Source: Mycobacteriales bacterium (lineage in GTDB: Bacteria > Actinomycetota > Actinomycetes > Mycobacteriales > CADCTP01). From it: DNA of 64,000 nucleotides. Where the stretch lies: the NCBI GenBank assembly GCA_035995165.1, contig DASYKU010000066.1:1575-65574 (forward strand). Direction: 5' to 3'. Each line of letters begins with the position of its first letter. The first letter of the stretch is position 1. The notes beneath the pieces are model-generated. The model did no database searches, was not told the origin of the DNA, and saw only the letters and a program-made list of their open reading frames with translations. This document shows positions 1 through 64,000 of this stretch, piece after piece. A program made the translations under genes and the position numbers.

Positions 1-1
1 G

Positions 2-967
2 GATGGTCGTGAGGTCACCCCAGAACGCGTCCGACGGCGGCGGCGGGGGCGGCGGCGGCGGCGTCACCGCCCCGGTCGTCCGGACGGCCATCTCGAACAG
101 CGAGTAGCCGAAGGCGGTCCCGCGCGCGGTGCCGTTCATCCGGACGAACCGGCCGCTGCCGTTGACGGTCAGCGTCTGCGTCCCGCCGGCCCCGGTGGTG
201 GTGGAGAAGATCGTCGTGAACGGACCGGTCGCGGCGGGCGCGACCTGGATCTGGAACGACCGGGCGAACGCGGCCTCCCAGGTGAGCGTCACCCCGCAGA
301 CGGTCGCGGTCGCGCCCAGGTCGACCTGCACCCACTGCGGGTCGCCGAACGCGGAGGACCAGCGGGTGGTGCCGTTGCCGTCGAAGGCCGCGCTCGCGGG
401 GAACGTCGCGTTCTCCACGGTCGACGCGGTGGCCGGGTGCCCGAGCGCCGCGTTGGCCGTGCCGCAGGCCGCCGCCGCGGGCGTGCCGAAGACCTGGAAC
501 TCCCAGAGCGAGTAGCCGAACGCGGTCCCGCGCGCGGTCCCGTTCATCCGGACGAACCGGCCGGTCCCGCTCACGGCCAGGGTCTGGATGCCGCCGCCCC
601 CGGTGGTGGTGGAGAAGATCGTCGTGAACGGGCCGGTGGCCGACGAGGCGACCTGAATCTGGAACGAGCGCGCGAACGCGGCCTCCCAGTTCAGCGTGAC
701 CTGGTCGATCGTCGCGGTCGCGCCCAGGTCGACCTGCACCCACTGCGGGTCGGCGAACGCGCTGGCCCAGCGGGTGCCGGTGTTGCCGTCGACCGCGGCG
801 CTCGCCGGGAACGTCGCGTTCTCGGCGGACGAGGCGGTCGCGGCCTTGCCCTGGGACAGCAGCGCGCCGGCGGCGGCGGACCGCCCCGGGGTCACCGCGA
901 GGTACGCGACCAGCAGCAACAGGGCGGCGAGGATCGCGAGCGGCGTTCGCCGGTGAACGAGCGGCAT
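2..967 (-). CDS. Secreted protein with two tandem F5/8 type C (discoidin/CBM32-like) domains; 3' end runs off the window
   Basis: Not in the ORF track because there is no stop in the window. My minus-strand translation from ATG (967..965, GGAGAC upstream) gives a signal peptide, MPLVHRRTPLAILAALLLLVAYLAVTPGRSAAAG. Two copies of a discoidin pattern follow (ASS.ENATFPASAA.DGN..TRW.SAF.DPQWVQVDLGATAT..V.L.WEAAFARSFQIQVA...GPFTTIFSTTTG.GG.QTL.V.G.GRFVRMNGTARGTAFGYSL.E), then a poly-Pro linker. ORFs 15..1019(-), 129..515(+) and 696..956(+) are shadow frames. Confidence 0.75.
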   Translation of the reverse strand, partial: MPLVHRRTPLAILAALLLLVAYLAVTPGRSAAAGALLSQGKAATASSAENATFPASAAVDGNTGTRWASAFADPQWVQVDLGATATIDQVTLNWEAAFARSFQIQVASSATGPFTTIFSTTTGGGGIQTLAVSGTGRFVRMNGTARGTAFGYSLWEFQVFGTPAAAACGTANAALGHPATASTVENATFPASAAFDGNGTTRWSSAFGDPQWVQVDLGATATVCGVTLTWEAAFARSFQIQVAPAATGPFTTIFSTTTGAGGTQTLTVNGSGRFVRMNGTARGTAFGYSLFEMAVRTTGAVTPPPPPPPPPSDAFWGDLTTI

Positions 968-1080
968 GGCAGGGTCTCCTGACGCTGCCTGGCGCCGCCG
1001 GCCCGCAGTGCGGGCTCACCAGGGACTGGGACGGACTGGGAACGTTCCCAGTCGAGGGTCGGGCACGCGGATGGCCTCCG

Positions 1081-1572
1081 TCAACCGCCCGTTCGGGTGC
1101 CCTCGGGCTGGACCGGGCGGGGGTCGCCGCGAAGGATGGCGTAGCCGAGGGCGTCCATCGGCGGCCCGCCCGGCACCGGCCAGCCCTGCCGGTAGCGGGC
1201 CTCCTGGGTGTAGCCGCAGCGGGTCAGCACCCGCTGCATCGCCTCGTTGTCCGCCCGGGTGGTCGCCTCGATGCGGTTCTCCGCCGGCAGCGCGGCGAAG
1301 ACCCAGTCGGTCAGCCAGCGCACCGCGGCCGTCCCGATCCCCTTCCCCCGGTACGCCGCCCGCAGCCGCAGGTCGAACATCGGCCCGCCGTCGAGGTCGT
1401 ACAGCCGCAGCACGCCGGTGCGGGCGCCGCCGGCAGTCACCCAGAAGGTCCGGATGCCCGGGCCGGCCCACCGGACGGCGTCCCCGCCGCCCGGGTGGAA
1501 GGGCCATTCCTCGTCCCGGACCAGCGCGATCACGGCCTCGACGTCGTCGGCGGGCGGGAAGTCGATGTCCAC
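1081..1572 (-). CDS. GNAT family N-acetyltransferase
   Basis: 163 aa. Acetyl-CoA binding core RAAYRGKGIGTAAVRWLTDWVF and RIEATTRADNEAMQRVLTRCGY, typical of RimJ/RimL-like GNATs. Confidence 0.85.
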   Translation of the reverse strand: MDIDFPPADDVEAVIALVRDEEWPFHPGGGDAVRWAGPGIRTFWVTAGGARTGVLRLYDLDGGPMFDLRLRAAYRGKGIGTAAVRWLTDWVFAALPAENRIEATTRADNEAMQRVLTRCGYTQEARYRQGWPVPGGPPMDALGYAILRGDPRPVQPEGTRTGG

Positions 1573-1697
1573 TACGCGACGCTAGCCAGGGCGGCAACCG
1601 GGTTCGCGGAAACCGCGGCCCCCAACTTTTAGGGAGCGCATCGCTGCGGCTCTTCCCGTACTAATGGGGAGCTTCCGACTTGCTGAGGACTCTGACG

Positions 1698-2267
1698 ATG
1701 ACGCCCCGAACTGCTGCCCTGGTCGCCGTGCTCGCCGCCGCCGGAATCGCCGTCTCCGGGTGCGGAGGCGGTGGCAACCCGAACGCCGCTCCGCAGAGCC
1801 CGACGCTGCCGACCGCCTCCTCGCTGAACTCGCCCCGGCCCGCGGTCTCGGTCGCGCCGTCGAACGCCCCGTCCGCGGGCGCCTCCGCCACCTCCGCCGC
1901 CGGGGCCACCGGCGACGACAAGGGCGGCGCCAGTGGCGGGAAGGGCTCCGACGACAGCGCGCTGCCGACCCCGAACGGCAACAGCGGCCTCGGCTCGCTG
2001 CCGCCCGGCTTCCCGCTGCCGGAGGGCACCACGCTCGGCCGGATCGCGGTCCGCTCCAGCGACATCACCGCTCCGCTGGAGGTTCCGGACGGCGACCGGG
2101 CCGCGGCCTTCTGGAAGACGCAGCTGCCGGCCGCGGGCTACAAGTTCCTCGGCTCGACCGTGTCGAAGGCGTTCGGCGAGATCAAGTTCACCGGCAAGGG
2201 CTGCATCGCGGGCAGCGACATCACTGTCAGCGGGGAGCACGTCGCCTTCCTCTGCCGCCGCGCCTGA
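1698..2267 (+). CDS. Lipoprotein of unknown function (paralogue of 2424..2921)
   Basis: ATG at 1698 gives MTPRTAALVAVLAAAGIAVSGC, a signal peptide with a lipobox Cys. C-terminal LPPGFPLPEGTT...FWKTQLPAAGYKF...GEIKFTGKGCIAGS is shared with the next gene. Confidence 0.7.
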   Translation: MTPRTAALVAVLAAAGIAVSGCGGGGNPNAAPQSPTLPTASSLNSPRPAVSVAPSNAPSAGASATSAAGATGDDKGGASGGKGSDDSALPTPNGNSGLGSLPPGFPLPEGTTLGRIAVRSSDITAPLEVPDGDRAAAFWKTQLPAAGYKFLGSTVSKAFGEIKFTGKGCIAGSDITVSGEHVAFLCRRA

Positions 2268-2285
2268 TACCTGGGGATAGGGGCC

Positions 2286-2399
2286 TCGCCGGACCTGTCC
2301 TCGTCTCCGATCCGGCCGTCGGGACCGCCGGGACCCCGGCGGTCGCCGGACCTGTCCTCGTCTCCGATCCGGCCGTCCGACGCCGGGACCCCGGCGGTC
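2286..2399. repeat. Two tandem copies of a roughly 57-bp unit in the spacer between the paralogous lipoprotein genes
   Basis: TCGCCGGACCTGTCCTCGTCTCCGATCCGGCCGTC occurs at 2286 and again at 2343. Each copy is followed by a ...GCCGGGACCCCGGCGG tail. Confidence 0.85.
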
Positions 2400-2423
2400 C
2401 CGACGGTCGCCGGACCGGGTTGG

Positions 2424-2921
2424 ATGGACGCCGTGGACTCCCCGCGTCTCGTCCGTCCGGCCGCGCTGGCCGGCCTCGCCGTGGCCGCGGCCCTGCTGGC
2501 CGGCTGCGGCGACGGCGGCAGCACGACCGCCGCTCCCCCGCCGGCCGGCCCGACCGCGGCCGTGCCCACCACGGTGGCGCCGACGCGGACGGCGGGCGTG
2601 CCCGGCGGCGCGATCACCAGCCCGCCCGCGGCCGGCGCCGGCGAGGCCGGCCTGCTGCCGGCCGGCTTCCCGATCCCGCCCGGCACCAAGGTCGGCCCGG
2701 TCTCGCTGGCCGGCGGCTCGACCACCACGACCCTCACCGTCGGCGAGGGCAAGGCCGGCTACGACTACTGGCGGCAGCAGCTGCCCGCGGCCGGGTACGC
2801 GATCGCGAAGGCCGAGATGGTCGGCGGGATCGGCGAGATCACCTTCAGCGGCAACGGGTGCGCGTCCGGCAGCCAGCTCGGCATCAGCGACCAGAACGTC
2901 ACCCTGGAATGCAGGCGCTGA
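2424..2921 (+). CDS. Lipoprotein of unknown function (paralogue of 1698..2267)
   Basis: MDAVDSPRLVRPAALAGLAVAAALLAGCGDGG carries a lipobox. C-terminal LPAGFPIPPGTK...YWRQQLPAAGYAI...GEITFSGNGCASGS aligns with the upstream gene. Confidence 0.7.
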   Translation: MDAVDSPRLVRPAALAGLAVAAALLAGCGDGGSTTAAPPPAGPTAAVPTTVAPTRTAGVPGGAITSPPAAGAGEAGLLPAGFPIPPGTKVGPVSLAGGSTTTTLTVGEGKAGYDYWRQQLPAAGYAIAKAEMVGGIGEITFSGNGCASGSQLGISDQNVTLECRR

Positions 2922-3527
2922 TCAGCGCGGGACGATCAGGTCGGCGGCGGCGCGGCCGCGGGTGACCAGGCGGGCGTTCGGCCCGTCCACCGAGTCGATC
3001 CAGGCCCGGGCCGCGGCCGGCTCCTTGCCGAAGGCGACGTGCCGGGCCACCAGCCGCTCCAGCCGTACGGGCTCGGCGGTCTCGACGTACCAGACCTCGG
3101 TCAGCGCCTGTCGGACCTGCGTCCACGGCTCCTCGTCGACCAGCAGGTAGTTGCCCTCGGTGACGATCAGCCGGACGGCCGGGTCGACCGCGAGGGCGCC
3201 GGCGATCGGCTGCTCCAGATCCCGCTCGAAGTCCGGCGCGTAGACCGGGTGCCCGGTCTCGGCGGCGAGCCGCCGCAGCAGCGCGAGGTAGCCCCAGCCG
3301 TCGAACGTCTCCGGCGCCCCCTTGCGCGACCGGAGCCCGAGCCGGTCCAGCGCCGCGTCGGCGAGGTGGAACCCGTCCATCGGCACCCAGGCCGCGGCCG
3401 GCCCGACCGCGGCGACGAGCTCGGCCGCGAGCGTCGACTTCCCGGCCCCGGGCGCCCCGGCGATCCCGAGCAGGGCCCGCCCGGACCGGGACAACGCGAG
3501 CGCCCGCTCGACCAGCCCGCCGTCCAT
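2922..3527 (-). CDS. P-loop nucleoside/nucleotide kinase family protein (uridine/pantothenate kinase-like)
   Basis: 201 aa. Walker A GIAGAPGAGKSTLA near the N-terminus, and overall similarity to the FrcK/Udk-like kinase family. Confidence 0.7.
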   Translation of the reverse strand: MDGGLVERALALSRSGRALLGIAGAPGAGKSTLAAELVAAVGPAAAWVPMDGFHLADAALDRLGLRSRKGAPETFDGWGYLALLRRLAAETGHPVYAPDFERDLEQPIAGALAVDPAVRLIVTEGNYLLVDEEPWTQVRQALTEVWYVETAEPVRLERLVARHVAFGKEPAAARAWIDSVDGPNARLVTRGRAAADLIVPR

Positions 3528-3548
3528 GCGGCCACCGTAGAGCGGTGG

Positions 3549-4019
3549 TCAGCGCCAGTCGCGCGGCCCCCGGCGCGGACCGTGCCCCCACGCCCGCCGG
3601 CCCAGCCCGAACCAGAACAGCAGCACGAACGGGAAGATCGGGAAGCGCAGCAGCGCGCTGGCCACGATCGCCACCACGATGACCAGCAGGAAGACCGGCG
3701 CCATGCCGACGCCGGAGCGCCGCGGCCGTTCCCGCGCCACCCGCCCGTCGTACCAGCCCGAGGGCAGATGGGGCTGGGCCAGGCTCGGCCGGAACGGGGC
3801 CGGCTCCGGCAGGTCGCCGAACAGGCCGTGCAGGTCGACCCGGGTCCGGGACGCGTACGCCGCCTGCACGCGGGTGTCGTACTCGTCCTGGTCGAGCCGG
3901 CCGGCGGCGAAGTGCTCGCCCAACGCGCCGACGGCCGTCTGGCGCTCGGCGTCGCCGACCCGCAGCAGGTGGGCGGGCAGGGGTTGCTCCGGTACGGGTT
4001 CCGGGAGTGCGTCGCTCAT
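3549..4019 (-). CDS. DUF1707 domain membrane protein
   Basis: Internal ATG at 4019, preceded by GGAG. LRVGDAERQTAVGALGEHFAAGRLDQDEYDTRVQAAY is the DUF1707 signature. A C-terminal hydrophobic segment follows. Confidence 0.7.
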   Translation of the reverse strand: MSDALPEPVPEQPLPAHLLRVGDAERQTAVGALGEHFAAGRLDQDEYDTRVQAAYASRTRVDLHGLFGDLPEPAPFRPSLAQPHLPSGWYDGRVARERPRRSGVGMAPVFLLVIVVAIVASALLRFPIFPFVLLFWFGLGRRAWGHGPRRGPRDWR

Positions 4020-4141
4020 CGGGGCTCCGGCTGTAACGAGGTAATCCGTCACCAGGTCCAACGACCCGATCATGCGCCCTGTGCCCGTTCCCGCCTACCA
4101 CATCGGCGGTATCCGCCCTCAGCACCTGAACGTAGGGAGGA

Positions 4142-4774
4142 CTACGGCGCGGAGCAGTAGAGGAAGACCTGGCGTTCGGCGGGGAGTTCGGCGGAGGCGG
4201 GTTCGAACTCCTCGACGTCGACCTCGAGCACGTGCAGCCCCTCGGCCCGGACCGCCCCCTCCAGGTCCGCCTGCGGGTACGCGGTGACCGACAGCTCCTG
4301 CCCCAGGAACGGCAGCGGCGCGTAGTCGAAGTCGCCCTCGACCATCCCGATCGCGACCACGCCGCCGGGCTGCAGCACCGACCGGACCCGGCGCAGCACC
4401 CGCGGGATGCCCTCCCGCCGCAGCATGAGCAGCGAGAAGAACGCGCAGACCGCGTCGAACCGGCCGAGCGAGTCGTCCAGGTCGAGCACGTCCATGGCCA
4501 CGAACCGGCCGGTCGGCACGTTGCGCCGGGCCAGCGCCAGCATCTCGGTGGAGACGTCGACGCCGACCACCTCCAGGCCGGTCTCGGCCAGCATGCCCGC
4601 GGTCGGGACGCCGGTACCGCAGCCGAGGTCGAGCACCCGGGCCCCGGGCCTGAGCCGGTCGATCACCCACTGGGTGGCGATGATCTGCCCCGACTTGTGC
4701 GGGAAGACGTCGTCGTACCGCTCCCCGATGGCGTCGAAGGCCGCTGCCTGGCGGCGCGTCTCGGCGGAGAACAC
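4142..4774 (-). CDS. Class I SAM-dependent methyltransferase
   Basis: 210 aa. Motif I VLDLGCGTGVPT and post-I VVGVDVS. Confidence 0.85.
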   Translation of the reverse strand: MFSAETRRQAAAFDAIGERYDDVFPHKSGQIIATQWVIDRLRPGARVLDLGCGTGVPTAGMLAETGLEVVGVDVSTEMLALARRNVPTGRFVAMDVLDLDDSLGRFDAVCAFFSLLMLRREGIPRVLRRVRSVLQPGGVVAIGMVEGDFDYAPLPFLGQELSVTAYPQADLEGAVRAEGLHVLEVDVEEFEPASAELPAERQVFLYCSAP

Positions 4775-4817
4775 GTCGTCCCTCCCTCAGCCCGGCCTGC
4801 ACGTCGAGTTGATCATG

Positions 4818-6770
4818 TCAGGACAGGTACCGGGACCACCAGTCGAGCACGGCGTCGAAGCGGGCCAGCCGATGACTGGGCAGCCCGGACCGGCTCAGCT
4901 CGTGCCCCTCCCCCGGGAACAACAGCAGCTCGGCCGGGACTCCGCGCATCCGCAGCGCCACGTACAGTCGCTGGCCCTGCTCGACCGGGCACCGCCAGTC
5001 GTGCTCGGAGTGGATGATCAGCACCGGCATGTCGATCTTGTCCGCGTACGTCAGCGGGCTCTGCTCGGCGATCGCGGCCGGGTCGGTCCCGACGTACTCG
5101 GGGGCGAAGGTGAAGCCGATGTCGCTGGAGCCCAGGAACGAGTCCCAGGCGGTGACGGCCCGCTCCACGATCGCGGCCCTGAACCGCTCGCCGACGTGGC
5201 CGATCAGCCAGCTGGTCATGAACCCGCCGTACGACCCGCCCATGACGCCGACCTTGGACGGGTCCGCGGCCTCGTCGGTGAGCGCCGCGTCCAGCAGCGC
5301 GAGCAGGTCGTCGGCGTCGACGGTGCCCATCCGGTGCCGGATCGCGCGGGCGTGGTCCTCGCCGTAGCCGGCCGCGCCGCGGGGGTTGCCGAGCACGACC
5401 AGGTAGCCGGCGTCCGCGTAGACCTGGGCCTCGTCGAAGAGCGTGTAGCCGTACTGCGCGTGCGGGCCGCCGTGGATGGCCAGCAGCACCGGGCGCCGGC
5501 CCGGGTACCGCTCGGGGTCGGGGTGCACCAGCCAGCCGTGCACGGGGTAGTCGTCCGGCGCGGTGGTGGTCAGCTCCCGCAGCGGGCGCAGGTTCGCGGC
5601 GGCGGTGAGCTCGGCCCCGAATGCGGTCAGCGGCTCGTCCCGGCCGACCTTGTGGAGCTCGCCGGCGCTGGTCGCCTCGGCCGCGGTGACCACGATCGTC
5701 CCGCCGGCGATCGCGGCGGCCGTGCCGGTGACGGCGCCGCCGAAGACGACCTCCGGCTCGCCACCGGCCAGTGGGACCCGGACCAGCTCCTGAGCCCCGC
5801 GGTTGCGGGTCAGCGCGAGCAGGGAGTCGCCGTCGCGCAGCAGCTGGTCGCCGCCGCCGCTCGGCTGGAGGTCGGTCTCCGGGCCGGTGAGCCGGGTCGG
5901 CGCGGCCGAGCCGTCGGCCGGGACCGACCAGACCGCGCCGTGGCGGCCGATGAAGTCGCTGCCGGTCGGGCCGAGGTCGGTGGTGGCCAGGAAGTAGACG
6001 GTGCCGCCGTCGGCGGAGGCGACCGGGCAGCCGGCGTCCTGGCCGCCGCGGGTCAGCTTGCGCAGGCCGGAGCCGTCGGCTGCACAGCCGTACACATCCC
6101 AGTGCAGGTTGGTGTCCACGGGTGTGTCGCGGTCGCTGGAGAACAGCAGGCCGCCGTCCGGCGCCCAGCCGACGTGCGTGTCCTCGCACTCGCCGTCGGT
6201 CACCTGCACCGGCGCCGGTTCGTCCGCGAACGGGTCGAGCACGAACACGTGCGGCTGCCGGTCCAGCAGCCAGCCGATGCCGTCCTCCTTCGCCCGCAGC
6301 CGGGTGATGCGGCGCGGCGGCTCCTTCTCGGGGCCGCGGTCCTTGTCGGTCCCGTACCGACCCTGCTCCGGGACGCGGGCCGAGTACGCCAGCCGGGTCG
6401 AGTCCGGGCTCCACCGCGGCGCGCCGGCGCCGAGCGGGTGGTGCTCGTCGGTGGTGACCGGGCGGGCGTCGCCGAGCTCGGCCGGCAGCAGGTGCAGCTG
6501 CGGCTTGCCCTCCTCGCCGGCCCGCAGGAACGCGATCCAGCGGCCGTCCGGCGACCAGACCGGGGAGCTGTCCTTCGGGCCCTCGGTCAGCCGCCGCGGC
6601 GGGGTCGCGCCGGTCGTGTCGACCAGCCAGAGCTGGGATCGGTAGTCGTCGGCGTCGAGGTCGGCCCGGGTCACGGCGAGCACAGCCCGCGTCCCGTCCG
6701 GGGAGAGGGTCGGCGCGCCGGGCAGCCGGAGCAGGGCGAGGTCGGCAGGCTTCACGATCCGACCGTACAA
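4818..6770 (-). CDS. S9 family serine peptidase (prolyl oligopeptidase / acylaminoacyl peptidase type)
   Basis: About 650 aa. An N-terminal beta-propeller region (SPDG repeats) precedes a C-terminal alpha/beta hydrolase with the nucleophile motif GGSYGGFM. The start is TTG 6770 or GTG 6755. Confidence 0.85.
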   Translation of the reverse strand: MYGRIVKPADLALLRLPGAPTLSPDGTRAVLAVTRADLDADDYRSQLWLVDTTGATPPRRLTEGPKDSSPVWSPDGRWIAFLRAGEEGKPQLHLLPAELGDARPVTTDEHHPLGAGAPRWSPDSTRLAYSARVPEQGRYGTDKDRGPEKEPPRRITRLRAKEDGIGWLLDRQPHVFVLDPFADEPAPVQVTDGECEDTHVGWAPDGGLLFSSDRDTPVDTNLHWDVYGCAADGSGLRKLTRGGQDAGCPVASADGGTVYFLATTDLGPTGSDFIGRHGAVWSVPADGSAAPTRLTGPETDLQPSGGGDQLLRDGDSLLALTRNRGAQELVRVPLAGGEPEVVFGGAVTGTAAAIAGGTIVVTAAEATSAGELHKVGRDEPLTAFGAELTAAANLRPLRELTTTAPDDYPVHGWLVHPDPERYPGRRPVLLAIHGGPHAQYGYTLFDEAQVYADAGYLVVLGNPRGAAGYGEDHARAIRHRMGTVDADDLLALLDAALTDEAADPSKVGVMGGSYGGFMTSWLIGHVGERFRAAIVERAVTAWDSFLGSSDIGFTFAPEYVGTDPAAIAEQSPLTYADKIDMPVLIIHSEHDWRCPVEQGQRLYVALRMRGVPAELLLFPGEGHELSRSGLPSHRLARFDAVLDWWSRYLS

Positions 6771-6792
6771 CCGCGGGCGAACGGCCTTCCCG

Positions 6793-7095
6793 TCAGCCGA
6801 TGTCGCTGTAGTGCTCCACCGCGGGCGGCTGGGCGAAGTGCGGCCCGATGCCGGCCCGCCAGCGCGGGAACCGCTCGGAGGCGCGGAAGTTCTGCTCGTG
6901 CGCCTCGACCGACTCCCACTCCACCATCAGCGTGAACCGGCTCGGCGACTCGATCCCGCGCACCAGCCGCATGCTCAGGCACCCGGGCGTGTCCGCCACC
7001 TCGTGCTTCACCGACGCGTACGCCTGCTCGAAGGCATCCTCCGAGCCGGGCGTGATCTCCAGAACCGCGATCTCCAGCACCACAGGCAGATCCAA
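6793..7095 (-). CDS. Antibiotic biosynthesis monooxygenase (ABM) family protein
   Basis: 100 aa with a ferredoxin-like ABM pattern: LEITPGSEDAFEQAY...RFTLMVEWESVEAHEQNF. Confidence 0.75.
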   Translation of the reverse strand: MDLPVVLEIAVLEITPGSEDAFEQAYASVKHEVADTPGCLSMRLVRGIESPSRFTLMVEWESVEAHEQNFRASERFPRWRAGIGPHFAQPPAVEHYSDIG

Positions 7096-7105
7096 TCATG
7101 GTGAG

Positions 7106-8323
7106 ATGCCTGCCGTGCGCACCCTCTTCGCCCACGGTCAGGTCTTCGACGGCACCGGGTCGCCGCCCGCCGGTGCGGACGTCGTGGTGGAGGACGGCCG
7201 GATCGTCGACGTCGGGCCCGGGCTCGACGGCGACGAGCTGGTCGACTGCACCGGCACGACGCTGCTGCCCGGCCTGGTCGACTGCCACGTGCATCTGCTC
7301 TTCAGCGGGGCCCATCCGATGAAGACGCTGCAGACACCGTTCTCGTACCCGTATTTCGAGGCGGTCCGGAACCTGCGGGCCACGCTCGACCTCGGCATCA
7401 CCACCGTCCGCGACGCCGGCGGGGCCGACCTCGGGGTCAAGGAGGCGGTCGCGGCCGGGCTCGTGCCCGGGCCGCGGGTGCTCATCGCGGTGAGCATGCT
7501 CAGCCAGACCGGCGGGCACGGTGACGGCTGGTACCCCTCGGGCTGCTCGGTGCCGCTGGTCCAGCCGCACCCGGGCCGGCCGAACACGGTCGTCGACGGG
7601 CCGGAAGAGATCCGCAGATGCGTCCGGGCCCTGGTCCGGGCCGGGGCGGACGTGATCAAGGTCGCCACCAGCGGCGGCGTGCTCTCGGCCCGGGACGACC
7701 CGCGGCACGGCCACTTCCGGGACGAGGAGGTGGCGATGATGGTGCACGAGGCCGAGGCCGCCGGGATCACGGTCATGGCGCACGCGCAGGCGACCGAGGG
7801 GATCAAGACCGCCGTACGCAACGGGGTCCGGTCGATCGAGCACGGGATCTACCTCGACGACGAGGCGATCGAGATGATGCTCGACTGGGGTACCTGGCTG
7901 GTGCCGACGCTGGCGGCGCCGCGGGCGGTGCTGGACATGGCCGCGTCCGGGGTGCAGTACCCGGACGCCGTGCTGGCCAAGGCGCGGATGGTGCTGGAGG
8001 AGCACACGACGTCCGTACGGCGGGCGATCGCGGCCGGGGTGACGGTGGCGATGGGGACCGACTCCGGGGTCGGGCCGCACGGTCACAACCTCACCGAGCT
8101 GCAGCTGCTGGTCGACTGCGGGATGACGCCGGCGCAGGCGCTGCACGCGGCGACCCAGTCCGCGACCGAGCTGCTGGACGTGGCCGACGACCGGGGCACG
8201 ATCGCGCCCGGGCAGCGGGCCGACCTGGTCGTGGTCGACGGCGACGCGCTCGAGGTCGGCACGCTCGGCGACCGGATCCGCGCCGTCTACCAGGACGGCA
8301 CCCTCGTCTCCGGAACACCATGA
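7106..8323 (+). CDS. Amidohydrolase family metallo-hydrolase
   Basis: ATG at 7106 inside track ORF 6848..8323. N-terminal VVVEDGRIVDVG...LLPGLVDCHVHL carries the HxH metal motif. VMAHA and GTDSG motifs occur later. Confidence 0.85.
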   Translation: MPAVRTLFAHGQVFDGTGSPPAGADVVVEDGRIVDVGPGLDGDELVDCTGTTLLPGLVDCHVHLLFSGAHPMKTLQTPFSYPYFEAVRNLRATLDLGITTVRDAGGADLGVKEAVAAGLVPGPRVLIAVSMLSQTGGHGDGWYPSGCSVPLVQPHPGRPNTVVDGPEEIRRCVRALVRAGADVIKVATSGGVLSARDDPRHGHFRDEEVAMMVHEAEAAGITVMAHAQATEGIKTAVRNGVRSIEHGIYLDDEAIEMMLDWGTWLVPTLAAPRAVLDMAASGVQYPDAVLAKARMVLEEHTTSVRRAIAAGVTVAMGTDSGVGPHGHNLTELQLLVDCGMTPAQALHAATQSATELLDVADDRGTIAPGQRADLVVVDGDALEVGTLGDRIRAVYQDGTLVSGTP

Positions 8324-8336
8324 CCGGCCCGCCGGA

Positions 8337-8512
8337 CCGCGGGCGTCCGGCCTGCCGGCCGCGGGCGTCCGGCCGCGGACGTCTGGCCTGCCGGCCGCGG
8401 GCGTCCGGCCGCGGGCTTCCGGCCTGCCGGGCCGCGGGCGTCCGGGCCGCCGACCGCGGGCGTCCGGCCCGCCGGGCCGCGGGCGTCCGGCCCGCCGACC
8501 GCGGGCGTCCTG
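8337..8512. repeat. GC-rich tandem repeat array (core CCGCGGGCGTCCGG, about 9-10 copies with alternating short spacers)
   Basis: Read directly in the convergent intergenic region between the amidohydrolase stop (8323) and the TerC stop (8628). Confidence 0.85.
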
Positions 8513-8627
8513 CGAATCCCTGCGCGCAGGCGTCCGGCCGAGCTGCGGACGCAGGTCCCGGCCGCGGACGTGATCCGCCGAGCGGCGGGAGAGCGCGGCG
8601 CGGACTCGGCCCGCGCGCCGCGGGCGG

Positions 8628-9881
8628 CTAGCTGGGGCCTTCGGCGGGGAGGTCGCCGCGGGTGGCGCCGGCGGTGCGGTGCGGGCGGGCGGCGCCGGGG
8701 CGCGGCAGCAGGTCGGGCCGGGTGGTGCGGAGGTTCGGGTCCGAGCGGGGCGGGTCCGGGCGGGGCGGGTCCGAGCGGGGCGGGGACCGCCGGGCCGGCG
8801 GACGCGCGGCCGGGGTGGATCCGGCCGGGGTGGAGGAGGACGACTCCTCGGGCGCGGAGTCGTTCCCGGAGTCCGCCGCGTCCGGCGCCTCGGGCGCCCG
8901 GGATGGCGCCGCCTTCGGCATGTGCAGCGCGGCGGACGGATCCCGCCGGACCTTGAGCAGGCTGAGCGCGGTGGTGATGCCGAGCACCAGCACGATCACC
9001 ACCAGCGAGAGGACGATGCCGATCTCCGGCGCCCACGAGACGCCCTGCCCGTGCGCGGCCTCGGAGATCAGCTTGAGCCCGATGAAGCCGAGGATCACCG
9101 CGAGCCCGGTGTCCAGGTAGACCAGCCGGTTGAGCAGGCCGCCGAGCAGGAAGTAGAGCTGGCGCAACCCCATCAGCGCGAACGCGTTGGACGAGAAGAC
9201 CAGGAACGGTTCCTTGGTCAGCCCGAAGATCGCCGGGATCGAGTCGAGCGCGAACAGCAGGTCGGTGGTGCCGATCGCGAGCATCACCACCAGCATCGGG
9301 GTGACGAACCGCTTCCCGCCGATCCGGGTGAGCACCGCGGACCCGTGGTACTCCGCGCTGACCGGCAGGAACCGCCGCAGCACCCGCAGCGCCACGTTCT
9401 CCTTGTACTCCTCCTCCTCGTCGCTCTCCCGCCGGAACGCCAGCCGGTAGCCGGTGTAGAGCAGGAACGCGCCGAAGAGGAAGAACACCCACTCGAACCG
9501 CTCGATCACCGCGGCCCCGGCGGCGATGAACAGGCCCCGCAGGACCAGCGCGGCGAGGATCCCGAACAGCAGCACCTTGTGCTGGTGGATCGCGGGTACG
9601 CCGAAGGTCGTCATGATGATGACGAACACGAACAGGTTGTCGACGGACAGGCTGTACTCGGTGATGTAGCCGGCGAAGTACTCCCCCGCGTACGTCCCGC
9701 CGGAGAAGATCAGGATCCCGATGCCGAAGAGGATCGCGCAGGTGACGTAGAAGACCACCCACTTCGCGGCCTCGGCGACCCGAATCGTGTGCGGGTTGTG
9801 GTCGACGATGAACAGGTCGGCCGCCAGCAGCACGAGGATCCCGGCGATCGTGGCGAACCAGAGCCACAGGGGTACGTTCAC
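8628..9881 (-). CDS. TerC family integral membrane protein with a roughly 100-aa Pro/Arg/Ser-rich C-terminal tail
   Basis: GTG at 9881 (VNVPLWLWFATIAGILVLL...). TerC hallmarks are YITEYSLSVDNLFVF and TTDLLFALDSIPAIFG. SD GGAGG lies 6 nt upstream. Confidence 0.9.
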   Translation of the reverse strand: MNVPLWLWFATIAGILVLLAADLFIVDHNPHTIRVAEAAKWVVFYVTCAILFGIGILIFSGGTYAGEYFAGYITEYSLSVDNLFVFVIIMTTFGVPAIHQHKVLLFGILAALVLRGLFIAAGAAVIERFEWVFFLFGAFLLYTGYRLAFRRESDEEEEYKENVALRVLRRFLPVSAEYHGSAVLTRIGGKRFVTPMLVVMLAIGTTDLLFALDSIPAIFGLTKEPFLVFSSNAFALMGLRQLYFLLGGLLNRLVYLDTGLAVILGFIGLKLISEAAHGQGVSWAPEIGIVLSLVVIVLVLGITTALSLLKVRRDPSAALHMPKAAPSRAPEAPDAADSGNDSAPEESSSSTPAGSTPAARPPARRSPPRSDPPRPDPPRSDPNLRTTRPDLLPRPGAARPHRTAGATRGDLPAEGPS

Positions 9882-9916
9882 GGGCCTCCTCCGGACGGAC
9901 GACAAGGGTCCAGCCC

Positions 9917-10005
9917 GGAGGTCTCTCCCGCCGCTTGTGGCGACCGGCGGCACCGGGTCTTTCGGACCGTGATGACGGCGCCGCCGCGCAGGGATACTCC
10001 CCTCC
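9917..10005 (-). promoter_or_regulatory. yybP-ykoY (Mn2+) riboswitch aptamer in the terC 5' leader
   Basis: The minus strand reads GGAGG-GGAGUAUCCC...GCCGUCAUCAC-GGUCCGAAAGACC-CGGUG...CGGGAGAGA-CCUCC. This has the same layout as the known aptamer: a P1 5' strand followed by GGAGUA, an internal GUCA element, a GAAA-type hairpin, and ...AGAGA followed by the P1 3' strand. It sits directly upstream of a TerC gene, the classic genomic context. Confidence 0.75.
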
Positions 10006-10112
10006 GACTCTCCCCACTATCCCGCATGTATGCGCAGGTGGGCCAGTCGGGTAGGGGGAAACCACCCGACTGCCGCGAGGGATTTGTCACACCTCGTGTT
10101 TACGGTGCTGAT

Positions 10113-10538
10113 ATGCGTACGAAGATCCAGATCACTGCAGACTGCGCGGACGTGCCGACGGCGCTGGCGTTCTGGGAGCAGGCGCTCGGGTACGTCCAGG
10201 AGCCGCCGCCGCCCGGTCACGAGTCCTGGGCGGCGTACGCGGAGGCGTACGCGATTCCGCGCTCGCAGTGGCACGGGGCGCTGGTCGACCCGGCGGGCAT
10301 CGGCCCGCGGCTGTTCTTCCAGACCGTGCCGGAGCCGAAGACGGTCAAGAACCGGTGGCACCTCGACGTCGAGGTCACCGACCGCTCGACGCCGGCCGGC
10401 GAGCGGGAGGCGACCATCGCCGCCAAGGTCGCCGAGCTGGTCGCCCTCGGTGCCACCGAGGTCGAGACGATCCACGAGGGCGGCGGCGTCTTCACCGTCA
10501 TGCTCGACCCCGAGCAGAACGAGTTCTGCGTGCAGTGA
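10113..10538 (+). CDS. VOC/glyoxalase-like family protein
   Basis: 141 aa from ATG 10113 (tail of track ORF 8679..10538). Typical glyoxalase-like pattern: ALAFWEQALGY...GPRLFFQTVPEPKTVKNRWHLDVEV...GGVFTVMLDPEQNEFCV. Confidence 0.7.
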   Translation: MRTKIQITADCADVPTALAFWEQALGYVQEPPPPGHESWAAYAEAYAIPRSQWHGALVDPAGIGPRLFFQTVPEPKTVKNRWHLDVEVTDRSTPAGEREATIAAKVAELVALGATEVETIHEGGGVFTVMLDPEQNEFCVQ

Positions 10539-12665
<2,127 letters not shown>

Positions 12666-12709
12666 AGCCGAACCATAAGCACGGGGTCCGACAGTTTCTT
12701 CCCGGACGG

Positions 12710-13237
12710 TCAGGCGACCCCGGCTCCCGGACCGGCCGGCCGCGGGCCGGCCGCGGCGAAGCCGAGCAGGACGAACCCGGCGGCCACCGCGGTCCACCGT
12801 CCCGCGGCCGCGTCCGCGGCCAGCGTCAGGGCGCCGCCGACCACGGCCAGCCCGATGAGGGTCCAGGCCAGCAGGCCGAACACCGGCAGCCCGAACGCCC
12901 GCGCGAACGGCAGAAAGTGCACCCCGACCACGAACACGACCCAGACCACGACCAGCTCGGAGGGCCCGCCCAGGCTCCGGACCACCAGCGCGCCGACCGG
13001 GATCGCGACGACCTCGCCGACCACGCAGAGCCCGTACGTCCGCAGGGCGGCGCGGCCGGGACGCGGCGGCGCGGCGACGGGCCGGCGCAGCAGCAGGACG
13101 AGCACGAGCACGAGGGCCACCAGGCCGGCGACCCGGATCACCGCGGCGGCGGGCAGGCCGCCGGCGTTCGCGAGCACGAAGACCAGACCCGCGACCGACC
13201 CGATCGACGACCCGATCGGGAGACGCCGCATGCGCAC
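12710..13237 (-). CDS. Hypothetical membrane protein (about 4 TM)
   Basis: 175 aa, dominated by hydrophobic helices ([53 protein letters not shown]). No family recognised. Confidence 0.55.
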
Positions 13238-13299
13238 GGTCTGCCCGGAAGATCACCGGCCCACGCGTACCCCCGGCGTCGGTGGGGCAGGTCGTCGAC

Positions 13300-13902
13300 A
13301 TGAAGCTGTACGCGGACACGACCGGGCGGTTCTCGCGTCAGGTGGTCGGGGACCTGCTCGTGCTGGGGTGGGTGGCGCTCTGGATCTGGCTCGCGGTGCA
13401 GCTGCACGACCGGCTGCTCGAGCTGGCCGCGCCCGGGGTGACGCTGGAGAAGGCCGGCACCTCGTTCTCCGGGTCGCTGAACGACGCCGGGGACAAGGTC
13501 GGCGGGCTGCCGGTGGTCGGCGACGACGTGGCCGGGGCGCTGCGGCGGGCCGGCGGCGCGGGCGACTCGCTCGCCGACGCGGGGCGCAACCAGCAGGACG
13601 CGGTGCACCAGCTGGCGTTCTTCGTACCGGCCCTGATCCTGCTGCTGGCGGCCGGGATCGTGGTCGCGCTCTGGCTGCCGGGCCGGGTGCGCTGGTCCCG
13701 GGAGGCCGGCGCGGCCCGGCGGCTGCTGTCCGGGCCGGACGCGCTGGAGGTCTTCGCGACCCGGGCCGTCGTACGGCGGCACACCCGGGAGCTGGCCGCG
13801 CTGCCCGAGGCGACCATCACCCGCTGGCGGGCCGGCGACGAGGACGCCGCCACCGCCCTCGCCGAACTCGAACTCCGAGCCCTCGGCCTCCGCCCCCGCT
13901 GA
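13300..13902 (+). CDS. Hypothetical membrane protein
   Basis: ATG 13300 (or GTG 13282). Two TM segments ([15 protein letters not shown] and [20 protein letters not shown]) flank a soluble loop. No family recognised. Confidence 0.55.
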
Positions 13903-13951
13903 TCCTGGGGTGTACGACCTGTGCGTCCCGACCAGTAGGCCGGGGAAGTGA

Positions 13952-13971
13952 GCCGCGGGAGAGCCCGCGGC
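13952..13971. terminator. Hairpin between convergent genes (8-bp GC stem, AGAG loop)
   Basis: GCCGCGGG-AGAG-CCCGCGGC read directly. It lies between the stops of 13300..13902(+) and 14124..14729(-). Confidence 0.4.
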
Positions 13972-14123
13972 CGGCTCCGGACGCCGGCCACGTCCGAAGG
14001 CGGGACCAGCTCGCCACCAGGAGGTACGAGCTCCGATGCGACTCGTCCACGAAGCGGCACGGCCGTCGGCCGTCCGATATGTCACGGATGATGCCATGGT
14101 ACGGAGAGCGGCTCTTGCCCGGG

Positions 14124-14729
14124 TCAGAGCCAGCCGTTGGATTCGGCGGTGCGGAGGGCTTCTACCCGGTTGCGGGTGCCGGTCTTGGTGATGGCGGCGG
14201 ACAGGTAGTTGCGGACGGTGCCCTCGGAGAGGAACAGGCGGCCGGCGATGTCGGCGACGGTGGCGCCGTCGCGGGCCGCGACCAGGACGTCGCGTTCGCG
14301 GCCGGTGAGCGGGCTGGCGCCGCCGGCCAGGGTGGCGGCGGCCAGCGCCGGGTCGACGACGCGCAGGCCCGCGGCGACCCGCCGGATCGCGTCGGCCAGC
14401 TCGTCGGCGGGGGCGTCCTTGACCACGAACCCGAGCACGCCGGCCTCCATCGCCCGGCGCAGGTAGCCGGGCCGGCCGAACGTGGTGAGGATCGCGACCC
14501 GGACCGCGGGGACCTCGGCGCGCAGCGCGGCCGCGGCGGCGATGCCGTCCAGGCCGGGCATCTCCACGTCCAGCAGCGCGACCTCGGCCGCGCTGGACCG
14601 GGCCGCCGCGACGACCTCGTCGCCCCGGCCGACCTCGGCGACGACCTCCAGGTCCGGCTCCAGCGAGAGCAGCGCGGCCAGCGCGCCGCGGACCATGCTC
14701 TGGTCGTCCGCCAGCAACACCTTGATCAT
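14124..14729 (-). CDS. NarL/LuxR-family response regulator
   Basis: MIKVLLADDQSMVRGAL...LLDVEMPGLDG is a receiver domain, followed by a C-terminal LuxR HTH (LTGRERDVLVAARDGATVADIAGRLFLSEGTVRNYLS). An ATGA overlap joins it to the kinase gene. Confidence 0.92.
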   Translation of the reverse strand: MIKVLLADDQSMVRGALAALLSLEPDLEVVAEVGRGDEVVAAARSSAAEVALLDVEMPGLDGIAAAAALRAEVPAVRVAILTTFGRPGYLRRAMEAGVLGFVVKDAPADELADAIRRVAAGLRVVDPALAAATLAGGASPLTGRERDVLVAARDGATVADIAGRLFLSEGTVRNYLSAAITKTGTRNRVEALRTAESNGWL

Positions 14730-15952
14730 CCCGCCTCCCAGCCGACCGGGGTGGCAGGGGTGGCGGCCGGGGTGGGTGATGGAGGCGGATCGGCCGGTAC
14801 GGCGAGGCGGAGCCGGAACCCGCCGCCCGGCAAGGGACCGGACTCGACCGTCCCGCCGGCTGCCGCGGCCCGCTCGGCCAGCCCGGCCAGCCCGCTGCCG
14901 GCGGGCGGCCCGGCCGCGCGGACCCCGCGGCCGTCGTCGACCACCTCGACGTCCGTCGCCGTCACCCGGATCCGGACCCGGGAAGCCTCCGAGTGCCGGA
15001 CCGCGTTGGTGATGCCTTCCCGTACGGCCCAGCCGAACAGCTCCCGCAGCGACCCCGGCACCTCGTCGACCGCGCCGGGCAGGTCGGCGGCGATGCCGGC
15101 CGCGGACAGCACCTCGCGGGCGGTGGCCAGCTCGACGGCCAGCGAGACCTCGCGGTACCCGGCCACGGCGGCCCGGACGTCGGCCAGCACCTGCCGGGTC
15201 AGCCGCTCGACGTCGCGGATCTCCGCCGCGGCCCGCGCATCGTCCCGCCCGACCAGCCGCCCGGCCAGCTGCGCCTTGACCGAGGCGGCGGTGAGCGAGT
15301 GGCCGAGCAGGTCGTGCAGGTCCCGGGCGATCCGCATCCGCTCCCGGTCGGCGGCCAGCCGGGAGACCTCCTGCTGGGCCGCCCGCAGCTCCCAGGTCCG
15401 CCGGATCAGGGCCTGGAACCCGAACGCCGCCAGCGAGCCGAGCGCGACCGATCCGGCCACCGCCCAGGTGTCGGTGCCGTCCCAGGACGGCACGAGCCGG
15501 GCGGAGAGCCCGACCAGCAGGGTGCCGGCGATCGCGATCGGGAGCCCGAGCCGGAACGGGTAGAGCACCACGACGGTGACCGCGACGTACACGACCGCGC
15601 CCAGCGCGTCCGGGCCGACCAGGGCGGCCAGGGCCAGCGCGAGCAGCGCGAGCAGGGTCGGCGCCGCCCACCGCAGCCAGGCCGGCCGCATGGTCAGGGC
15701 CCGGGCGACCAGGTCGATGTAGACGTAGCAGAACGCCAGCAGCAGGATCAGCCGCAGCGCGCGATCCACCCCGGTGTGCTCGGTCCAGGCGCTCTGGAAC
15801 CCGGGCAGCAGGTAGAGCAGCCAGACGCCGGAGAAGACCCGCCAGCGGCCCCGCCCGTTCAGCCGCGCGCCGATCGGGCCGAGCGCGATGCCGGCACCCG
15901 GCCGGAAGCCGAAGCCCCAGCCGGGTCCCGGACCCGCCGCTCCCGAAGCCAC
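14726..15952 (-). CDS. Sensor histidine kinase (HisKA_3/DesK-like)
   Basis: Multi-TM N-terminus, H-box RIARDLHDLLGHSLTA, and an HATPase region ITNAVRHSEA...VVDDGRG...GLAGLAERA. Confidence 0.88.
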   Translation of the reverse strand: MASGAAGPGPGWGFGFRPGAGIALGPIGARLNGRGRWRVFSGVWLLYLLPGFQSAWTEHTGVDRALRLILLLAFCYVYIDLVARALTMRPAWLRWAAPTLLALLALALAALVGPDALGAVVYVAVTVVVLYPFRLGLPIAIAGTLLVGLSARLVPSWDGTDTWAVAGSVALGSLAAFGFQALIRRTWELRAAQQEVSRLAADRERMRIARDLHDLLGHSLTAASVKAQLAGRLVGRDDARAAAEIRDVERLTRQVLADVRAAVAGYREVSLAVELATAREVLSAAGIAADLPGAVDEVPGSLRELFGWAVREGITNAVRHSEASRVRIRVTATDVEVVDDGRGVRAAGPPAGSGLAGLAERAAAAGGTVESGPLPGGGFRLRLAVPADPPPSPTPAATPATPVGWEAG

Positions 15953-15961
15953 CGCAAGACC

Positions 15962-16693
15962 CTAGTTCCGGGCCGTGTCGCGCCGGTAGGCACGCGCCGC
16001 GAGCAGCGCGAACACCGCGGTCCAGACGGCCAGGATGGCGACCCCGTGCCAGCCGATCCAGCTGCCGGCCAGCGGCTCCCGGCCCGCCTGCGCCAGCCAG
16101 TACGAGGGCAGCGCCCTGGCGAAGGACTGCAGCGCCGAGGGCAGCTGGTCGATCGGGAACCAGATCCCGCCGAGGATGCCGAGCACGGTGAACAGTGCCC
16201 CGGACAGCGGGCCGAGCACGTCGATGGTCAGCCGGTGCCCGAGCCAGATGCCCAGCGCCACGAACGGCGCCAGCGCGAGCAGCGACCACCCGGCGGCCTC
16301 GGCCCACATCCGGGCCGGCAGCCGGACCCCCTCGGTCAGCGCGCCGACGCCGTAGACCAGGGCCAGCGCCGGGATCGCGACGAGCAGCGCGGTGACCGCC
16401 TTGGAGGCCACGTACGCCCAGCCCGGCATCGGGCTCAGCCGCAGCTGCCGGGTCCAGCCGGTCTGCCGCTCGCCGGCGATCCGGCCCCCGATGGAGACCG
16501 CGGCGCCCATCGCGCCGAACACGGACATGCTCGCCATCAGCCAGGCCTTGCCGCTGATGCCGTCCTGGGTGCCGGTCCCGTACAGGGAGGCGAAGAGCAG
16601 GAACAGGCCGACCGGCATGCCGATGACGAAGACGAAGTAGCGGGGGGCGCGCAGCGTGCGGCGCACCTCGGTACGCAGGTAGACGGTGTTCAT
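15962..16693 (-). CDS. ABC-2 type transporter permease
   Basis: 243 aa with six hydrophobic helices. An ATGA overlap joins it to the upstream ATPase gene. Confidence 0.8.
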   Translation of the reverse strand: MNTVYLRTEVRRTLRAPRYFVFVIGMPVGLFLLFASLYGTGTQDGISGKAWLMASMSVFGAMGAAVSIGGRIAGERQTGWTRQLRLSPMPGWAYVASKAVTALLVAIPALALVYGVGALTEGVRLPARMWAEAAGWSLLALAPFVALGIWLGHRLTIDVLGPLSGALFTVLGILGGIWFPIDQLPSALQSFARALPSYWLAQAGREPLAGSWIGWHGVAILAVWTAVFALLAARAYRRDTARN

Positions 16694-17598
16694 GCGGAGG
16701 CTCCGGTCGAGGTGAGGGCGACGAAGGCGTCCTCGAGGTCGGCGCCGCCGACCTCGACGTCGCGGGCGGCGGGTTCGGAGGACAGCAGCGCGCGCAGCGC
16801 GGCGTCGGAGTCGGAGCAGGCCAGCCGGGCGATGTCGCCGTGCAGCTCGACCGCGGTGACGCCGGGCAGCGTCTCCAGCGTGGCGGCGCAGGCGCCGGGC
16901 AGCGTGACCCGGATGGTGCGGCCGCCGACCACGGCCTTGATCGCGGTGGCCGGCCCGTCGGCGACGACCTTGCCCGCGGCCATCAGCACGACCCGGTCGG
17001 CGTACTGGTCGGCTTCCTCCAGGTAGTGGGTGGCGAACAGGACCGTGCGGCCGGCCGCGGTGAGCTCCCGCATCGAGGCCCAGAACCGGCGCCGGCTCTC
17101 CACGTCCATCGCGGCGGTCGGCTCGTCCAGGACCAGCAGCTCCGGGTTCGGCACCAGCGCGAGCGCGAACCGCACCCGCTGCGTCTGCCCGCCGGACAGC
17201 TTGGTCGTCCGCCGGTCGGCCAGCTCGGTGAGGTCGGCCCGGTCGAGCACCTCGGCCACCGGCATCGGCTGCGGGTAGAGCGAGGCGGCCAGCGTCAGCA
17301 GCTCGCGCACGCTGATCTCGGAGATCAGCCCGCCGCTCTGCAGCATCGCGCCGACCAGCCCGGCCTTGACCGCCAGCTCCGGGCTGCGGCCGAACACGCT
17401 GACCTCGCCGGTGTCCGGGCGGGTCAGGCCGAGCAGCATGTCGATCGTGGTCGACTTGCCGGCCCCGTTCGGGCCGAGCAGCGCGACCGTCTCCCCCGCG
17501 ACGATGTCGAGGTCGACGCCGGCGACGGCCGGCACCGGGCCGTAGGACTTGGTGAGGCCGCGGATCCGCAGTCCGGCGGTGAGGCTCGTCTCAGGCAT
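16690..17598 (-). CDS. ABC transporter ATP-binding protein
   Basis: ATG 17598 (alternative 17658). Walker A GPNGAGKST, signature LSGGQTQRV, Walker B LLVLDEPT. Confidence 0.9.
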   Translation of the reverse strand: MPETSLTAGLRIRGLTKSYGPVPAVAGVDLDIVAGETVALLGPNGAGKSTTIDMLLGLTRPDTGEVSVFGRSPELAVKAGLVGAMLQSGGLISEISVRELLTLAASLYPQPMPVAEVLDRADLTELADRRTTKLSGGQTQRVRFALALVPNPELLVLDEPTAAMDVESRRRFWASMRELTAAGRTVLFATHYLEEADQYADRVVLMAAGKVVADGPATAIKAVVGGRTIRVTLPGACAATLETLPGVTAVELHGDIARLACSDSDAALRALLSSEPAARDVEVGGADLEDAFVALTSTGASA

Positions 17599-17785
17599 GG
17601 ACAGAGCGTCGCGCCCGCGGCCCGATCCCGGCAGTTCCGTCCGTACGGACTCGGCCATGACACCTGTCAGGTGACCGGCGCCACACCGGCTCGGCCGGCG
17701 CGAAACGCTCGACAGGCGGCCCGGCGGCCGTGCATTAGGTTCGAGCTTCCCGGGAAGGACTCCGGGGTCGGATCGGAGGAGCGTA

Positions 17786-19894
17786 ATGCAGGTGTGGCCC
17801 GGGTCGTCGTACCCGCTGGGCGCGACGTACGACGGGATGGGCACCAACTTCTCGCTCTTCTCCGAGGTCGCGCAGAAGGTCGAGCTGTGCCTGTTCGACG
17901 ACGCCGGCCGGGAGACCAAGCTCTCCCTGCCCGAGGTCGACGGGTTCGTCTGGCACGGCTACCTGCCCAACGTCGGCCCCGGCCAGCGGTACGGCTACCG
18001 CGTGCACGGCCCGTACGACCCGAATGCCGGCCTGCGCTGCAACCCGCGCAAGCTGCTGCTGGATCCGTACGCGAAGGCCATCGACGGCAAGGTCGACTGG
18101 CACCCGTCGCTGTTCGCCTACGACTTCGAGTTCCAGGACAAGCACAACGACGAGGACTCGGCGCCGTTCCTGCCGAAGGCGGTCGTGGTCAACCCGTACT
18201 TCAACTGGGGCACCGACCGGCCGCCGAACCGGCCGTACAACGAGACGGTGATCTACGAGGCCCACGTCAAGGGCCTGACGTTCCTGAACAAGAACGTGCC
18301 GCTGGAGATGCGCGGGACGTACGCGGGGGTGTCCCACCCCTCGATGATCGAGCACCTGCAGGAGCTCGGCGTGACCGCGATCGAGCTGATGCCGGTGCAC
18401 CAGTTCATCCACGACCACTCGCTGCGCCAGCGCGGGCTGCGCAACTACTGGGGCTACAACACGATCGGCTTCTTCGCCCCGGACGCCGCCTACTCCTCCT
18501 CCGGCACGGCCGGGCAGCAGGTCATGGAGTTCAAGGGCATGGTCCGGGACCTGCACGAGGCCGGCATCGAGGTCATCCTCGACGTGGTCTACAACCACAC
18601 CGCGGAGGGCAACCACTTCGGCCCGACGCTGTCCATGCGCGGCATCGACAACGGCGCGTACTACCGGCTGGTCGACGGCCAGCCCGAGTACTACATGGAC
18701 TACACCGGCACCGGGAACACGCTCAACGTCCGGCACCCGCACACGCTGCAGCTGATCATGGACTCGCTGCGCTACTGGGTGCTGGAGATGCACGTCGACG
18801 GCTTCCGCTTCGACCTGGCCTCCACGCTGGCCCGCGAGTTCTACGACGTGGACCGGCTGTCCGCGTTCTTCGACCTGGTCCAGCAGGACCCGACGGTCTC
18901 CCAGGTCAAGCTCATCGCCGAGCCCTGGGACGTCGGCCCCGGCGGCTACCAGGTCGGCAACTTCCCGCCCCAGTGGACCGAGTGGAACGGCAAGTACCGG
19001 GACACCGTCCGGGACTTCTGGCGGGGTGAGCCGGCCACCCTGGGCGAGTTCGCCGGCCGCATCACCGGCTCCCCCGACCTGTACGAGCACTCCAGCCGGC
19101 GCCCGGTCGCGAGCATCAACTTCGTCACCGCGCACGACGGCTTCACGCTGCGCGACCTGGTCTCGTACAACGAGAAGCACAACGAGGCCAACGGCGAGGG
19201 CAACCGGGACGGCGAGTCCCACAACCGGTCCTGGAACTGCGGGGTCGAGGGCGACACCGACGACCTGGAGATCCTGGAGCTGCGGGCCCAGCAGCGGCGC
19301 AACTTCCTGGCCACCGTGTTCCTGTCCCAGGGCGTTCCGATGCTGCTGCACGGCGACGAGACCGGCCGGACCCAGCGCGGCAACAACAACGGCTACTGCC
19401 AGGACAACGACATCACCTGGCTGGACTGGTCCCAGGTCGACGACGGGCTGGTGCAGTTCACCACCCAGGTCGCGCAGCTGCGGCACGACCACCCGGTCTT
19501 CCGCCGCCGCCGGTTCTTCAACGGCCGCCCGGTCCGGCGCGGGGCCGGCGCGCCGCTGCCGGACATCGCCTGGTTCACCCCCGACTCCCGGGAGATGACC
19601 GAGGAGGACTGGGAGGCCGGCTTCGGCAAGTCGGTCGCGGTCTTCCTCAACGGCGACGGCATCTCCGACCGCAACCAGCGCGGCGAGCGGGTCACCGACG
19701 ACTCGTTCATCATGATCTTCAACGCGCACGACGGGTCGATCGACTTCACCCTGCCGCCCTCGGAGTACGGCTCGAAGTGGGAGCTGGTGCTGGACACCGC
19801 GACCCCGCAGCTGGCCGAGCCGGCGCCGGCCGCCGCGCAGAGCGTGCTGACGGTGGAGGCGCGGTCGCTGGCCGTGCTGCGGCGGGTGACCTGA
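17786..19894 (+). CDS. glgX: Glycogen debranching enzyme GlgX/TreX
   Basis: MQVWPGSSYPLGATYDGMGTNFSLFSE..., GH13 regions DVVYNHT, GFRFDLA and EPWD. SD GGAGGAG lies upstream. Confidence 0.95.
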   Translation: MQVWPGSSYPLGATYDGMGTNFSLFSEVAQKVELCLFDDAGRETKLSLPEVDGFVWHGYLPNVGPGQRYGYRVHGPYDPNAGLRCNPRKLLLDPYAKAIDGKVDWHPSLFAYDFEFQDKHNDEDSAPFLPKAVVVNPYFNWGTDRPPNRPYNETVIYEAHVKGLTFLNKNVPLEMRGTYAGVSHPSMIEHLQELGVTAIELMPVHQFIHDHSLRQRGLRNYWGYNTIGFFAPDAAYSSSGTAGQQVMEFKGMVRDLHEAGIEVILDVVYNHTAEGNHFGPTLSMRGIDNGAYYRLVDGQPEYYMDYTGTGNTLNVRHPHTLQLIMDSLRYWVLEMHVDGFRFDLASTLAREFYDVDRLSAFFDLVQQDPTVSQVKLIAEPWDVGPGGYQVGNFPPQWTEWNGKYRDTVRDFWRGEPATLGEFAGRITGSPDLYEHSSRRPVASINFVTAHDGFTLRDLVSYNEKHNEANGEGNRDGESHNRSWNCGVEGDTDDLEILELRAQQRRNFLATVFLSQGVPMLLHGDETGRTQRGNNNGYCQDNDITWLDWSQVDDGLVQFTTQVAQLRHDHPVFRRRRFFNGRPVRRGAGAPLPDIAWFTPDSREMTEEDWEAGFGKSVAVFLNGDGISDRNQRGERVTDDSFIMIFNAHDGSIDFTLPPSEYGSKWELVLDTATPQLAEPAPAAAQSVLTVEARSLAVLRRVT

Positions 19895-19895
19895 C

Positions 19896-22157
19896 GTGCC
19901 GCCGGTCCCGGTCTCGACGTACCGGGTCCAGGTGTCGCCAGACTTCGACCTGCACGCGACCGCCGGCCTGGCCGGCTACCTGGCCCGCCTCGGCGTCACC
20001 CATCTGTACGCGTCGCCGCTGCTGACCGCGACCACCGGCTCGATGCACGGCTACGACGTCACCGACCACCGCACCGCCGACCCGCAGCGCGGCGGCGAGG
20101 AGGGCCGGCTCGTGCTGGCCGAGGCGCTGCGCGAGCACGGGCTGTCGCTGGTGCTGGACCTGGTGCCCAACCACATGGGCGTCGCGGTGCCGGCCGAGAA
20201 CGCGGCCTGGTGGGACGTGCTCCGGCTCGGCCCGCAGTCCGCGTACGGCCGGTGGTTCGACATCGACTGGTCGCGGGGCCGGCTGCTGCTGCCGGTGCTC
20301 GGCGACGGGCCGGACGAGCTCGCGGCGCTGCGGGTCACCGCCGGCGAGCTGCGCTACTACGACAAGCGCTTCCCGCTCGCGCCCGGCACCGAGGCCCTGG
20401 ACGACCCGGTCAAGGTGCACGACCACCAGCACTACGAGCTGGTGTCCTGGCGCCGGGCCGCGACCGAGCAGAACTACCGGCGGTTCTTCGCGATCAGCGA
20501 CCTGGCCGGGCTGCGGGTGGAGGATCCGGCGGTCTTCGACGCCACCCACGCCGAGATCCTGCGCTGGGTCGCCTTCGGCGACGTCACGGGCCTGCGGATC
20601 GACCACCCGGACGGGCTAGCCGACCCGGCCGGCTACCTGGAGCGGCTCTGGCAGACCTCGAACGGGCTCTGGACCGTGGTCGAGAAGATCCTCGAGCCCG
20701 GCGAGGAGCTGCCGGACTGGCCCGTCGCCGGGACCAGCGGGTACGACCCGATGGCCGAGGTCGACGGCGTGCTGGTGGACCCGGCCGGCACGGCCGCGTT
20801 CACCGCGCTGGACACCCGGCTGACCGGAACCGCCACGTCCTGGCCGGAGCTGGTGCACGACTGCAAGCTGGACGTGGCCACCGGGATGCTGCGGGCCGAG
20901 GTCCGCCGGCTGGCCACGCTGGTCCCCGAGGTGCCGTACGCCCAGGAGGCGCTGGCCGAGCTGCTGGCCTGCTTCCCGGTCTACCGCTCGTACCTGCCGG
21001 TGGGGATCTCACAGCTGGTTGTCGCCGTCGAGGCCGCCCAGGCCCGGCGGCCCGATCTGGACCTCGGCGTCCTCGCGGCCCGGCTCGGGGTGGCCGAGGA
21101 CCCGCTGGCGATCCGGTTCCAGCAGACCTCGGGCGCGGTGATGGCCAAGGGGGTCGAGGACACCGCGTACTACCGGTGGACCCGGTTCCTGGCCCTGAAC
21201 GAGGTCGGCGGCGACCCGGACCGGTTCGGGCTGCCGCTGCCGGCCTTCCACGCGGCGCTGGCCCACCGGCAGGACCGGCACCCGGCCGGGATGACCGCGC
21301 TGTCCACCCACGACACCAAGCGTTCGGGCGACCTGCGGGCCCGGCTCGCGGTGCTCGCGGAGCTGCCGGAGGACTGGGCCGCGGCCGTGGACCGGTGGTC
21401 GTCGCTCGCGCCCACACCGGACGGCGCGCTCGGCCACCTGCTCTGGCAGTCGCTGGTCGGGGCCTGGCCGATCGAGGGCGACCGGCTGCACGGCTACCTG
21501 GAGAAGGCGATGCGGGAGGCGCGGACCCGCACCAGCTGGGACGACCCGGCGCCGGCGTTCGAGCAGGCGATGCACGCGGCCGCGGACGCCGCGCTGCGAC
21601 CGGGCGAGCTGCACGACGACGTGGCCGCGTTCGTGGATCGGATCGCCGGGCCGGGCTGGTCGAACGCGCTGACCGCGACGCTGCTGCAGCTGACCATGCC
21701 GGGGGTGCCGGACACGTACCAGGGCTGCGAGCTCTGGGACCTGTCGCTGGTCGACCCGGACAACCGGCGGCCGGTCGACTTCGAGCTGCGGTCGGCCCTG
21801 CTGGCCCGGCTCGACGACGGCTGGCGGCCGGCCTGGGACGACGCCGCCGGCGCGGCCAAGCTGCTCGTGGTCTCCCGGGCGCTGCGGCTCAAGCGGGACC
21901 GGCCGGGGCTGTTCACCGCCTACTCCCCCGTCACCGCGACCGGCCCGGCCGCCGAGCACGCGGTCGCCTACGACCGGGGCGGCGCGATCACCGTCGGCAC
22001 CCGGCTGCCGGTCGGCCTGGCCGCCGCCGGCGGCTGGCGGGACACCACGCTGACGCTGCCCGCGGTCACCGACCTGTTGACCGGCCGGTCGTACGAGGGC
22101 GCGGTCCGGCTGGCCGACCTGCTGGCCGACCACCCGGCCGCCCTGCTCGCGCCGTGA
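19896..22157 (+). CDS. treY: Malto-oligosyltrehalose synthase
   Basis: YRVQVSPDFDLHATAGLAGYLARLGVTHLYASPLLTA...GSMHGYDVTDH and GLRIDHPDGL. Starts 1 nt after the glgX stop. Confidence 0.93.
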   Translation: MPPVPVSTYRVQVSPDFDLHATAGLAGYLARLGVTHLYASPLLTATTGSMHGYDVTDHRTADPQRGGEEGRLVLAEALREHGLSLVLDLVPNHMGVAVPAENAAWWDVLRLGPQSAYGRWFDIDWSRGRLLLPVLGDGPDELAALRVTAGELRYYDKRFPLAPGTEALDDPVKVHDHQHYELVSWRRAATEQNYRRFFAISDLAGLRVEDPAVFDATHAEILRWVAFGDVTGLRIDHPDGLADPAGYLERLWQTSNGLWTVVEKILEPGEELPDWPVAGTSGYDPMAEVDGVLVDPAGTAAFTALDTRLTGTATSWPELVHDCKLDVATGMLRAEVRRLATLVPEVPYAQEALAELLACFPVYRSYLPVGISQLVVAVEAAQARRPDLDLGVLAARLGVAEDPLAIRFQQTSGAVMAKGVEDTAYYRWTRFLALNEVGGDPDRFGLPLPAFHAALAHRQDRHPAGMTALSTHDTKRSGDLRARLAVLAELPEDWAAAVDRWSSLAPTPDGALGHLLWQSLVGAWPIEGDRLHGYLEKAMREARTRTSWDDPAPAFEQAMHAAADAALRPGELHDDVAAFVDRIAGPGWSNALTATLLQLTMPGVPDTYQGCELWDLSLVDPDNRRPVDFELRSALLARLDDGWRPAWDDAAGAAKLLVVSRALRLKRDRPGLFTAYSPVTATGPAAEHAVAYDRGGAITVGTRLPVGLAAAGGWRDTTLTLPAVTDLLTGRSYEGAVRLADLLADHPAALLAP

Positions 22158-22852
22158 CCCGGCCGGCCAGCATCCCGGACGGGCTCGTGCTGGAGCTGTC
22201 CCGGGGCACGGTGCTGCCCGGGGCGTCGGCCGAGGCCGACCGGTGGATGGCGATGCTCAACGACCGCCAGGACGAGTGCGTCGCCACCCTGGACCGGGAG
22301 CGGATGGCGGTCGAGCTGGTGTTCCGGCTGCGCGAGGACGGCCGCGACCACCTCTACTGGGTGGCGATCAAGGGCGCCGGTGGGGCCGGCCCGGACCTGG
22401 CCGACCCGATCGACCGCGACCACGACGCCCAGGCCCGGCGGACCAAGGAGCCGGGCTGGGTCGAGGCCGAGCCGCAGCTGCTGTTGCTCCCGGACCCGGT
22501 TCGGCGGGCGGTGCTGGCCTGGGCGCTGCGGGACGGCGAGCGGGTGCCGCATCCGGTCACCGCGACCGTCCGGCTGGCCAGCGCCGGCCTGCACGTCATC
22601 GACCGCTGGACCGACGCCCTGGTGGACGCGCTGCTGGACGCCGGGGCGGGCGAGCCACAGGTCGGCGGCAGCCTCACCGGCGGCCGGATCGAGGTCCGGA
22701 TGACGGTCGACGCCGCGGACGTGGCCGGCGCGACGGCGGCGGCCGGCGACGTGCTGGCCGACGCGCTGGCCGCGGCCGAGACCCACGGCGTGCGGGTGCT
22801 GGGGATCTCGACCGAGGTCACGGCAGCTGACTCGGACAGCGGTACGGCCTGA
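22154..22852 (+). CDS. Hypothetical protein, N-terminal DUF6176-like region plus an extra Ala/Asp-rich C-terminal domain
   Basis: GTG 22154 overlaps the treY TGA (GTGA). N-terminal LELSRGTVLPGASAEADRWMAMLNDRQDECVATLDRERMAVELVFRLREDGRDHLYWVAIKG matches my recollection of the DUF6176 pattern. The family call is from memory only. Confidence 0.5.
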   Translation: MTRPASIPDGLVLELSRGTVLPGASAEADRWMAMLNDRQDECVATLDRERMAVELVFRLREDGRDHLYWVAIKGAGGAGPDLADPIDRDHDAQARRTKEPGWVEAEPQLLLLPDPVRRAVLAWALRDGERVPHPVTATVRLASAGLHVIDRWTDALVDALLDAGAGEPQVGGSLTGGRIEVRMTVDAADVAGATAAAGDVLADALAAAETHGVRVLGISTEVTAADSDSGTA

Positions 22853-23071
22853 CGGTGGACCGGGTCACCCCGCCGCGTCCACCGGGCGCGGCCGTGGTGA
22901 CCGCCCCGGGCTCGGCCACGGCGAGCGCGGCCGGCACGAGCCGTGGGCGCAGGGCGGGCGTGTCACTGTTCCGGCCCCGGTCCAGATGGTTAGCTGGCCG
23001 GGAACGCCGAGGCGGAACGGCACGCTGGTGCACATGTCGACGTGCGTAACGCGAACCCGGGCCGGAGGACG

Positions 23072-23524
23072 ATGTCTGCGACGAGGTCGGCCGCGTGGTG
23101 CGCGGCCGCGGTCGCGGCGCTGGTGTGGGCGCGGCGGCGAGTGCTGATCATCCGGGTCAACGGCGTCAGCATGGAGCCGACCTATCACGACGGCGACCGC
23201 GTCCTCGCCGTCCGGCCGCACCGGCGCAGCCGGTTGCGCGCCGGGGACGTCGTCGTGTTCGACCGGACCCAGCCGCGGGTCAAGCGGATCACCGCCCTCG
23301 CCGGCGCGGTCATCGACCGTGTGGAGATCCCCGCCGGCCACGTGTACGTGCGGGGTGACCGGGGCCGCTCCTACGACTCGGCGGTGCACGGCCCGATCGC
23401 CGAGAGTCTGGTCTTCGGCCGCGCGGTCCGCCGGTTCGCCCGGCCGAACGCGAATCCGGCGATGACGACACCGATGCGGCCGGGACCGGCGCCTGTCGCC
23501 GGCCCCGGCCACATCGGTGGCTGA
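23072..23524 (+). CDS. Short S26-family (signal peptidase I / SodX-like) serine protease
   Basis: About 150 aa (ATG 23072, or GTG 23042). Box B GVSMEPTY (Ser nucleophile), box D VKRITALAG (Lys base), box E GDRGRSYDS. One N-terminal hydrophobic segment. Confidence 0.8.
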   Translation: MSATRSAAWCAAAVAALVWARRRVLIIRVNGVSMEPTYHDGDRVLAVRPHRRSRLRAGDVVVFDRTQPRVKRITALAGAVIDRVEIPAGHVYVRGDRGRSYDSAVHGPIAESLVFGRAVRRFARPNANPAMTTPMRPGPAPVAGPGHIGG

Positions 23525-23527
23525 GCG

Positions 23528-23725
23528 TCAGCCGCACTCGGGGCGGGCGTTCAGGCAGCTACCCACCATTTGGTTGCCGCAGGTGTCCTCCGAGACCGCC
23601 TTGTGCTGGAAGGGCGCCGCGCAGCACCGGTAGAAGAGGAACCGGAACCTCCCACAGTTCGCGGAGGCGTCCGTCGTCGGCACGACCGCGGAGACGAGGC
23701 GGTCAGCCAGCTTGGTGATCGACAT
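23528..23725 (-). CDS. 65-aa six-cysteine peptide with a non-Sec N-terminal leader (candidate precursor peptide)
   Basis: MSITKLADRLVSAVVPTTDASANCGRFRFLFYRCCAAPFQHKAVSEDTCGNQMVGSCLNARPECG. Very strong SD (GGAGGGAGGTG, 7 nt before the ATG). High GC3. Lies 36 nt downstream of the ABC exporter on the same strand. Confidence 0.7.
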   Translation of the reverse strand: MSITKLADRLVSAVVPTTDASANCGRFRFLFYRCCAAPFQHKAVSEDTCGNQMVGSCLNARPECG

Positions 23726-23761
23726 GATGATTCACCTCCCTCCTTCGGATAGATGAGCGGG

Positions 23762-25618
23762 CTACCCGGCCTGAGCCGGCACCGCGGCGGCGCCCTCGAG
23801 GGCGTCGTCGTCGGGGTCGGCGTAGCCGGCGGCTTGAAGGGAGAACAGCTCGGCGTAGCGGCCGCCCGGACTGTTCATCAGCTCCCGGTGCGAGCCGGAC
23901 TCGGCGACGCGGCCACCGGCCAGCACGTAGATGCGCTGGGCGTGCCGCACGGTGGAGAGCCGGTGCGAGATGAGCACGCGGGCGCCGCCGATCATCGTGT
24001 CGGCGACCGCTCGGTGCAGGTCGTGCTCGGCCTTGGCGTCGAGCCCGGAACTCGGCTCGTCGAGGAGGAGCAGGTCGCAGTCCGCGCGCATCAACATGCG
24101 CGCCAGCGCGACGCGCTGCCACTGCCCGCCGGACAGGACGAGCGGGGTGTCGGCGTCGTCGACCTCTTCGGGGTCACGGAAGAAGAGCCGGCTGAGCATG
24201 GTGTCGAGGCCGCGGGGCAGGGCGGCCAGCTCGCGCTCGATGTGCGCGCGACGGATCGCGTCGAGGATCCGCGGGCGATCGTCGAGATGGTCCAGCCGCC
24301 CGACACCGACGTTCTGCGCCGCGGTGAGGTCGTAGGTGGCGAAGTCCTGGAAGACGGCGCCGATCCGGTCCCGCAGCGACACCGGGTCGAGCGCCGGCAG
24401 GTCGACGCCGTCCCAGGTGATGCGGCCGCGGGTCGGTTCGTAGAGCCGGCACAGCAGCTTGACCAGCGTGGACTTCCCTGCCCCGTTCAGCCCGACGAGC
24501 GCGACCGATCCGCCGGCCGGAATCGTGAGGCTGATGCCCTGCAGGATCCACGGCAGGTCCGGGCGATAGCGGAACCAGACGTCCTCCAGTCGGACCGCCT
24601 GTCGCAGCGGCGCGGCCGGTCGGGCCGGCGTCTCGACGACGGCAGCAGGCGCGCAGATCCCGTCGACGGCGCCGACGAGCTGCTGGCCGGACCGCAGCTG
24701 ACCCAGCGCCTGCACGGCACCGGTCAGCGCCGCGGTCAGCCCGCCGAAGGCGGTCACCACCGCGACCACCTGACCGGCGCTGGTCCCGCCGGCCGCGGCC
24801 CCGCGCGCGACGACGCCGACCGCGGCGACGACCATCGCGCCGACCACCCCGGCGGCGATCAGCTGCATCCGCAGCGTCGTGCGCTCCAGATCGCGCTCGT
24901 GCCGGTTCGCGAGGTCGAGATCGGCCAGCATCCGGTGCCGGAAGAAGTCGCCCAGCCCGAACAGTCGCAGCTCCTTGCCGGCCACCGGGTTGCAGATCAG
25001 GCTGCGGTACGCCTCGCGCCGCCGCCGGATGGGGGCGAGCCGGCCCAGCATGGAGACGTTCAGCCGGGCCAGCCGGAACTCGATCGCCATCACCGGGATC
25101 GCCCCGGCCAGCGCCAGGACCGCCAGCGGCCACGCCACGCCGAGCAGCACCACCGTGAGCGAACCGGCGGTCACCGCCGCGGTCGCGAGGCCGAGCGCGC
25201 CGCGCAGCAGCAGCTGTGGCGCCATGGCGGCAGCGTCCCCGGCCAGCGTGAGCCGATCCTGGTATCCGGGATCCTCCAGGCGGTCGACGCCGGTCTCCTG
25301 ACCGACCCGCTCATACAGCCGCCCGACGATCTGCGCGCCGGCGATCCGTCCGATCTGGCCCTGGAGGTACCGGTCCACCTCCGGTGCGCCCGCCCCGAGC
25401 AGGGTGGCCGCGACGATCGCCGCGGCATAGCCGCCGACGGCCAGGCCCGATCCGGACCCGACGATCGCGTCCACCAACCGCTGCAGGGCGACGGCCGAGA
25501 CCGCGGTGACGAGGCCGCCCACCAGGGCCAGCGCCGTCAGGGCGAGCAGCCGGCCGGGCGAGGCCCGGAGGATCAGCCGCGAGGCCGGGCTCGTGCGCGG
25601 CCGGTCACGCACGCGCAC
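23762..25618 (-). CDS. Fused TMD-NBD ABC exporter (no C39 peptidase domain)
   Basis: A six-helix ABC_membrane region is followed by Walker A GLNGAGKST, signature LSGGQWQRVALARM, Walker B LLLLDEPSSGLD and H-loop ISHRL. GTG candidates at 25618 and 25612 sit next to the upstream gene's TGA (25607..25605). The track start at 25711 is less likely. Confidence 0.88.
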   Translation of the reverse strand: MRVRDRPRTSPASRLILRASPGRLLALTALALVGGLVTAVSAVALQRLVDAIVGSGSGLAVGGYAAAIVAATLLGAGAPEVDRYLQGQIGRIAGAQIVGRLYERVGQETGVDRLEDPGYQDRLTLAGDAAAMAPQLLLRGALGLATAAVTAGSLTVVLLGVAWPLAVLALAGAIPVMAIEFRLARLNVSMLGRLAPIRRRREAYRSLICNPVAGKELRLFGLGDFFRHRMLADLDLANRHERDLERTTLRMQLIAAGVVGAMVVAAVGVVARGAAAGGTSAGQVVAVVTAFGGLTAALTGAVQALGQLRSGQQLVGAVDGICAPAAVVETPARPAAPLRQAVRLEDVWFRYRPDLPWILQGISLTIPAGGSVALVGLNGAGKSTLVKLLCRLYEPTRGRITWDGVDLPALDPVSLRDRIGAVFQDFATYDLTAAQNVGVGRLDHLDDRPRILDAIRRAHIERELAALPRGLDTMLSRLFFRDPEEVDDADTPLVLSGGQWQRVALARMLMRADCDLLLLDEPSSGLDAKAEHDLHRAVADTMIGGARVLISHRLSTVRHAQRIYVLAGGRVAESGSHRELMNSPGGRYAELFSLQAAGYADPDDDALEGAAAVPAQAG

Positions 25619-26153
25619 CCCACGGGACGCGGTCGACGGTGAAGGCGCTGCCCGCGAGCGCATCGTGGTCGAAGACCAGATAGCTCGGGAACGACGTGAT
25701 ACCGAACTCACCGGACAGCGGCCCGAGCGGGCGGTCCCGGACCACCGTGGCGATGCCGGCGAACGGCTCCTCGAGCGTCGGGTCGCCGTGCTCGGTCAGC
25801 ACGACGATCACCACCGCGGCCCCGTCGGCCGCCGCCCGCGCGGCGAGGTCACGAACCTTCGGCAGCTCCAGGTGGCAGCTGCCGCAGCCCTGGGAGAGGA
25901 ACGCCAGGAACACGCGGTGGTCGGCCAGCGTACGGAGCCGGAACGGGGCGCCGTCGGTGCCGGGGAGCTCGACGTCCGGCAACGGGCTGCCGGCCGGCAG
26001 GACCAGTGGTTCGGCGGCGGCCAGCCCGAACGGGTCTGCGGGTCGGTGCGGCGCGACCGAGGTCCGCAGCCGGCGCACGACACCGAGCAACAGCAGCAGG
26101 TTGATCAGGGTGACCACGGTCAGCACGGCGACGGCTGCGGCGAGCACGCTCAT
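25605..26153 (-). CDS. Membrane-anchored TlpA/redoxin-like thiol:disulfide oxidoreductase (CGSC active site)
   Basis: ATG 26153 gives an N-terminal TM anchor, MSVLAAAVAVLTVVTLINLLLLLGVV. A thioredoxin fold follows, with FLAFLSQGCGSCHLELP and a cis-Pro region (ITSFPSYLVF). An ATGA overlap joins it to the upstream gene. Confidence 0.82.
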   Translation of the reverse strand: MSVLAAAVAVLTVVTLINLLLLLGVVRRLRTSVAPHRPADPFGLAAAEPLVLPAGSPLPDVELPGTDGAPFRLRTLADHRVFLAFLSQGCGSCHLELPKVRDLAARAAADGAAVVIVVLTEHGDPTLEEPFAGIATVVRDRPLGPLSGEFGITSFPSYLVFDHDALAGSAFTVDRVPWGARA

Positions 26154-26674
26154 CGGGCCCGCTCCGCGGTGCCGGGCGTCCGGACCAGCGCGGTCAGGTC
26201 GTCGAGATGCACCACGAGCGCGACGAGCACGAACGCGACCGTCGCCGCGACGAGCAGCGGGCCGATGCGCACTGCCGGTCCGGACGTCGCCGCCGCCAGC
26301 AGGGCCACACCGGCCAGACCGCCATTGCGCACCGCGTGGGGCCGGCCCAAGGGTGCCCCCGACACACCGAAACACCGGCAGGCGGCGGGCGCCGGGCCGC
26401 GCGCGGCCCGCAGCGCGACGCCGGCCAGACCGAGGAGGGCCAGCGTGGCGAGCACCAGGCCGGCCACCCGCGTCGCCGGCCAGAGGCAGAGCACGACCAG
26501 AGCGGTCTCACCGGCGATCACCGCGTTGGCCACGGGCCGGGCGACCACCGGCCGGACGAGCCGCAGCGCCACCAGCGACCCGGCGAACTCGTCGCGATGC
26601 CGCGCCTTCGCCACCGCGGCGACGGCGAACGTTCCGGCCGTCACCAGCAGCGCGACCAGGTTCACACTCCCCAC
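26150..26674 (-). CDS. MauE/DoxX-family redox-associated membrane protein
   Basis: 174 aa, four TM helices. It carries the CxCFG motif (AACRCFGVSG) that I associate with MauE-type proteins. SD GGAGG lies upstream of the GTG at 26674. Confidence 0.72.
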   Translation of the reverse strand: MGSVNLVALLVTAGTFAVAAVAKARHRDEFAGSLVALRLVRPVVARPVANAVIAGETALVVLCLWPATRVAGLVLATLALLGLAGVALRAARGPAPAACRCFGVSGAPLGRPHAVRNGGLAGVALLAAATSGPAVRIGPLLVAATVAFVLVALVVHLDDLTALVRTPGTAERAR

Positions 26675-26714
26675 TGCGCCTCCTTCGCCGACTCCCTCGA
26701 GACCCTGGCGAACG

Positions 26715-26743
26715 GCGCTAAGCCGGCGCTAAGTCCGCGCTAA
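26715..26743 (-). promoter_or_regulatory. Three TTAGCGC heptamers (plus strand GCGCTAA) at exact 11-bp phasing upstream of the mauE-like operon
   Basis: Plus-strand GCGCTAA at 26715, 26726 and 26737. These lie 41-69 nt upstream of the GTG at 26674 and downstream of the permease stop (26772). Confidence 0.45.
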
Positions 26744-26771
26744 CCGCGCGGCATCAGCGGGTCGACGGCCG

Positions 26772-28157
26772 TCAGGCGCCGGCTCCGATCGTGAGGTCGC
26801 GGCTGCGGCCGGTGAGCAGGAAGTACAGGAAGACGCCGGCGCCGACGGCCAGCCAGACGATGCCGCCGACCTTCGCGTTCGTGTCGGCGTGGACGAGCAC
26901 GTAGCCGATGATCACGAACCCGATCACCGGGACGACGAGGTGCAGCAGCCAGTTCCGGCTGTGCTTGCGGATCACGTAGTGGTTGACCACCGCGATGTGC
27001 AGCAGGCAGAAGCCGAACAGCGCGCCGAAGTTCACCAGCGAGCTGATCAGGTCGAGCTTGCCGACGAAGAACAGCACCAGCACCAGCGTCAGCCCGGAGA
27101 CGACGAGCAGCGCGTTCTGCGGGATCTGGCGGCGGTTCACCACCCGCAGGAAGGCCGGCAGCTGCCCGTCCCGGGACATGCTGAACAGCAGCCGGGAGGT
27201 CGCCGCCTGGGCCGCGATCGCGTTGGCGATGCCGACCGCGAGCGCGTTGACGGCCAGGAACGCCTTGGCCCAGCCGGCCGTGGACGCGCTGCCGACCAGG
27301 TCGAAGAACGCGTTGCCGACGTGCGCGTCGTCGAAGCTGCTGGTCCCGGCGGCCAGCGCCGCGGCCAGCCAGGTCTCGCCGACGAACAGCACCGCGACGA
27401 TGAGCAGCGCGCTGACCATCGCCGTACCCGCGGCCTTGCGGCCGCCGGTGGCCTCCTCCGACAGCGTCGAGATGCCGTCGAAGCCGAGGAAGCTCAGCAC
27501 CGCGATGCTCAGCGCGCTCGCGATCAGCGCCGGGGTGACCTTGTCGGAGTCCCAGAGCTGCTCGAGGCCGAAGTGGGCGCCGGCGATCGTGCCGCGGGCC
27601 AGCGCGGTGATCGCGATGATCACGAAGATCACCAGGAAGACCAGCTCGATCGCGAGGAAGACCCGGTTGAACCGGGCCAGCGACCTGATCCCGATCAGGT
27701 TGACGATCGTGTTGACCACGACGAACGCGATCGCCCACATCCAGCGCTCGGTGCCCGGGAAGATGCCGACCATCGACTCCGCCCCGAAGACGTAGAGCAG
27801 GGTCGGGACGAGCAGGTAGTCCAGCAGGATCGACCAGCCGGCGAAGAAGCCGAGCACCTTGTGCAGCCCGCGGCCCACGTACGCGTAGACCGAGCCGGCC
27901 AGCGGGAACTCCTTGGCCATCTGCGCGTACGCCAGCGCGGTGAAGATCATCGCGACCAGGCCGACCACGTAGACCAGCGGGACCATGCCCTCGGCGGCGT
28001 TGTAGACGGTGCCGAAGATCGCCCAGGGCGCGATCGGCACCATGAAGATCAGGCCGTAGATGATCAGATCGACGGTGGAGACGGAGCGGCGCAGCTCCTG
28101 CTGGTAGCCGAACTCACGCAGGCCGTCCTCGGGCGTGGCGGCGGACTCGGTGGGCAT
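26772..28157 (-). CDS. APC-family amino acid/polyamine permease
   Basis: 461 aa, 12 TM. The N-terminus (...FGYQQELRRSVSTVDLIIYGLIFMVPIAPWAIFG) is typical of PuuP/amino acid permeases. Confidence 0.88.
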   Translation of the reverse strand: MPTESAATPEDGLREFGYQQELRRSVSTVDLIIYGLIFMVPIAPWAIFGTVYNAAEGMVPLVYVVGLVAMIFTALAYAQMAKEFPLAGSVYAYVGRGLHKVLGFFAGWSILLDYLLVPTLLYVFGAESMVGIFPGTERWMWAIAFVVVNTIVNLIGIRSLARFNRVFLAIELVFLVIFVIIAITALARGTIAGAHFGLEQLWDSDKVTPALIASALSIAVLSFLGFDGISTLSEEATGGRKAAGTAMVSALLIVAVLFVGETWLAAALAAGTSSFDDAHVGNAFFDLVGSASTAGWAKAFLAVNALAVGIANAIAAQAATSRLLFSMSRDGQLPAFLRVVNRRQIPQNALLVVSGLTLVLVLFFVGKLDLISSLVNFGALFGFCLLHIAVVNHYVIRKHSRNWLLHLVVPVIGFVIIGYVLVHADTNAKVGGIVWLAVGAGVFLYFLLTGRSRDLTIGAGA

Positions 28158-28218
28158 ACGGCTAGTTACTCACCCGATGGGGCCGTTACGCCAGATGTCC
28201 GGATCACCGATCCGCCGA

Positions 28219-29112
28219 TCAGCCCCGGCCGACTGCCTCGACCGTCTCGATCCAGTGCGCCGCGAAGGCCGGGCCGTCGACGGCCGTGACGACCTTGACC
28301 GGCAGCCCGGCCGGGTCCCGGACCAGCGCGCCGTCCGCACCCAGCCGGACCCGGGTCACCTCGGCGGTCACGCCGTCCCAGCCGAGGGCGACGGCGCAGG
28401 CGGCCGGGTCGTACTGGAAGTTGAGCAGGTCGGCCGGCAGCGCGGGGTGGGCGGCGGCCAGGTCGGCCATGTCGTGGCGGGCGCCGTGCGCGGCGACCTG
28501 GTGGGCCAGCAGCGTGCCGACGGGCCCGGCGGACCGCAGCCGGGGCAGGTCGGCCTCCCGGATCCAGGTCGCCAGCGTGGCCGGCAGCGTGACCAGCGTC
28601 GGCCCGGTCCGCAGCAGCAGCTCGAACGCGCGCCGGTCCCACTGGTTGTTGAAGTCCATGTCCGGGCCCCAGGGCGGCAGCCCGTCCGCCGGCGGATCGA
28701 GCCAGCCCGCCATGAGCACGGGGTTGCGCAGCCGGCCGGGCCGGGTCAGCTCGTACAGGGCCAGGGTGGTGCAGGGGCCGATGCCGATCACGGTGGCCCC
28801 GGCGGCGATGCTGCGGTCGAGCAGGTCCAGCGCGGCGCCCGGCTTCCCCGGCCGCCGGCGGTGCAGCGGCCAGTCGCCGTACTCGGGGTCGGCCCGCCGG
28901 CCCGTCGTCATCGACAGCGCCGCGCCCGCCGCGACCGGGACGTGCCGGCCGGCCAGGGACAGCAGGTGCCGGACGTACGCGGCCCGCATCCCGTCCCGGT
29001 CGGCGACCGTGGTCACCCCGGTCAGCTCCACGTCCGCCCGCCCCAGCAGGTACGCCAGGGCGCAGGCGTCGTCGGTGTCGCCGCCGAAGTCGGTGTCGAG
29101 GTGGACGCGCAT
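28219..29112 (-). CDS. Nucleoside hydrolase (IUNH family)
   Basis: ATG 29112. The N-terminal DTDFGGDTDDACALAYLL is the DxDxxxDD Ca2+/ribose-binding fingerprint. Joined to the upstream gene by TGATG. Confidence 0.82.
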   Translation of the reverse strand: MRVHLDTDFGGDTDDACALAYLLGRADVELTGVTTVADRDGMRAAYVRHLLSLAGRHVPVAAGAALSMTTGRRADPEYGDWPLHRRRPGKPGAALDLLDRSIAAGATVIGIGPCTTLALYELTRPGRLRNPVLMAGWLDPPADGLPPWGPDMDFNNQWDRRAFELLLRTGPTLVTLPATLATWIREADLPRLRSAGPVGTLLAHQVAAHGARHDMADLAAAHPALPADLLNFQYDPAACAVALGWDGVTAEVTRVRLGADGALVRDPAGLPVKVVTAVDGPAFAAHWIETVEAVGRG

Positions 29113-29945
29113 CAGTTCGGCGGCGCCAGCGCCTTGGTCAGCGCCGGGACGTCCAGCTCCGGCTGCGGGTACTGCGGGTCCAGGTCCCGGACGGTCTCCA
29201 GCAGCAGCCGGCCGACGGCCCAGTTCCGGTACCACTTGCGGTCCGCGGGCACCGCGTACCAGGGCGCCTGCGGGGTGGAGCAGCGCTCCAGCGCGATCCG
29301 GTACGCCTGCTGGTAGTCGGTCCAGCGGGCCCGCTCGGCCAGGTCGCCCGGGTTGAACTTCCAGTTCTTCGTCGGGTCGGTGAGCCGGGACAGCAGCCGC
29401 TCCCGCTGCTCGTCGTAGGAGACGTTGAGGAAGCACTTGACCAGCGCGTACCCGTTCTCGACCAGGCCGGCCTCGAACTTGTTGATCTCGTCGTACCGCT
29501 TCTCGACGATCTCCGGGGCGGCCAGCGCGTGCACCCGGCCGACCAGCACGTCCTCGTAGTGGGACCGGTCGAAGATGCCGATCATCCCGGGGTCGGGCAG
29601 CGCCCGGCGGACCCGCCAGAGGAAGTGGTGCCGCAGCTCGTCCGGGGTCGGTTTCTTGAACGAGTGGATGTGCACGCCCTGCGGGTTGACCAGGCCGATG
29701 ACGTGCTCGATCACGCCGCCCTTGCCCGAGGTGTCCATGCCCTGCAGGACGAGCAGGATCCGTCGGGCGGACGCCGCGTACAGCGCCTCCTGCAGGCCGG
29801 CCAGCCGGTCGCCCTCCGCCGCCATCCCGGCCGCGGTCTTCTTCTTGCCGCCGGGTGCGTGCGGGGTGGCCCGCGCGTCCAGCTCGTCCAGGTCCACCGG
29901 AGCGCCCGGAGTCACCCGCAGCAGATCCCGAAGCGACGTGGCCAC
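29112..29945 (-). CDS. Polyphosphate kinase 2 (PPK2) family protein
   Basis: GTG 29945. LLVLQGMDTSGKGGVIEHV is the PPK2 Walker A-like motif. FLWRV, IFDRSHYEDVLV and KFNPGDL blocks also match. Confidence 0.88.
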   Translation of the reverse strand: MATSLRDLLRVTPGAPVDLDELDARATPHAPGGKKKTAAGMAAEGDRLAGLQEALYAASARRILLVLQGMDTSGKGGVIEHVIGLVNPQGVHIHSFKKPTPDELRHHFLWRVRRALPDPGMIGIFDRSHYEDVLVGRVHALAAPEIVEKRYDEINKFEAGLVENGYALVKCFLNVSYDEQRERLLSRLTDPTKNWKFNPGDLAERARWTDYQQAYRIALERCSTPQAPWYAVPADRKWYRNWAVGRLLLETVRDLDPQYPQPELDVPALTKALAPPN

Positions 29946-30050
29946 GTGTACCCCCCGCTGTCCGACGATGCGGCGATCACCCGGGACACTAGCGGTGCGA
30001 CCGGGTAGTGCTGGTCCGGTAGGTCCATTCGGACCAGCGGAAGGGACACG

Positions 30051-31811
30051 ATGACGACGTTCGAGGTCTGGGCGCCGAACCACGACCAGGTACGGCTGCG
30101 CACCCTGGGCAACGACCACGAGATGGCCGCGGCCGGGGACGGCCTGTGGCGGGTCACCGTGCCCGAGGCCGGACCCGGCGACGACTACGGGTTCCTGCTC
30201 GGCGACGACGACACCCCGCTGCCGGACCCGCGCTCGCGCTGGCAGCCGGAGGGCGTGCACGGCCTGAGCCGGCTGCACGACCCCCAGGCCTACGAGTGGG
30301 ACGACGGCGAGTGGACGGGCCGGCAGCTGGCCGGCGCGGTCGTCTACGAACTGCACGTCGGCACGTTCACCCCCGAGGGCACCTTCGCCGCGGCCACCGA
30401 GAAGCTCGACCACCTGGCCGAGCTGGGCGTGGACCTGGTCGAGGTGCTGCCGGTCAACGCGGTCAACGGCACCCACAACTGGGGCTACGACGGCGTCGGG
30501 TGGTACGCGGTGCACGACCCGTACGGCGGGCCGGACGCGTTCAAGGCGTTCGTCGACGCCTGCCACCGGCGCGGGATCGGCGTGGTGCTGGACGTGGTCT
30601 ACAACCACCTCGGGCCCTCCGGTGCGTACCTGCCGCGGTTCGCGCCGTTCTTCAAGCCGGGCAAGTCGACCTGGGGCGACCTGGTCAACCTGGACGGGCC
30701 CGGCTCGGAGCCGGTGCGGCGCTACATCCTGGACAACGCGCAGATGTGGCTGCACGAGTTCCACGTCGACGGGCTCCGGCTGGACGCCGTGCACGCGCTG
30801 GTCGACCTGGGCGCGATCCACATCCTGGAGGAGATGGCGGTCGAGGTGGACGCGCTGTCCGCACACCTGCGCCGGCCGCTCACGCTCATCGCCGAGTCCG
30901 ACCTCAACGACCCCCGGCTGATCCGGTCCCGGGACGCCGGCGGGTACGGGCTGACCGCGCAGTGGGACGACGACGTGCACCACGCGCTGCACGCGCTGCT
31001 CACCGGCGAGCAGCAGGGCTACTACTCCGACTTCGGCTCGCTCGGGACGCTGGCCAAGGCGTTCACCGGCGCGTTCGTGCACGACGGGTCGTACTCGTCG
31101 TTCCGGGGGCGGCTGCACGGGCGGCGGGTGAACCGGGACGACACGCCGGCGTACCGGTTCGTGGCCTTCCTGCAGGACCACGACCAGGTCGGCAACCGCG
31201 CGCTGGGCGACCGGCTGTCCGGCGAGCCCGGGTCGCTGTCCCCGCAGCTGCTCAAGGTCGGCGCCGCGCTGCTGCTGACCTCGCCGTTCACGCCGATGCT
31301 CTGGATGGGCGAGGAGTGGGGCGCGACCACGCCCTGGCAGTTCTTCACCTCGCACCCGGAGCCGGAGCTGGCCGCCGCGGTCGCCCACGGCCGCCGGGAG
31401 GAGTTCGCCGCGCACGGCTGGGACACCGAGGACGTGCCCGATCCGCAGGACCCGGCCACCTTCCAGCACTCCAAGCTGGACTGGGCCGAGCTGACCGACG
31501 AGAAGCATGCCGACGTGCTCGACTTCTACCGGCGGCTGACCCAGCTGCGCCGGGCCCGGCCGGAGCTGTCCGACCCGCGGCTGGACCGGGTCGACGTCAC
31601 GTTCGACGAGGACGCGCGCTGGCTGGTCGTGCACCGGGGCGGGCTGCGGGTCGCGGTGAACCTCGCCGCCGAGCGGCAGGAGGTGCCGCTGGACGGCACG
31701 CCGATCAGCGTGCTGCTCTCCTCCGTGCCCGGGTTCGTCTACCGGGACGGGGCGGTCGAGCTGGAACCGGGCTCGACGGCCGTGGTCGAGCTGGCCGTCC
31801 GTACGGGCTGA
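30051..31811 (+). CDS. treZ: Malto-oligosyltrehalose trehalohydrolase
   Basis: MTTFEVWAPNHDQVRLR..., with GH13 blocks NWGYDGV, DVVYNHLGPSG, GLRLDAVHAL, AESDLND and FLQDHDQVGNR. Confidence 0.95.
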   Translation: MTTFEVWAPNHDQVRLRTLGNDHEMAAAGDGLWRVTVPEAGPGDDYGFLLGDDDTPLPDPRSRWQPEGVHGLSRLHDPQAYEWDDGEWTGRQLAGAVVYELHVGTFTPEGTFAAATEKLDHLAELGVDLVEVLPVNAVNGTHNWGYDGVGWYAVHDPYGGPDAFKAFVDACHRRGIGVVLDVVYNHLGPSGAYLPRFAPFFKPGKSTWGDLVNLDGPGSEPVRRYILDNAQMWLHEFHVDGLRLDAVHALVDLGAIHILEEMAVEVDALSAHLRRPLTLIAESDLNDPRLIRSRDAGGYGLTAQWDDDVHHALHALLTGEQQGYYSDFGSLGTLAKAFTGAFVHDGSYSSFRGRLHGRRVNRDDTPAYRFVAFLQDHDQVGNRALGDRLSGEPGSLSPQLLKVGAALLLTSPFTPMLWMGEEWGATTPWQFFTSHPEPELAAAVAHGRREEFAAHGWDTEDVPDPQDPATFQHSKLDWAELTDEKHADVLDFYRRLTQLRRARPELSDPRLDRVDVTFDEDARWLVVHRGGLRVAVNLAAERQEVPLDGTPISVLLSSVPGFVYRDGAVELEPGSTAVVELAVRTG

Positions 31812-32055
31812 CCTGCGCCGGCTCGCCGTGGGCGGCGATGCCGCTGCTGGCGGCCGGGGCTCATCGCCTCGCCGCGCCCACGCCGGTGACGACGGTGGCG
31901 GCGGCGCGGATCAGTCGGCCGTTCGGACGAGGGCTGCTGATCTTCTTAGTGCCCGCTTGGGTAGATCTGGGGTCTTCCGGGGGCGACTGACTGATGCGAT
32001 CGGAGTAACAATCCGCGGCAGGTGCGCCGCGTGGCGCCCCCATCAGGAGGTCCTA

Positions 32056-33267
32056 GTGCGACTCCGTCCAGTCCTGGCCGCCGTGGCGGCGGCCGCCATC
32101 GCCTCGATCGCCTGGGCCGGCACCGTGGCCCCGGCCGCCGGCGCCGCCCCCGCGGCCCAGCCCGCCAAGCACGTGTCCCGGGTCTGCGCCCAGGCCGCGC
32201 CCGGCCACGCCGCCTGCAACGCGCTGCGGGTCGACCCGGCCGCCGCGGTCGCCGGCAGCGTGACGCCGGCCGCGACCACGCCGTCCGGGATCTTCCCGGC
32301 CGACATCCAGTCCGCGTACAAGCTGCCGGGCGCGACCGCCGGCGCCGGCCGGACCGTCGCGATCGTCGACGCGTTCGACGACCCGACCGCCGCGGCCGAC
32401 CTCAACACGTACCGCAGCCAGTTCGGGCTGCCGGCCTGCACGACCGCGAACGGCTGCTTCCGCAAGGTCAACCAGAACGGCGCGACCTCGCCGCCGCCGG
32501 CCGTGGACACCGGCTGGGCCCAGGAGATCTCGCTCGATGTCGACATGGTCTCGGCCACCTGCCCGAACTGCCACATCCTGCTGGTCGAGGCCAACAGCTC
32601 CTCGTTCGCGAACCTCGGCGCCGCGGTGAACAGGGCGGCCACGCTCGGCGCGACCGCGATCAGCAACAGCTACGGCGGCGCGGACTCCTCCGACACCACC
32701 AACGGCCACTTCTACAACCACCCCGGCATCGCGGTGACCGCGTCCTCCGGTGACGGCGGCTTCGGCGTGGAGTACCCGGCGTCCTCGCAGTTCGTGGTCG
32801 CGGTCGGCGGCACCTCGCTACGGCGGGCCACCACCACCGCCCGCGGCTGGACCGAGTCGGCCTGGTCCGGGGCCGGCTCCGGCTGCTCCCGGTTCAACAC
32901 CGCGATCCCGAGCGCGTCCACCTTCAACACCGGGTGCGCGCGGCGCGCGGTCGCCGACGTGTCCGCGGTCGCCGACCCGGCCACCGGCGTCGCCGTGTTC
33001 GACAGCACGCCGGCCGCCGGCGCGTCCGGCTGGCTCGTCTTCGGCGGGACCAGCGCGTCCTCGCCGATCATCGCCTCCGTCTTCGGCCTGGCCGGCAACG
33101 CGGCGACGATCGACGCGAACGACTTCCCGTACCAGCACTCGACATCGCTGTTCGACGTGACGACCGGGTCCAACGGGACCTGCACACCGACCCAGCTCTG
33201 CCGGGCGCGGGCGGGTTGGGACGGCCCGACCGGCCTCGGTACCCCGAACGGAACCGGCGGCTTCTGA
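32056..33267 (+). CDS. Secreted S53 (sedolisin/kumamolisin-like) peptidase
   Basis: GTG 32056, preceded by AGGAGG. A signal peptide (VRLRPVLAAVAAAAIASIAWAG) is followed by IVDAFDDP, WAQEISLDVD and the catalytic Ser block FGGTSASSPI. Confidence 0.82.
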   Translation: MRLRPVLAAVAAAAIASIAWAGTVAPAAGAAPAAQPAKHVSRVCAQAAPGHAACNALRVDPAAAVAGSVTPAATTPSGIFPADIQSAYKLPGATAGAGRTVAIVDAFDDPTAAADLNTYRSQFGLPACTTANGCFRKVNQNGATSPPPAVDTGWAQEISLDVDMVSATCPNCHILLVEANSSSFANLGAAVNRAATLGATAISNSYGGADSSDTTNGHFYNHPGIAVTASSGDGGFGVEYPASSQFVVAVGGTSLRRATTTARGWTESAWSGAGSGCSRFNTAIPSASTFNTGCARRAVADVSAVADPATGVAVFDSTPAAGASGWLVFGGTSASSPIIASVFGLAGNAATIDANDFPYQHSTSLFDVTTGSNGTCTPTQLCRARAGWDGPTGLGTPNGTGGF

Positions 33268-33309
33268 TCCTCTGAGCCCCGGACCGGGGTCGCCTCCTCA
33301 CGGGGGCGG

Positions 33310-33393
33310 CCCCGGTTCCCGTCCCACCGACCCCGGTTCCCGGCCCACCGGGCCCGGTTCCCGTCCCACCGGCCCCGGTTCCCGTCCCACCGG
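33310..33393. repeat. Four tandem copies of a 21-bp unit (CCCCGGTTCCCGTCCCACCGG)
   Basis: Read directly in the convergent intergenic region between the S53 peptidase stop (33267) and the sppA stop (33442). Confidence 0.9.
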
Positions 33394-33441
33394 CGCGGGG
33401 CGCGCCAGTCCTGCCGGACGGCTGACGAGCCGCTGGACCCG

Positions 33442-35091
33442 TCAGCCGAGGGTGAGCGGCGGCATGGTGAGGGGACCGTCGGGGGCGAGGCCGAGGTGGG
33501 CCGCCGCACCGGAGAGCGAGCCCCAGCCCGCCCACCAGTCCGTCGCCCGCATCGCCGCCGCGGCCCGGTCCTCGCTGGAGCGCGGCGGCGAGAACCGGTC
33601 CAGCGGGCTGGTCGGCGGCCAGCGCCGCAGCTCGGCGTCCGCGGGCAGCCCGGCCCGCTCCCGGACCATCGCCGCCGCCGTCCGGAGCCCGCCGAGGGAG
33701 TCGACCAGCCCCCGCTCGTACGCGTCGGCGCCGGTCCAGACCCGCCCCCGCGCCACCTCGTGCACCTGCTCCGGCGTCATCCCGCGGGCCTGCCCGACCT
33801 TGCCGACGAAGTCGGCGTAGACCCGGTCCAGCCACTCGTCGAGCCGGCGCCACTGGTCCTCGTCGAACCCGGTCCGGGCCGAGAACATCCGCGCGTTGCG
33901 GCCCTCGGCGATCGCGCCGGTGCCGATGCCGAGCCGGTCCAGCAGCTCGGACGTGACGACCTTCCCGCTGAACACGCCGATCGAGCCGGTCAGCGTGCCG
34001 GGCTGGGCCACGATCGCGTCCGCCGCCATCGCCACGAAGTACCCACCGGAGCCGGCCACGTCGCCCATCGAGGCGACCACCGGGATCCCCCGCGCCCGCA
34101 ACCGGCCGACCTCGCGCCAGATCACGTCCGAGGCCACGTACGAGCCGCCGGGGCTGTCGACCCGCAGCAGCACCGCCGTCACGTCGTCGGCCCGCCCGGC
34201 CGAGCGCAGCGCGGCCGCGACCGTGTCCGAGCCGGACCCCGCGTTCGGCGAGAGCAGGCTGCGGCGGCTGCGGCCCTGCTGGATCGCGCCGGCCACGGTG
34301 ACGACCGCGACCACCGGGGCGTTGCGGTTCTTGAGCCGGGCCGCGATCCTGCGCGGGGTGGCGGCCCGGGCGTGCCGGGACAGGAACAGCAGCTCGGCGT
34401 CCTTCTGGTGGGCGGCGTACACCTCGTCGCGGTAGCCGACGTGGTCGACCAGCCCGGCCTCCGCGGCCTGCTGCGCCGACAGCGGCGCCTGCTCGACCAG
34501 CTCCCGGACCCGCTCCGGGCTCAGCCCGCGGGCGGCCGCGATCCCGTCCACCACCTGCTCGTACGCGGAGGCGACGAGCCGGGAGGACGCCTCCCGGAAC
34601 GCGTCGGTGTAGCCGTGCCGGACGATCCGGTCGACCGCGTTCTTGTACTCGTGCCGCTGCGAGAACTGCGGCTGCAGCCCGGCCTTGTCCAGCAGCCCGC
34701 GCAGGAACGTGGTCTCGGCCGCGATCCCGGTCAGGCCGAGGTCACCGGAGGGCTGCAGCCAGATCTCGGTGAAGCCGGTGGCGAGGTAGTAGGCGACCGT
34801 GCCGGGGTCGCCCTCGCCGAACGTCTCCGCGTACGCGACCGCGGGCTTGGTCCGGGCGAACTCGCGGACCGCGTCGCGCAGCTCCTGGGCCCGGGCCAGC
34901 GGCAGGCTGCCGCCGACGCGGGCGATCAGCCCGGCGACGTCCGGGTCCTCGGCCGCCGCGTGCAGCGCCTCGACCACCGCTCGCAGGCTCGGCCGCCGCC
35001 GGCCCCGCACCATCGCCAGCGGATCGCTCGGCACCACCTCCGGCGGTGCCTCGGTCAGATCCAGCTCCACCACAACCCGAGTCCGCCCCAT
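33442..35091 (-). CDS. sppA: Signal peptide peptidase SppA (S49, long two-domain form)
   Basis: 549 aa with two ClpP/crotonase-like halves. The second half carries MGDVAGSGGYFVAMAAD (Ser nucleophile region). Confidence 0.9.
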   Translation of the reverse strand: MGRTRVVVELDLTEAPPEVVPSDPLAMVRGRRRPSLRAVVEALHAAAEDPDVAGLIARVGGSLPLARAQELRDAVREFARTKPAVAYAETFGEGDPGTVAYYLATGFTEIWLQPSGDLGLTGIAAETTFLRGLLDKAGLQPQFSQRHEYKNAVDRIVRHGYTDAFREASSRLVASAYEQVVDGIAAARGLSPERVRELVEQAPLSAQQAAEAGLVDHVGYRDEVYAAHQKDAELLFLSRHARAATPRRIAARLKNRNAPVVAVVTVAGAIQQGRSRRSLLSPNAGSGSDTVAAALRSAGRADDVTAVLLRVDSPGGSYVASDVIWREVGRLRARGIPVVASMGDVAGSGGYFVAMAADAIVAQPGTLTGSIGVFSGKVVTSELLDRLGIGTGAIAEGRNARMFSARTGFDEDQWRRLDEWLDRVYADFVGKVGQARGMTPEQVHEVARGRVWTGADAYERGLVDSLGGLRTAAAMVRERAGLPADAELRRWPPTSPLDRFSPPRSSEDRAAAAMRATDWWAGWGSLSGAAAHLGLAPDGPLTMPPLTLG

Positions 35092-35115
35092 CCGTCAACC
35101 CTAGGCGCGCCCCCC

Positions 35116-35398
35116 TCACGGCTCCCCGTCGAGCAACTCCGACACCCGCACTCCGAAGGCTCGCGCCAGCCTCCGGTACGCCAGGACGCTGGCCGGGTGA
35201 TCGCCCCGCTCGATGGACCCGACCGTCACGCGCGACACCCCGGATTCCGTGCCGAGCTCCTCCTGGGACAGTCCCCTCCTCCTGGACGGCGCCGACTTCC
35301 TGCACTTCTCGAAGGAGGACGGTGCTCGCCGCGAGCGCCTGGCCAAGGCGGTCGGTGCGCTCGGCCTCGATCTGACGACGGTGGTCCGCCAGAGCACG
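35116..35398 (-). CDS. XRE-family helix-turn-helix protein, start unresolved (possibly truncated)
   Basis: A clear HTH_3 pattern: RRRGLSQEELGTESGVSRVTVGSIERGDHPASVLAYRRLARAFGVRVSELL. There is no ATG/GTG just upstream of the domain. The nearest in-frame start is GTG 35398, which adds an Arg/Ser-rich stretch that looks like a shadow frame. Confidence 0.5.
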
Positions 35399-35691
35399 GA
35401 CACCCTGTCCCGCGCACGGGCGGTGGGACTGACGACGATCTCCTGGATCAGCCGCGAGCAACTGGATCTCCTGGTGCTCGAGTCCCGTGGAGCCAAGCCG
35501 GATCGCCAGGACGCCGCTCTGCTGGCGAGGGTCCGTCCGGCGCGGGTGTCTCGGTGCGCTTCCTCGGGAAGCGTGACGATCCCCTGCTCTGGGCGGCCGA
35601 CATCGTGGCCAGCGCGACCTTCCAAGCGCTGGTCCGCGGCGTACCCGCCGACCTGGAGTCGTTGGGGCAGGTCGAGAGGGTCGACTACTGA
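35213..35691 (+). pseudogene. Possible frameshifted remnant of a gene (C-terminus resembles DUF3800-type proteins)
   Basis: A protein-like reading (...LLLDGADFLHFSKEDGARRERLAKAVGALGLDLTTVVRQ...REQLDLLVLESRGAKPDRQDAALLA) switches frame near 35520-35545. It continues as RFLGKRDDPLLWAADIVASATFQALVRGVPADLESLGQVERVDY up to the stop at 35691. Its 5' part overlaps the HTH gene on the opposite strand. Confidence 0.3.
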
Positions 35692-35806
35692 CCCCGGATG
35701 CGCGAAGGCCCCGCGCTCACCGTCCGGAGAGCCGGGGCCTCACTTCTGCGGGCTTGTGATCTCCGCAGCGTCAAGATCGTCTCACGGCGGCGGCGGGAGG
35801 TGCAAC

Positions 35807-36895
35807 TCAGCGGGGGTCGGTTACCTGGGCGAGGAAGTAGAGGGCGTTGGTGGGGCGGTGGCGGATCTGGAGAAGGAAGGGGCGGTCGACGCGGACCGCG
35901 ACCGGCCGGGGCGGGGCGGTGATCGCGGCCAGGCGGGTCATCATCAGGGCGGTCGCGGCCGCGCCCTCCAGGCCGGCCTCGTCCAGGGTCAGGACGGCCT
36001 TGTGCAGCGCGGCGTCGACCTTGAGGCCCTCCTTGCCGCCGGTCACCCCGGTCAGGTCGGCCTGGTCGCCGAACAGCCGCTGGATGCCCAGCCCGGCCAG
36101 CGGCTCGGCCAGCGAGGCCTGGCCCCGAACCGTCACCCGCGGCAGCTCCAGCGCCACCTCCCGCGGTGTCGCCGCCGCCAGCAGGTCCGTCAGCGTGGCC
36201 GCATCGAGGGGAGCCAGGTCGCCGTCGGGCAGCAGCACGTCGGCCAGCACCCCGCCGCCGGCCGGGACCGAGACCAGCGTCCAGCCGGACCGGGCCGCGT
36301 ACGGCAAGGAGCGGGTGGTCCGCATCGTGGGCACCGAGACCTCGCCGCCCGGGGTCCGGAACGGCTGCGGCCGGGTCTGCCCCTTCTCGAACGGCTTGGT
36401 CCAGGACGCCCGCAGGTAGAGCGCGTTGACGATCACCGCGCGGGTCTCGCGGTCCAGCAGCCCGGCCGGGAGCAGGTCCTTGATCAGGTCGCGGGTACTC
36501 CGCGACACGTCGGCGTTGATCTCCTGCCGGACGCCCTCGGCGTCGCCGCGGAAGTCGGCCCCGCGGGCGGTGCCTCCCGGCCACGACTTCACCGCGGCCA
36601 GGTACTCGGGCGCGACCGGCAGGGTCAGGTCGGCCCAGAGCGTGTTGGCGACCCCGATCGTCACCGCGTCGTCCTTCAGCGCCGCGCCCGCGCTCAGCCC
36701 GGCGGCGAGCGCGTCCAGGTCGCCGACGACCTCGGCCAGCTCGTCGCGGGTACGGCCGCGGGCACCGGCGGCGACGACGCCGAGCGCGGAGGCCACCGAG
36801 TACGGCGACCAGGCGAAGCCGCGCGCCGGGTCGGTTGCGAGCAGCCGATGCAGCGCGAGCGTGAACGAGAGCTCCGGGGCGGTCACGGCCCCCAT
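35807..36895 (-). CDS. Serpin family protein (inhibitory-type hinge)
   Basis: ATG 36895. Serpin blocks NALYLRASWTKPFEK, HKAVLTLDEAGLEGAAATA (hinge, E-x-G-x-E-x-A-A-A-T) and VDRPFLLQIRH. Confidence 0.88.
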   Translation of the reverse strand: MGAVTAPELSFTLALHRLLATDPARGFAWSPYSVASALGVVAAGARGRTRDELAEVVGDLDALAAGLSAGAALKDDAVTIGVANTLWADLTLPVAPEYLAAVKSWPGGTARGADFRGDAEGVRQEINADVSRSTRDLIKDLLPAGLLDRETRAVIVNALYLRASWTKPFEKGQTRPQPFRTPGGEVSVPTMRTTRSLPYAARSGWTLVSVPAGGGVLADVLLPDGDLAPLDAATLTDLLAAATPREVALELPRVTVRGQASLAEPLAGLGIQRLFGDQADLTGVTGGKEGLKVDAALHKAVLTLDEAGLEGAAATALMMTRLAAITAPPRPVAVRVDRPFLLQIRHRPTNALYFLAQVTDPR

Positions 36896-37084
36896 GCTGC
36901 CAGCCCGCCGCCGCCGGACCGCTGTTCCCGCATCGTGACCAACGTTGATCTCCAGAGAAAGACAACGTTCCGGCCGAAGGCATCTTGCTGTCCCGTGACG
37001 GCGACGACGCGGTACGGGCCGCCGGCCCCGAGCCCGGGACCCCGGCCGGGGTTCCCGTTCCCCGTCGCGGGGATCGATGGTGGG

Positions 37085-37816
37085 ATGACGGGCGTGCGCC
37101 AGCTGCTGCCGTCCCCGGCCGAGGACCTGTCCGACGACGACCTGCTCGCCGCCTACGCGACGCCGCCGGAGCACCTCCGGGTGAACTTCGTCTCCAGCGC
37201 CGACGGCGCGGTGACGCTGAAGGGCGTGTCCGGCGGCCTGTCCGGACCGGCCGACAAGCGGGTCTTCCAGCTGCAGCGCGACCTGGCCGACGTCGTGCTG
37301 GTCGCCGCCGGCACGATCCGCAACGAGCGCTACGGCTACCCGCACGTCAGCGCGGAGCGGCGGTCCCGCCGGCGGGATGCCGGGCGGGCCGAGCTGCCGA
37401 CCTTCGCGATCGTCTCCCGCAGCCTGAACCTCGACCTCAGCTCCAGCCTTTTCACCGACCCGCCGGTCCGTACGGTCGTGTTCGCGGCCGCGGGCGCCGC
37501 GGCCGACCGGCGGGCCGCCCTGGAGAGGGTCGCCGACGTCGTCACCACCGACGGGCTGGCCGGCACCGTGGCCGCGCTGCGGCAGCGCGGGCTGGGCCGG
37601 ATCCTCTGCGAGGGCGGCCCGAGCCTCTTCGCCGGGCTGGCCGGCGCGGGGCTGCTGGACGAGCTCTGCCTGACCCTCTCGCCGCTGCTGGCCGGCCCCG
37701 GCCCGGGCCGGATCGAGGCCGGCCCCGAGCACGGTCCGGTCCCGCTCCGGCTGACCGCGCTGCTGGAGGAGGACGGCGCGCTGTTCCACCGGTTCGCCGT
37801 GGTTCGGGGAGACTGA
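37085..37816 (+). CDS. RibD C-terminal domain / dihydrofolate reductase-like (pyrimidine reductase family) protein
   Basis: ATG 37085. Typical RibD_C blocks: VNFVSSADGAVTLKGVSGGLSGPADKRVFQLQRDLADVVLVAAGT...ILCEGGPSLFAGL...DELCLTLSPLLAG. Confidence 0.8.
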   Translation: MTGVRQLLPSPAEDLSDDDLLAAYATPPEHLRVNFVSSADGAVTLKGVSGGLSGPADKRVFQLQRDLADVVLVAAGTIRNERYGYPHVSAERRSRRRDAGRAELPTFAIVSRSLNLDLSSSLFTDPPVRTVVFAAAGAAADRRAALERVADVVTTDGLAGTVAALRQRGLGRILCEGGPSLFAGLAGAGLLDELCLTLSPLLAGPGPGRIEAGPEHGPVPLRLTALLEEDGALFHRFAVVRGD

Positions 37817-37820
37817 GCCG

Positions 37821-38897
37821 ATGGACCTGCCCGTGATGCCGCCGGTCGCCCCGATGCTGGCCAAGTCGGTGAAGACGGTGCCGGACGAACCCGGCTACCT
37901 GTACGAGCCCAAGTGGGACGGCTTCCGCTGCATCGTCTTCCGCGACGGTGACGAGGTCGAGCTCGGCAGCCGCAACGAGCGGCCGATGACCCGCTACTTT
38001 CCCGAGATCGTCGAGGCGGTGAAGAAGCAGCTGCCGGAGCGCTGCGTGGTCGACGGCGAGATCATCATCGCCACCGGCGACAAGCTCGACTTCGAGGCGC
38101 TGCTGCAGCGCATCCACCCGGCCAGGTCCCGGGTCGAGCTGCTGGCCAAGGAGACCCCCGCCAGCCTGGTGGTCTTCGACCTGCTCGCGCTCGGCGACGA
38201 GTCGCTGCTGGAGGTGCCGCTGGGCGAGCGGCGCAAGAGACTGGACAAGGCGCTGGCGAAGGCCACGGCGCCGGTGTACCGGACCAGCGTGACCGACGAT
38301 CCCGCGGTGGCCCAGGAGTGGTTCGGCACGTTCGAGGGCGCCGGGCTGGACGGGATCGTGGCCAAGCCGGTCGAGGGCACGTACGAGCCGGACAAGCGGG
38401 CCATGCTCAAGATCAAGCACGAGCGGACCGCGGACTGCGTGGTGGCCGGCTTCCGCTGGCACAAGAAGAGCACCCCCGAGGAGCCGCTGCTGGGCTCGCT
38501 GCTGCTCGGCCTCTTCAACGGCGAGGGCGTCCTGCAGCACGTCGGCGTGGTCGCGAGCTTCCCGATGGCGCGCCGGGCCGAGCTGGTCGAGGAGCTGGCG
38601 CCCTGGCGGAAGAACGCGGTCAAGGACCATCCCTGGCAGGACTGGGCCGAGGCCCAGGCGCAGGCCGACGGCCGGCTGCCGGGCGCGCAGTCCCGCTGGA
38701 ACGCCAAGAAGGACCTGTCCTGGGAGCCGCTGCGGGCCGAGCGGGTCGTCGAGGTGAAGTACGACCACATGGAGGGGACCCGGTTCCGGCACACCACCCA
38801 GTTCGTCCGCTGGCGGGACGACCGGAAGCCGCGCTCCTGCACGTACGAACAGCTCGAGGTCCCGGTCTCCTACGACCTGGCCAGTTTGTTGTCCTAG
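37821..38897 (+). CDS. ligC: ATP-dependent DNA ligase (LigC type)
   Basis: 358 aa. Motif I YEPKWDGFRC (the adenylated Lys), an OB-fold C-terminus, no BRCT or NAD motifs. Starts 4 nt after the upstream stop. Confidence 0.88.
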   Translation: MDLPVMPPVAPMLAKSVKTVPDEPGYLYEPKWDGFRCIVFRDGDEVELGSRNERPMTRYFPEIVEAVKKQLPERCVVDGEIIIATGDKLDFEALLQRIHPARSRVELLAKETPASLVVFDLLALGDESLLEVPLGERRKRLDKALAKATAPVYRTSVTDDPAVAQEWFGTFEGAGLDGIVAKPVEGTYEPDKRAMLKIKHERTADCVVAGFRWHKKSTPEEPLLGSLLLGLFNGEGVLQHVGVVASFPMARRAELVEELAPWRKNAVKDHPWQDWAEAQAQADGRLPGAQSRWNAKKDLSWEPLRAERVVEVKYDHMEGTRFRHTTQFVRWRDDRKPRSCTYEQLEVPVSYDLASLLS

Positions 38898-38906
38898 GGT
38901 TGGGAA

Positions 38907-40463
38907 ATGCGCCGGCTGCTGGTCCTTCTGGTGGTCGCCCTCGCGGCGGCCGGGTGCACGTCGATCGACGGCAACGGCCGGTACGGCGGGGACCCGATCC
39001 CGGGCGCCCCGGCCCCGACCACCGCGGCGCCGGCCGCCCCGACGATCTCCCCGGTGAACTTCACCGACTGCACGTCGGTGATCGCGCCGCAGGTCAAGGA
39101 CGCGCCCGGCGGTGACCGGCCGCTGTCCTTCGGCTGCGGCAAGCTGCGGGTGCCGCTGGACTACCGGGACCCGTCGCGCAAGGCGATCGACCTGTTCCTG
39201 ATCCGGGTCCGGCTGGCCGGACAGCAGAAGCGGATCGGCTCGCTGGTGGTCAACCCCGGCGGTCCCGGCGGATCCGGGCTGGACGCCGCGGTCGGGCTCG
39301 GGCTGAGCCTGCCCACCGACGTGCTGAAGCGCTTCGACCTGGTCGGCTTCGACCCGCGCGGGGTCGGCCTGTCCGCGCCGGTCTCCTGCATCTCCGACCA
39401 GCTCAAGGACCAGCAGACCGCGCTGGACCCGGACGCGAAGACCGAGGCCGCGTACCAGGCCCAGGTGGCGCTGGCCAAGCAGGTCTCGCAGTCCTGCCTG
39501 TCCAAGTACGGCGACGACCTGCAGCACTACAACACCGAGGAGACCGCGCGGGACCTGGACCTGGTCCGGCAGGGCGTCGGCGACGCCGAGCTGACCTACC
39601 TGGGCTACTCGTACGGGACCCGGCTCGGCTCGGTCTACGCGCAGCTGTTCCCGAAGAACGTGCGGGCGCTGGTGCTGGACGGGGCGGTCGACCCGAAGCA
39701 GGGCGAGGTGGCGGCGTCGCAGACCCAGGCGGCCGGGTTCGAGCAGGCGTTCAACCAGTTCGCGGCCGACTGCAAGGCCCGCAACGCAGCCTGCCTGATC
39801 GGCCCGGACCCGCGCGCGACCGTGACCGCGCTGCTGGCCAAGGCCCGGCAGACGCCGATCCCGGGCGGCAGCGGCGGCCGGAAGGCGACCGCCGGGCACG
39901 TCCTGCTCGGGGTGATCAGCGCGCTCTACGACCGGGGCGACTGGGCCGAGCTGGAGTCCGCGATCGCCGACGCCCGCAACGGCAGCTCCAGCGGGATCTT
40001 CACGCTGGCCGACCGCTACAACGAGCGCGACGCCAAGGGCGACTACACCAACCTGGCCGACGCCAACATCGCGATCAACTGCGCCGACAGCGCGGAGAAG
40101 GTGCCGGACGCGACGGTGCGCAAGGAGCTCGCGGCCTGGCGGACGAAGTACCCGCTGTTCGGCACCTCGCTCGCGCTCGGCCTGCTGACCTGCGGGCAGT
40201 GGGCGGCGCCGCGGGAGCCGCTGCCGGCGGTCCGGGCCGCGGGCGCTCCCCCGCTGCTGGTGATCGGCACCGTCCACGACCCGGCCACGCCGTACGCGTC
40301 GGCGCAGGTGCTGGCGAGGACGCTGGCCACCGGGCACCTGTTGACCTGGCAGGGCGAGGGGCACACGGCGTACCCGAAGACGGCCTGCGTGACCGCGGCC
40401 GTGGACGCCTACCTGATCTCCCTCAAGGTCCCCGCCCGCAACGCCACCTGCGCCGCGTCGTAG
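38907..40463 (+). CDS. Lipoprotein alpha/beta hydrolase, tripeptidyl aminopeptidase-like (S33)
   Basis: Lipobox LAAAGCTS, NPGGPGGSG, nucleophile elbow LGYSYGT, and a TAP-like C-terminal region. Confidence 0.82.
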   Translation: MRRLLVLLVVALAAAGCTSIDGNGRYGGDPIPGAPAPTTAAPAAPTISPVNFTDCTSVIAPQVKDAPGGDRPLSFGCGKLRVPLDYRDPSRKAIDLFLIRVRLAGQQKRIGSLVVNPGGPGGSGLDAAVGLGLSLPTDVLKRFDLVGFDPRGVGLSAPVSCISDQLKDQQTALDPDAKTEAAYQAQVALAKQVSQSCLSKYGDDLQHYNTEETARDLDLVRQGVGDAELTYLGYSYGTRLGSVYAQLFPKNVRALVLDGAVDPKQGEVAASQTQAAGFEQAFNQFAADCKARNAACLIGPDPRATVTALLAKARQTPIPGGSGGRKATAGHVLLGVISALYDRGDWAELESAIADARNGSSSGIFTLADRYNERDAKGDYTNLADANIAINCADSAEKVPDATVRKELAAWRTKYPLFGTSLALGLLTCGQWAAPREPLPAVRAAGAPPLLVIGTVHDPATPYASAQVLARTLATGHLLTWQGEGHTAYPKTACVTAAVDAYLISLKVPARNATCAAS

Positions 40464-40678
40464 TCGTCGGGGCGGCCCCCGTAACCCCCGGGCGGGGCTC
40501 GTGCGCGGTGCCGGACCCGGCCCGACCGCTTCACCGAACCCCGCCGGAGGCGGAGGACCCATCGCGACTACGACCCGCCGGTGCCGGTCACCGGCTGATG
40601 ACGCACCGGACCCGCGCCGCGGTTCAGCCCAGGCGGGGGTGCCCGGAATGCCCGGGCGGGGACGGTACGGTGCGGTCC

Positions 40679-41233
40679 ATGAGCGAGACTCCGGCGGACG
40701 ACGTCCGTGCCTCCGATGCCGAGCGTGAGCAGGTCGCCGAGCTGCTCGGCCGGGCCGTCGGCGAGGGCCGGCTGACGCTGGCGGAGTTCAGCGACCGGGT
40801 CGGGCAGGCGCACGGCGCCCGGACCCGGGCCGAGCTGGTGCCGCTCACCGCCGACCTGCCCGCGACCCCCACCAGCATCGCGCCCGCGACCCCGGTCCGG
40901 ACGTCCTGGCAGATCTCGCCGATCGGCGGGGTGAGCCGCAAGGGCTCCTGGCGGGTCCCGGTCCGGACGGTCGGGATCAGCATCATCGGCGGCGCCGACC
41001 TCGACCTCACCGACGCCGAGTTCGCCGCGTCCGAGGTCGAGTTCACCCGGGTCTCGATCGTCGGCGGGATGGACGTCAAGGTGCCGCCGGGCGTCCGGGT
41101 CGAGGTCGAGGGGTTCACCCTGCTCGGCGGGCACTCGGTGCGGCTGCCCGAGCCCGCCCCGGGTGCCCCGGTGCTGCGGCTGCGCCTCTTCTCCCTCATC
41201 GGCGGCGTCTCGGTCAAGCCCCGGAAGCCCTGA
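40679..41233 (+). CDS. DUF1707 plus LiaF-C-like (cell wall-active antibiotic response) domain protein
   Basis: ATG 40679. VRASDAEREQVAELLGRAVGEGRLTLAEFSDRV is DUF1707. A beta-rich repeat follows: GGADLDLT...VSIVGGMDVKVPPGVRVEVEGFTLLGG. Confidence 0.72.
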   Translation: MSETPADDVRASDAEREQVAELLGRAVGEGRLTLAEFSDRVGQAHGARTRAELVPLTADLPATPTSIAPATPVRTSWQISPIGGVSRKGSWRVPVRTVGISIIGGADLDLTDAEFAASEVEFTRVSIVGGMDVKVPPGVRVEVEGFTLLGGHSVRLPEPAPGAPVLRLRLFSLIGGVSVKPRKP

Positions 41234-41349
41234 CCCGAGGGTCGGTGTGACCCGGGTCTCGTCCCCCGGGCACGGGCATTCGTCGCGTTCACAACGGGCA
41301 TACAGCGAGTACCCGGCCGCCACACGAGTTGCGCGGCCACTCTCGAGGG

Positions 41350-42765
41350 ATGCCAGTGGACGAGCTCAGTCAGATCGCCCGGTGGATCGACCGGGCGGCA
41401 GCCGAGCGGGGGGACGCCACCTGCCTGGCCGCGGCGTCCGGGCCACGCCGGATCGCCTACGCCGACCTGCCGGCCGCGGTCGCCCGCTGGGACCGGCACC
41501 TGACCGACGCGGGCGTCCCGCCCGGCGCGACCGTCGCCACGGCGGTCGCCGACCCGCTGGACGCGGCCCTGGCGCTGCTCGGCCTGCTCGCCACCGGCCG
41601 GGTCGCGGCCCCGGTCGACCCGGCCGCGCCGCGGGCCCTGGACAAGCGACTCGACCAGCCGGACACGATCGCGGTCATCCGCGACGACCAGCTGGAGCGG
41701 CTGGACCGGGAGCCGACCGAGCGCCCCGGCGGCGTGCTGCTGTCGAGCTCCGGCAGCACCGGCGAGCCCAAGCAGGTCCTGCTGCCGGACGCCCAGCTCG
41801 CCCACGTCGCCGCCGCGGTGGCCCGCTCGCACGGGCTCGGCCCGGCCGACGTCGGCTACTGCCCACTGCCGCTCCACCACGTGAACGCCGAGGTCGTCGG
41901 CCTGCTGGCGACGCTGCGGGCGCAGGGCACGCTGGTGCTGGCCCGGCGGTTCTCCCGCAGCGGCTTCTGGACCACGGTCGACGAGCACCGCGCCACCTGG
42001 GTCAACGCGGTGCCCGCGATCCTCGCGCTGCTGTCGGAGGACCCGGCGACCACCGCGGACCCGGACCGGATCCGGTTCGTCCGCAGCGCGTCGGCCCCGC
42101 TGCCGGTGCCGGTGCTGGAACGGTTCGAGCAGGCCCACCGCATCCGGGTGCTGGAGTCGTACGGGATGACCGAGGCGGCCAGCCAGATCACGGTCAACCC
42201 GCTGGACGGCGTCCGGAAGCCCGGCTCGGTCGGGCTCCCGGTGGACGGCGAGCTGCAGGTCGTCGGCGCGGACGGCCGGCCGCTGCCGGCGGGCGGGTCC
42301 GGCACCGTGCAGATCCGCGGCGCCGGCGTCATCCGCTCGTACGCGACCGGGGTCGGGGCGGACCGCTTCGACGCCGAGGGCTGGCTCGACACCGGCGACC
42401 TCGGCAACGTCGACGCCGACGGCTACCTCTGGCTGGTCGGCCGCGCCAGCGAGCTGATCAACCGCAGCGGCGAGAAGATCCTGCCGCGCGAGATCGAGGA
42501 CGTGCTGCGGGAGGACCCGGGCGTCCGGGACGCGGTCGTGGTCGGCCGCCCGGACCCGGTCCTCGGCGAGGTCCCGGTCGCGTACGTGGTCGGCGCCGGC
42601 GACGATCCCGGGCTGGCCGACCGGCTGGCCGAGCGGTGCCGCGCGGCGCTGGCCCGCGACCGGCAGCCGGCCGAGCTGACCGTGGTCGAGCAGCTGCCCA
42701 CCACCGGCACCGGCAAGGTCCTGCGGGCCGAGGTCGCCGAGATGGCCCGGGACGGCGGCTCGTGA
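41350..42765 (+). CDS. AMP-dependent synthetase/ligase (acyl-CoA synthetase-like adenylating enzyme)
   Basis: ATG 41350. AMP-binding motif LLSSSGSTGEPKQV, plus YGMTE, TGDLG and a C-terminal GKVLR. Confidence 0.88.
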   Translation: MPVDELSQIARWIDRAAAERGDATCLAAASGPRRIAYADLPAAVARWDRHLTDAGVPPGATVATAVADPLDAALALLGLLATGRVAAPVDPAAPRALDKRLDQPDTIAVIRDDQLERLDREPTERPGGVLLSSSGSTGEPKQVLLPDAQLAHVAAAVARSHGLGPADVGYCPLPLHHVNAEVVGLLATLRAQGTLVLARRFSRSGFWTTVDEHRATWVNAVPAILALLSEDPATTADPDRIRFVRSASAPLPVPVLERFEQAHRIRVLESYGMTEAASQITVNPLDGVRKPGSVGLPVDGELQVVGADGRPLPAGGSGTVQIRGAGVIRSYATGVGADRFDAEGWLDTGDLGNVDADGYLWLVGRASELINRSGEKILPREIEDVLREDPGVRDAVVVGRPDPVLGEVPVAYVVGAGDDPGLADRLAERCRAALARDRQPAELTVVEQLPTTGTGKVLRAEVAEMARDGGS

Positions 42766-43904
42766 CGGCGACCACCGAGGCGAAGCCCGCGAAGAGGACC
42801 AGCAGCCGGGTTCCCGAGGTCGACCTGGTCCGGGTCATCACGTTCGGCGCGGTCGTGGCCGTGCACGCGGTCACCTCGTCGGTGGCCGCGCTCGACGTCG
42901 GCGGGCACGCGACGCTGATGCTGCTGCACTACACCCGCTCGGCGTTCTTCATCTTCATGGCGATCGTGCTGGTCCGCTCGGCCGAACGGTCCGGCCGGAC
43001 CGGCTCGCTGCGGCGGCGGCTGACCCTGGTCGGCGTGCCGTACCTGACCTGGTCGGTGCTCTTCCTGGTGCTGTCCTGGGCGACCGGTGGCCGGGACACG
43101 CCCTGGGACGGGGCCGGTAAGGCCCTGCTGACCGGGACGGCCTGGTACCACCTCTACTTCCTGCTGGTCACCATGCAGTTCTACGTGGTGCTGCCGGCCT
43201 TCCTCCGGCTGCTGCGGGCCACCCGCCGGCAACCGTGGGCGCTGCTGCTGGGCAGCCTGGTCCTCGGCATGGTGATCACCACCTGGCTGCACTACACGCA
43301 CTGGGGCCCGGGACCGCTCGCCCAGTACAAGGGCTACGCGGCCCAGCTGCTGCCGACGTACTGGCTGCTGTTCGCGGTCGGCGGGGTGGCGGCGCTGCAC
43401 CTGGACGCGGTGCTCGGCTGGCTGCGGGCGCACCGGCGCGCGGTCCTGCTGGGCACGCTGGCCGGCGCGCTGGCGATGGAGGCCCTCTTCTTCGGCTCGC
43501 TCGCCGCCGGGGTCCGCGCCGACACGGCCTCCGACGCGGTCCAGCCGGCCCTGCAGCTGTGGGCGGTGCTGCTCACCGCGGGGCTGTTCGCGTCCGCGAC
43601 CCGGTGGACCGACGACGGCGCCCCGCACGTGCGCTGGGTCGACCGGGCCTCCGACCTCTCCTTCGGCGTCTACCTCGTGCACCCGGCGATCCTGGTCGGG
43701 CTGCTGCTCCTGCCCGGGGCGTACGGGCCGCCGGCAGCGATCACCGCCGGCGTCGCCACCGTGCTCGCGCTGGCCGGCTCGCTGCTGGTCGCCGAGCTGG
43801 CCCGGCGTACGCCCGCCAGCCTCCCCCTGACCGGCCGGCCCCGCCGGCGCCCGCGGCCGTCCCCGGCCCGGACGGCCGAGCCCGCACTCGCCCGGAAGGC
43901 GTGA
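42762..43904 (+). CDS. Acyltransferase family 3 (membrane O-acyltransferase)
   Basis: GTG 42762 overlaps the upstream TGA (GTGA). About 10 TM helices. The N-terminal VDLVRVITFGAVVAVH pattern is typical of Acyl_transf_3. Confidence 0.78.
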   Translation: MTATTEAKPAKRTSSRVPEVDLVRVITFGAVVAVHAVTSSVAALDVGGHATLMLLHYTRSAFFIFMAIVLVRSAERSGRTGSLRRRLTLVGVPYLTWSVLFLVLSWATGGRDTPWDGAGKALLTGTAWYHLYFLLVTMQFYVVLPAFLRLLRATRRQPWALLLGSLVLGMVITTWLHYTHWGPGPLAQYKGYAAQLLPTYWLLFAVGGVAALHLDAVLGWLRAHRRAVLLGTLAGALAMEALFFGSLAAGVRADTASDAVQPALQLWAVLLTAGLFASATRWTDDGAPHVRWVDRASDLSFGVYLVHPAILVGLLLLPGAYGPPAAITAGVATVLALAGSLLVAELARRTPASLPLTGRPRRRPRPSPARTAEPALARKA

Positions 43905-43905
43905 C

Positions 43906-45240
43906 GTGACCCTCCTCGCCGAAAGACCGGCCGACGCCCCGGCCCGTTCCCCGCTGCGGCACCGCGTCCGGGGGCGGGTGCTGTTCCTGCTCTGCCTGCT
44001 CTACGCGGTCTCGTACGTGGACCGGACCGCGATCTCCTCGGCCGGCCCGGCGCTGCGGGCCGACCTGCACCTGAGCGAGACGCAGTTCGGGCTGGCGCTG
44101 GCGGCGTACTCGCTGCCGTACGCGTTGCTGCAGGTCTTCGGGGGCTGGATCGGCGACCGGTTCGGGCCGCGCAAGGTGCTCGGCGTGCTGGCCGTGCTCT
44201 GGGGGATCTCGACGCTCTGGACCGGGCTGGCCACCGGGCTGCTCGCGCTCGGCGCGGCCCGGCTGCTGCTGGGGCTGTCGGAGGGGGCGGCGTTCCCGAC
44301 CGCGACCCGGGCGATGGCGACCTGGCTGCCCGGCGACCGCCGCGGCTACGGCCAGGGCGTCGTCCACTCCGCCGCCCGGGTCGGCGCCGCGGTGGCCCCG
44401 CTGGTGATGGCCGGGCTGATCGCCACGGTCGGCTGGCGCTGGGGCTTCATCGCGCTCGGCGTGCTCAGCGCGCTGTGGTCGATCGTCTGGCTGCGCCGGT
44501 TCAAGGACCGCCCGCAGGACGACGAGCGGGTCACCGACATCGAGCTGGACGAGCTGGACGTGTCGCACGCGGACGCGGCGCCCGGAACGGCCAGCGTCGC
44601 GCCGAGTCGCCAGGTACCGTGGCGGAGACTGGTGGCCCGGTTGGCCCCCGTCACCCTCGTCGACTTCTGCTACGGGTGGATGCTGTGGGTCTACCTCACC
44701 TGGCTGCCGTCCTTCTTCCAGGACGAGTACGGCTTGGCGCTGGCCGGCTTCGCGCTCTTCACGTCCCTGGTGCTCTCGGCCGGCGTGGTCTCCGACACCC
44801 TGGGCGGGATGCTCTCGGACAAGCTGCTGGACCGGACCCGCTCGCTGCGGACGGCCCGGCGGGCCAACCTGATCATCGGGCTGGCCGGCTCGATGCTGGC
44901 GCTGATCCCGTCGCTGCTGGTGCACGACCTGGTGCTGGTGACGATCAGCCTGACGGTCTCGTTCTTCTTCCTGGAGCTGACCAACTCGGTGCTCTGGACC
45001 ATCCCCATGGACATCGCGCCGCAGCACGCCGGGGTGGCCAGCGGGCTGATGAACACCGGCTTCGGAGTGGCGGGCATCGTGTCCCCGATCGTCTTCGGGT
45101 TCCTCATCGACCGGACCGGGAACTGGCAGCTGCCGTTCGCGCTGTCGGTGGTCCTGCTGGCGGTGGGGACGCTGCTCTCGCTGCGGGTGGACCCGCGGCC
45201 GCTGGAGATCGAGGAACCGGCGGTGGCCGCGGCCGCCTGA
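43906..45240 (+). CDS. MFS transporter (anion:cation symporter-like)
   Basis: 444 aa, 12 TM. Contains YVDRTAISSAGPALRADLHLSETQFGL and GWIGDRFGPRKVL motifs. Starts 1 nt after the upstream stop. Confidence 0.88.
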   Translation: MTLLAERPADAPARSPLRHRVRGRVLFLLCLLYAVSYVDRTAISSAGPALRADLHLSETQFGLALAAYSLPYALLQVFGGWIGDRFGPRKVLGVLAVLWGISTLWTGLATGLLALGAARLLLGLSEGAAFPTATRAMATWLPGDRRGYGQGVVHSAARVGAAVAPLVMAGLIATVGWRWGFIALGVLSALWSIVWLRRFKDRPQDDERVTDIELDELDVSHADAAPGTASVAPSRQVPWRRLVARLAPVTLVDFCYGWMLWVYLTWLPSFFQDEYGLALAGFALFTSLVLSAGVVSDTLGGMLSDKLLDRTRSLRTARRANLIIGLAGSMLALIPSLLVHDLVLVTISLTVSFFFLELTNSVLWTIPMDIAPQHAGVASGLMNTGFGVAGIVSPIVFGFLIDRTGNWQLPFALSVVLLAVGTLLSLRVDPRPLEIEEPAVAAAA

Positions 45241-45266
45241 CGAAGCGGCTCGTCGCCGGGGCCGCG

Positions 45267-46172
45267 GTGCTGGCGCTGGCCGCCGCGATCCCGGCCTCGC
45301 TGCCGGCCGGCGACGGCCCGGACGTCGGCGTGGCCGCGGCCGTGACCGTCCCGGTCTGGGGCCCGGCGATCGTGCCGCCGGCCGCGGTGCCGGCGATGGC
45401 CGGCGCGCACACCGCGACCGTCCGGCTGAGCTCCGGCGGGCGGCTGCGGACCGCGATCGTGCTGACCCCCACGACGGGGCTGCGGGTGCCGCTGGTGATC
45501 GTGCTGCACGGCCGGGACAGCACCCCGGCCCAGGAGCTGGTCCGGACCGGGTTCGCCGACCTGGCCGCGCAGGGCCAGGCCGTGCTGGCGTACCCGGCCG
45601 GGATCGGGAGGTCCTGGAACGCCCGGACCGGCTGCTGCGCGCCCGCGGCCACGCTGCACGTCGACGACGTGGGCTTCCTGCGCCAGCTCGTCGGCGCGGT
45701 CGAGGCGCACTCGCTGATCGATTCGAGCCGGGTCTACCTGGTCGGCTACAGCAACGGCGGCCGGCTGGCGCTGACCGCGGCCTGCGCGCTGCCGGGCCGC
45801 TTCGCCGGCGTCGCCACGTACGGGACGGCCCAGCCGGCGCACTGCCCGGCCGGTCGCCCGCCGCTGCCGGTCTTCATCGGCTACGGCGGCGCCGACCCGC
45901 ACGCCGCCCCCGGGTACGTCCCGGCCGGCGGCACCACCGGCCCACAGACCGCGGCCGACTGGCGCGCTGTGGACAGCTGCACCGGCCCGCCGACCGTCAC
46001 CACCACGGGTCCGGAGACCAGCGAGGAGTGGACCTCCTGCCGCGGCGGCGGCCGGGTCGCGCTGGTCCGCTGGGACGGGCTCACGCACCGCTGGCCCGGC
46101 TCCGGCTGGGTCCCGGCGGACACCGCCGGCCGCGTCCTCATGTGGCGCTTCCTCACCGGCCGCGAGGTCTAG
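45267..46172 (+). CDS. PHB depolymerase-family (LpqC-like) secreted esterase; start uncertain
   Basis: Tail of track ORF 44475..46172: PLVIVLHGRDS..., nucleophile LVGYSNGG, then GGADP. The protein-like reading begins right after the MFS stop, but the first canonical in-frame start I find is GTG 45267. Confidence 0.7.
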   Translation: MLALAAAIPASLPAGDGPDVGVAAAVTVPVWGPAIVPPAAVPAMAGAHTATVRLSSGGRLRTAIVLTPTTGLRVPLVIVLHGRDSTPAQELVRTGFADLAAQGQAVLAYPAGIGRSWNARTGCCAPAATLHVDDVGFLRQLVGAVEAHSLIDSSRVYLVGYSNGGRLALTAACALPGRFAGVATYGTAQPAHCPAGRPPLPVFIGYGGADPHAAPGYVPAGGTTGPQTAADWRAVDSCTGPPTVTTTGPETSEEWTSCRGGGRVALVRWDGLTHRWPGSGWVPADTAGRVLMWRFLTGREV

Positions 46173-47182
46173 TCCTTGTTCCGCGCGCGGCTCGGCTGCA
46201 CGCGCATCGGCTCGCCCTCCATCTTGGGGAAGTTGGGCGGGTAGGGGGCGTCGGCCAGGCCGCGGTCCTGCTCGTCCCGGTCGGCCCGCTCCAGCAGCGG
46301 CTCGATCGACCAGGGCTCGTCGTCGATGCCGGCGTGCACGTCGCCGAGCTCGGCGAACCGGGCCGGCACGGTGTCGATGGTGAAGTCCTGGGGGTTCGCG
46401 TACGGCACCTCGTCCCAGGTCAGCGGCGTCGAGACCGGCGCCGTCGGGTCCCCGCGCAGCGAGTAGGCGCTGCGGATCGTGCGGTCCCGGGCGTTCTGGT
46501 TGTAGTCCAGGAAGACCTGCTCGCCGCGCTCCTCCTTCCACCAGGCGGTCGTGGTGAGCTCGGGGATGCGCCGCTCGACCTCGCGGGCGAAGGCGAGCGC
46601 GGCCCGGCGGACCACGGTGAAGCCGTGCTCGGGCCGGATCCGCACGTAGATGTGCATGCCGCGGTTGCCGGAGGTCTTCGGCCAGCCGACCGCGCCGAGG
46701 TCGTCGAGCACCTCGCGGACGGTGGCGGCGACGACCTGGGCCTCCGCGTACCCGGTGCCGGGCTGGGGGTCGAGGTCGATGCGCAGCTCGTCCGGGCGCT
46801 CGGTGTCGGCCCGCCGGGAGTGCCAGGGGTGGAACTCCACCGTCGACATCTGCACGGCCCAGACCACGTCGGCCAGCTCGACCACGCACAGCTCGTCCGC
46901 GGTCCGCCCGGACGGGAACTTCACCTCGACCGTCTCCAGCCACTCGGGCGCGCCCTTGGGCACCCGCTTCTGGTAGACCTTGTCGCCGTCGGTGCCGGTC
47001 GGGTAGCGGTGCAGCATGCACGGCCGCTCGTACAGGGCCCGGACGATGCCCTCGCCCACGGCGATGTAGTAGTTGGCCACGTCGAGCTTGGTGCGGCCGA
47101 GCGCGGAGAAGTAGACCCGGTCGGGGTTCGTGACCCGCACGGTCCGATCCCCCACCTGCAGGTCCACGTGCGGGGACGCCAT
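46169..47182 (-). CDS. Stand-alone LigD-type primase-polymerase (Prim-Pol) domain protein
   Basis: 337 aa. Matches the LigD polymerase domain: VRVTNPDRVYF...TKLDVANYY, DELRIDLDP, KTSGNRGMHIYVRI and VFLDYNQNARDRT. Confidence 0.88.
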   Translation of the reverse strand: MASPHVDLQVGDRTVRVTNPDRVYFSALGRTKLDVANYYIAVGEGIVRALYERPCMLHRYPTGTDGDKVYQKRVPKGAPEWLETVEVKFPSGRTADELCVVELADVVWAVQMSTVEFHPWHSRRADTERPDELRIDLDPQPGTGYAEAQVVAATVREVLDDLGAVGWPKTSGNRGMHIYVRIRPEHGFTVVRRAALAFAREVERRIPELTTTAWWKEERGEQVFLDYNQNARDRTIRSAYSLRGDPTAPVSTPLTWDEVPYANPQDFTIDTVPARFAELGDVHAGIDDEPWSIEPLLERADRDEQDRGLADAPYPPNFPKMEGEPMRVQPSRARNKD

Positions 47183-47302
47183 GCGCAGACGCTACCCGGT
47201 GATCCACCGCTGCCGGTGAGCACGCAGCGCTCACCGGTTGTTCACCGTTGGTCGATGACGGAACGGGCGGGAGGTGTTAAGAACAAGCCCGTGCGTCCAC
47301 CG

Positions 47303-49687
47303 ATGCCGCGCGCTGCCGCGCTCACGACCGCCGTCCTGCTCGCCGTAGGGGTCACCGCCCTGACCGGCCAGCCCGCCTCAGCCGCGTCCCAGGACGTGGC
47401 CATCAGCCAGGTGTACGGCGGGGGCGGCAACGCCGGCGCCACGTTCACCAACGACTTCATCGAGCTGCGCAACACCTCCGCCGCCGCCGTCGACCTGACC
47501 GGCTGGTCGGTGCAGTACGGCGCCGCCGGCGGCACCACCTACCAGGTCACCACGCTGGCCGGGACCATCCCGGCCAACGGGCACTACCTCGTCCAGGAGT
47601 CGGCCGGCGCCGGCGGCACGACCCCGCTGCCGATGCCCGACGCCACCGGCTCGATCGCGATGTCCGGCACCGCCGGCAAGGTCGCCCTGGTCGTCGACGC
47701 GACCCCGCTGCCCTGCGCGGCCGACTGCGACACCGCGGCCGGGGTCAAGGACTTCGTCGGCTACGGCACCGCGAACGACTTCGAGACCGCGGCCGCCCCG
47801 GGGCTGTCCAACACCACCGCGGACGCCCGGGCCGACGCGGCCCCGGACACCGACGACAACGCGGCCGACTTCACCGCCGGCCCGCCGAACCCGCGCAACG
47901 CCGGCGGCGGCGGCACCACCCCGCCGACCGACCCGGGCGTACCGGGACTGAAGATCCACGACATCCAGGGCGCGGCCCAGGTCTCGCCGCAGAACGGGGT
48001 CAAGGTCGCCGACGTCCCGGGCGTCGTCACCACGGTGTCGGCCAACGGCTTCTGGTTCCAGGACCCGAACCCGGACGCCGACCCGGCGACCAGCGAGGGC
48101 CTGTTCGTGTTCACCCGGACCGCGCCGACCGTGGCGGTCGGGGACGCGGTGACCGTCACCGGCACCGTGTCGGAGTTCCGTCCCGGCGGCGCCGCGACCA
48201 ACCTCAGCACCACCGAGCTGGCCACGCCGACGGTCACCGTGACCGCGCCCGGGCAGCCGCTGCCGGCCGCCGTCGTGGTCGGCGCCGGCGGCCGGGTGCC
48301 GCCCTCGACGGTCATCGAGAACGACGCCAGCGGCGACGTGGAGAAGACCGAGACCGCCTTCGACCCGGCCAACGACGGGCTGGACTTCTGGGAGTCGCTC
48401 GAGGGTGAGCGGATCTCGATCACCGACGCGCAGGTCGTCGGCCCGACCAACCAGTTCGGCGAGACCGAGGTCGTCCCGCCGGGCTCGACCGTCCGGACCA
48501 CCCGCGGCGGCATCGTGATGCGGGCCAACGACCCGAACCCGGAGCGGGTCGTGGTCGCCGAGACGCTGGTCGACGTCCCCCGGGCCAACGTCGGCGACTC
48601 GTACGCGGGCGCCACCGTCGGCGTCGTCGACTACAACTTCGGCAACTTCGAGCTGCTGCCGAGCGTCGCGCCGACCCTGGTCAGCGGCAACCTGCAGCGG
48701 GAGAGCACCAGGAAGCCCAACCTGCTGCAGCTCTCGGTGGCCACCTTCAACGTGGAGAACCTGGCCCCGACCGACCCGCAGACGAAGTTCGACCAGCTCG
48801 CGCAGCTGGCCGTGCACAACCTGCAGGCGCCGGACGTGCTGGCGCTGGAGGAGATCCAGGACAACACCGGCGCGGTCGACGACGGCGTGGTCGCCGCGGA
48901 CGTGACGATCGGCAAGCTGACCGCGGCGATCACCGCGGCCGGCGGCCCGGCGTACCAGTCCCGCTCGATCGACCCGGTGAACGACCAGGACGGCGGCCAG
49001 CCGGGCGGCAACATCCGGGTGGTGTTCCTGTTCCGGACCGACCGCGGGCTGCAGTTCGTGGACCGGCCGGGCGGCACGTCGACCGTGGGCACCACGGTCA
49101 CCCGGGACGCGGCCGGCAAGCCGCACCTGTCCTTCTCGCCGGGCCGGATCGACCCGGCGAGCGCGGCCTGGGAGGACAGCCGCAAGCCGCTGGCGGGCGA
49201 GTTCCGGTGGCGCGGGCAGACGCTGTTCGTGATCGCCAACCACTTCGTCTCCAAGGGCGGCGATGACCCGCTGTTCGGGCGGTTCCAGCCGATCCAGCAG
49301 CCCTCGCAGGTCCAGCGGGTGCAGCAGGCGACCGAGGTACGGGACTTCGTCGGGCAGCTCACCGCGGCGGACCGGCGGGCGAAGGTCGTGGTCCTGGGTG
49401 ACCTCAACGACTTCGACTTCTCCGCGCCGATCAACACGATCACCTCGACCGGCCAGCTGGTCGACCTGCCGCGGACGCTGCCCCCGGCCGAGCGCTACAC
49501 GTACGTGTTCGAGGGCAACTCCGAGGTGCTCGACCACATCCTGCTGTCGAAGGCGCTGGCGTACACGGTCCCGACCCTCAACCTCCTGCCGCTGTTCGAC
49601 TACGACGTGGTGCACGTGAACTCCGAGTTCAACGACCAGATCAGCGACCACGAACCGCAGGTCGTGCGGTTGCTCGTGATTCCCTGA
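47303..49687 (+). CDS. Secreted lamin-tail-domain plus endonuclease/exonuclease/phosphatase (ExeM/NucH-like) nuclease
   Basis: ATG 47303 (or GTG 47291). A signal peptide is followed by an LTD block (ISQVYGGGGNAGATFTNDFIELRNTS...LTGWSVQY). The C-terminal EEP domain has SVATFNVENL, LALEEIQD and a terminal SDHEP. Confidence 0.85.
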   Translation: MPRAAALTTAVLLAVGVTALTGQPASAASQDVAISQVYGGGGNAGATFTNDFIELRNTSAAAVDLTGWSVQYGAAGGTTYQVTTLAGTIPANGHYLVQESAGAGGTTPLPMPDATGSIAMSGTAGKVALVVDATPLPCAADCDTAAGVKDFVGYGTANDFETAAAPGLSNTTADARADAAPDTDDNAADFTAGPPNPRNAGGGGTTPPTDPGVPGLKIHDIQGAAQVSPQNGVKVADVPGVVTTVSANGFWFQDPNPDADPATSEGLFVFTRTAPTVAVGDAVTVTGTVSEFRPGGAATNLSTTELATPTVTVTAPGQPLPAAVVVGAGGRVPPSTVIENDASGDVEKTETAFDPANDGLDFWESLEGERISITDAQVVGPTNQFGETEVVPPGSTVRTTRGGIVMRANDPNPERVVVAETLVDVPRANVGDSYAGATVGVVDYNFGNFELLPSVAPTLVSGNLQRESTRKPNLLQLSVATFNVENLAPTDPQTKFDQLAQLAVHNLQAPDVLALEEIQDNTGAVDDGVVAADVTIGKLTAAITAAGGPAYQSRSIDPVNDQDGGQPGGNIRVVFLFRTDRGLQFVDRPGGTSTVGTTVTRDAAGKPHLSFSPGRIDPASAAWEDSRKPLAGEFRWRGQTLFVIANHFVSKGGDDPLFGRFQPIQQPSQVQRVQQATEVRDFVGQLTAADRRAKVVVLGDLNDFDFSAPINTITSTGQLVDLPRTLPPAERYTYVFEGNSEVLDHILLSKALAYTVPTLNLLPLFDYDVVHVNSEFNDQISDHEPQVVRLLVIP

Positions 49688-49702
49688 CCCTGGTAGGCGT
49701 GA

Positions 49703-49739
49703 CCGCGGGCCCGGCATCCTGGTGATGCCGGGCCCGCGG
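49703..49739 (+). terminator. Perfect 16-bp GC-rich hairpin 16 nt after the nuclease stop
   Basis: CCGCGGGCCCGGCATC-CTGGT-GATGCCGGGCCCGCGG read directly. There is no U-tract, as is common in actinobacteria. Confidence 0.65.
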
Positions 49740-49785
49740 CGTGCTCGCACACCGTTGACGTGCGGTCGTGACTGTCTTCACACTG

Positions 49786-49815
49786 TTGACATACGCAGCG
49801 TGTCCACCCTAGAGT
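49786..49815 (+). promoter_or_regulatory. Near-consensus sigma70/HrdB-type promoter (TTGACA-N18-TAGAGT)
   Basis: TTGACA at 49786..49791 and TAGAGT at 49810..49815, in a locally AT-richer stretch about 90 nt upstream of the ATG at 49906. Confidence 0.45.
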
Positions 49816-49905
49816 CGCGCGTGCCGGTTAAGTGGTTTTTGTCGGTCCTCAAGCCGGTGAGGATCAGGTCCGCCTCGTGCGCGGCAAGAAGGTCAAGGGT
49901 GACGC

Positions 49906-51144
49906 ATGCCCACTGCTGTGCGGCTGCTGCTGGTCGAGATGACCCGCGGCGCCGGTCTGGTCGGCGGTCTGCTGCTGCTCGCCGCCGCGCTGGTGGCCGG
50001 CGTCGGCATGGTGCCGCCGGAGGCCGGGCCGAGCTGGTCGACCGCGTTCAACCTGGCCCTGACCGGCCAGCTCTACGCGGCGCCGCTGCTGGCCGGCGCG
50101 GTGACCTGGCTGATCCAGGACCACCGCCGGCGCGGCCTCGGGGCGCTGGCCGCGACCAGCAACCGCGGCCGCGTGGCCGGGGCGCTCCCCCGGGTCGGCG
50201 CCGCCTGCGCCTGGGCCGGGCTGGCGTACCTGGTCCTGCTGGTGGTCTTCGCGGCCCGGACGGCGCACCGGGGGCTGCCGAGCGGGGCGACCCTGCTGCT
50301 GGCGCTGCTGGCCGGCTGCTTCCTGGGCACCTGCGCCGCGCTGGGCTGGGCGATCGGCACGCTGTCCCGGGTCCGGGCGGCCGGCCCGCTGCTCACGGTC
50401 GCGGTGTTCGCGCTGGTCTGCGTCGGGGCCGGGGCCGACGGCTGGGCCCGGCCGCTGGCGCCGGTGGACGCGGTCTCGACGTACCGGCCGTTCCTGCAGC
50501 CGCACGTCCGGCTGATCTGGGTGCAGGTCGCGGTGCTGCTGGCGATCACCGTGCTGGCGCTGAGCGCGCTGGCCGGCCGGCGCGGCAGCCGGCAGCTCAC
50601 CGGGCTGACCGGCGCGGTCATGCTGGCCGGCGCGGTGTTCACGATGTCGCGGACGAACCCGGCCCCGACCGAGATCCGCGGCGCCCCCGCCCACCCGGCC
50701 TGCACGCAGGGTGAGCCGGTGACCGTCTGCCTGCGCTCGGAGGACGCCGACGAGCTGGCCGGCTCGGCCCGGGCGCTGGCGACCGCGTCGGCCGCGCTCG
50801 CGCCGTACCTGGCGGTGCCGTCGCGGTTCAGCGAGCCCGGGATCGACCGGCGGATCGCGAGCGGGCCCGGGATCTACGTCCCGCCGCCCCAGCGGCACGA
50901 CCCGCTGGCGTTCCAGGCCGCCGCGCTGACCGCGATCGTGCCGCCGCCGTGCCCGCCCCGGGTCGGCGACGCCAAGGCCGTGATCTCGTACGCCGACCTG
51001 CTGACCTGGGCCGAGGCCGTGGTCAGCGGCGAGCGGGGCGTCCCGTCGTACGCGCTGGTCCGGGTCATGCCGGTGCTGGCGATGGACCAGGAGGGGCAGC
51101 GGAGCTGGGTCCGCCACCACCTGGCGGCGACCTGTGCCGGCTGA
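49906..51144 (+). CDS. Hypothetical multi-TM membrane protein with a Cys-containing extracytoplasmic C-terminal domain
   Basis: 412 aa. About 6 TM helices are followed by a soluble roughly 170-aa region (PACTQGEPVTVCLRSEDADEL...PPPCPPRVGD...). It overlaps the downstream ABC ATPase gene by 11 nt. Confidence 0.6.
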   Translation: MPTAVRLLLVEMTRGAGLVGGLLLLAAALVAGVGMVPPEAGPSWSTAFNLALTGQLYAAPLLAGAVTWLIQDHRRRGLGALAATSNRGRVAGALPRVGAACAWAGLAYLVLLVVFAARTAHRGLPSGATLLLALLAGCFLGTCAALGWAIGTLSRVRAAGPLLTVAVFALVCVGAGADGWARPLAPVDAVSTYRPFLQPHVRLIWVQVAVLLAITVLALSALAGRRGSRQLTGLTGAVMLAGAVFTMSRTNPAPTEIRGAPAHPACTQGEPVTVCLRSEDADELAGSARALATASAALAPYLAVPSRFSEPGIDRRIASGPGIYVPPPQRHDPLAFQAAALTAIVPPPCPPRVGDAKAVISYADLLTWAEAVVSGERGVPSYALVRVMPVLAMDQEGQRSWVRHHLAATCAG

Positions 51145-51901
51145 TCGCCCGACCCCGCCGGTGCTGGTGGCCGGCCATGTCGCCCATCGGTACGGGCGGC
51201 GGCGGGCGGGGCTGGTCGACGCCGACTTCGCACTGCGCGGACCGGTCGTCGGCGTGCTCGGCCCGGCCGGGGCGGGCAAGTCGACGCTGCTGTCGCTGCT
51301 CACCGCGGCCCGGCCGCCGACCGGCGGGACGCTGTCGGTCTGCGGGCTGGACCCGTCCGACCCGGTCCAGCGCCGCATCCTGCGCAACCGCATCGGCGTG
51401 GTCCCGCAGGCGCTGTCGGCGTTCCCCCGGCACACGGTCGGCCAGTTCCTGACGTACGTCGGCTGGCTGCGCGGGATCTCGGCGGCCGCGCTGCCGGCCG
51501 CGATCGAGGACTGCCTGTTCGCCACCGACCTCACCGAGCTCCGTGACCGGCCGGTGCGCACGCTCGGCACCGGCACCCGGCAGCGCACGCTGCTGGCCCA
51601 GGCGTTGATCAACCGGCCCGCGCTGCTGGTGCTGGACTCGCCGACGGTGGCGCTGGACCCGGACCAGCGGGCCCAGTTCCTGGCCCGGCTGACCGCGCTG
51701 CGCGGCCGGTGCGCGGTGGTGCTGGCGACCCCGCTGGTGGAGAACGTGGCCGCGGTCTGCGACGAGGTCGTCGTGCTGGCCGCGGGCCGGACCGTGTTCA
51801 GCGGCCGGACCGGCGAGCTGGCCGGCGGCGAGGTCACCCCGGCCACCGTCGCCGCGGGCTACGTCCGAGTGCTCGAGGAGGCCCGCACGGCCCGTCGGTG
51901 A
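51134..51901 (+). CDS. ABC transporter ATP-binding protein with degenerate catalytic motifs
   Basis: Walker A GPAGAGKST and the Q-loop VPQ are intact. The signature reads LGTGTRQR (not LSGGQ), Walker B reads LLVLDSP (Ser in place of the catalytic Glu), and the H-loop position reads LATP (no His). Confidence 0.75.
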   Translation: MPADRPTPPVLVAGHVAHRYGRRRAGLVDADFALRGPVVGVLGPAGAGKSTLLSLLTAARPPTGGTLSVCGLDPSDPVQRRILRNRIGVVPQALSAFPRHTVGQFLTYVGWLRGISAAALPAAIEDCLFATDLTELRDRPVRTLGTGTRQRTLLAQALINRPALLVLDSPTVALDPDQRAQFLARLTALRGRCAVVLATPLVENVAAVCDEVVVLAAGRTVFSGRTGELAGGEVTPATVAAGYVRVLEEARTARR

Positions 51902-51927
51902 CACCGCGTACGGCGTACGATAGCGGG

Positions 51928-52353
51928 GTGACGAAGCCCCAGATTCCCGCTCCCGCCGTGGAGAAGACCGACGAGGAGTGGCGCGCCGAGCTGTCCCCGG
52001 CGGCGTACGAGGTGCTGCGCAAGGCCGGCACCGAGCGCCCGTGGACCGGCGAGTACATCGAGAACCACCGCACCGGCGTCTACCGCTGCCGCGCCTGCGG
52101 CACCGAGCTGTTCCGGTCCGACACCAAGTTCGACTCGCACTGCGGCTGGCCGAGCTTCTGGTCCCCGCTGGCCGGCGACAAGGTCATCCTGCGCGAGGAT
52201 CGCGACCTGGGCATGGCCCGGGTCGAGGTGCTCTGCTCGAACTGCCACTCCCACCTCGGCCACGTCTTCTCCGGCGAGGGGTACGGCACGCCGACCGACG
52301 ACCGCTACTGCATCAACTCGATCTCGCTGACTTTCGAGGACGAGCCCGCGTAG
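51928..52353 (+). CDS. msrB: Peptide-methionine (R)-S-oxide reductase
   Basis: GTG 51928. Two CxxC pairs (YRCRACGTELF and LCSNCHSHLGHVF), GWPSF, and the catalytic RYCINS. Confidence 0.93.
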   Translation: MTKPQIPAPAVEKTDEEWRAELSPAAYEVLRKAGTERPWTGEYIENHRTGVYRCRACGTELFRSDTKFDSHCGWPSFWSPLAGDKVILREDRDLGMARVEVLCSNCHSHLGHVFSGEGYGTPTDDRYCINSISLTFEDEPA

Positions 52354-52356
52354 CGC

Positions 52357-53535
52357 TCACTTCGCCAGCGTGGAGCCGCTGATCGCCGGCGGCTTCGCGC
52401 CGAGGAAGAACCACCCCGGCAGCCCCGCGGTCTCGAAGCCCGCGCTCGGGTTGCCGGTCATCGTCGAGCCCTGCACGGTCGCGGTGCCGGTCCGGTCGTT
52501 GCTGACGAAGAACACCGCTCCGCCACCCTCGGCGGCCGAGTTGCCGGTGATCCGCACCCCCGACAGGCGCAGCGTGAACGTGTTGCCGTCGAGGTAGATC
52601 GCGCCTCCGCTGCCGCCGCCCGGCGTACCGGAGCGGGCCGGGTTCGCGCCGCTGCCGATGGCGCGGTTGCCGGACATCACCGTGTTCGTGATGTCCCAGG
52701 ACACCCCGATGCTGGAGATCGCGCCGCCGTTGGAGCAGACGCCGCCGGAGAAGCTGCTGCCCGAGATCCGGACCGGCAGGCCCTGGGACTGGCTGAGCAC
52801 CCGCAGCGCGGCGCCGCCCAGGTCCGGGCCGGAGGAGTCGCAGCGGTTGCCGGTGAAGGTCGAGTCCACCACCGCGAACCGGCCGCCGCGGACGAAGATC
52901 GCGCCGCCCCCGCCGCCCTCGGTCATGTCCCCGGCGGAGTTGCCGCCGGCGAAGCCGAGCCGCTGCACGGTCAGCTGCGGGCTGTCCTGGTCCTGGCAGT
53001 GCGAGGTCGTGTAGCCCTGCTGGGCGTCGCAGGTGTTCTGGTAGAGGATCCGGCGCTGCCCGCCGCCGGAGAGCGTGACCTTGCCGCCGCCGTCGAGGAC
53101 CAGCTTCGGGTGCGCGTTGACGACCTTGGCCGTCCGGGTCAGCGTGATCGTCACCGGCGCCGGGCCGCAGTCGAACGTGACCACGCCGCCGGCGGCGACC
53201 GCGGCGACCACGGCCGCGGACGTGCAGCCGGCGGCGGTGCCGGTGCCGATCACCCGGTCCGGGTGCGAGGTGTCGACCAGCGCGCCGCCGCCGGGGGCGG
53301 CCGGACCGGCCGGCGCCTGGGTCCTCGGCGTCGGCTTCGGGGTGGGCCTGGGCGTCTTCTTCGCCGCGACGACCTTGCCGGCCGAGGGCAGCGGCGGGGC
53401 CGGGCGGGCGGTGTGCGCGGGCGTCGTCACCGCCGGGGCGACCGGGGCCGCCTCGAGCACCGGCCGGGCCGGCGACCCGCAGGCCGCGAGCGACGCCGTA
53501 CCGAGCAGGACGAGACAAGCCCACCGCAACCGCAC
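52357..53535 (-). CDS. Lipoprotein with right-handed beta-helix (pectate-lyase-fold-like) repeats
   Basis: Lipobox LAACGS and a Pro/Thr/Lys-rich linker. Repeated G-rich turns follow (GGGGGAIFVRGG, SNGGAISS, GGSGGAIYLDGN, AEGGGAVFF), as in polymorphic beta-helix proteins. Confidence 0.65.
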   Translation of the reverse strand: MRLRWACLVLLGTASLAACGSPARPVLEAAPVAPAVTTPAHTARPAPPLPSAGKVVAAKKTPRPTPKPTPRTQAPAGPAAPGGGALVDTSHPDRVIGTGTAAGCTSAAVVAAVAAGGVVTFDCGPAPVTITLTRTAKVVNAHPKLVLDGGGKVTLSGGGQRRILYQNTCDAQQGYTTSHCQDQDSPQLTVQRLGFAGGNSAGDMTEGGGGGAIFVRGGRFAVVDSTFTGNRCDSSGPDLGGAALRVLSQSQGLPVRISGSSFSGGVCSNGGAISSIGVSWDITNTVMSGNRAIGSGANPARSGTPGGGSGGAIYLDGNTFTLRLSGVRITGNSAAEGGGAVFFVSNDRTGTATVQGSTMTGNPSAGFETAGLPGWFFLGAKPPAISGSTLAK

Positions 53536-53602
53536 CGCGGGACGCTAGCACGCCGCGGGCCCGCCCTCCGGCCCCGAGACGGCCCCGGCCGTGCCGGCGC
53601 GC

Positions 53603-53800
53603 GCAGCCGGCCCCCGCGGCAAGCCGACCCCCGCGCAAGCCGGCCCCGTGCAGCCGGCCCCGCGCAGCCGGCCCCGCACAGCCGACCCCGCACAGCCGAC
53701 CCCGCGCAGCCGGCCCCGCGCAGCCGGCCCCGTGCAGCCGGCCCCGTGCAGCCGGCCCCGTGCAGCCGGCCCCGTGCAGCCGGCCCCGTGCAGCCGGCCC
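53603..53800. repeat. About 13 tandem copies of a 15-bp unit (GCAGCCGGCCCCGYG)
   Basis: Read directly. The last six copies are identical (GCAGCCGGCCCCGTG). The array lies between the chdC stop (53877) and the lipoprotein start (53535). Confidence 0.9.
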
Positions 53801-53876
53801 CCGCCGCCCGGCGGGGGCCGGATCCGGCACGGCGGCCGAGACGAGGGCCGCGCTCGTTGCCGACCCGCGCTGAGGG

Positions 53877-54572
53877 CTACGGCAGCGTGGCGACCAGGTC
53901 GGCGACCGAGCGCTTCCGGCCGGTGTAGAAGGGGATCTCCTCCCGGACGTGCCGGCGGGTCACCGAGCTGCGCAGGTGCCGCATCAGGTCGACGATCCGG
54001 TGCAGCTCGTCCGCCTCGAACGCGAGGATCCACTCGTAGTCGCCGAGCGCGAACGAGGCGACCGTGTTGGCCCGCACGTCCGGGTAGTCGCGGGCCAGCT
54101 TGCCGTGCTCGGCCAGCATCGCCCGCCGCTCCTCGTCCGGCAGCAGATACCACTCGTACGACCGGACGAAGGGGTAGACGCAGACGTAGTCGCGGGCCTG
54201 CTCGTCGGCCAGGAACGCCGGGACGTGGCTCTTGTTGAACTCGGCCGGCCGGTGCAGGGCCAGCTGGGACCACATCGGGGTGAGCGCCCGGCCGAACGCG
54301 GTCCGCCGGAACCGCCCGTACGCCTCCTGCAGGTCGTCGGCGGACGCCGCGTGCCACCAGATCAGCACATCGGCGTCGGCCCGCAGCGCGGACACGTCGT
54401 ACGTGCCCCGGATGACGATGTCCTTGCTGGCCAGCTGCTCGAACAGCTCCTCGGCCTCGGTCGCGGCCGCGACCCGGTCGGCCGGCATCGGGGCGGTCGC
54501 CCGGAACACCGACCAGCCCGTGTACCGGATCACCGCGTTGAGCTCACGCGCCTTCTTCCCATCCACTGCCAC
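53877..54572 (-). CDS. chdC: Coproheme decarboxylase / hydrogen peroxide-dependent heme synthase (chlorite dismutase family)
   Basis: 231 aa. [10 protein letters not shown]..., [16 protein letters not shown] and MLAEHG are typical of actinobacterial HemQ/ChdC. Confidence 0.9.
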
Positions 54573-55959
54573 GCGTCGATTCTCGCAGGTGCTCGACGAT
54601 CTGCCCGGCGGCGGCGTACCCGGACCGGATGCAGGCCGGGATGCCGACCCCGTCGAACGCCGCCCCGCAGACGGCCAGCCCCGGGACCCGGCCGACGTCG
54701 GCCCGGATCCGGCGGACCCGCTCCAGATGTCCCGGCGCGTACTGCGGGAGGGCGCCGCCCCAGCGGGTCACCCGGTGCGCGACCGGCGCGGACCGGATGC
54801 CGGCCAGCGCGGTCAGCTGCCCCAGCACGAGCCGGACCAGCTCGGTGTCGTCGCGGTGCAGCACCCGGGCCTCGCGGTGCCGACCGACCGAGGCCCGCAC
54901 GATCGCGAGGTCGTGCCCGTCGAGGTGCTTCCACTTGTTCGAGGAGTACGTCACGGCCTTGACCGCGCCGCCGCCCTCGACCCCCGGCACCAGCAGCCCG
55001 GAGCCGGACAGGCCGGACAGCGCCGCGGCCGGGAAGGCCAGCGTGACGATGCCGACGCTCGCGTACTCCATCGCGGCCAGCTCGTGCGCGGCCCAGGGCG
55101 CCAGGCCCTCCAGCAGCCCGGCCGCCTTGCCGGCCGGCGCGGCCACCACGACCGCGTCCGCGACCAGCGCGACCGGGTCCGGCACCGGACCGCCGACCAG
55201 CCGGAAACCGCCGGTGGTGCGCTCGATGCGGCGGATCGGCAGCCGCAGCCGGACGTCGGCGCCGGCGGACCGGGCCACCGCCTCGGGCAGCACGCCCATC
55301 CCGCCGTCCAGCGCGGCGAACGCGGGCCCGGCGTCGGGCGCGGCCGCGTCGACCACCGAGCGGGCCGCCGCGACCAGCTTGCCGCCGTCCCGGTCCAGCG
55401 CGGCCGCCAGCGCCGGCATCGTCGCCCGCAGCGACAGCCCGTCGGCGCGGCCCGCGTACACCCCGCCCAGCAGCGGGTCGACCAGCCGGTCGACGACCTC
55501 GCGGCCGAGCCGGCGGCCTACGTACTGACCGACGGAGGGGTCGCCGAGCGGGGCCGGCTCGGCCCGGTCGGCGCCGACCGCGGCGAGCCCCTCCTCGGTG
55601 AGCAGCCCGCTGCGGCGCAGCGCCGCCCGGTCCGAGGGCACGCCGAGCACCGTCCGCGGCGGCAGCTTGTGGCAGACCCCGTCGATCGCGACCGCGGCCT
55701 CGTTGGTGACCGGGTGCACGATCTCGCCGCCGAGGCCGACCGAGCGGACCAGCTCCACGCCCTCGCGCTGCCGGGCGATGAACGTCTCCGCGCCCTCGTC
55801 CACCGGCAGGCCGCCGACCGGGGACACCCGCAGCTTGCCGCCGACCTTGGACGCGCCGTCGACGATCGTGATGCGGGTCCCGGGCGGCGCCTCGCGGGAG
55901 ACGGCCAGCGCCGCGGCCAACCCCGCGATGCCGGCTCCGATCACCACGACGCGCGCCAC
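54544..55959 (-). CDS. hemY: Protoporphyrinogen/coproporphyrinogen III oxidase (FAD-dependent)
   Basis: GTG 55959 gives [17 protein letters not shown], a dinucleotide-binding fold. The gene is about 471 aa, and its 3' end overlaps the chdC start by about 29 nt. Confidence 0.88.
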
Positions 55960-56073
55960 GCCATCTATCTTGCTCGCTCGCCTCGACGGGATCGAGACCG
56001 GATCGCGATCTCCGGTGCGGAACCGATCACCCGGCCGGGTGGTCGCACCGCCACCACAGGGCGAGGAGGCACA

Positions 56074-57021
56074 GTGAACGTACGGGCGAGGGGGCTGGGC
56101 GCGGCAGCGGTGACGCTCGCACTGGCCGGCGCGCTGGCCGGATGCAGCTCGGGCAGCAACGACTCCGGCAGCGACACGGGCAGCGCGGCGAGCAACACGA
56201 TCGGCGAGCAGGCCGTGGGCGCGCCCGGGTCGGCGGTCCCGGCCGCCGGGTCCCAGGCGGCGGACTCCGCCACCGCGACGGGCGGGAAGGCGGCCGCGCC
56301 GGGCGACACCAGCGCGATCCGGATCGAACCGGCGCTGATCCGGACGGCCGACCTCACGGTCGTGGTCGACGACGTACCCGGCCGGGCCGGCGCGGCCGAG
56401 TCCGCGGCCCGGGCCGCCGGCGGCGTGGTGGCCGGGGACGACCGGTCCGGCTCCGGCTCCGGTGCGCACGCCAAGCTGGTGCTCAAGGTCCCGCCGGGCC
56501 GGCTGGACGCGCTGCTGGACCAGCTCGGGAAGCTCGGCACCGAGCAGTCCCGGACCAGCAGCAGCCAGGACGTCACCGAGGACGTGGCCGACATCGGCTC
56601 CCGGGTGGCGACCATGCAGGCCTCCATCGCCCGGATCCGGGCCATCCTGTCCCGGGCCGACAAGATCGGCGACGTGGTCGCGGTCGAGGGCGAGCTGTCC
56701 ACCCGCACCACCGAGCTGGAGTCGCTGCAGGCCCGGCAGCGGGCGCTGGCCGGCCAGGTCAGCTACGCGACGATCACGCTGGACCTGCGGGCCCACGGCG
56801 CCGCGGCGGCCCCGGCACCGGTGGACCGCAGCGGCTTCGCCGGCGGCCTGCAGGACGGCTGGCACGCGTTCACCGCGACCGTGGGCTGGCTGGCGATGGT
56901 GCTCGGCGCGCTGCTGCCGTTCCTGATCGTCGGCATCCCGCTCGCGCTGGCCGCACGCTGGGCGGTCCGCCGCCGGACGGCTACCCCGGCAGCGAGTGGA
57001 CCAGTTCCACAGTCCGAGTGA
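56074..57021 (+). CDS. DUF4349 domain lipoprotein
   Basis: GTG 56074 after GAGGAGG. Lipobox LAGCSSGS, a coiled-coil region ([26 protein letters not shown]) and a C-terminal TM anchor. Confidence 0.72.
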
Positions 57022-58033
57022 GCACGGCCGGGTCGGTGTCCGGCAGGACGCCGTGGCCGAGGTTGAACACGTGGCCGGGGGCCGCCCGGCCTTCGGCCAC
57101 GACCCGGCGCACCTCGGCCTCGACCACCGGCCAGTCGGCCAGCAGCAGGGCCGGGTCGAGGTTGCCCTGCACGGCCCGGTCCGGCCCGACCCGGCGGGTG
57201 GCCTCGTCCAGCGGCACCCGCCAGTCGACGCCGACCACGCTCGCGCCGGCCTCCCCCAGCAGCCCGAGCAGCTCCCCCGTCCCGACGCCGAAGTGCACCA
57301 GCGGGAGGTCGAGGTCGGACAGCGCGGCGAACACCGCGGCGCTGTGCGGCTGCACGAAGCGGACGTAGTCGGCGGCCGACAGCGCGCCGGCCCAGGAGTC
57401 GAACAGCTGCAGCGCGGACGCGCCCGCCTCCGCCTGCACCCGCAGGAACGTCGCCGCGATCGTGGCCAGCCGGCCCAGCAGCGCCGACCAGAGCTCGGGC
57501 GCACCGTGCATGAACGCCTTCGTCCTGGCCTGGTCGCGCGACGGGCCGCCCTCGACCAGGTAGCTGGCCAGCGTGAACGGGGCCCCGGCGAAGCCGATCA
57601 GCGGGGTGCCGGCCAGCTCCCGGACCAGCATCCCGACCGCCTCGCCGACGTACGGGACCTGGCCCGGGTCCAGCGCCGGGAAGGCCTCGACCGCGACCGC
57701 GTCCCGGATCGGCGCCGCGACCACCGGGCCGACCCCGGGCACGATGTCCAGGTCCACCCCGGCCGCCCGCAGCGGCACCATGATGTCGGAGAACAGGATC
57801 GCCGCGTCCACCCCGTGCCGGCGGACCGGCTGCAGGGTGATCTCGGTGATGAGGTCCGGTCGGGTGCAGGCCTCGAGCATGCCGACGCCGGCCCGCAGCG
57901 CCCGGTACTCCGGCAGCGACCGGCCGGCCTGGCGCATGAACCACACCGGGGTCCGCTCCACCGGCTCCCGGCGCATCGCCCGGACCAGCAGGGACTCGGT
58001 CCGTACGGCCGGTGTCGCGCTCATCGCCGCCAT
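56981..58033 (-). CDS. hemE: Uroporphyrinogen decarboxylase
   Basis: [27 protein letters not shown] and the rest of the URO-D pattern. The start is ATG 58033 or 58024. Confidence 0.93.
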
Positions 58034-58229
58034 CCTGCCACTCTGTCCGTGGTTCGCTCCCGGCGCTCCCCGGCCGTCCGCTCGCGGGGACGTACCGGGA
58101 CGGACCGGGCGGCGTAAGGGTTGCCGCCGCGACACGCCGGGTGTCCTCCCGCGTCGCCGGCGCCCCGCGTGTCACCGTCGCCCTACGGACGCGACAAGCA
58201 CCTTCCCCCAACCGTGCCGAGGAGGTCCG

Positions 58230-58421
58230 ATGCCCACGACGACGAGGCCCTGTCCGCGCTGCGGGGACGAGCGTGCCTTCGAGACGCCGCCCTGCGGCGA
58301 CGGCCACGGGCCGGAGTGCACCGAGCTGGCCTGCCGCGACTGCGGTACGGCGCTGCTCGTGGGTCCGTACGCAACGGAATCCCCCACGGTCCGCCGGTCC
58401 GCGCTCGGCGCGGCGGCCTGA
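58230..58421 (+). CDS. Small zinc-ribbon-like protein
   Basis: 63 aa after a strong SD (GAGGAGG). CPRC...C...C...CRDC cysteine pairs. Confidence 0.55.
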   Translation: MPTTTRPCPRCGDERAFETPPCGDGHGPECTELACRDCGTALLVGPYATESPTVRRSALGAAA

Positions 58422-58444
58422 CGCGCCGGAGAGGGTCGTCCGAG

Positions 58445-59038
58445 ATGTCAGCCACGGTGCCTGAACGCGACATGCCCCGGCCGCGGGGCCGCTCGCTCGC
58501 GCCCGCCGAGTTCGCCGCGGCGGTGCGCAGCCTGGGCCTGGCCCGGGTCCGGTCCGAGGTCCGGGTCGAGGAGGTCCGGCCGCCGCAGAAGCTGGCCCCG
58601 TGGACGCACGCGGTGGCGCTGACGCTGCTGATCGCCGACGAGGAGGTCGCCACCGGCCGCCTCGTCCTGCTGCACGACCCGGCCGGCTACGAGGCCTGGG
58701 AAGGCACCCTGCGCCTGGTCGGGTACGCCTCGGCCGAGCTGGACGCGGAGATGGCCGGCGACCCGCTGCTGCCCGAGGTCGGCTGGAGCTGGCTGCTGGA
58801 CGCGCTGGAGACCGCCGGGGCCGGGTTCCGCGCCGCCGGTGGCACCGTCACCCAGACCTCCTCCACCCGCTTCGGCGACCTGGCCGGACCGCGCCGCACC
58901 TCCGACCTGGAGCTGCGGGCGTCCTGGACGCCGGTCGGGCAGGACGTCTCGGCGCACCTGCGCGCGTTCGCGGAGCTGCTCTGCACGGCGGCGGGGCTGC
59001 CGCCGGCCGGGGTCACCGCCCTGCCGAACCGGGGCTGA
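58445..59038 (+). CDS. DUF3000 domain protein
   Basis: ATG 58445. EVRPPQKLAPWTHAVAL...GRLVLLHDPAGYEAWEGTLRLVGY... matches the family usually found next to hemE and rnd in actinobacteria. Confidence 0.75.
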   Translation: MSATVPERDMPRPRGRSLAPAEFAAAVRSLGLARVRSEVRVEEVRPPQKLAPWTHAVALTLLIADEEVATGRLVLLHDPAGYEAWEGTLRLVGYASAELDAEMAGDPLLPEVGWSWLLDALETAGAGFRAAGGTVTQTSSTRFGDLAGPRRTSDLELRASWTPVGQDVSAHLRAFAELLCTAAGLPPAGVTALPNRG

Positions 59039-59044
59039 GCCCGC

Positions 59045-60151
59045 TCAGACCCGCAGCGGGCTGCCCGGGACGCTGCTGGACCCACTGCCGGAGCCGAGCA
59101 CCAGTCCCGCCCGCGGCGCCATCGGCAGCCGCAGCGTCAGCTCCGTACCCTCGCCGGGGGCGGTCACGACGTCGAGCGAGCCGCCGGCCAGCCGGGCCCG
59201 CTCCCGCAGCAGCCCGAGGCCGACGTGCCGGCCCCCGCCGGACTGCACCTGGCTCGGCACGAACCCCGGCCCGGCGTCGCGGACCTTGGCCACCAGATGG
59301 TCCCGTTCCACCGCCAGCGAGGCGTCGGCCTCGTCCACGTCGGCGTGCTTGACGACGTTGAGCAGGGCCTCCTGGAAGAACCGGTAGACCGTCACCGCGG
59401 ACACCAGCGGCAGCGGGTACGCCTGCTCCGGCCAGCTCAGCCGGACGGTCACCAGGTAGCGGGTGGCGAACTCGCGCCGCAGGGCGCCCACGGCCGAGGC
59501 CAGGTCACCGTCGTTCAGCGCCGCCGGCCGGGCCCGGGCCATCACCGCGCGGACCTGCTCCTCGGCGTCCTCGACCAGGTCCCGGACCTTCTCCATCCGC
59601 TCCGGGTCGGGGTCGATCCGCTCGGCCAGCAGCGACCGGGCCACCGCGAGCGACTGGGCGACCGTGTCGTGCAGCTCCGCGGACAGCTGGCCCCGGGTGG
59701 CCTCCTCGGCCGCGACCAGGCCGGACAGCAGCTCGAAGACGCCCGCGCTGGTCTGCTCGGCGGTCCGCCGGGCCTGCTCGGCGACCTCGTCCGCGACCCG
59801 GGCCCGCAGGTGCAGCGCGTCCAGCACCCGGGCCAGCTCGGCGAACTCGGTCGCCGCGCCGACCAGCTGCGGTGCGGTCGTCGACACCCGCAGCGAGGGG
59901 TCCCGCAGCCGCCGGACCGCGTCCGCGTGCAGCTCCCGGAGCCCGGCGGTGACCCGCCGGGACCAGAACACGCCCCCGGCGACCAGCGCCAGGCCGACCA
60001 GCAGCCCGATGAGGAGGGCCAGCACTTCCAGCCGGTCGAGGCCGCCGCGCGCGAGAACGGCGCCGACCAGCAAGATCATCGTGACGACGATCGCGGCACC
60101 GCCGATGGCCGCCCATGCCGCGAGCGGCAGGTTCCGACCGCGTCGGATCAC
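59045..60151 (-). CDS. Sensor histidine kinase (HisKA_3, NarL-partner type)
   Basis: GTG 60151 overlaps the upstream TGA (GTGA). Two TM helices, an H-box LSAELHDTVAQSLAVA, and an HATPase region NVVKHAD...VRDAGPGF...GLGLLRERA. Confidence 0.88.
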   Translation of the reverse strand: MIRRGRNLPLAAWAAIGGAAIVVTMILLVGAVLARGGLDRLEVLALLIGLLVGLALVAGGVFWSRRVTAGLRELHADAVRRLRDPSLRVSTTAPQLVGAATEFAELARVLDALHLRARVADEVAEQARRTAEQTSAGVFELLSGLVAAEEATRGQLSAELHDTVAQSLAVARSLLAERIDPDPERMEKVRDLVEDAEEQVRAVMARARPAALNDGDLASAVGALRREFATRYLVTVRLSWPEQAYPLPLVSAVTVYRFFQEALLNVVKHADVDEADASLAVERDHLVAKVRDAGPGFVPSQVQSGGGRHVGLGLLRERARLAGGSLDVVTAPGEGTELTLRLPMAPRAGLVLGSGSGSSSVPGSPLRV

Positions 60152-61581
60152 GGACCGACGGCGTCCTCGAGCCGACCGGTGGTGGTCCACTCGGCGTCCC
60201 GGGTCGGGGCCGCGGGTCCCGCGGTGAGCTCCAGCTGTTCGACCTCGGCGTCACTGGCCAGCGCGATCGCGCCGAGCAGCGAGGCGACCGCACGCTCGAC
60301 CGAGTAGAGCTCGGCGACGATCTCGTCGACCGCCTCCGGCCCGTCGAAGCGGGTGGCCAGCCGGGACAGCCGGTGCGCCGACTCGCGCAGCACGGCCAGC
60401 GCCGGGACGGTCTCCTGGGAGATGTCGCCCAGCACCCGGTTGGCGGCGCCGTACGCCTCGGCGCGCCCGACGGCCTCGTCCCGCCGGGCCGACAGCTCGG
60501 CGACCGACAACCAGGACTCGGCCTGTCCGACGAGCACACCGGCCAGCTGGGCGTCCGCGCGGCCGAAGGTGGCCGACAGCGGCGGACGGTGGGCGATGAG
60601 CACGGCCAGCGGACGCTCGGGATCGCCGAGCACGGCCGAGCAGTACGGCTGGTCGCCGTCCTCGCCGATCAGCACGCCGCGAGCGGCGAGCGCGCGCAGG
60701 GCCCACGGGCCGTCCAGCGCGTCGGAGTCGACCCGGGTCCGGGCGGCGACACCGCTGTCGTCCCCGACGTAGCGGAGGAGGCCATCGGGGTGCCGCAGCA
60801 GCATCTCCACCCGCGCGGCGCCGAACAGGCGGGCCGCGGCGATGGTGATGACCTGGGCGGACGCGTCGACGGAGCCGCCGAGCCGCTGCTGGCCCTGGGC
60901 CAGCTCGGCGAACAGCTGCGCTTCCGACGCACGCCGGGACTGCTGCTGGTAGCTCCACCAGAGCAGGCCGATCGGCACCAGCAGGCCGAGCAACCCGATG
61001 GGCTGCTCCTTCCACAGCCAGCCGGCCAGCACGCCGACCGACAGGTTGCCGACCGTGTTCATGATCGCCATCGGGCCCATCCGGGTCAGCACCCGGAAGT
61101 ACGGCACGCCGGACGTCACCGAGATCGGGACGGCGACCAGGGAGTGGTTGAACAACGCGTACGTACCGAGGCCGATGCAGGCGGCGAACACGCCTCCGCC
61201 GAGCAGGTTCGCCACCAGGGCGCCGGCCGCGGCGGCGCAGAACATCTGCGCCATGTTGAACGCGAGCTTGAGGGGCGACCGGTTCCGGATCCCGCCCCGG
61301 GCGAGCGCGAAGCCGAGCGCCATGCCGACCGCGGCCCACGCACCCGGCGAGACCAGGACGAAGGCGACCGCCAGCACGAGGTCGTTCAGGGCGAAGGTGA
61401 CGCCCTGTTTACCGACGACGATGCGGACCCGGACGGCGACCCATTCGGTGATGGCCACCGCGGCCACGAACACGCCGAGGGTCAGCCAGGACGGCAGGCC
61501 CCACCCGGCGAGCACGGACAGCGTCGTACCCACTACCGCCAGCATGGCGATGATGAGCTGAACTGCCCGGTCAGGCTTCAT
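60148..61581 (-). CDS. Multi-TM membrane protein with a cytoplasmic GAF-like domain, no output domain
   Basis: ATG 61581. About 7 hydrophobic helices are followed by a region of roughly 230 aa (...VITIAAARLFGAARVEMLLRHPDG...LIGEDGDQPYCSAVLGDPERPLAVLIAHR...) that resembles a GAF fold. The family call is tentative. Confidence 0.6.
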   Translation of the reverse strand: MKPDRAVQLIIAMLAVVGTTLSVLAGWGLPSWLTLGVFVAAVAITEWVAVRVRIVVGKQGVTFALNDLVLAVAFVLVSPGAWAAVGMALGFALARGGIRNRSPLKLAFNMAQMFCAAAAGALVANLLGGGVFAACIGLGTYALFNHSLVAVPISVTSGVPYFRVLTRMGPMAIMNTVGNLSVGVLAGWLWKEQPIGLLGLLVPIGLLWWSYQQQSRRASEAQLFAELAQGQQRLGGSVDASAQVITIAAARLFGAARVEMLLRHPDGLLRYVGDDSGVAARTRVDSDALDGPWALRALAARGVLIGEDGDQPYCSAVLGDPERPLAVLIAHRPPLSATFGRADAQLAGVLVGQAESWLSVAELSARRDEAVGRAEAYGAANRVLGDISQETVPALAVLRESAHRLSRLATRFDGPEAVDEIVAELYSVERAVASLLGAIALASDAEVEQLELTAGPAAPTRDAEWTTTGRLEDAVGP

Positions 61582-61595
61582 ACCGAGGAAAGCCC

Positions 61596-61730
61596 TCAGT
61601 CCCAAGCCGAACCGTTGAGCGACACCGAGTGCGGGCTGAAAGTGACCGCGCCGGCCGCGTCCGCTGCTCCCACCGCGATGCCGAGCGCTATGGCCACGAA
61701 CACCACCGCGCGAACGAGTCGTCTGCGCAT
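61596..61730 (-). CDS. 44-aa small secreted peptide candidate
   Basis: MRRRLVRAVVFVAIALGIAVGAADAAGAVTFSPHSVSLNGSAWD. It has a classic n/h/c signal peptide with an ADA-A site, GGGAGAG upstream, and a stop 14 nt before the next gene's ATG. It is the internal start of track ORF 61596..61787. Confidence 0.45.
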   Translation of the reverse strand: MRRRLVRAVVFVAIALGIAVGAADAAGAVTFSPHSVSLNGSAWD

Positions 61731-62041
61731 CGTTCCACTCTCCCATTCCCGGGCCACCCCCCGCGATCCAGGTGGATCAGGCCGCACACACTATCGGGTG
61801 TTGCCAAATCCCGAGGCATCAACACCTGATGTTGTCACCTTCCCCCGAGAATACCCCGAAGGGAGTAGCGTCGGCCCCGCCGTGCACGGCAGGCTGTCGC
61901 CCGGAGATGCTGGCCATCCCGCGTGGAGCTGCCGGCCCGCGGACCACCGCGCTCCACTAGCGGGCCACGGGAGGGCACGGCGTGACCACAGAGGGTACGA
62001 GAGGGGCGGACGTGACCGCACTGCAGGCCACGGCGGGGTCG

Positions 62042-62701
62042 ATGGAGGGTGTCGGACCCGCGACAGCGCAGCGCTTCACCGCGCTGGTGGTGGACGACCA
62101 TCCACTGCTGCGTGAATCGATCGTCACCAAGCTGCGCTCGATGGGCGCCGCCGAGGTGTACGAGGCCGCCAGCGTGGCCGAGGCCCGCGCCCGCGCGCAC
62201 GCCTCCGGCCCCTGTGACCTGTGCATTCTCGACCTGGGACTGCCCGACGGCAACGGTCTGGACCTGCTCGGCGAGCTGCGCAGCTCGGGCTGGCCGCGGC
62301 TCGTCGTGCTCTCCGCCGCCGACGACCCCTACTCGGTGCGAGCCGCGTTCGTGGCCGGCGCCCAGGGCTATCTGCTCAAGTCCGCCTCCCCCTCGGTGGT
62401 CTCCGACGGCGTCCGCCGGGTCCTCGACGGCGGGGTCTACGCGGACCCCTCGGTCGCCTCGCTGCTGGCCGCCGGCCTGCGCGGTGGCCCGAGCGAGAGC
62501 GGCGTCGCCGACCTGTCCGCCCGCGAGATCGAGGTGCTCCGCCTGGTCGCGGACGGCAAGTCCAACAAGCAGATAGGTGAGACGCTGAGCCTCTCGGCGC
62601 TCACCGTGAAGAGCCACCTGGCCCGCATCGCCCGCAAGCTCGGCACCGGGGACCGGGCCGAGATGGTCGCGCTGGTCATGCGCGCAGGCATCATCCGCTG
62701 A
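62042..62701 (+). CDS. NarL/LuxR-family response regulator
   Basis: Receiver domain (ALVVDDHPLLRES...ILDLGLPDGNG) and LuxR HTH (LSAREIEVLRLVADGKSNKQIGETLSLSALTVKSHL). The start is ATG 62042 or GTG 61982. Confidence 0.9.
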   Translation: MEGVGPATAQRFTALVVDDHPLLRESIVTKLRSMGAAEVYEAASVAEARARAHASGPCDLCILDLGLPDGNGLDLLGELRSSGWPRLVVLSAADDPYSVRAAFVAGAQGYLLKSASPSVVSDGVRRVLDGGVYADPSVASLLAAGLRGGPSESGVADLSAREIEVLRLVADGKSNKQIGETLSLSALTVKSHLARIARKLGTGDRAEMVALVMRAGIIR

Positions 62702-62727
62702 CGGACTACCAGGACGCGCAAGCCCCC

Positions 62728-64000
62728 GTGACCGAGTCGACGGCTCCCGGGGGCGAGTCAGCCACGGACCTGGACGGCTCCCGCGTCGCCGCCAACGGCG
62801 CCGCGCCGGTCGCCCCACCGGCCGAGCCCGAGGTGGATCCCGAGGTCGTCGCCGAAGCCCGGGTGGCGGTGCCGCTGGTCGAGCCGCGCGAGGGCGTACC
62901 GGAGCCGATCACGACCGAGGCCGACCTGGCCGCGGCGATCGCCCGGCTGGCCGCCGGCATCGGACCGGTCGCGGTGGACGCCGAGCGCGCGTCCGGCTAC
63001 CGGTACGGGCAGCGGGCCTACCTGGTCCAGCTCCGCCGCAAGAACTCCGGGACCGTGCTGATCGACCCCGTCCCGCTGGCCGACCTGTCCGCGCTCGGCG
63101 CCGCGATCGCGGACGCCGAGTGGGTTCTGCACGCGGCCAGCCAGGACCTGCCCTGCCTGTCCGAGCTCGGCATGCACCCGCGGACGCTGTTCGACACGGA
63201 GCTGGCCGGCCGCCTGCTCGGGTACGAGAAGGTCGGCCTCGGCGCGATGGTGGACAGCCAGCTCGGGCTGGCCCTGGAGAAGGGCCACTCGGCCGCCGAC
63301 TGGTCGACCCGGCCGCTGCCCCGCTCCTGGCTGGCGTACGCGGCGCTGGACGTCGAGGTGCTGGTCGAGCTGCGCGACCTGCTCGAGGTGCAGCTGGCCG
63401 ACGCCGGCAAGCTGGACTGGGCCACGGAGGAGTTCGCCGCGGTCGCGGCCGCCCCGCCGCCGCCCCCGCGGGCCGAGCCCTGGCGCCGGACCTCGGGCAT
63501 CCACCGGGTCCGCGGCCGCCGCGCGCTGGCCACCGTCCGGGCCCTCTGGGAGGCGCGGGACGGGCTGGCCCGGCAGCGCGACATCGCCCCGGGCCGGGTG
63601 CTGCCGGACAGCGCGATCGTCGCCGCCGCGACCGCGAACCCGGCCACCGCCGAGGAGCTGGCCGCGCTGCCGGTGTTCTCCGGCCGGCAGCAGCTGCGTC
63701 AGCTGCGCCGCTGGTTCGGCGCGGTCGAGGCCGCCCGGGCGCTGCCGGAGATCGACCTGCCGCTGTCGGCGGTGCCGAGCGACGCGCCGCCGCCGCCGAA
63801 CCGCTGGGCCGACCGGGACCCGGACGCGGCCGCCCGGCTGGCCGCGGCCCGGGCCGCGCTGGCCGCGCTGTCCAAGCAGCACGCGATCCCGGTCGAGAAC
63901 CTCCTCTCCCCTGACCTGGTCCGCCGGCTGGCCTGGTCGCCCCCGGCCGACATGTCGGTCGACGGGGTGACGGCCGTGCTGGCCGCGGGCGGCGCCCGGC
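62728..64000 (+). CDS. rnd: Ribonuclease D (DEDDy 3'-5' exonuclease plus HRDC); 3' end runs off the window
   Basis: Not in the ORF track (no stop in the window). My translation gives ...PVAVDAERASGYRYGQRAYLVQLRR...WVLHAASQDLPCL...HSAADWSTRPLP...YAALDVEVL, followed by an HRDC-like region. GTG 62728 is the first in-frame start; 62833 and 62863 are alternatives. Confidence 0.85.
   Translation, partial: MTESTAPGGESATDLDGSRVAANGAAPVAPPAEPEVDPEVVAEARVAVPLVEPREGVPEPITTEADLAAAIARLAAGIGPVAVDAERASGYRYGQRAYLVQLRRKNSGTVLIDPVPLADLSALGAAIADAEWVLHAASQDLPCLSELGMHPRTLFDTELAGRLLGYEKVGLGAMVDSQLGLALEKGHSAADWSTRPLPRSWLAYAALDVEVLVELRDLLEVQLADAGKLDWATEEFAAVAAAPPPPPRAEPWRRTSGIHRVRGRRALATVRALWEARDGLARQRDIAPGRVLPDSAIVAAATANPATAEELAALPVFSGRQQLRQLRRWFGAVEAARALPEIDLPLSAVPSDAPPPPNRWADRDPDAAARLAAARAALAALSKQHAIPVENLLSPDLVRRLAWSPPADMSVDGVTAVLAAGGAR

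What the first reader, a model, noticed from the sequence alone, without database searches (positions are those of the whole stretch)
23072..26743. Orphan operon: MauE-like, TlpA-like CxxC protein, ABC exporter and a six-Cys leader peptide, plus a convergent SodX-like S26 protease
Four minus-strand genes are packed as one unit.
- The MauE-like gene starts at GTG 26674 behind GGAGG.
- An ATGA overlap (26153..26150) leads into a membrane-anchored thioredoxin-fold protein with a CGSC site.
- The ABC exporter has GTG candidates 3-9 nt upstream of that gene's TGA.
- After a 36-nt gap comes a 65-aa peptide gene with one of the strongest SD sequences in the window.
- A short S26 protease ends 3 nt from the peptide stop on the other strand.

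No classical RiPP tailoring enzyme is present in the block (no YcaO, radical SAM, LanB/C/M, lasso B/C, or C39 domain).

Two established precedents fit the parts. MauE and thioredoxin-like MauD are needed to mature the disulfide-rich small subunit of methylamine dehydrogenase. SodX, a short S26 protease, removes a non-Sec leader from NiSOD.

My inference is a self-contained system that exports a peptide, oxidises its six cysteines outside the cell, and clips its leader. The product would be a defensin-like bacteriocin or a signal peptide. I do not recognise this gene combination as a described family.
Basis: partly seen in the sequence, partly recalled or inferred. Interest (0 to 1): 0.86.

Follow-up and report, generated by a model that had tools for sequence, protein, structure and literature searches.

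The report
Disulfide-rich peptide maturation and export cassette
A soil actinomycete carries a compact gene set that appears to make, fold with disulfide bonds, trim and export a small cysteine-rich peptide; the same five-gene set occurs in Streptomyces loci flagged by computer in 2020, no member has been studied experimentally, and this copy has lost its activator gene.

Summary
On the minus strand lie a MauE-like gene (26674..26150), a membrane-anchored thioredoxin-fold CGSC protein (26153..25605), an ABC half-transporter (about 25612..23762) and a 65-aa six-Cys peptide gene (23725..23528). A short S26 peptidase gene converges on the peptide gene.

The small ORF is real. About 25 relatives share a leader (MSIxKLxxRLxxAxVPxxxAxA) and a variable core, and 25 of 27 cores have an even Cys count. 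Wherever enough flanking DNA is held, the peptide gene sits with some or all of the same four protein families, in Mycobacteriales, Pseudonocardiaceae, Amycolatopsis and Streptomyces.

The cassette is not undescribed. decRiPPter (2020) listed mauE-containing Streptomyces loci with Cys-rich precursors as candidate RiPP classes, and those loci carry the same five genes. A 2026 preprint shows that MauE can replace DsbB through a CXC motif, which is conserved here.

Most likely this is a dedicated system for a disulfide-rich secreted peptide. Two points are new:
- Charge bias in 8 of 8 orthologues places the CXC loop and the thioredoxin domain on the cytoplasmic face. This conflicts with the idea that oxidation happens outside the cell.
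- The neighbouring SARP activator is reduced here to a 150-nt remnant, although its presumed binding repeats survive.

No member has been characterised experimentally.

The parts
26715..26743 (-). Three TTAGCGC heptamers at exact 11-nt spacing, ending 41 nt upstream of the MauE-like start codon. Candidate SARP-binding box and operon promoter region.
   Evidence: Two or three copies are conserved upstream of the MauE-like gene in L001, L002, L004, L012 and L006. SARPs bind heptameric direct repeats in classical 11-bp units (PMC10972967). Function is inferred, not shown.
26150..26674 (-). MauE-like membrane protein, 174 aa. Five predicted TM helices, with a conserved CRC (CXC) motif in the loop between TM3 and TM4. 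Proposed DsbB-like quinone-linked thiol oxidase.
   Evidence: PF07291 at 71.9 bits. C99 and C101 are invariant in 11 relatives, and C[RA]CFG is present in 8 of 8 cassette orthologues. AF2 model has pLDDT 82.6 with helices at 2-25, 42-64, 66-92, 111-129 and 138-164. The CXC motif is the active site of MauE enzymes that replace DsbB (preprint 10.64898/2026.03.05.709764).
25605..26153 (-). Thioredoxin-fold protein, 182 aa, with an N-terminal TM anchor followed by RRLR and a CGSC(H) active site. Proposed partner that passes disulfides between MauE and the peptide.
   Evidence: Redoxin and AhpC-TSA Pfam hits. Weak ResA/TlpA-type NCBIfam hits and no MauD hit. Nearest PDB sequences are TlpA/DsbE/Etrx-type thioredoxins. 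CxxC and the anchor are conserved in 8 of 8 orthologues. ATGA overlap with the MauE-like gene.
23762..25612 (-). ABC half-transporter, about 616 aa from GTG 25612, with an N-terminal membrane domain and a C-terminal ATPase. ABCB/MsbA-type exporter without a C39 peptidase domain. Proposed peptide exporter.
   Evidence: Start chosen by alignment with orthologues. It is 39-53% identical over its full length to the ABC genes of the Pseudonocardiaceae, Streptomyces and Amycolatopsis cassettes.
23528..23725 (-). Precursor peptide, 65 aa. Leader is residues 1-22 (MSITKLADRLVSAVVPTTDASA, 23725..23660). The 43-aa core has six Cys (23659..23531). SD GAAGGAGGGAGGTGA lies at 23746..23732.
   Evidence: Family found by exhaustive HMMER and by profile search. 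Conserved position in the cassette. Four invariant Cys. Even Cys counts and A-x-A leader ends. dN/dS of 0.23-0.34 for the core among L002, L012 and L013.
23072..23524 (+). Short S26 (signal peptidase I type) protease, 150 aa from ATG 23072 or 160 aa from GTG 23042. Short N-terminal hydrophobic segment, SMEPT (Ser), VKR (Lys) and GDxxxSxDS motifs. Proposed leader peptidase cutting after A-x-A.
   Evidence: Motifs conserved in 8 orthologues. An S26 gene is adjacent in every cassette locus except L002/L003.
22881..23029 (-). Frameshifted remnant (residues 16-65) of the roughly 960-aa SARP (BTAD plus TPR) regulator that is divergent from the S26 gene in related loci. About 2.7 kb has been deleted here.
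   Evidence: tblastn. blastn shows that L001 8882..11609 is replaced by about 75 nt in the window.

Best explanation
This is a dedicated cassette that makes, matures and exports a small disulfide-rich peptide. It belongs to a rare actinomycete family whose Streptomyces relatives were flagged in silico as candidate RiPP loci.

Proposed steps:
1. In intact loci a large SARP activator binds 11-nt-spaced heptamers upstream of the MauE-like gene and switches on the operon. This is inferred. In this window the SARP gene is deleted, so expression here is doubtful.
2. The 65-aa precursor is translated. That the gene is real is shown by conservation.
3. The membrane-anchored thioredoxin-fold protein (CxxC) introduces or shuffles disulfides in the 43-aa core. 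It is re-oxidised by the MauE-like protein through its CXC motif, which passes electrons to quinone as DsbB does. This is inferred from the family and from published MauE experiments.
4. The short S26 peptidase removes the 22-residue leader after the invariant A-x-A (ASA|NCG). This is inferred from the motif and the gene linkage.
5. The ABC half-transporter carries the peptide out. The leader is not a Sec signal and the transporter has no C39 domain. This is inferred.

Product: predicted to be a 43-residue, mildly cationic peptide with three disulfides. It is probably a competition or antimicrobial peptide, given its hypervariable cationic cores and its SARP control.

Open point: the face of the membrane at which steps 3 and 4 occur is not settled.
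- Precedent (DsbB-type MauE, Bdb proteins, signal peptidases) says outside, after export.
- The charge distribution of the three anchored proteins says the cytoplasmic face, before export.
- I lean slightly towards the conventional order.

The confidence given (0.65) is for the general function (a dedicated maturation and export system for a disulfide-rich peptide), not for either order of steps.
For: Gene identities.

Gene linkage:
- The five families co-occur with different flanks and different gene orders. In L006, L009, L012, L013, L015 and L020 the peptide gene is last and the S26 gene is convergent. In Streptomyces L016/L017 and L019 and in Amycolatopsis L018 the peptide gene is first and all genes run the same way.
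- All five components are homologous between the window and those loci. The ABC proteins are 39-53% identical over their full length.

Peptide family:
- The leaders are conserved and every one ends in A-x-A, 0-1 residues before the first Cys.
- Cores carry 6, 8 or 10 Cys in 25 of 27 sequences.
- C27 and C53 appear and disappear together between subgroups.

Redox pair:
- The CXC motif is invariant.
- MauE replaces DsbB and needs its CXC motif.

Selection and regulation:
- The enzymes are under purifying selection, with dN/dS of 0.2-0.6.
- A SARP gene is adjacent in 7 contexts, and conserved heptamer repeats lie upstream.
Against: - No product, transcript or activity has been observed for any member.
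- No immunity gene is evident.
- The thioredoxin-fold protein is nearest in sequence to TlpA/ResA/DsbE-type proteins, which are usually reductants.
- K/R bias predicts that the CXC loop, the thioredoxin domain and most S26 domains face the cytoplasm. This does not fit the conventional order.
- Two family members have an odd Cys count.
- In this window the SARP gene is a remnant and the peptide core shows a raised dN/dS of 0.64-0.84. This copy may be silent or decaying.
- Sister loci have lost the S26 gene (L002/L003) or most of the cassette (L004/L005).
Confidence: 0.65

Rival explanations
1. The same parts work in the opposite order. The disulfides are made and the leader is cut on the cytoplasmic face of the membrane, and the ABC transporter then exports the folded core. 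The S26 enzyme would play the role that the cytoplasmic C39 domain plays in bacteriocin ABC exporters, or that SodX plays for NiSOD.
For: MauE-like protein:
- In 8 of 8 orthologues the N-terminus, the TM2-3 turn and the TM4-5 loop carry 0-1 K/R.
- Loop 1, the CXC loop and the C-terminus carry 7-13 K/R (using helices).

Thioredoxin-fold protein:
- In 8 of 8 orthologues the anchor has no K/R before it and 2-4 directly after it.

S26 protein:
- Most S26 anchors have more K/R after than before.

Calibration:
- The positive-inside rule holds for the neighbouring permease (21 vs 5) and for the ABC membrane domain (13 vs 2) in this same window.

Leader:
- Its hydrophobic stretch is too short and too charged to present a cleavage site as a membrane-embedded signal peptide would.
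Against: - All known bacterial systems for structural disulfides act outside the cytoplasm.
- The two MauE proteins tested experimentally must face the periplasm in order to replace DsbB.
- From general knowledge, the actinomycete cytoplasm is strongly reducing.
- Some of the conserved Arg residues near the CXC motif may be functional rather than topogenic.
- Only a hand-made charge count was run; no topology predictor was available.
Confidence: 0.3
2. The MauE and thioredoxin-fold pair is reductive or an isomerase rather than an oxidase. It would keep the cysteines reduced, or correct wrong pairings, for a peptide whose thiols are used in another way. One possibility is metal binding by the new N-terminus x-C-G-x-C that cleavage exposes.
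For: - The thioredoxin-fold protein scores best against ResA/TlpA/DsbE-type reductants.
- Its CxxC dipeptides are of the thioredoxin/TlpA type: CGPC, CTPC, CKPC.
- The preprint notes an earlier report of MauE as a possible reductase.
- Cleavage leaves a Cys at position 2 (or at position 1 in the Streptomyces-type cores). As I recall it, this is reminiscent of the NiSOD nickel hook after SodX cleavage.
Against: - Even Cys counts in 25 of 27 cores, and the paired gain and loss of C27 and C53, point to disulfides.
- MauE lacks DsbD/CcdA features and behaves as an oxidase in vivo.
- C27 is absent from the window's subgroup.
Confidence: 0.1
3. In this particular genome the cassette is a silent relic that is decaying, so nothing is produced here. 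This does not exclude the best explanation for the family as a whole.
For: - The SARP gene is deleted down to a frameshifted remnant of about 150 nt.
- Sister lineages show other deletions: the S26 gene is lost in L002/L003, and the thioredoxin C-terminus, ABC, peptide, S26 and SARP genes are lost in L004/L005.
- The window's peptide core is the most divergent of its subgroup, with dN/dS of 0.64-0.84 against 0.23-0.34 for the others.
Against: - All five ORFs are intact and keep their catalytic motifs.
- The enzymes show no window-specific relaxation of selection.
- The heptamer repeats and SD sequences are retained.
- Another SARP could act in trans.
Confidence: 0.35
4. The small ORF is a chance ORF, and the four proteins are a general envelope disulfide or efflux module.
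For: High-GC DNA gives many spurious ORFs, and the peptide matches no curated family.
Against: - Peptide homologues sit at the same position in every cassette, down to 38% identity.
- The leader and four Cys are conserved.
- The SD sequence is strong.
- dN/dS is below 0.35 among three relatives.
- A DNA pattern for the leader hits only these loci.
Confidence: 0.02

Closest known systems
decRiPPter 'MauE' candidate RiPP families in Streptomyces (Kloosterman et al. 2020, PMC7794033)
   Same: - A Cys-rich precursor lies next to mauE (and mauD-like) genes.
- The loci of Streptomyces sp. 2112.3 and its relatives carry the same five families: peptide, MauE, thioredoxin fold, ABC and S26.
- All five are homologous to the window's genes.
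- The leaders share the pattern ..RL....VP...A.A.
   Different: - Gene order differs: the peptide gene is first and the S26 gene runs the same way.
- Cores are shorter, with 8-10 Cys.
- No SARP gene lies nearby; the neighbours are AraC- or HTH-type regulators.
- The paper mentions only mauE, mauD and the Cys count, not the S26 or ABC genes or any mechanism.
- No member has been characterised.
- Peptide-level homology to the window is weak (pairwise E of 4e-5 to 0.04).
Sublancin 168 operon of Bacillus subtilis SP-beta (sunA, sunT, bdbA, sunS, bdbB)
   Same: - A bacteriocin operon that carries its own membrane thiol oxidase and thioredoxin-like protein, together with an ABC exporter, for a disulfide-containing peptide.
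- This rests on my own knowledge. The papers listed were seen only as titles and abstracts.
   Different: - BdbB is DsbB-type rather than MauE-type.
- The leader is removed by the C39 domain of SunT, not by an S26 enzyme.
- Sublancin is also S-glycosylated by SunS.
MauE/MauD of methylamine dehydrogenase (mau) clusters
   Same: - A MauE-family membrane protein is paired with a CxxC thioredoxin-fold protein.
- The pair serves a small substrate with many disulfides.
   Different: - No other mau genes are present.
- The thioredoxin-fold protein does not reach the MauD model.
- The substrate is a 43-residue peptide with its own exporter and protease.
MauE as a general DsbB substitute (bioRxiv 10.64898/2026.03.05.709764)
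   Same: - The Pfam family is the same.
- The CXC motif lies in the loop between TM3 and TM4.
- The core is a helical bundle.
   Different: - This protein has a fifth TM helix.
- It is dedicated to one operon.
- Its charge bias predicts the opposite orientation to the periplasmic CXC reported there.
SodX, the NiSOD maturation protease
   Same: - It is a short S26 enzyme without the large beta-domain, dedicated to removing a short non-Sec leader.
- The alignment covers the whole SodX model.
   Different: - The score (30.8 bits) is below the SodX cut-off (63.25), while the signal peptidase I cut-off is passed.
- An N-terminal hydrophobic segment is present.
- No sodN gene is present.
Peptidase-containing ABC transporters (PCAT) of class II bacteriocins and lanthipeptides
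   Same: An ABCB-type half-transporter is encoded next to a leader-bearing peptide.
   Different: - There is no C39 domain and no GG leader motif.
- Scores are far below the family cut-offs (TIGR01193: 120 vs 524).
- Proteolysis is assigned to a separate S26 enzyme.

Membership tests
MauE family (PF07291) / DsbB-like MauE oxidases | Match to the Pfam MauE model above the gathering score | tested here: met
   71.9 bits against a cut-off of 27, covering residues 6-128.
MauE family (PF07291) / DsbB-like MauE oxidases | [quoted passage not shown] | tested here: met
   C99-R-C101 lies in loop 93-110 between helices 66-92 and 111-129. It is invariant in 11 relatives and in 8 of 8 cassette orthologues.
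MauE family (PF07291) / DsbB-like MauE oxidases | CXC loop faces the outside (periplasmic side) | tested here: inconclusive
   K/R counts of 0-1 against 7-13 predict the cytoplasmic side in 8 of 8 orthologues. No dedicated topology predictor or experiment was available.
MauE family (PF07291) / DsbB-like MauE oxidases | Can replace DsbB in vivo, or uses quinone | not testable with these tools
   Needs complementation of an E. coli dsbB mutant.
MauD (TIGR02661) | Match to the MauD model; location in a mau cluster | tested here: not met
   No MauD hit at E <= 0.1; only weak ResA/TlpA-type hits. No mau genes lie nearby.
Thioredoxin-fold thiol-disulfide oxidoreductase (Redoxin/AhpC-TSA, TlpA-like) | Thioredoxin fold with a conserved CxxC site | tested here: met
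   PF08534 at 35.7 bits and PF00578 at 34.8 bits, both above their cut-offs. CxxC is conserved in 8 of 8 orthologues. PDB relatives are TlpA/DsbE/Etrx proteins.
Signal peptidase I (S26; TIGR02227) | Model score above the cut-off; Ser/Lys dyad motifs | tested here: met
   57.5 bits against 47. The SM.PT, KR and GD...S.DS motifs are conserved in 8 orthologues.
SodX (TIGR02754) | Model score above the cut-off; adjacent sodN gene | tested here: not met
   30.8 bits against 63.25. No sodN gene is present in the region.
PCAT / bacteriocin ABC exporter (TIGR01193, TIGR03796) | N-terminal C39 peptidase domain; model score above the cut-off | tested here: not met
   No C39 Pfam hit. Scores are 120 against 524, and 163 against 853.
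decRiPPter MauE candidate RiPP loci | Cys-rich precursor gene next to mauE; same accessory genes; homologous components | tested here: met
   Precursors are taken from S2 Table. Loci L016-L019 have a peptide gene plus MauE, thioredoxin-fold, ABC and S26 genes. Pairwise BLASTP is significant for all four proteins against L016 and L018; against L019 the thioredoxin-fold pair is not significant (E 0.10). The peptide is weakly related (E 4e-5 to 0.04).
RiPP in the strict sense | Post-translational modification beyond proteolysis and disulfides | tested here: not met
   No tailoring enzyme lies in or beside the block. A methyltransferase occurs only in the L009-type variant.
SARP-controlled biosynthetic cluster | Cluster-situated SARP gene and heptamer repeats in 11-bp units near the promoter | tested here: inconclusive
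   Repeats are present at 26743..26715 and are conserved. A SARP gene is present in 7 related contexts but is only a remnant here. Binding was not tested.

The most novel reading that the evidence does not exclude
The MauE-like oxidase, its thioredoxin partner and the S26 protease all work on the cytoplasmic face of the membrane. The peptide would then be oxidatively folded and trimmed before the ABC transporter exports it.

This would be a membrane-channelled pathway for making disulfides inside a bacterial cytoplasm. [quoted passage not shown]
Probability: 0.3. Interest if true: 0.8.

Novelty: new variant of a known kind. Interest (0 to 1): 0.55.

Why it matters
If the model holds, this is a minimal route to disulfide-rich secreted peptides in actinomycetes. 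It would use a MauE-type oxidase in place of DsbB or VKOR, and a private S26 protease in place of a C39 domain or the general signal peptidase.

- It would give the first natural, dedicated substrate for the newly proposed MauE oxidative pathway.
- It would give function to a candidate class that decRiPPter listed in 2020 and that the literature searches run here did not find taken up since.
- It would offer a small, portable cassette for producing knotted peptides.
- The topology conflict is directly testable. Resolving it would show whether some MauE systems make disulfides before export.

This particular copy has lost its activator. It is therefore more useful as a sequence variant than as a producer.

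Tried and rejected
- The peptide matched nothing in Pfam or NCBIfam.
I replaced it with a degenerate DNA pattern for the leader. That pattern hit only known instances locally, two MAGs among 185,579 species genomes and one JGI contig.
- A giant protein with 21 repeat matches (P0017) is a repeat-rich surface protein sharing only a D-x-C-G-N motif. I rejected it as a chance match.
- The AF2 model of the peptide is weak: pLDDT 62, a small beta-sheet. Foldseek against the PDB gave nothing below E = 1. Laterosporulin at E 1.4-2.7 is not significant, so the claim of a defensin-like fold is untested.
- tblastn of the MauE-like protein against plasmids, aimed at a canonical mau cluster for comparing topology, found nothing.
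- The sigma-70 promoter and intrinsic terminator scans found nothing in 22700..27000.
- Literature searches on 'MauE' were polluted by an author of that name. Whole-word searches gave only decRiPPter and the 2026 preprint.
- The apparent MauE-thioredoxin fusion in L001 is an artefact of indel errors in that contig.
- The Catellatospora MauE (L007) has an unrelated context.

Full report
**What is there**

The window is high-GC DNA (about 74%). Its peptide is 100% identical to a hypothetical protein of a soil 'Mycobacteriales bacterium' MAG.

The ORF table and the raw sequence confirm every structural statement of the finding:
- A GTG start at 26674 sits behind GAAGGAGG.
- An ATGA overlap lies at 26153..26150.
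- GTG candidates for the ABC gene lie 3 and 9 nt upstream of the upstream gene's TGA. Alignment with orthologues favours 25612, which gives an 8-nt overlap.
- A 36-nt gap follows, then the GAAGGAGGGAGGTGA Shine-Dalgarno sequence and the 65-codon ORF.
- The convergent S26 gene ends 3 nt from the peptide stop.

HMM searches give:
- MauE (PF07291), 71.9 bits.
- Redoxin and AhpC-TSA for the CGSC protein.
- ABC_tran with MsbA/HlyB-type full-length similarity but no C39 domain.
- Peptidase_S26. This protein passes the NCBIfam signal peptidase I cut-off and fails the SodX cut-off.

The peptide matches no curated family. The flanking genes are housekeeping.

**The small ORF is a real, conserved gene**

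A word-seeded search found one relative. An exhaustive HMMER search of 1.84 billion representatives found four real clusters. A profile search found about 25 sequences.

The peptides share these features:
- A leader of the form MSIxKLxxRLxxAxVPxxxAxA.
- An invariant A-x-A that ends 0-1 residues before the first Cys.
- Four invariant Cys.
- A variable, mostly cationic core.

25 of 27 cores have 6, 8 or 10 Cys. C27 and C53 are gained or lost together between subgroups. This is what disulfide partners would do.

Among L002, L012 and L013 the core has dN/dS of 0.23-0.34.

A degenerate DNA pattern for the leader is specific. It finds only two MAGs among 185,579 species genomes and one JGI contig, so the family is rare and its window-like branch is known only from uncultured soil actinomycetes.

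**The gene set is a conserved module**

Neighbourhoods show MauE, thioredoxin-fold, ABC and peptide genes with a convergent S26 gene in several Mycobacteriales and Pseudonocardiaceae contigs that have different flanks.

The literature search was decisive. decRiPPter (PMC7794033) had already listed three Streptomyces candidate RiPP families that contain mauE, one of them with mauD as well, and precursors with at least 8 Cys.

I fetched those loci and an Amycolatopsis relative. They carry the same five families in the order peptide, MauE, thioredoxin fold, ABC, S26.

All four proteins of the window are significantly similar to those of L016 and L018. The ABC proteins are 39-43% identical over their full length. 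For L019 the thioredoxin-fold pair is not significant (E 0.10). The peptides are weakly similar, mainly in the leader.

So the combination has been published as an in-silico candidate. That paper does not mention the S26 or ABC genes or any mechanism, and no member has been characterised.

**Mechanistic leads**

A 2026 preprint shows that MauE from two phyla replaces DsbB in E. coli. It also shows that the CXC motif between TM3 and TM4 is essential, and that about 8% of MauE proteins are fused to thioredoxin-fold domains.

The window's protein has this motif (C99-R-C101). It is invariant in relatives and sits in the loop between helices 3 and 4 of a confident AF2 model (pLDDT 82.6), which also has a fifth helix.

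The partner protein has a conserved CxxC site and an N-terminal anchor. It is nearest to TlpA/DsbE/Etrx-type thioredoxins.

The S26 enzyme keeps the Ser and Lys motifs. The invariant A-x-A at the end of each leader is the classical specificity of this protease family.

The leader has too short and too charged a hydrophobic stretch to be a Sec signal. That fits a dedicated ABC exporter.

**The topology problem**

I counted Lys and Arg on each side of the predicted helices:
- In all 8 MauE-like orthologues the side bearing loop 1, the CXC loop and the C-terminus has 7-13 K/R, and the other side has 0-1.
- In all 8 thioredoxin-fold orthologues the anchor starts at residue 1-2 with no K/R before it and is followed by RRLR-type sequences.
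- Most S26 anchors show the same trend.

The rule works in this same window for the neighbouring permease (21 vs 5) and the ABC membrane domain (13 vs 2). Taken at face value, the redox centres face the cytoplasm.

This conflicts with the periplasmic CXC of the tested MauE proteins and with all precedent for structural disulfide formation.

I could not run a topology predictor, and some of the conserved Arg residues may be functional. I therefore leave the membrane face open and lean slightly towards the conventional order. The alternative is the most interesting reading the data allow.

**Regulation and decay**

Three TTAGCGC heptamers at exact 11-nt spacing lie at 26743..26715 and are conserved upstream of the MauE-like gene in related loci. 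SARPs bind such repeats.

A large SARP (BTAD plus TPR, about 960 aa) lies next to the S26 or peptide gene in L001, L002/L003, L013, L006/L014, L015, L008 and L020.

In the window only residues 16-65 survive, with a frameshift, at 23029..22881. About 2.7 kb that is present in L001 is missing.

Sister lineages show other losses:
- L002/L003 lack the S26 gene and keep only a 3' remnant of about 60 nt.
- L004/L005 keep only the MauE-like gene and a truncated thioredoxin-fold gene.

The enzymes of the window remain under purifying selection, but its peptide core is the most divergent of its subgroup. This copy may therefore be silent.

**Verdict**

However:
- The family is not unrecognised.
- 'Outside the cell' is unproven and is contradicted by charge bias.
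- 'SodX-like' is only loosely true.
- The missing activator was overlooked.

The system is best described as a new variant of the known theme of bacteriocin operons that carry their own disulfide machinery. It belongs to a published but uncharacterised candidate class.

Noticed in passing
window 22881-23029 (minus strand): A frameshifted remnant of the N-terminal 50 residues of a large SARP regulator. About 2.7 kb of the gene is deleted relative to L001 and L013.
   Followed up: yes
window 26715-26743 (minus strand): Three TTAGCGC heptamers at 11-nt spacing upstream of the MauE-like gene, conserved in L001, L002, L004, L012 and L006. They look like a SARP box.
   Followed up: partly
L002 9130-9228 and L003: This widespread sister lineage (17 contigs carrying its MauE-like protein were read) has lost the S26 gene and keeps only about 60 nt of its 3' end after the peptide stop. 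The SARP gene is intact there.
   Followed up: partly
L004 6001-6916 and L005: A decayed locus. Only the MauE-like gene and a truncated thioredoxin-fold gene remain between the formamidase and DUF6176/TreY genes.
   Followed up: partly
L009 7080-9024 (also L010, L011): A variant cassette with a SAM-dependent methyltransferase and a DUF4328 protein between the peptide and S26 genes. This could be a truly modified (RiPP) branch.
   Followed up: no
L020 6620-6970: An extra 116-aa protein with a signal peptide and several Cys lies between the ABC gene and the peptide gene. The S26 gene there (7609..7271) was not called by the source.
   Followed up: no
window 25605-26674 and orthologues: A conserved acidic DDL motif after the last helix of the MauE-like protein and a conserved RRLR after the thioredoxin anchor lie on the same predicted side of the membrane. 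This may be a docking pair.
   Followed up: no
window 23531-23659: The window's peptide core differs at positions that are conserved in its subgroup (A38P, K40Q, T52Q, W54V). Its dN/dS against relatives is 0.64-0.84, compared with 0.23-0.34 among the others.
   Followed up: partly
P0017: A 2896-aa repeat-rich surface protein matched the peptide profile 21 times through a shared D-x-C-G-N motif. This is a chance motif match, not a relative.
   Followed up: yes
L001 5059-6126: The apparent MauE-thioredoxin fusion and the split ABC gene in this contig come from indel errors. Its peptide (P0002, five Cys) should be read with caution.
   Followed up: yes

Follow-up and report, generated by a model that had tools for sequence, protein, structure and literature searches.

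A short S26 peptidase as the probable dedicated leader peptidase of a Cys-rich peptide cassette in actinomycetes

Dedicated peptidases of the S26 family include SodX for NiSOD, the maturation of which takes place in the cytoplasm, TraF for conjugative pilin and SipW for TasA. The housekeeping enzyme of the family, LepB, also prefers A-x-A at the cleavage site, and multiple Sip paralogues occur in Streptomyces and Bacillus. The SipA protein involved in pilus assembly of S. pyogenes is an inactive S26 homologue. Among peptide systems with private disulfide machinery, the sublancin operon (sunA-sunT-bdbA-sunS-bdbB) provides both a thioredoxin-like protein and a membrane oxidoreductase that serve a single disulfide-containing peptide. 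In Gram-positive bacteria, the TMcin pathway comprises the TmcP protease, the DsbA-like protein TmcD and the TmcBC exporter (PMC13712780). Furthermore, the decRiPPter genome mining study flagged, by computational means, 'MauE' candidate RiPP families of Streptomyces, for which precursors from S. viridosporus T7A, sp. CS081A and sp. 2112.3 are given in its S2 Table (Kloosterman et al. 2020; PMC7794033). In the portions of the paper covered here, these clusters are computational and come with no experimental test; the main text discusses MauE/MauD and the Cys count but has zero occurrences each of S26 and signal peptidase, and neither a cleavage motif nor a coupling to an exporter was found in the text examined (PMC7794033).

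Here we analyze a locus from a Mycobacteriales bacterium in which a short S26 gene lies tail-to-tail with a gene for a six-Cys peptide; the whole 64,000-nt stretch of DNA that was analyzed is referred to below as the window. A first-pass annotation of this DNA had suggested, from the adjacency of the two genes, that the S26 enzyme might be a dedicated leader peptidase of the peptide. This reading is supported by the linkage of the enzyme to a recurrent cassette, the overlap of its start with an exporter gene in relatives, the sequence at the predicted leader-core junction and the conserved geometry of the locus, and we consider it probable that this is the activity of the enzyme, as predicted from comparative sequence analysis.

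The S26 (signal peptidase I-like) gene occupies positions 23072..23524 of the forward strand and encodes a protein of 150 aa, with a Shine-Dalgarno sequence, GGAGGA (23064..23069), located 2 nt before the ATG. An alternative, longer start is available at GTG 23042, ten codons upstream of ATG 23072, from which the frame is open. However, both the context of ATG 23072 and the GGAGGA sequence are conserved in a DNA alignment of the window with a genome of the same genus (G001) and two metagenome contigs (L152 and L153), which indicates that the ATG start chosen in the first-pass annotation is right. A scan of the region 22600-24000 detected no promoter or terminator. The protein is a member of the Pfam family Peptidase_S26 (PF10502; 57.9 bits, cut-off 22.9) and also exceeds the cut-off of the signal peptidase I profile TIGR02227 (57.5 bits, cut-off 47), in an alignment that is limited to residues 26-91. 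All three S26 boxes that had been noticed at first reading are present, namely GVSMEPT with the catalytic Ser33 (codon 23168..23170), VKRI with the general base Lys71 (codon 23282..23284) and box E, GDRGRSYDS (Gly95-Ser103; 23354..23380). The columns of the two catalytic residues, as well as those of G95, D96, D102 and S103 in box E, are invariant in an alignment of 23 diverse members of the S26 subfamily, and the window protein keeps 15 of the 15 family-invariant residues (G31, S33, M34, G41, G58, V62, K71, R72, G78, P87, G95, D96, D102, S103 and G107). An AlphaFold2 model built on the same 23-member alignment (pLDDT 85.5) consists of an N-terminal hydrophobic helix that spans residues 2-23 and ends W-A-R-R-R (23075..23140), a beta core and a poorly defined tail; the latter (residues 123-150; 23438..23521; pLDDT 62-67) is Pro-rich, lineage-specific and missing in most family members in the alignment. 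The best Foldseek matches of this model were S. aureus SpsB (4wvg), S. pyogenes SipA (4n31), E. coli LepB (1t7d) and LexA, with a probability of 1.00 for each of the first three, pointing to the signal-peptidase/LexA-like beta fold. As stated in the first-pass annotation, the enzyme is shorter than housekeeping LepB, and the three LepB-type copies encoded in the same genome are indeed longer.

Converging with the S26 gene is an operon on the minus strand that runs from a MauE-like membrane protein with a conserved CxC loop (26150..26674; Pfam MauE, 71.9 bits) through a membrane-anchored, MauD-like redoxin with a CGSC motif (25605..26153; Pfam Redoxin/AhpC-TSA) and an ABC half-transporter (23762..25618, with the start near 25612/25618) to the gene for the precursor peptide, which is the last in the operon (23528..23725). 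The half-transporter is an exporter whose homologues adjoin the S26 gene in other cassettes, and no C39 peptidase domain was detected in it. The precursor, an open reading frame matched by the leader HMM and with orthologues in G001 and the metagenome contigs L152-L154, is 65 aa long and divides into a leader of 22 aa and a core of 43 aa with six Cys. The predicted cut (..TTD-ASA/NCGRF..), which yields this 43-aa core, is placed before Asn23, with Ala20-Ser21-Ala22 (23660..23668, minus strand) as the predicted P3-P1 residues in the aligned precursor columns. The TGA of the S26 gene (23522-23524) and the stop codon of the peptide gene (23528-23530, minus strand) are separated by 3 nt, exactly as first reported. 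On its other side, the S26 gene is divergent from a frameshifted N-terminal remnant of a SARP-type regulator (22865..23033, minus strand), which is seen in ORF fragments and in an alignment with the G001 and L152 DNA; the intact neighbor in G001 has BTAD, Trans_reg_C and NB-ARC domains. Each of the four partners of the S26 subfamily occurs in the window: an ABC exporter of the type found in the other cassettes, a redoxin, MauE and a precursor whose leader is the shared one. For the precursor, the exporter, MauE and the cassette redoxin alike, the single copy in the genome is the one in the window.

The same set of genes recurs in relatives. With the window S26 protein as the sole query against 401 genomes of the order, matches were obtained in 43 genomes that belong to 16 of the 97 genera. 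When 40 of these loci were fetched with 9-kb flanks and their ORFs scored with the window proteins, 34 turned out to contain the cassette (exporter, redoxin and usually MauE), two were SodX loci as judged by sodN, and four were orphans; exporter homologues in the other cassette loci were detected with E values from 1e-77 to 1e-136. The outcome named in the first-pass annotation as speaking against a dedicated leader peptidase, that orthologues usually reside next to sodN or conjugation genes, is not seen, given that sodN lies beside two and the cassette beside 34 of the 40. A second sample was drawn from species-representative genomes with the pattern G[VF]SMEPTY, which was derived from an alignment of seven sequences and covers part of the family. 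In this sample, the exporter is directly upstream of the S26 gene in 40 of 40 actinomycete loci, from Amycolatopsis, Lentzea, Kibdelosporangium, Actinophytocola, Actinosynnema, Hamadaea, Actinoplanes, Micromonospora, Streptosporangium, Cryptosporangium and Fodinicola, and the cassette was found at none of the 38 LepB-like loci of other phyla retrieved by the pattern search. Altogether, about 74 cassette loci come from Mycobacteriales, Streptosporangium and a 9.2-Mb genome outside the order (G454), in which the cassette is complete and ordered peptide-MauE-redoxin-exporter-S26. A phylum-wide profile search produced mostly LepB-like matches at 81-94 bits and exceeded 100 bits in only two further genomes. 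Many of the loci are from related genera, so the locus counts are not independent, and the number of core clusters, 26, together with the spread across families, is the fairer measure.

The S26 start codon overlaps the stop codon of the ABC exporter by 4 nt in 49 cassette loci, which indicates translational coupling of the peptidase to the exporter in these relatives. The lineage of the window is the exception: in the window, G001 and L152-L154, the S26 gene is convergent with the operon and shows no overlap with the exporter gene. This convergent arrangement of the S26 and peptide genes, including the gap of 3 nt, is the same in G001 and the three metagenome contigs, and because the outer neighbors of these loci differ from those in the window, the five genes appear to move as one block. 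Across the loci collected here, the short S26 subfamily almost always travels with the ABC exporter, the MauE/redoxin pair and a Cys-rich peptide.

The first-pass annotation had proposed to check whether orthologues always neighbor a small Cys-rich ORF; a leader profile identified such an ORF in about 70 of the 74 cassette loci. Among the four loci without a precursor match, the contigs of L080 and L113 start inside the cassette, the contig of L055 is 3.7 kb long, and the fourth locus is L044. The 64 distinct precursors, whose cores measure 21-55 aa, group into 26 core clusters and have one leader in common, about 24 aa long (exactly 24 aa in 48 of them), with the consensus M-R/x-K-T-L-x-x-L-(S/G/A)-D-(R/K)-(L/M)-L-x-x-F-V-(P/A)-K-x-x-[A/V]-x-A. 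The number of Cys residues per core is eight in 41 cores, six in 15, ten in six, and four and seven in one core each, that is, even in 63 of the 64. The last leader residue (P1) is Ala in all 64 distinct precursors and P3 is either Ala (38) or Val (26), P2 is represented by eight residue types and P1' by nine, never Pro, and the first Cys follows the predicted cut by 0-6 residues. In the aligned precursors, this invariant [Ala/Val]-x-Ala at the predicted junction follows the -3/-1 rule well known from type I signal peptidases, and the ASA/N junction that had been singled out in the window peptide coincides with the aligned Ala at P1 and Ala/Val at P3. Where a Sec signal would have its hydrophobic core, the leader contains charged residues, and it comes with its own exporter. 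By sequence, the window peptide has relatives in only two clusters among 5.8 billion proteins, so the leader profile is needed to bring the precursor family to light; no meaningful NCBIfam match was obtained for the window peptide and eight other precursors, and a literature search with the core and leader strings gave no match. The [Ala/Val]-x-Ala rule would predict the mature product of each known family member, with 26 core types in the present sample. It could be used in genome mining, and its predictions are directly testable by synthesis, mass-spectrometric detection and heterologous production; cultivable genera that carry the cassette are Amycolatopsis, Lentzea, Streptosporangium and Streptomyces.

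Six S26-like genes are present in the genome: three of the long LepB type, SodX on contig C96, the window gene and a paralogue of the latter (C27). The sodN gene on contig C96 reads MRLSRLLTPRTVAYA/HCDLPCGVYDP, with the hook HCDLPCGVY, and the short S26 gene that is divergent from this genuine sodN is therefore the real SodX of the genome; the window contains no sodN, in agreement with the first reading. The placement of the window enzyme was examined in a quick tree of 130 rows and a careful tree of 70 rows thinned at 70% identity, neither of which includes TraF. Both trees split LepB-type sequences from short S26 enzymes, with the three LepBs of the genome on the LepB side. In the careful tree, 34 LepB-type rows are separated, with moderate support (82 ultrafast bootstrap, 90 SH-aLRT), from 36 short S26 rows that include 31 cassette enzymes, the window enzyme, its paralogue, one orphan and two SodX. 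This split argues against membership of the window enzyme in the LepB clade. SodX forms a well-supported, long-branched subclade inside the short S26 clade, and the window enzyme and its G001 orthologue form another long branch. Thus, the phylogenetic check proposed in the first-pass annotation places the window enzyme apart from LepB and in the same clade as SodX, although even the careful tree gives no firm branching order among the window lineage, SodX and the main cassette group inside this clade.

Profile comparisons give a similar picture. An HMM built from 64 cassette enzymes, with the window enzyme and its orthologues left out, scored the window protein at 103 bits and the C27 paralogue at 141 bits, compared to 55-80 bits for the genome's own LepBs and 41-64 bits for SodX, and a SodX mini-HMM gave 34 bits for the window protein, as it does for any other S26. 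Identity with SodX is rejected by a TIGR02754 score of 30.8 bits (cut-off 63.25), by the absence of an adjoining sodN, by the presence of a sodN/SodX pair elsewhere in the genome and by the subclade of its own that SodX forms. For TraF, which is judged here by profile score only, the values were 16 bits with TIGR02771 (cut-off 100.25) and 16.6 with NF010412 (cut-off 186), and for the S26B enzymes of the archaeal/SipW and ER type, 29.7 bits with TIGR02228 (cut-off 51.85), and on these scores we reject both identities. The general base of the window enzyme is Lys71, and a Lys general base is typical of S26A. The likeness to SodX- and TraF-type enzymes perceived in the first-pass annotation holds insofar as the enzyme shares the short clade with SodX, and fails at the level of the SodX and TraF profiles. 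In the three genomes examined, SodX substrates end with A-x-A before His-Cys; however, the leader profile scores NiSOD propeptides at about 0 bits, and we accordingly claim a shared type of junction only and no homology.

Taken together, the cassette can be read as a self-contained set of five parts: a precursor, a MauE-like protein, a MauD-like redoxin, an ABC exporter and an S26 peptidase. The S26 protein would be an active Ser/Lys peptidase that removes the 22-aa leader of the six-Cys peptide after Ala22 (..TTD-A-S-A/N-C-G..). Because no C39 peptidase domain was detected in the exporter, we propose that leader removal is supplied by the separate S26 enzyme. The MauE/redoxin pair would make the three disulfides, which is consistent with the even Cys counts, and the ABC exporter would release the product. 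What we infer from the comparative data in this scheme is that the S26 enzyme rather than LepB makes the cut, at which bond it does so, and in what order the steps follow each other.

The order of events is tied to the orientation of the proteins in the membrane, which was addressed with a set of 45 distinct S26 enzymes, in each of which the exporter overlap defines the start. Of these coupled enzymes, 34 begin directly with the hydrophobic helix. Lys and Arg residues together average 0.2 ahead of the helix and 2.6 over the eight positions that follow it, and in 43 of the 45 enzymes more of them come after the helix than before. The window enzyme, with a single Arg ahead of the helix and RRR behind it, is the reverse of the three LepBs of the genome, whose anchors are preceded by 5-8 Arg and followed by one Arg or Lys; an N-in/C-out anchor with a positive N-flank is, by sequence prediction, a feature absent from the window enzyme. 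The cassette redoxin has three Lys/Arg residues (RRLR or near variants) directly after its anchor in 43 of 43 distinct members, unlike the ordinary membrane or lipoprotein redoxins of the genome, which have positive N-flanks. The CxC of MauE, which at least 80% of the 39 distinct homologues have in common, is located within an Arg-rich loop; the first loop, rich in Arg/Lys, lies on that side as well. Under the positive-inside rule, these charge patterns lead to the prediction that the S26 enzyme, the redoxin and the CxC of MauE all face the cytoplasm.

We therefore lean somewhat toward a catalytic domain of the S26 enzyme that faces the cytoplasm rather than the outside as in LepB, an orientation that would fit the kinship with the cytoplasmic SodX. 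The canonical, outside-facing arrangement, in which export comes first and is followed by trimming and oxidation, is quite possible. Going a step further, we tentatively entertain a maturation machine at the cytoplasmic face, with reverse-anchored S26 enzyme and redoxin, where the leader would be cut and the disulfides formed before export, and the S26 peptidase would act in trans in the manner of C39. If this were the case, the S26 enzyme would do in trans what the C39 domain does within bacteriocin exporters, the pairing of an S26 relative of inverted topology with a disulfide system at the cytoplasmic face would be unprecedented, and the presumed site of oxidative folding of these peptides would change. 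Such an arrangement would also offer a way to approach the roles of MauE and MauD, which have long been unclear. Methylamine dehydrogenase has a small subunit that is a Tat substrate, and if this holds, the same logic could explain why this enzyme needs MauE and MauD.

An alternative to a dedicated leader peptidase is that the window S26 gene has become an accessory copy, under relaxed constraint or in decay, and that the leader is removed by the more canonical C27 paralogue or by LepB, the housekeeping enzyme likewise cutting after A-x-A. The paralogue, which is 49% identical to the window enzyme, outscores it with the leave-out HMM and again with the family HMM (135.9 vs 128.8 bits), and the window lineage is long-branched, has shortened loops and lacks the PGDPVP segment found in most members. 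Furthermore, the window S26 gene, being convergent, is not co-transcribed with the exporter, and its dN/dS against three orthologues, 0.45-0.63, exceeds that of the exporter and the redoxin (0.21-0.36), the values for the peptide being 0.64-0.90. However, every pairwise dN/dS is below 1, none of the 15 invariant residues has been lost, the strong Shine-Dalgarno sequence and start context are conserved, and the gene occupies the identical position, again 3 nt from the peptide gene, in four related contigs despite their different outer flanks. In addition, the C27 copy stands alone next to a gene for a TPR protein; the stretch examined contains no part of the cassette, hence no precursor or exporter within reach, and the copy itself resembles a leftover. 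Given that the sole precursor, exporter, MauE and cassette redoxin of the genome are all in the window and that the C27 copy is isolated, we take the window copy as the working partner and regard its replacement by the paralogue or LepB as unlikely.

Readings in which the enzyme has a different task fare no better. It could be a protease of the SodX or another type that matures a cytoplasmic metalloprotein and merely adjoins the peptide operon, as its size, similar to that of SodX, the position of SodX inside the same short S26 clade and the A-x-A ends of SodX substrates might suggest; but the TIGR02754 score is below the cut-off, the mini-HMM scores it no higher than S26 enzymes in general, the sodN of the genome has its own adjoining SodX, and only two of the 40 relatives lie next to sodN. 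Moreover, the SodX sequences examined are without an N-terminal hydrophobic segment, whereas the window enzyme has a predicted N-terminal helix, and we consider this reading extremely improbable. The TIGR02227 score above the cut-off and the fold matches to SpsB and LepB would be compatible with an extra general type I signal peptidase for Sec substrates, in the manner of the multiple Sip paralogues, the linkage to the cassette then being incidental or boosting secretion. Nevertheless, the TIGR02227 alignment is confined to residues 26-91, the trees separate the enzyme from LepB, its charge bias is opposite to that of the three LepBs of the genome, and it is tightly and repeatedly linked to one exporter type and one leader family, all of which makes such a general role very unlikely. 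Finally, the presence of SipA among the best structural matches raises the question of a non-proteolytic role, such as that of an escort, an assembly factor or an immunity protein; with Ser, Lys and box E invariant across the 23 diverse members, which is unexpected for a non-catalytic homologue, this appears highly improbable as well. The dedicated leader peptidase thus remains the preferred reading for the window enzyme.

Comparison with the described systems shows both how much this enzyme resembles them and where it departs. SodX is, like the window enzyme, a short Ser/Lys peptidase of the same clade, and, in parallel to the role proposed for the latter, it is dedicated to one substrate that is encoded nearby, from which it removes a short, non-Sec N-terminal propeptide; this propeptide, in the three genomes examined, ends with A-x-A just before a Cys-containing motif. 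Unlike the SodX sequences examined, the window enzyme has an N-terminal membrane helix, and its neighbors are those of the cassette instead of sodN. With LepB, SpsB and SipS, the enzyme shares the fold, the catalytic dyad and the -3/-1 small-residue rule, but it is about half the size of LepB, belongs to a separate clade and has the reversed charge bias around the anchor; in contrast to LepB substrates, the cassette leader is charged in place of a hydrophobic h-region and is accompanied by its own ABC exporter. A functional parallel among bacteriocin exporters is the C39 peptidase of the PCAT/AMS type (e.g., SunT), in which leader removal is likewise tied to a dedicated ABC exporter. However, C39 is a Cys protease of unrelated fold that cuts after Gly-Gly and is a domain of the exporter, whereas the cassette enzyme is a separate polypeptide with a Ser/Lys dyad and an [A/V]-x-A junction. 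In sublancin, the oxidoreductases are BdbB and BdbA, as opposed to the MauE-like and Redoxin-type proteins of the cassette.

In the literature searched, we found no S26 enzyme to which leader removal in a family of bacteriocin- or RiPP-like peptides is ascribed and no experimental report on the cassette, and the decRiPPter paper was the sole relevant match for MauE, S26 and RiPP. The three precursors from its S2 Table, aligned by eye, have the same type of leader as the cassette precursors, with A-x-A before a Cys-rich core, and differ from the window precursor in the number of Cys residues, at least eight as opposed to six (PMC7794033). With its MauE of 71.9 bits and a Cys-rich precursor with the shared leader, the window has the features of the MauE clusters as they are presented in that paper (PMC7794033). 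In the TMcin pathway, too, the leader protease and the disulfide catalyst are private to the system and work at the membrane together with an ABC exporter, but by the description in the paper it involves other types of components, a product with a transmembrane helix and other taxa (PMC13712780). Against this background, the cassette very probably represents a new role for S26 peptidases, that of a dedicated maturation protease serving an exported peptide family. To the families already flagged by genome mining, the present analysis adds the evidence centered on the S26 enzyme, that is, its clade, its coupling to the exporter and the P1/P3 statistics, along with a cut-site rule and a prediction of the orientation of the enzyme in the membrane.

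The S26 protease gene (window 23072-23524, plus strand) and the six-cysteine peptide gene (23528-23725, minus strand) are convergent, with ends only 3 nt apart (window 23522-23530), and no terminator-like hairpin was detected between positions 22600 and 24000 of the window. Because of this spacing and the lack of a detectable hairpin, each transcript must enter the other gene in the antisense orientation, and judging from this layout, overlap of the protease and peptide transcripts could possibly have a regulatory effect. On its other side, the S26 gene is divergent from the frameshifted remnant of a gene for a SARP-type regulator (22865-23033, minus strand), which corresponds to approximately the first 50 codons. 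The regulator gene is intact in the same-genus genome G001, where it encodes the BTAD, Trans_reg_C and NB-ARC domains. Among the three metagenome contigs that share the convergent arrangement (L152-L154), L152 retains DNA homology to the regulator, as in G001, and L153 and L154 carry the same kind of stump as the window. Given that only this stump is left in the window, the cluster seems to have lost its own activator there.

SARP regulators bind heptamer repeats phased at 11 bp. Upstream of the MauE-like gene, we identified three TTAGCGC heptamers with an exact spacing of 11 bp (26715-26743, minus strand), which are the sole copies of this heptamer anywhere in the window. All three metagenome contigs contain two such heptamers (TTAGCGG and TTAGCGC) with the same spacing and in the same position. 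Assignment of these repeats as SARP sites would fit the location of the SARP gene next to the S26 gene in G001.

The cassette consists of a precursor peptide, a MauE-like protein, a MauD-like redoxin, an ABC exporter and an S26 peptidase. The redoxin of the window (25605-26153, minus strand) was compared with 43 distinct homologs from the fetched loci. All cassette redoxins begin directly with a long hydrophobic helix containing a buried Asn or Asp, and in all 43 homologs this helix is followed by three Lys or Arg residues (RRLR or near variants). The other membrane or lipoprotein redoxins of the same genome, unlike the cassette redoxins, have positively charged N-flanks. Comparison of the MauE-like protein (26150-26674, minus strand) with 39 distinct homologs revealed a conserved C-x-C motif (CRC in the window) in the loop that follows the third helix; this loop is rich in Arg and is predicted to face the same side as the Arg/Lys-rich first loop.

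Just upstream of the S26 gene, and coupled to treY, is an ORF for a DUF6176 protein (22154-22852, plus strand; 96.8 bits). This family is also represented near the cassette in L152 and is absent there in L153 and L154; in these two contigs, the S26 gene directly adjoins a gene for a family 4 glycoside hydrolase. The cassettes of L152 and of L060, a locus of genome G071, look like decaying or misassembled versions: L060 has an exporter broken over two ORFs and a precursor cut short after its leader, whereas L152 has an exporter called as separate ORFs of 109 and 496 aa and a redoxin fused with MauE. In addition, one Cys present in the peptide of L153 is replaced in that of L152.

Cassette-type S26 genes also occur on their own. 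The genome of the window organism encodes a second copy (contig C27, 98773-99312; locus L004, 7774-8313; minus strand) that is more canonical than the one in the window (141 vs 103 bits with a cassette-S26 profile built without the window protein or its orthologs). This gene is divergent from the gene of a 550-aa TPR protein, at a distance of roughly 3 kb from the end of the contig. The 11-kb stretch examined contains none of the other cassette components (exporter, MauE, redoxin and precursor), and the gene is possibly the remainder of a lost second cassette. For four further orphan genes, in L049, L059, L066 and L072, none of the partners (exporter, redoxin, MauE and leader peptide) is encoded within a distance of 9 kb; the first three of these loci come from one genus of the order Mycobacteriales, and three of the four genes are closely related to cassette-embedded copies of sister species.

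Finally, we inspected the propeptides of NiSOD from three genomes (contig C96, 108535-109035, of the window organism itself, and loci L053 and L064), in which A-x-A directly precedes His-Cys (for example, TVAYA/HC and VEATA/HC). The junction is of the type present in the cassette leaders, yet the profile of cassette precursor leaders scores these propeptides at about 0 bits.

What the first reader, a model, noticed from the sequence alone, without database searches (positions are those of the whole stretch)
23528..23725. The 65-aa peptide: non-Sec leader ending in ASA, then a cationic 43-aa core with spacing C-x9-CC-x13-C-x7-C-x6-C
The sequence is MSITKLADRLVSAVVPTTDASA / NCGRFRFLFYRCCAAPFQHKAVSEDTCGNQMVGSCLNARPECG.

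The first 22 residues lack the basic n-region and long h-region of a Sec or Tat signal, yet they end in an Ala-x-Ala motif. That motif is the preferred site for S26 proteases. There is no double-glycine motif.

The putative core has six Cys, an aromatic and basic N-terminal stretch (GRFRFLFYR), and a net positive charge by my count (5 Arg/Lys against 3 Asp/Glu). Codon third positions are mostly G/C and the SD is GGAGGGAGGTG, so this looks like a real gene rather than noise. The cysteine spacing does not match the ICK, alpha-defensin or beta-defensin patterns I know.
Basis: seen in the sequence. Interest (0 to 1): 0.8.

Follow-up and report, generated by a model that had tools for sequence, protein, structure and literature searches.

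The report
Cysteine-rich peptide with dedicated maturation cassette
A real 65-residue gene in an uncultured soil actinobacterium encodes a conserved leader joined to a fast-evolving, positively charged six-cysteine peptide, and it sits with its own exporter, leader-cutting protease and disulfide-forming enzymes, so it is most likely a secreted disulfide-stapled peptide of a class predicted in 2020 but never studied experimentally.

Summary
Sixteen homologue clusters exist, all from metagenomes or MAGs (Mycobacteriales, Pseudonocardiaceae). They share a strongly conserved 22-residue leader, MSIxKLxxRLxxxxVPTxxAxA, and a variable, always cationic core with a 6-Cys or 8-Cys framework.

The gene is the last one in an operon of MauE (a DsbB-like oxidase with a CXC motif), a membrane-anchored CxxC redoxin (MauD-like) and an ABC exporter that has no peptidase domain. 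It converges on a small S26 signal-peptidase gene. This cassette recurs in at least five different genomic contexts.

The leader is homologous (hhalign 94%) to the leaders of the MauE-associated Cys-rich precursors that decRiPPter (2020) flagged as candidate new RiPP families in Streptomyces. A cultured Actinoallomurus carries the same cassette. No Pfam, NCBIfam or PDB entry matches the peptide by sequence, and its moderate-confidence structure models match no PDB fold.

The most likely mechanism is leader-dependent ABC export, S26 cleavage after Ala-x-Ala, and formation of three disulfides outside the cytoplasm by redoxin and MauE. The product would be a 43-residue peptide (4779.07 Da). Its function is unproven and is probably antimicrobial or signalling.

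It is a new subfamily of a predicted, uncharacterised class, and of moderate interest.

The parts
26150..26674 (-). MauE-family membrane protein (174 aa), the predicted DsbB-like quinone-linked disulfide oxidase. Its CRC motif lies in the loop between TM3 and TM4.
   Evidence: PF07291 hit at 8e-20. Four or five hydrophobic helices, and CRCFG, the Lys at the end of TM1 and the Glu in TM2 are all conserved in homologues. The role of the CXC motif and DsbB replacement were shown for other MauE proteins in bioRxiv 10.64898/2026.03.05.709764.
25605..26153 (-). Membrane-anchored thioredoxin-fold redoxin (182 aa) with a CGSC active site, the MauD/TlpA-like partner of MauE. Its start overlaps the MauE stop (ATGA).
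   Evidence: PF08534 Redoxin at 1.9e-8 and AhpC-TSA at 3.6e-8. An N-terminal TM segment and a CxxC motif are conserved in 7 homologues.
23762..25612 (-). ABC exporter half-transporter (about 616 aa, GTG start, 8-nt overlap with the redoxin gene). It has a six-helix TMD plus an NBD and no C39 peptidase domain.
   Evidence: PF00005 at 1.9e-28. The best NCBIfam hits are MsbA-like, NHLP-bacteriocin and HlyB-type exporters, all far below their cut-offs. TM scan. The start was placed by alignment to the L002 homologue.
23733..23743 (-). Shine-Dalgarno sequence GGAGGGAGGTG, 7 nt upstream of the peptide ATG.
   Evidence: Read directly from the sequence. Similar AGGAGGTGA sequences precede the homologous genes.
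23660..23725 (-). Leader peptide, residues 1-22: MSITKLADRLVSAVVPTTDASA.
   Evidence: M1, S2, R9, P16, A20 and A22 are invariant in 18 sequences. Mean pairwise identity is 0.63 for the leader against 0.39 for the core. hhalign gives 94% probability, E 1.4e-7, to the leaders of the Streptomyces and Actinoallomurus MauE-associated precursors.
23531..23659 (-). Core peptide, residues 23-65 (43 aa, 6 Cys, net +2). The predicted mature product has three disulfides and a monoisotopic mass of 4779.07 Da.
   Evidence: AF2 models give a three-stranded beta-sheet with pLDDT about 68-75.
23469..23519 (-). A perfect 23-bp GC-rich hairpin that starts 8 nt after the peptide stop codon. It is a probable transcript terminator or 3' stabiliser, and it lies inside the 3' end of the convergent S26 ORF.
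   Evidence: MFE -64.1 kcal/mol, z -6.65. Conserved in 5 relatives with 3 compensatory pairs. Analogous hairpins follow the last peptide gene in L005, L007 and L009. It is retained in L015, where the S26 gene is gone.
23072..23524 (+). Small S26 (type I signal peptidase-like) protease, 150 aa from the ATG at 23072 (the ORF is open from a GTG at 23042). It has an N-terminal hydrophobic anchor and converges on the peptide gene with a 3-nt gap.
   Evidence: PF10502 at 1.6e-15. TIGR02227 signal peptidase I scores 57.5 bits, above its cut-off of 47. The SM-x-PT Ser box, the VKR Lys box and the GD..S.DS box are conserved in 9 homologues.

Best explanation
The ORF encodes the precursor of a secreted, disulfide-stapled peptide that is made by a self-contained five-gene cassette.

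Shown here:
- The gene is real and conserved.
- Its 22-residue leader is much better conserved than its core.
- It is co-inherited with MauE, a CxxC redoxin and an ABC exporter without a peptidase domain, and in nearly all loci with an S26 peptidase.

Inferred:
1. The precursor is translated from the last gene of the mauE-redoxin-ABC-peptide operon. That operon ends in a strong 3' hairpin.
2. The amphipathic leader, which is not a Sec or Tat signal, targets the reduced precursor to the ABC exporter.
3. Outside the membrane, the anchored S26 peptidase cuts after Ala20-Ser21-Ala22 (Pro at -7, Ala at -3 and -1). This releases a 43-residue core that begins Asn-Cys-Gly.
4. The membrane-anchored redoxin oxidises the six cysteines to three disulfides. 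MauE re-oxidises the redoxin through its CXC loop and passes the electrons to quinone, in a DsbA/DsbB-like relay.
5. The compact cationic, aromatic-rich product acts outside the cell. Its most likely role is a narrow-spectrum antimicrobial (bacteriocin-like). A signalling role is the main alternative.

My confidence is about 0.75 for the biosynthetic logic and about 0.4 for an antimicrobial function.
For: - ORF and sequence.
- Sixteen homologue clusters share the leader MSIxKLxxRLxxxxVPTxxAxA.
- The MauE-redoxin-ABC-peptide order recurs in window, L001, L005, L007, L009 and L015 (redoxin-ABC-peptide on the shorter contigs L002 and L003), with a convergent S26 in all of these except L015. Their outer flanks differ.
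- Domain assignments.
- The start/stop overlaps of mauE-redoxin and redoxin-ABC suggest translational coupling.
- The S26 Ser/Lys boxes, the redoxin CxxC and the MauE CRCFG motif are all conserved.
- P16, A20 and A22 are invariant, which fits the -1/-3 rule for S26 cleavage.
- The leader is homologous to those of the MauE-associated Cys-rich precursors of Streptomyces (decRiPPter S2 table) and of Actinoallomurus L013.
- MauE was shown experimentally to replace DsbB, using a periplasmic CXC loop.
- The core evolves fast (dN/dS 0.4-1.0) while the Cys framework and the positive charge are kept.
- One locus has tandem duplicated precursor genes (L005).
- SARP/BTAD regulators, typical of actinomycete secondary-metabolite clusters, lie next to the cassette in L002, L007, L009, L014 and L015.
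Against: - There is no expression or product data, and every sequence comes from uncultured organisms.
- The order and the cellular side of cleavage, oxidation and export are inferred. The S26 and redoxin anchors have nearly uncharged N-termini followed by RRR or RRLR. By the positive-inside rule this would put their catalytic domains in the cytoplasm, which conflicts with the published periplasmic CXC loop of MauE.
- The S26 gene is missing next to the otherwise complete cassette in L015, so it is not strictly required there.
- Two homologues have an odd number of Cys (P0002, P0015).
- No immunity gene is evident.
- Structure models reach only moderate confidence (pLDDT 63-68) and match no known antimicrobial fold.
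- The ABC exporter could in principle export a thiol reductant, as CydDC does, rather than the peptide.
Confidence: 0.72

Rival explanations
1. The peptide is an ordinary small Sec-secreted protein. Residues 1-22 are a short Sec signal peptide cut by signal peptidase. The neighbouring ABC, MauE and redoxin genes serve general envelope redox homeostasis, for example CydDC-like thiol export plus a DsbB/DsbA-like system, and are not a dedicated pathway.
For: The leader ends in a canonical SPase I site with Pro at -7. The S26 protein passes the TIGR02227 signal peptidase I cut-off. In L015 the cassette lacks its own S26, so a housekeeping SPase I may suffice. The ABC protein also hits the CydC and CydD models. 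The MauE preprint's abstract proposes MauE as a generalist oxidase.
Against: The uncharged stretch is only about 7-9 residues (LVSAVVPTT). It carries Lys in several homologues (LLAKAVP, IVGKIIP), and an invariant Arg9 with a mostly acidic or polar residue at position 8 sits in the middle of the leader. The leader sequence is conserved far better than Sec signals usually are. It is shared with precursors whose cores are unrelated. The genes travel together through different genomic contexts. The CydC/CydD scores are far below their cut-offs.
Confidence: 0.12
2. The biosynthesis is the same, but the product is a signalling or pheromone-type peptide that is sensed by the producer population or by neighbours, rather than an antimicrobial.
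For: No immunity gene is visible in the cassette. Large SARP/TPR regulators are adjacent in five related loci. Fast core diversification with a conserved leader is also typical of pherotype systems.
Against: No receptor kinase or other sensor gene is conserved next to the cassette. A uniformly cationic, aromatic-rich, disulfide-rich core (net +1 to +9) is more typical of membrane-active antimicrobials. The window locus has no adjacent regulator.
Confidence: 0.25
3. The mature peptide is a metal-binding peptide, either a secreted metallophore or metallothionein-like molecule, or a NiSOD-like N-terminal Cys hook. Its maturation by an S26 protease would parallel the SodX-SodN pair.
For: The peptide is Cys-rich. 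The S26 protein gives weak hits to the NiSOD maturation protease model TIGR02754 (30.8 bits in the window, 40.9 bits in L013). Cleavage would expose x-Cys-Gly at the new N-terminus in all members, and x-C-G-R-C in the 8-Cys groups.
Against: The TIGR02754 scores are below the cut-off of 63. There is no His1 and no HCxxPC hook, and the second Cys of such a hook is absent in the 6-Cys group. A co-inherited DsbB/DsbA-like oxidation pair argues for disulfides rather than free thiolates. Even Cys counts (6 or 8) fit fully paired disulfides.
Confidence: 0.04
4. The peptide is the small subunit or a cofactor-bearing subunit of an enzyme. This would be analogous to the MADH beta subunit (which depends on MauE and MauD) or the QHNDH gamma subunit (leader removed by a dedicated protease, exported by an ABC transporter).
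For: MauE and MauD are classically required for maturation of the six-disulfide MADH small subunit. QhpC has a 28-residue leader that is removed by QhpE before export through the ABC transporter QhpF.
Against: No dehydrogenase large subunit, radical-SAM enzyme, flavoprotein or cytochrome gene is found in the cassette, either in the window or in any related locus. Several family members have no Trp in the core, including the window peptide. The hypervariable core is not what an enzyme subunit would show.
Confidence: 0.03
5. The ORF is a spurious reading frame in GC-rich intergenic DNA between the ABC and S26 genes.
For: High-GC DNA yields many long ORFs. dN/dS within the closest clade is high, 0.5-1.0. 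The antisense frame is also open.
Against: Start, stop, length, SD and Cys framework are conserved across 16 clusters down to 37% identity. GC3 is 0.94 against GC1 0.55 and GC2 0.54. dN/dS is 0.11 in the L009/L014 pair. The leader profile matches independent Streptomyces precursors.
Confidence: 0.02

Closest known systems
MauE-associated Cys-rich candidate RiPP families of Streptomyces (decRiPPter; Kloosterman et al. 2020, PLoS Biol, PMC7794033)
   Same: These are small precursors encoded next to mauE (one family also has mauD). Their leaders are of the same type...L..RL....VP.v.A.A, followed directly by a Cys-rich core. The leader profile matches with hhalign probability 94%, E 1.4e-7. A cultured Actinoallomurus carries a MauE-redoxin-ABC-S26 cassette with such a precursor.
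   Different: The core sequences are unrelated. The window peptide has 6 Cys, whereas those families were described as having at least 8. The window family is found only in uncultured Mycobacteriales and Pseudonocardiaceae MAGs and metagenomes. Its precursor gene follows the ABC gene and converges on S26. None of these families, including this one, has been characterised experimentally as far as the searched literature shows.
Methylamine dehydrogenase maturation (MauA small subunit with MauE and MauD) and MauE as a DsbB substitute
   Same: A MauE protein with a CXC loop, paired with a thioredoxin-fold CxxC partner, serves a small disulfide-dense polypeptide.
   Different: There are no other mau genes, no dehydrogenase and no TTQ-forming machinery. 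The substrate here is a 43-residue peptide with its own leader, its own exporter and its own protease.
Class II / glycocin-type bacteriocin clusters with dedicated thiol-disulfide oxidoreductases (e.g. sublancin sunA-sunT-bdbA-sunS-bdbB; from my own knowledge, not tested here)
   Same: The logic is the same: a leader-bearing ribosomal peptide, a dedicated ABC exporter and cluster-encoded disulfide-forming proteins give a disulfide-stabilised secreted peptide.
   Different: Those systems use a double-glycine leader that is cut by the C39 domain of the exporter, and DsbA/DsbB-type Bdb proteins. Here there is no GG motif and no C39 domain. A separate S26 peptidase and a MauE/redoxin pair take those roles.
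QHNDH gamma-subunit pathway (QhpC leader, QhpE protease, QhpF ABC exporter; PMC7876137)
   Same: A small Cys-rich polypeptide with a non-Sec leader is processed by a dedicated serine protease and exported by an ABC transporter.
   Different: QhpC is cross-linked by a radical-SAM enzyme in the cytoplasm, cleaved by a subtilisin-like protease and becomes an enzyme subunit. None of those genes is present here.
NiSOD precursor SodN and its S26 maturation protease SodX (TIGR02754)
   Same: A dedicated small S26 protease removes a short N-terminal leader that ends in small residues, exposing a Cys at position 2 of the mature chain. The model gives weak hits.
   Different: The scores are below the family cut-off, there is no His-Cys-x-x-Pro-Cys hook and no SOD domain. 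The protease here has a membrane anchor, and the cassette includes an exporter and oxidases.

Membership tests
MauE-associated Cys-rich precursor class (decRiPPter candidate families) | Small precursor gene clustered with a mauE homologue (with or without mauD) | tested here: met
   MauE (PF07291, 8e-20) and a redoxin lie 2-3 kb upstream in the same operon. The same arrangement is found in 7 related loci.
MauE-associated Cys-rich precursor class (decRiPPter candidate families) | Precursor with at least 8 cysteines (as described in the paper) | tested here: not met
   The window peptide has 6 Cys. The sister subfamilies P0017-P0019 and P0024-P0029 have 8.
MauE-associated Cys-rich precursor class (decRiPPter candidate families) | Homologous leader peptide | tested here: met
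   hhalign of A4 against A5 gives probability 94%, E 1.4e-7 over 25 leader columns.
Type I signal peptidase, S26 (TIGR02227 / PF10502), for the neighbouring protease | Score above the curated cut-off and a Ser-Lys catalytic dyad | tested here: met
   57.5 bits against a cut-off of 47. The SMxPT and VKR boxes are conserved in 9 homologues.
MauE disulfide oxidase (PF07291; Gonzalez et al. 2026 preprint) | CXC motif in the loop between TM3 and TM4, plus conserved Lys and Glu in the helices | tested here: met
   CRCFG follows TM3. The Lys at the end of TM1 and the Glu in TM2 are conserved in 5 homologues.
Sec (type I) signal peptide | Positively charged n-region and an uninterrupted hydrophobic h-region of about 10 or more residues | tested here: inconclusive
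   The hydrophobic stretch is only 7-9 residues. It carries Lys in some homologues and is preceded by an invariant Arg9 with a mostly acidic or polar residue at position 8. No SignalP-type predictor was available.
Double-glycine leader / PCAT-exported bacteriocins | GG (or GA/GS) cleavage motif and a C39 peptidase domain on the ABC exporter | tested here: not met
   There is no GG motif in the leader. The ABC protein hits only ABC_tran and has no Peptidase_C39 domain.
Defensins, ICK knottins and other known disulfide-rich folds | Matching Cys framework or fold | tested here: not met
   Foldseek against the PDB gave no match with E below 0.8 for either model. The PDB profile search gave nothing below E 1. 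There is no Pfam hit. The models have only moderate confidence, so a fold match cannot be strictly excluded.
NiSOD / SodX system | An N-terminal His-Cys-x-x-Pro-Cys Ni-hook after cleavage, and a protease above the TIGR02754 cut-off | tested here: not met
   The mature N-terminus would be NCGRFR. TIGR02754 scores 30.8 bits against a cut-off of 63.25.
HYR_4C domain (PF23237) | Profile-level similarity across the domain | tested here: not met
   Only the C-x13-C-G-N hairpin motif is shared. hhalign gives probability 30% over 19 columns. hmmscan finds no hit.
RiPP in the strict sense | Enzymatic post-translational modification of the core beyond leader removal and disulfides | not testable with these tools
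   No tailoring enzyme lies in the window cassette. A methyltransferase is present in L005 and near the L013 cassette. The chemistry needs mass spectrometry.

The most novel reading that the evidence does not exclude
These cassettes may define a new, experimentally untouched class of secreted bacterial peptides. In this class a conserved non-Sec leader would direct export through a plain ABC half-transporter. A dedicated paralogue of type I signal peptidase would remove the leader outside the Sec pathway. A private MauE/MauD-type relay would install three or four disulfides to give a new cationic beta-sheet mini-protein fold with antibiotic activity. This would be a Sec-independent use of signal peptidase and the first natural-product substrate for the newly recognised MauE oxidative folding pathway.
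Probability: 0.45. Interest if true: 0.7.

Novelty: new member of a known kind. Interest (0 to 1): 0.5.

Why it matters
If the model holds, this cassette is a compact, portable five-gene system for making and secreting small disulfide-rich peptides in actinobacteria.

- It would give a concrete physiological substrate for the MauE/MauD oxidative-folding pathway, which was shown only in 2026 to replace DsbB.
- It would show a type I signal-peptidase paralogue being used as a leader protease outside Sec secretion.
- It would open a family of hypervariable cationic mini-proteins from uncultured soil Mycobacteriales and Pseudonocardiaceae as candidate antibiotics or signals.
- The class was flagged by genome mining in 2020 but has no curated model in Pfam or NCBIfam, and I found no experimental study of it. 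Current annotation pipelines therefore label these genes "hypothetical protein".

Tried and rejected
- Pfam and NCBIfam scans of the peptide, 15 homologues, the Actinoallomurus peptide and the three decRiPPter precursors gave no family. The only hits were a 0.026 chance hit to PTN_MK_N and an E 0.3 chance hit to the NCBIfam EntF model.
- A PDB sequence-profile search gave nothing below E 1.
- Two AF2 models, the full precursor and the core alone, reached pLDDT 63 and 68. Foldseek against the PDB returned only generic beta-sheet fragments at E of 0.8 or more. I therefore rejected a defensin, knottin or toxin fold assignment.
I replaced it with a degenerate leader DNA pattern. That pattern found only 2 MAGs among 185,579 species genomes, 1 JGI metagenome contig and 0 viral contigs.
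- tblastn of MauE against plasmids gave no match.
- The HYR_4C similarity raised by the exhaustive search (P0016) is limited to one motif and was rejected as homology.
- The positive-inside rule suggested cytoplasmic catalytic domains for S26 and the redoxin. I did not adopt this, because the MauE CXC loop has been shown experimentally to act on the periplasmic side. The conflict is recorded as unresolved.
- No compositional sign of recent horizontal transfer was found. GC is 0.71-0.76 in the cassette and in its flanks.
- The consensus promoter/terminator scan, Rfam and tRNA scans found nothing.
- Literature searches for an experimentally characterised member found none.
Full report
**Observation**

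The minus-strand ORF 23528-23725 starts with ATG and encodes MSITKLADRLVSAVVPTTDASANCGRFRFLFYRCCAAPFQHKAVSEDTCGNQMVGSCLNARPECG, exactly as reported. GGAGGGAGGTG lies 7 nt upstream of the ATG. The Cys spacing is C-x9-CC-x13-C-x7-C-x6-C and the core is net +2. GC at codon positions 1/2/3 is 0.55/0.54/0.94. NCBI already calls the gene, as "hypothetical protein VGP36_11120", in a MAG labelled Mycobacteriales bacterium.

**It is a real, conserved gene**

A word-indexed search found one 75%-identical homologue. An exhaustive HMM search of 1.8 billion cluster representatives found a close 65-residue homologue (P0015) and three more distant relatives of 64-67 residues. A profile search then brought the family to 16 clusters. 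All come from metagenomes or MAGs. Where a taxon is given, it is Mycobacteriales or Pseudonocardiaceae.

A degenerate DNA pattern for the leader matched every fetched member. It matched only two MAGs among 185,579 species-representative genomes, one JGI metagenome contig and no viral contig. The window holds a single copy. The family is therefore rare and so far uncultured.

The alignment shows the following.
- M1, S2, R9, P16, A20, A22, C24, C35, C49 and C64 are invariant.
- I3, V15, G25, D47 and G50 are nearly invariant in both alignments; C34 is nearly invariant in the 16-sequence alignment.
- Mean pairwise identity is 0.63 in the leader and 0.39 in the core.
- Between the 6-Cys and 8-Cys groups, identity is 0.58 in the leader against 0.25 in the core, or 0.18 once Cys columns are left out.

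The window belongs to a 6-Cys group. Three sister groups share an 8-Cys framework, C-x2-C-x7-CC-x12/13-C-x3-C-x3/4-C-x5/6-C. Their two extra cysteines appear together and so are probably paired with each other (inference). Every core is net cationic, from +1 to +9.

Two members have an odd Cys count: P0002 has C34R and P0015 has C57S.

Codon-level analysis:
- The L009/L014 pair gives dN/dS 0.11 at dS 0.31, which is clear purifying selection.
- In the window's own clade the core evolves fast, with dN/dS 0.4-1.0. The neighbouring enzyme genes give 0.24-0.6.
- Fast core evolution behind a fixed leader and a fixed Cys scaffold is the pattern expected of a bacteriocin- or pheromone-type precursor.

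**Context**

The peptide gene is the last in a co-directional set.
- MauE, 26150-26674 (PF07291, 8e-20).
- A membrane-anchored CxxC redoxin, 25605-26153 (PF08534). Its start overlaps the MauE stop as ATGA.
- An ABC half-transporter, 23762-25612, which overlaps the redoxin gene by 8 nt. It has six predicted helices plus an ATPase domain and no C39 peptidase domain.
- The peptide gene, after a 36-nt spacer that carries the SD.

A 150-residue S26 peptidase gene (23072-23524, plus strand) converges on it with a 3-nt gap. It scores 57.5 bits on TIGR02227 (signal peptidase I), above the cut-off of 47. Its Ser and Lys boxes are conserved.

The outer flanks are unrelated to the cassette: glgX and treY with a DUF6176 gene on one side, and an amino-acid permease, a nucleoside hydrolase, PPK2 and treZ on the other. 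GC content does not differ from the flanks.

**The cassette travels as a unit**

MauE-redoxin-ABC-peptide with a convergent S26 recurs in:
- L001, which has the same treY/treZ neighbourhood;
- L002, L003 and L004;
- L005/L006, with two tandem precursor genes and a methyltransferase;
- L007/L008, with an extra 116-residue ORF;
- L009/L010 and L014.

The outer flanks differ between these loci. SARP/BTAD regulators lie next to the cassette in L002, L007, L009, L014 and L015.

L015 carries a 72%-identical peptide that is found on 20 contigs. Here the S26 gene is missing and a SARP regulator follows the peptide gene, yet the hairpin that normally sits in the S26 3' end is kept. The dedicated S26 is therefore usual but not obligatory.

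**Link to a published prediction**

A distant S26 homologue in a cultured Actinoallomurus (L013) sits in a MauE-redoxin-ABC-S26 operon. Divergently upstream lies an uncalled 65-residue ORF, MDMYSKLERLGAGILGLFVPKVEASASAASCGW..., with 8 Cys.

The decRiPPter paper (PMC7794033) reported three candidate RiPP families in Streptomyces that contain mauE, one of them also with mauD. Their precursors have at least 8 Cys. Its S2 table lists leaders such as ...LSSRLLGLFVPKVEAAASA and ...LLERLVPRVDASA.

A profile of the window family aligns to these four precursors over the leader with hhalign probability 94%, E 1.4e-7. The window peptide is therefore a new subfamily of that predicted class. None of these peptides matches any Pfam or NCBIfam model. 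I found no experimental characterisation in the searchable literature.

**Mechanism**

MauE was recently shown to replace DsbB in E. coli. Its active site is a CXC motif in the periplasmic loop between TM3 and TM4, it is probably coupled to quinone, and MauD is its thioredoxin-fold partner (bioRxiv 10.64898/2026.03.05.709764). The window MauE has CRC in that same loop and conserves the Lys in TM1 and the Glu in TM2. The adjacent redoxin keeps its CxxC motif.

The leader has Pro at -7 and Ala at -3 and -1, all invariant. That is the S26 recognition pattern. The hydrophobic stretch is too short for a Sec h-region and is interrupted by Lys in some members. There is no twin-arginine motif and no GG motif.

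The most economical model has three steps:
1. The ABC exporter moves the reduced precursor out, guided by the leader.
2. The anchored S26 cuts after Ala22.
3. The redoxin/MauE relay forms three disulfides.

The expected product is 43 residues, 4779.07 Da, pI about 8.3.

One caveat remains. The S26 and redoxin anchors have almost uncharged N-termini followed by RRR or RRLR. By the positive-inside rule this would put their catalytic domains inside the cell. I could not run a topology predictor, so the side and the order of the steps remain inferred.

**Fold**

AF2 predicts a three-stranded antiparallel sheet for the core, at residues 28-34, 40-46 and 52-59, with pLDDT about 68-75. The leader is modelled as a low-confidence helix. 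Foldseek against the PDB and a PDB profile search gave no significant match. The exhaustive search also hit a giant HYR_4C repeat protein through the motif C-x3-F-x-[RH]-K-x5-D-x-C-G-N. Profile comparison supports only this motif (probability 30%), so I do not claim homology.

**Function**

The following features fit a secreted antimicrobial best:
- a cationic, aromatic-rich, disulfide-rich core;
- fast diversification of the core;
- precursor duplication in one locus;
- a dedicated exporter;
- SARP regulators in related loci.

A signalling peptide is the main alternative. Metal-binding, enzyme-subunit and plain Sec-protein readings have little support (see the rival explanations).

**Verdict**

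The finding is a new, rare subfamily of a class that was predicted computationally in 2020 and remains uncharacterised. Its interest is moderate, mainly as a tractable entry point to that class and to the MauE oxidative-folding pathway.

Noticed in passing
window 23469-23519 (minus-strand RNA); also L001 about 8207-8257, L005 8470-8515, L007 8204-8238, L015 about 9206-9255: A perfect 23-bp GC hairpin (-64 kcal/mol, z -6.65) starts 8 nt after the peptide stop codon, inside the last 50 nt of the convergent S26 ORF. It is conserved with 3 compensatory pairs in 5 relatives. Different but equally strong hairpins follow the last precursor gene in the other subfamilies. It persists in L015, where S26 is lost, so it belongs to the peptide transcript. 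It has no U-tract.
   Followed up: yes
window 23660-23725 compared with 23531-23659, and the same regions in L001, L002, L004, L005, L009 and L014: Synonymous divergence in the leader-coding 66 nt (dS 0.05-0.12) is 3-5 times lower than in the core (0.30-0.59) and in the neighbouring S26, ABC and redoxin genes (0.21-0.43). This held in every pair tested. It could reflect nucleotide-level constraint (mRNA structure or translation initiation) or gene conversion of the leader. The counts are small.
   Followed up: partly
L015 9001-12184: An otherwise complete MauE-redoxin-ABC-peptide cassette (peptide 72% identical, seen on 20 contigs) has no S26 gene. A 962-residue SARP/TPR regulator follows the peptide gene instead, and only a 34-residue remnant of the S26 3' end remains.
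   Followed up: yes
L005 8001-8204 and 8258-8461; L005 8517-9248: Two tandem precursor genes have near-identical leaders (dN 0.02) and diverged cores (dN 0.38). A SAM-dependent methyltransferase lies between the precursors and S26. A methyltransferase also lies upstream of the Actinoallomurus cassette (L013 3291-4100). Some members may carry an extra modification.
   Followed up: partly
P0016 (2896 aa; metagenomic protein, not in the window): This giant protein has 25 HYR_4C repeats of 83 residues. Each contains GCDSTFTRKWVATDACGN, the same C-x13-C-G-N spacing and several of the same residues as peptide positions 35-51. Profile comparison supports only this motif.
   Followed up: yes
window 23072-23170 (S26 N-terminus) and 26070-26153 (redoxin N-terminus): Both membrane anchors have short, nearly uncharged N-termini, with RRR or RRLR directly after the hydrophobic segment. 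The MauE CXC loop is also Arg-rich. This conflicts with the expected N-in/C-out topology under the positive-inside rule.
   Followed up: partly
window 19896-31811: The cassette lies in a block of about 8 kb between treY and treZ, which are usually adjacent in actinobacteria. The block also holds a DUF6176 gene, an amino-acid permease, a nucleoside hydrolase and PPK2. L001 has the cassette in the same treY...treZ interval, so the placement is inherited within this clade. GC content is not atypical.
   Followed up: partly
L001 5059-6126: MauE is called as a 355-residue protein with no separate redoxin gene. This may be a MauE-redoxin fusion, which is reported for 8.2% of MauE entries. It may instead be an assembly frameshift, because the ABC gene on the same contig is split in two.
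   Followed up: no
L013 4584-4781 (minus strand), Actinoallomurus sp. NPDC052274: A 65-residue, 8-Cys precursor ORF with the family-type leader lies divergently upstream of mauE. It is missing from the genes called on that contig in this collection. Members of this class are likely under-annotated in cultured actinomycetes.
   Followed up: partly
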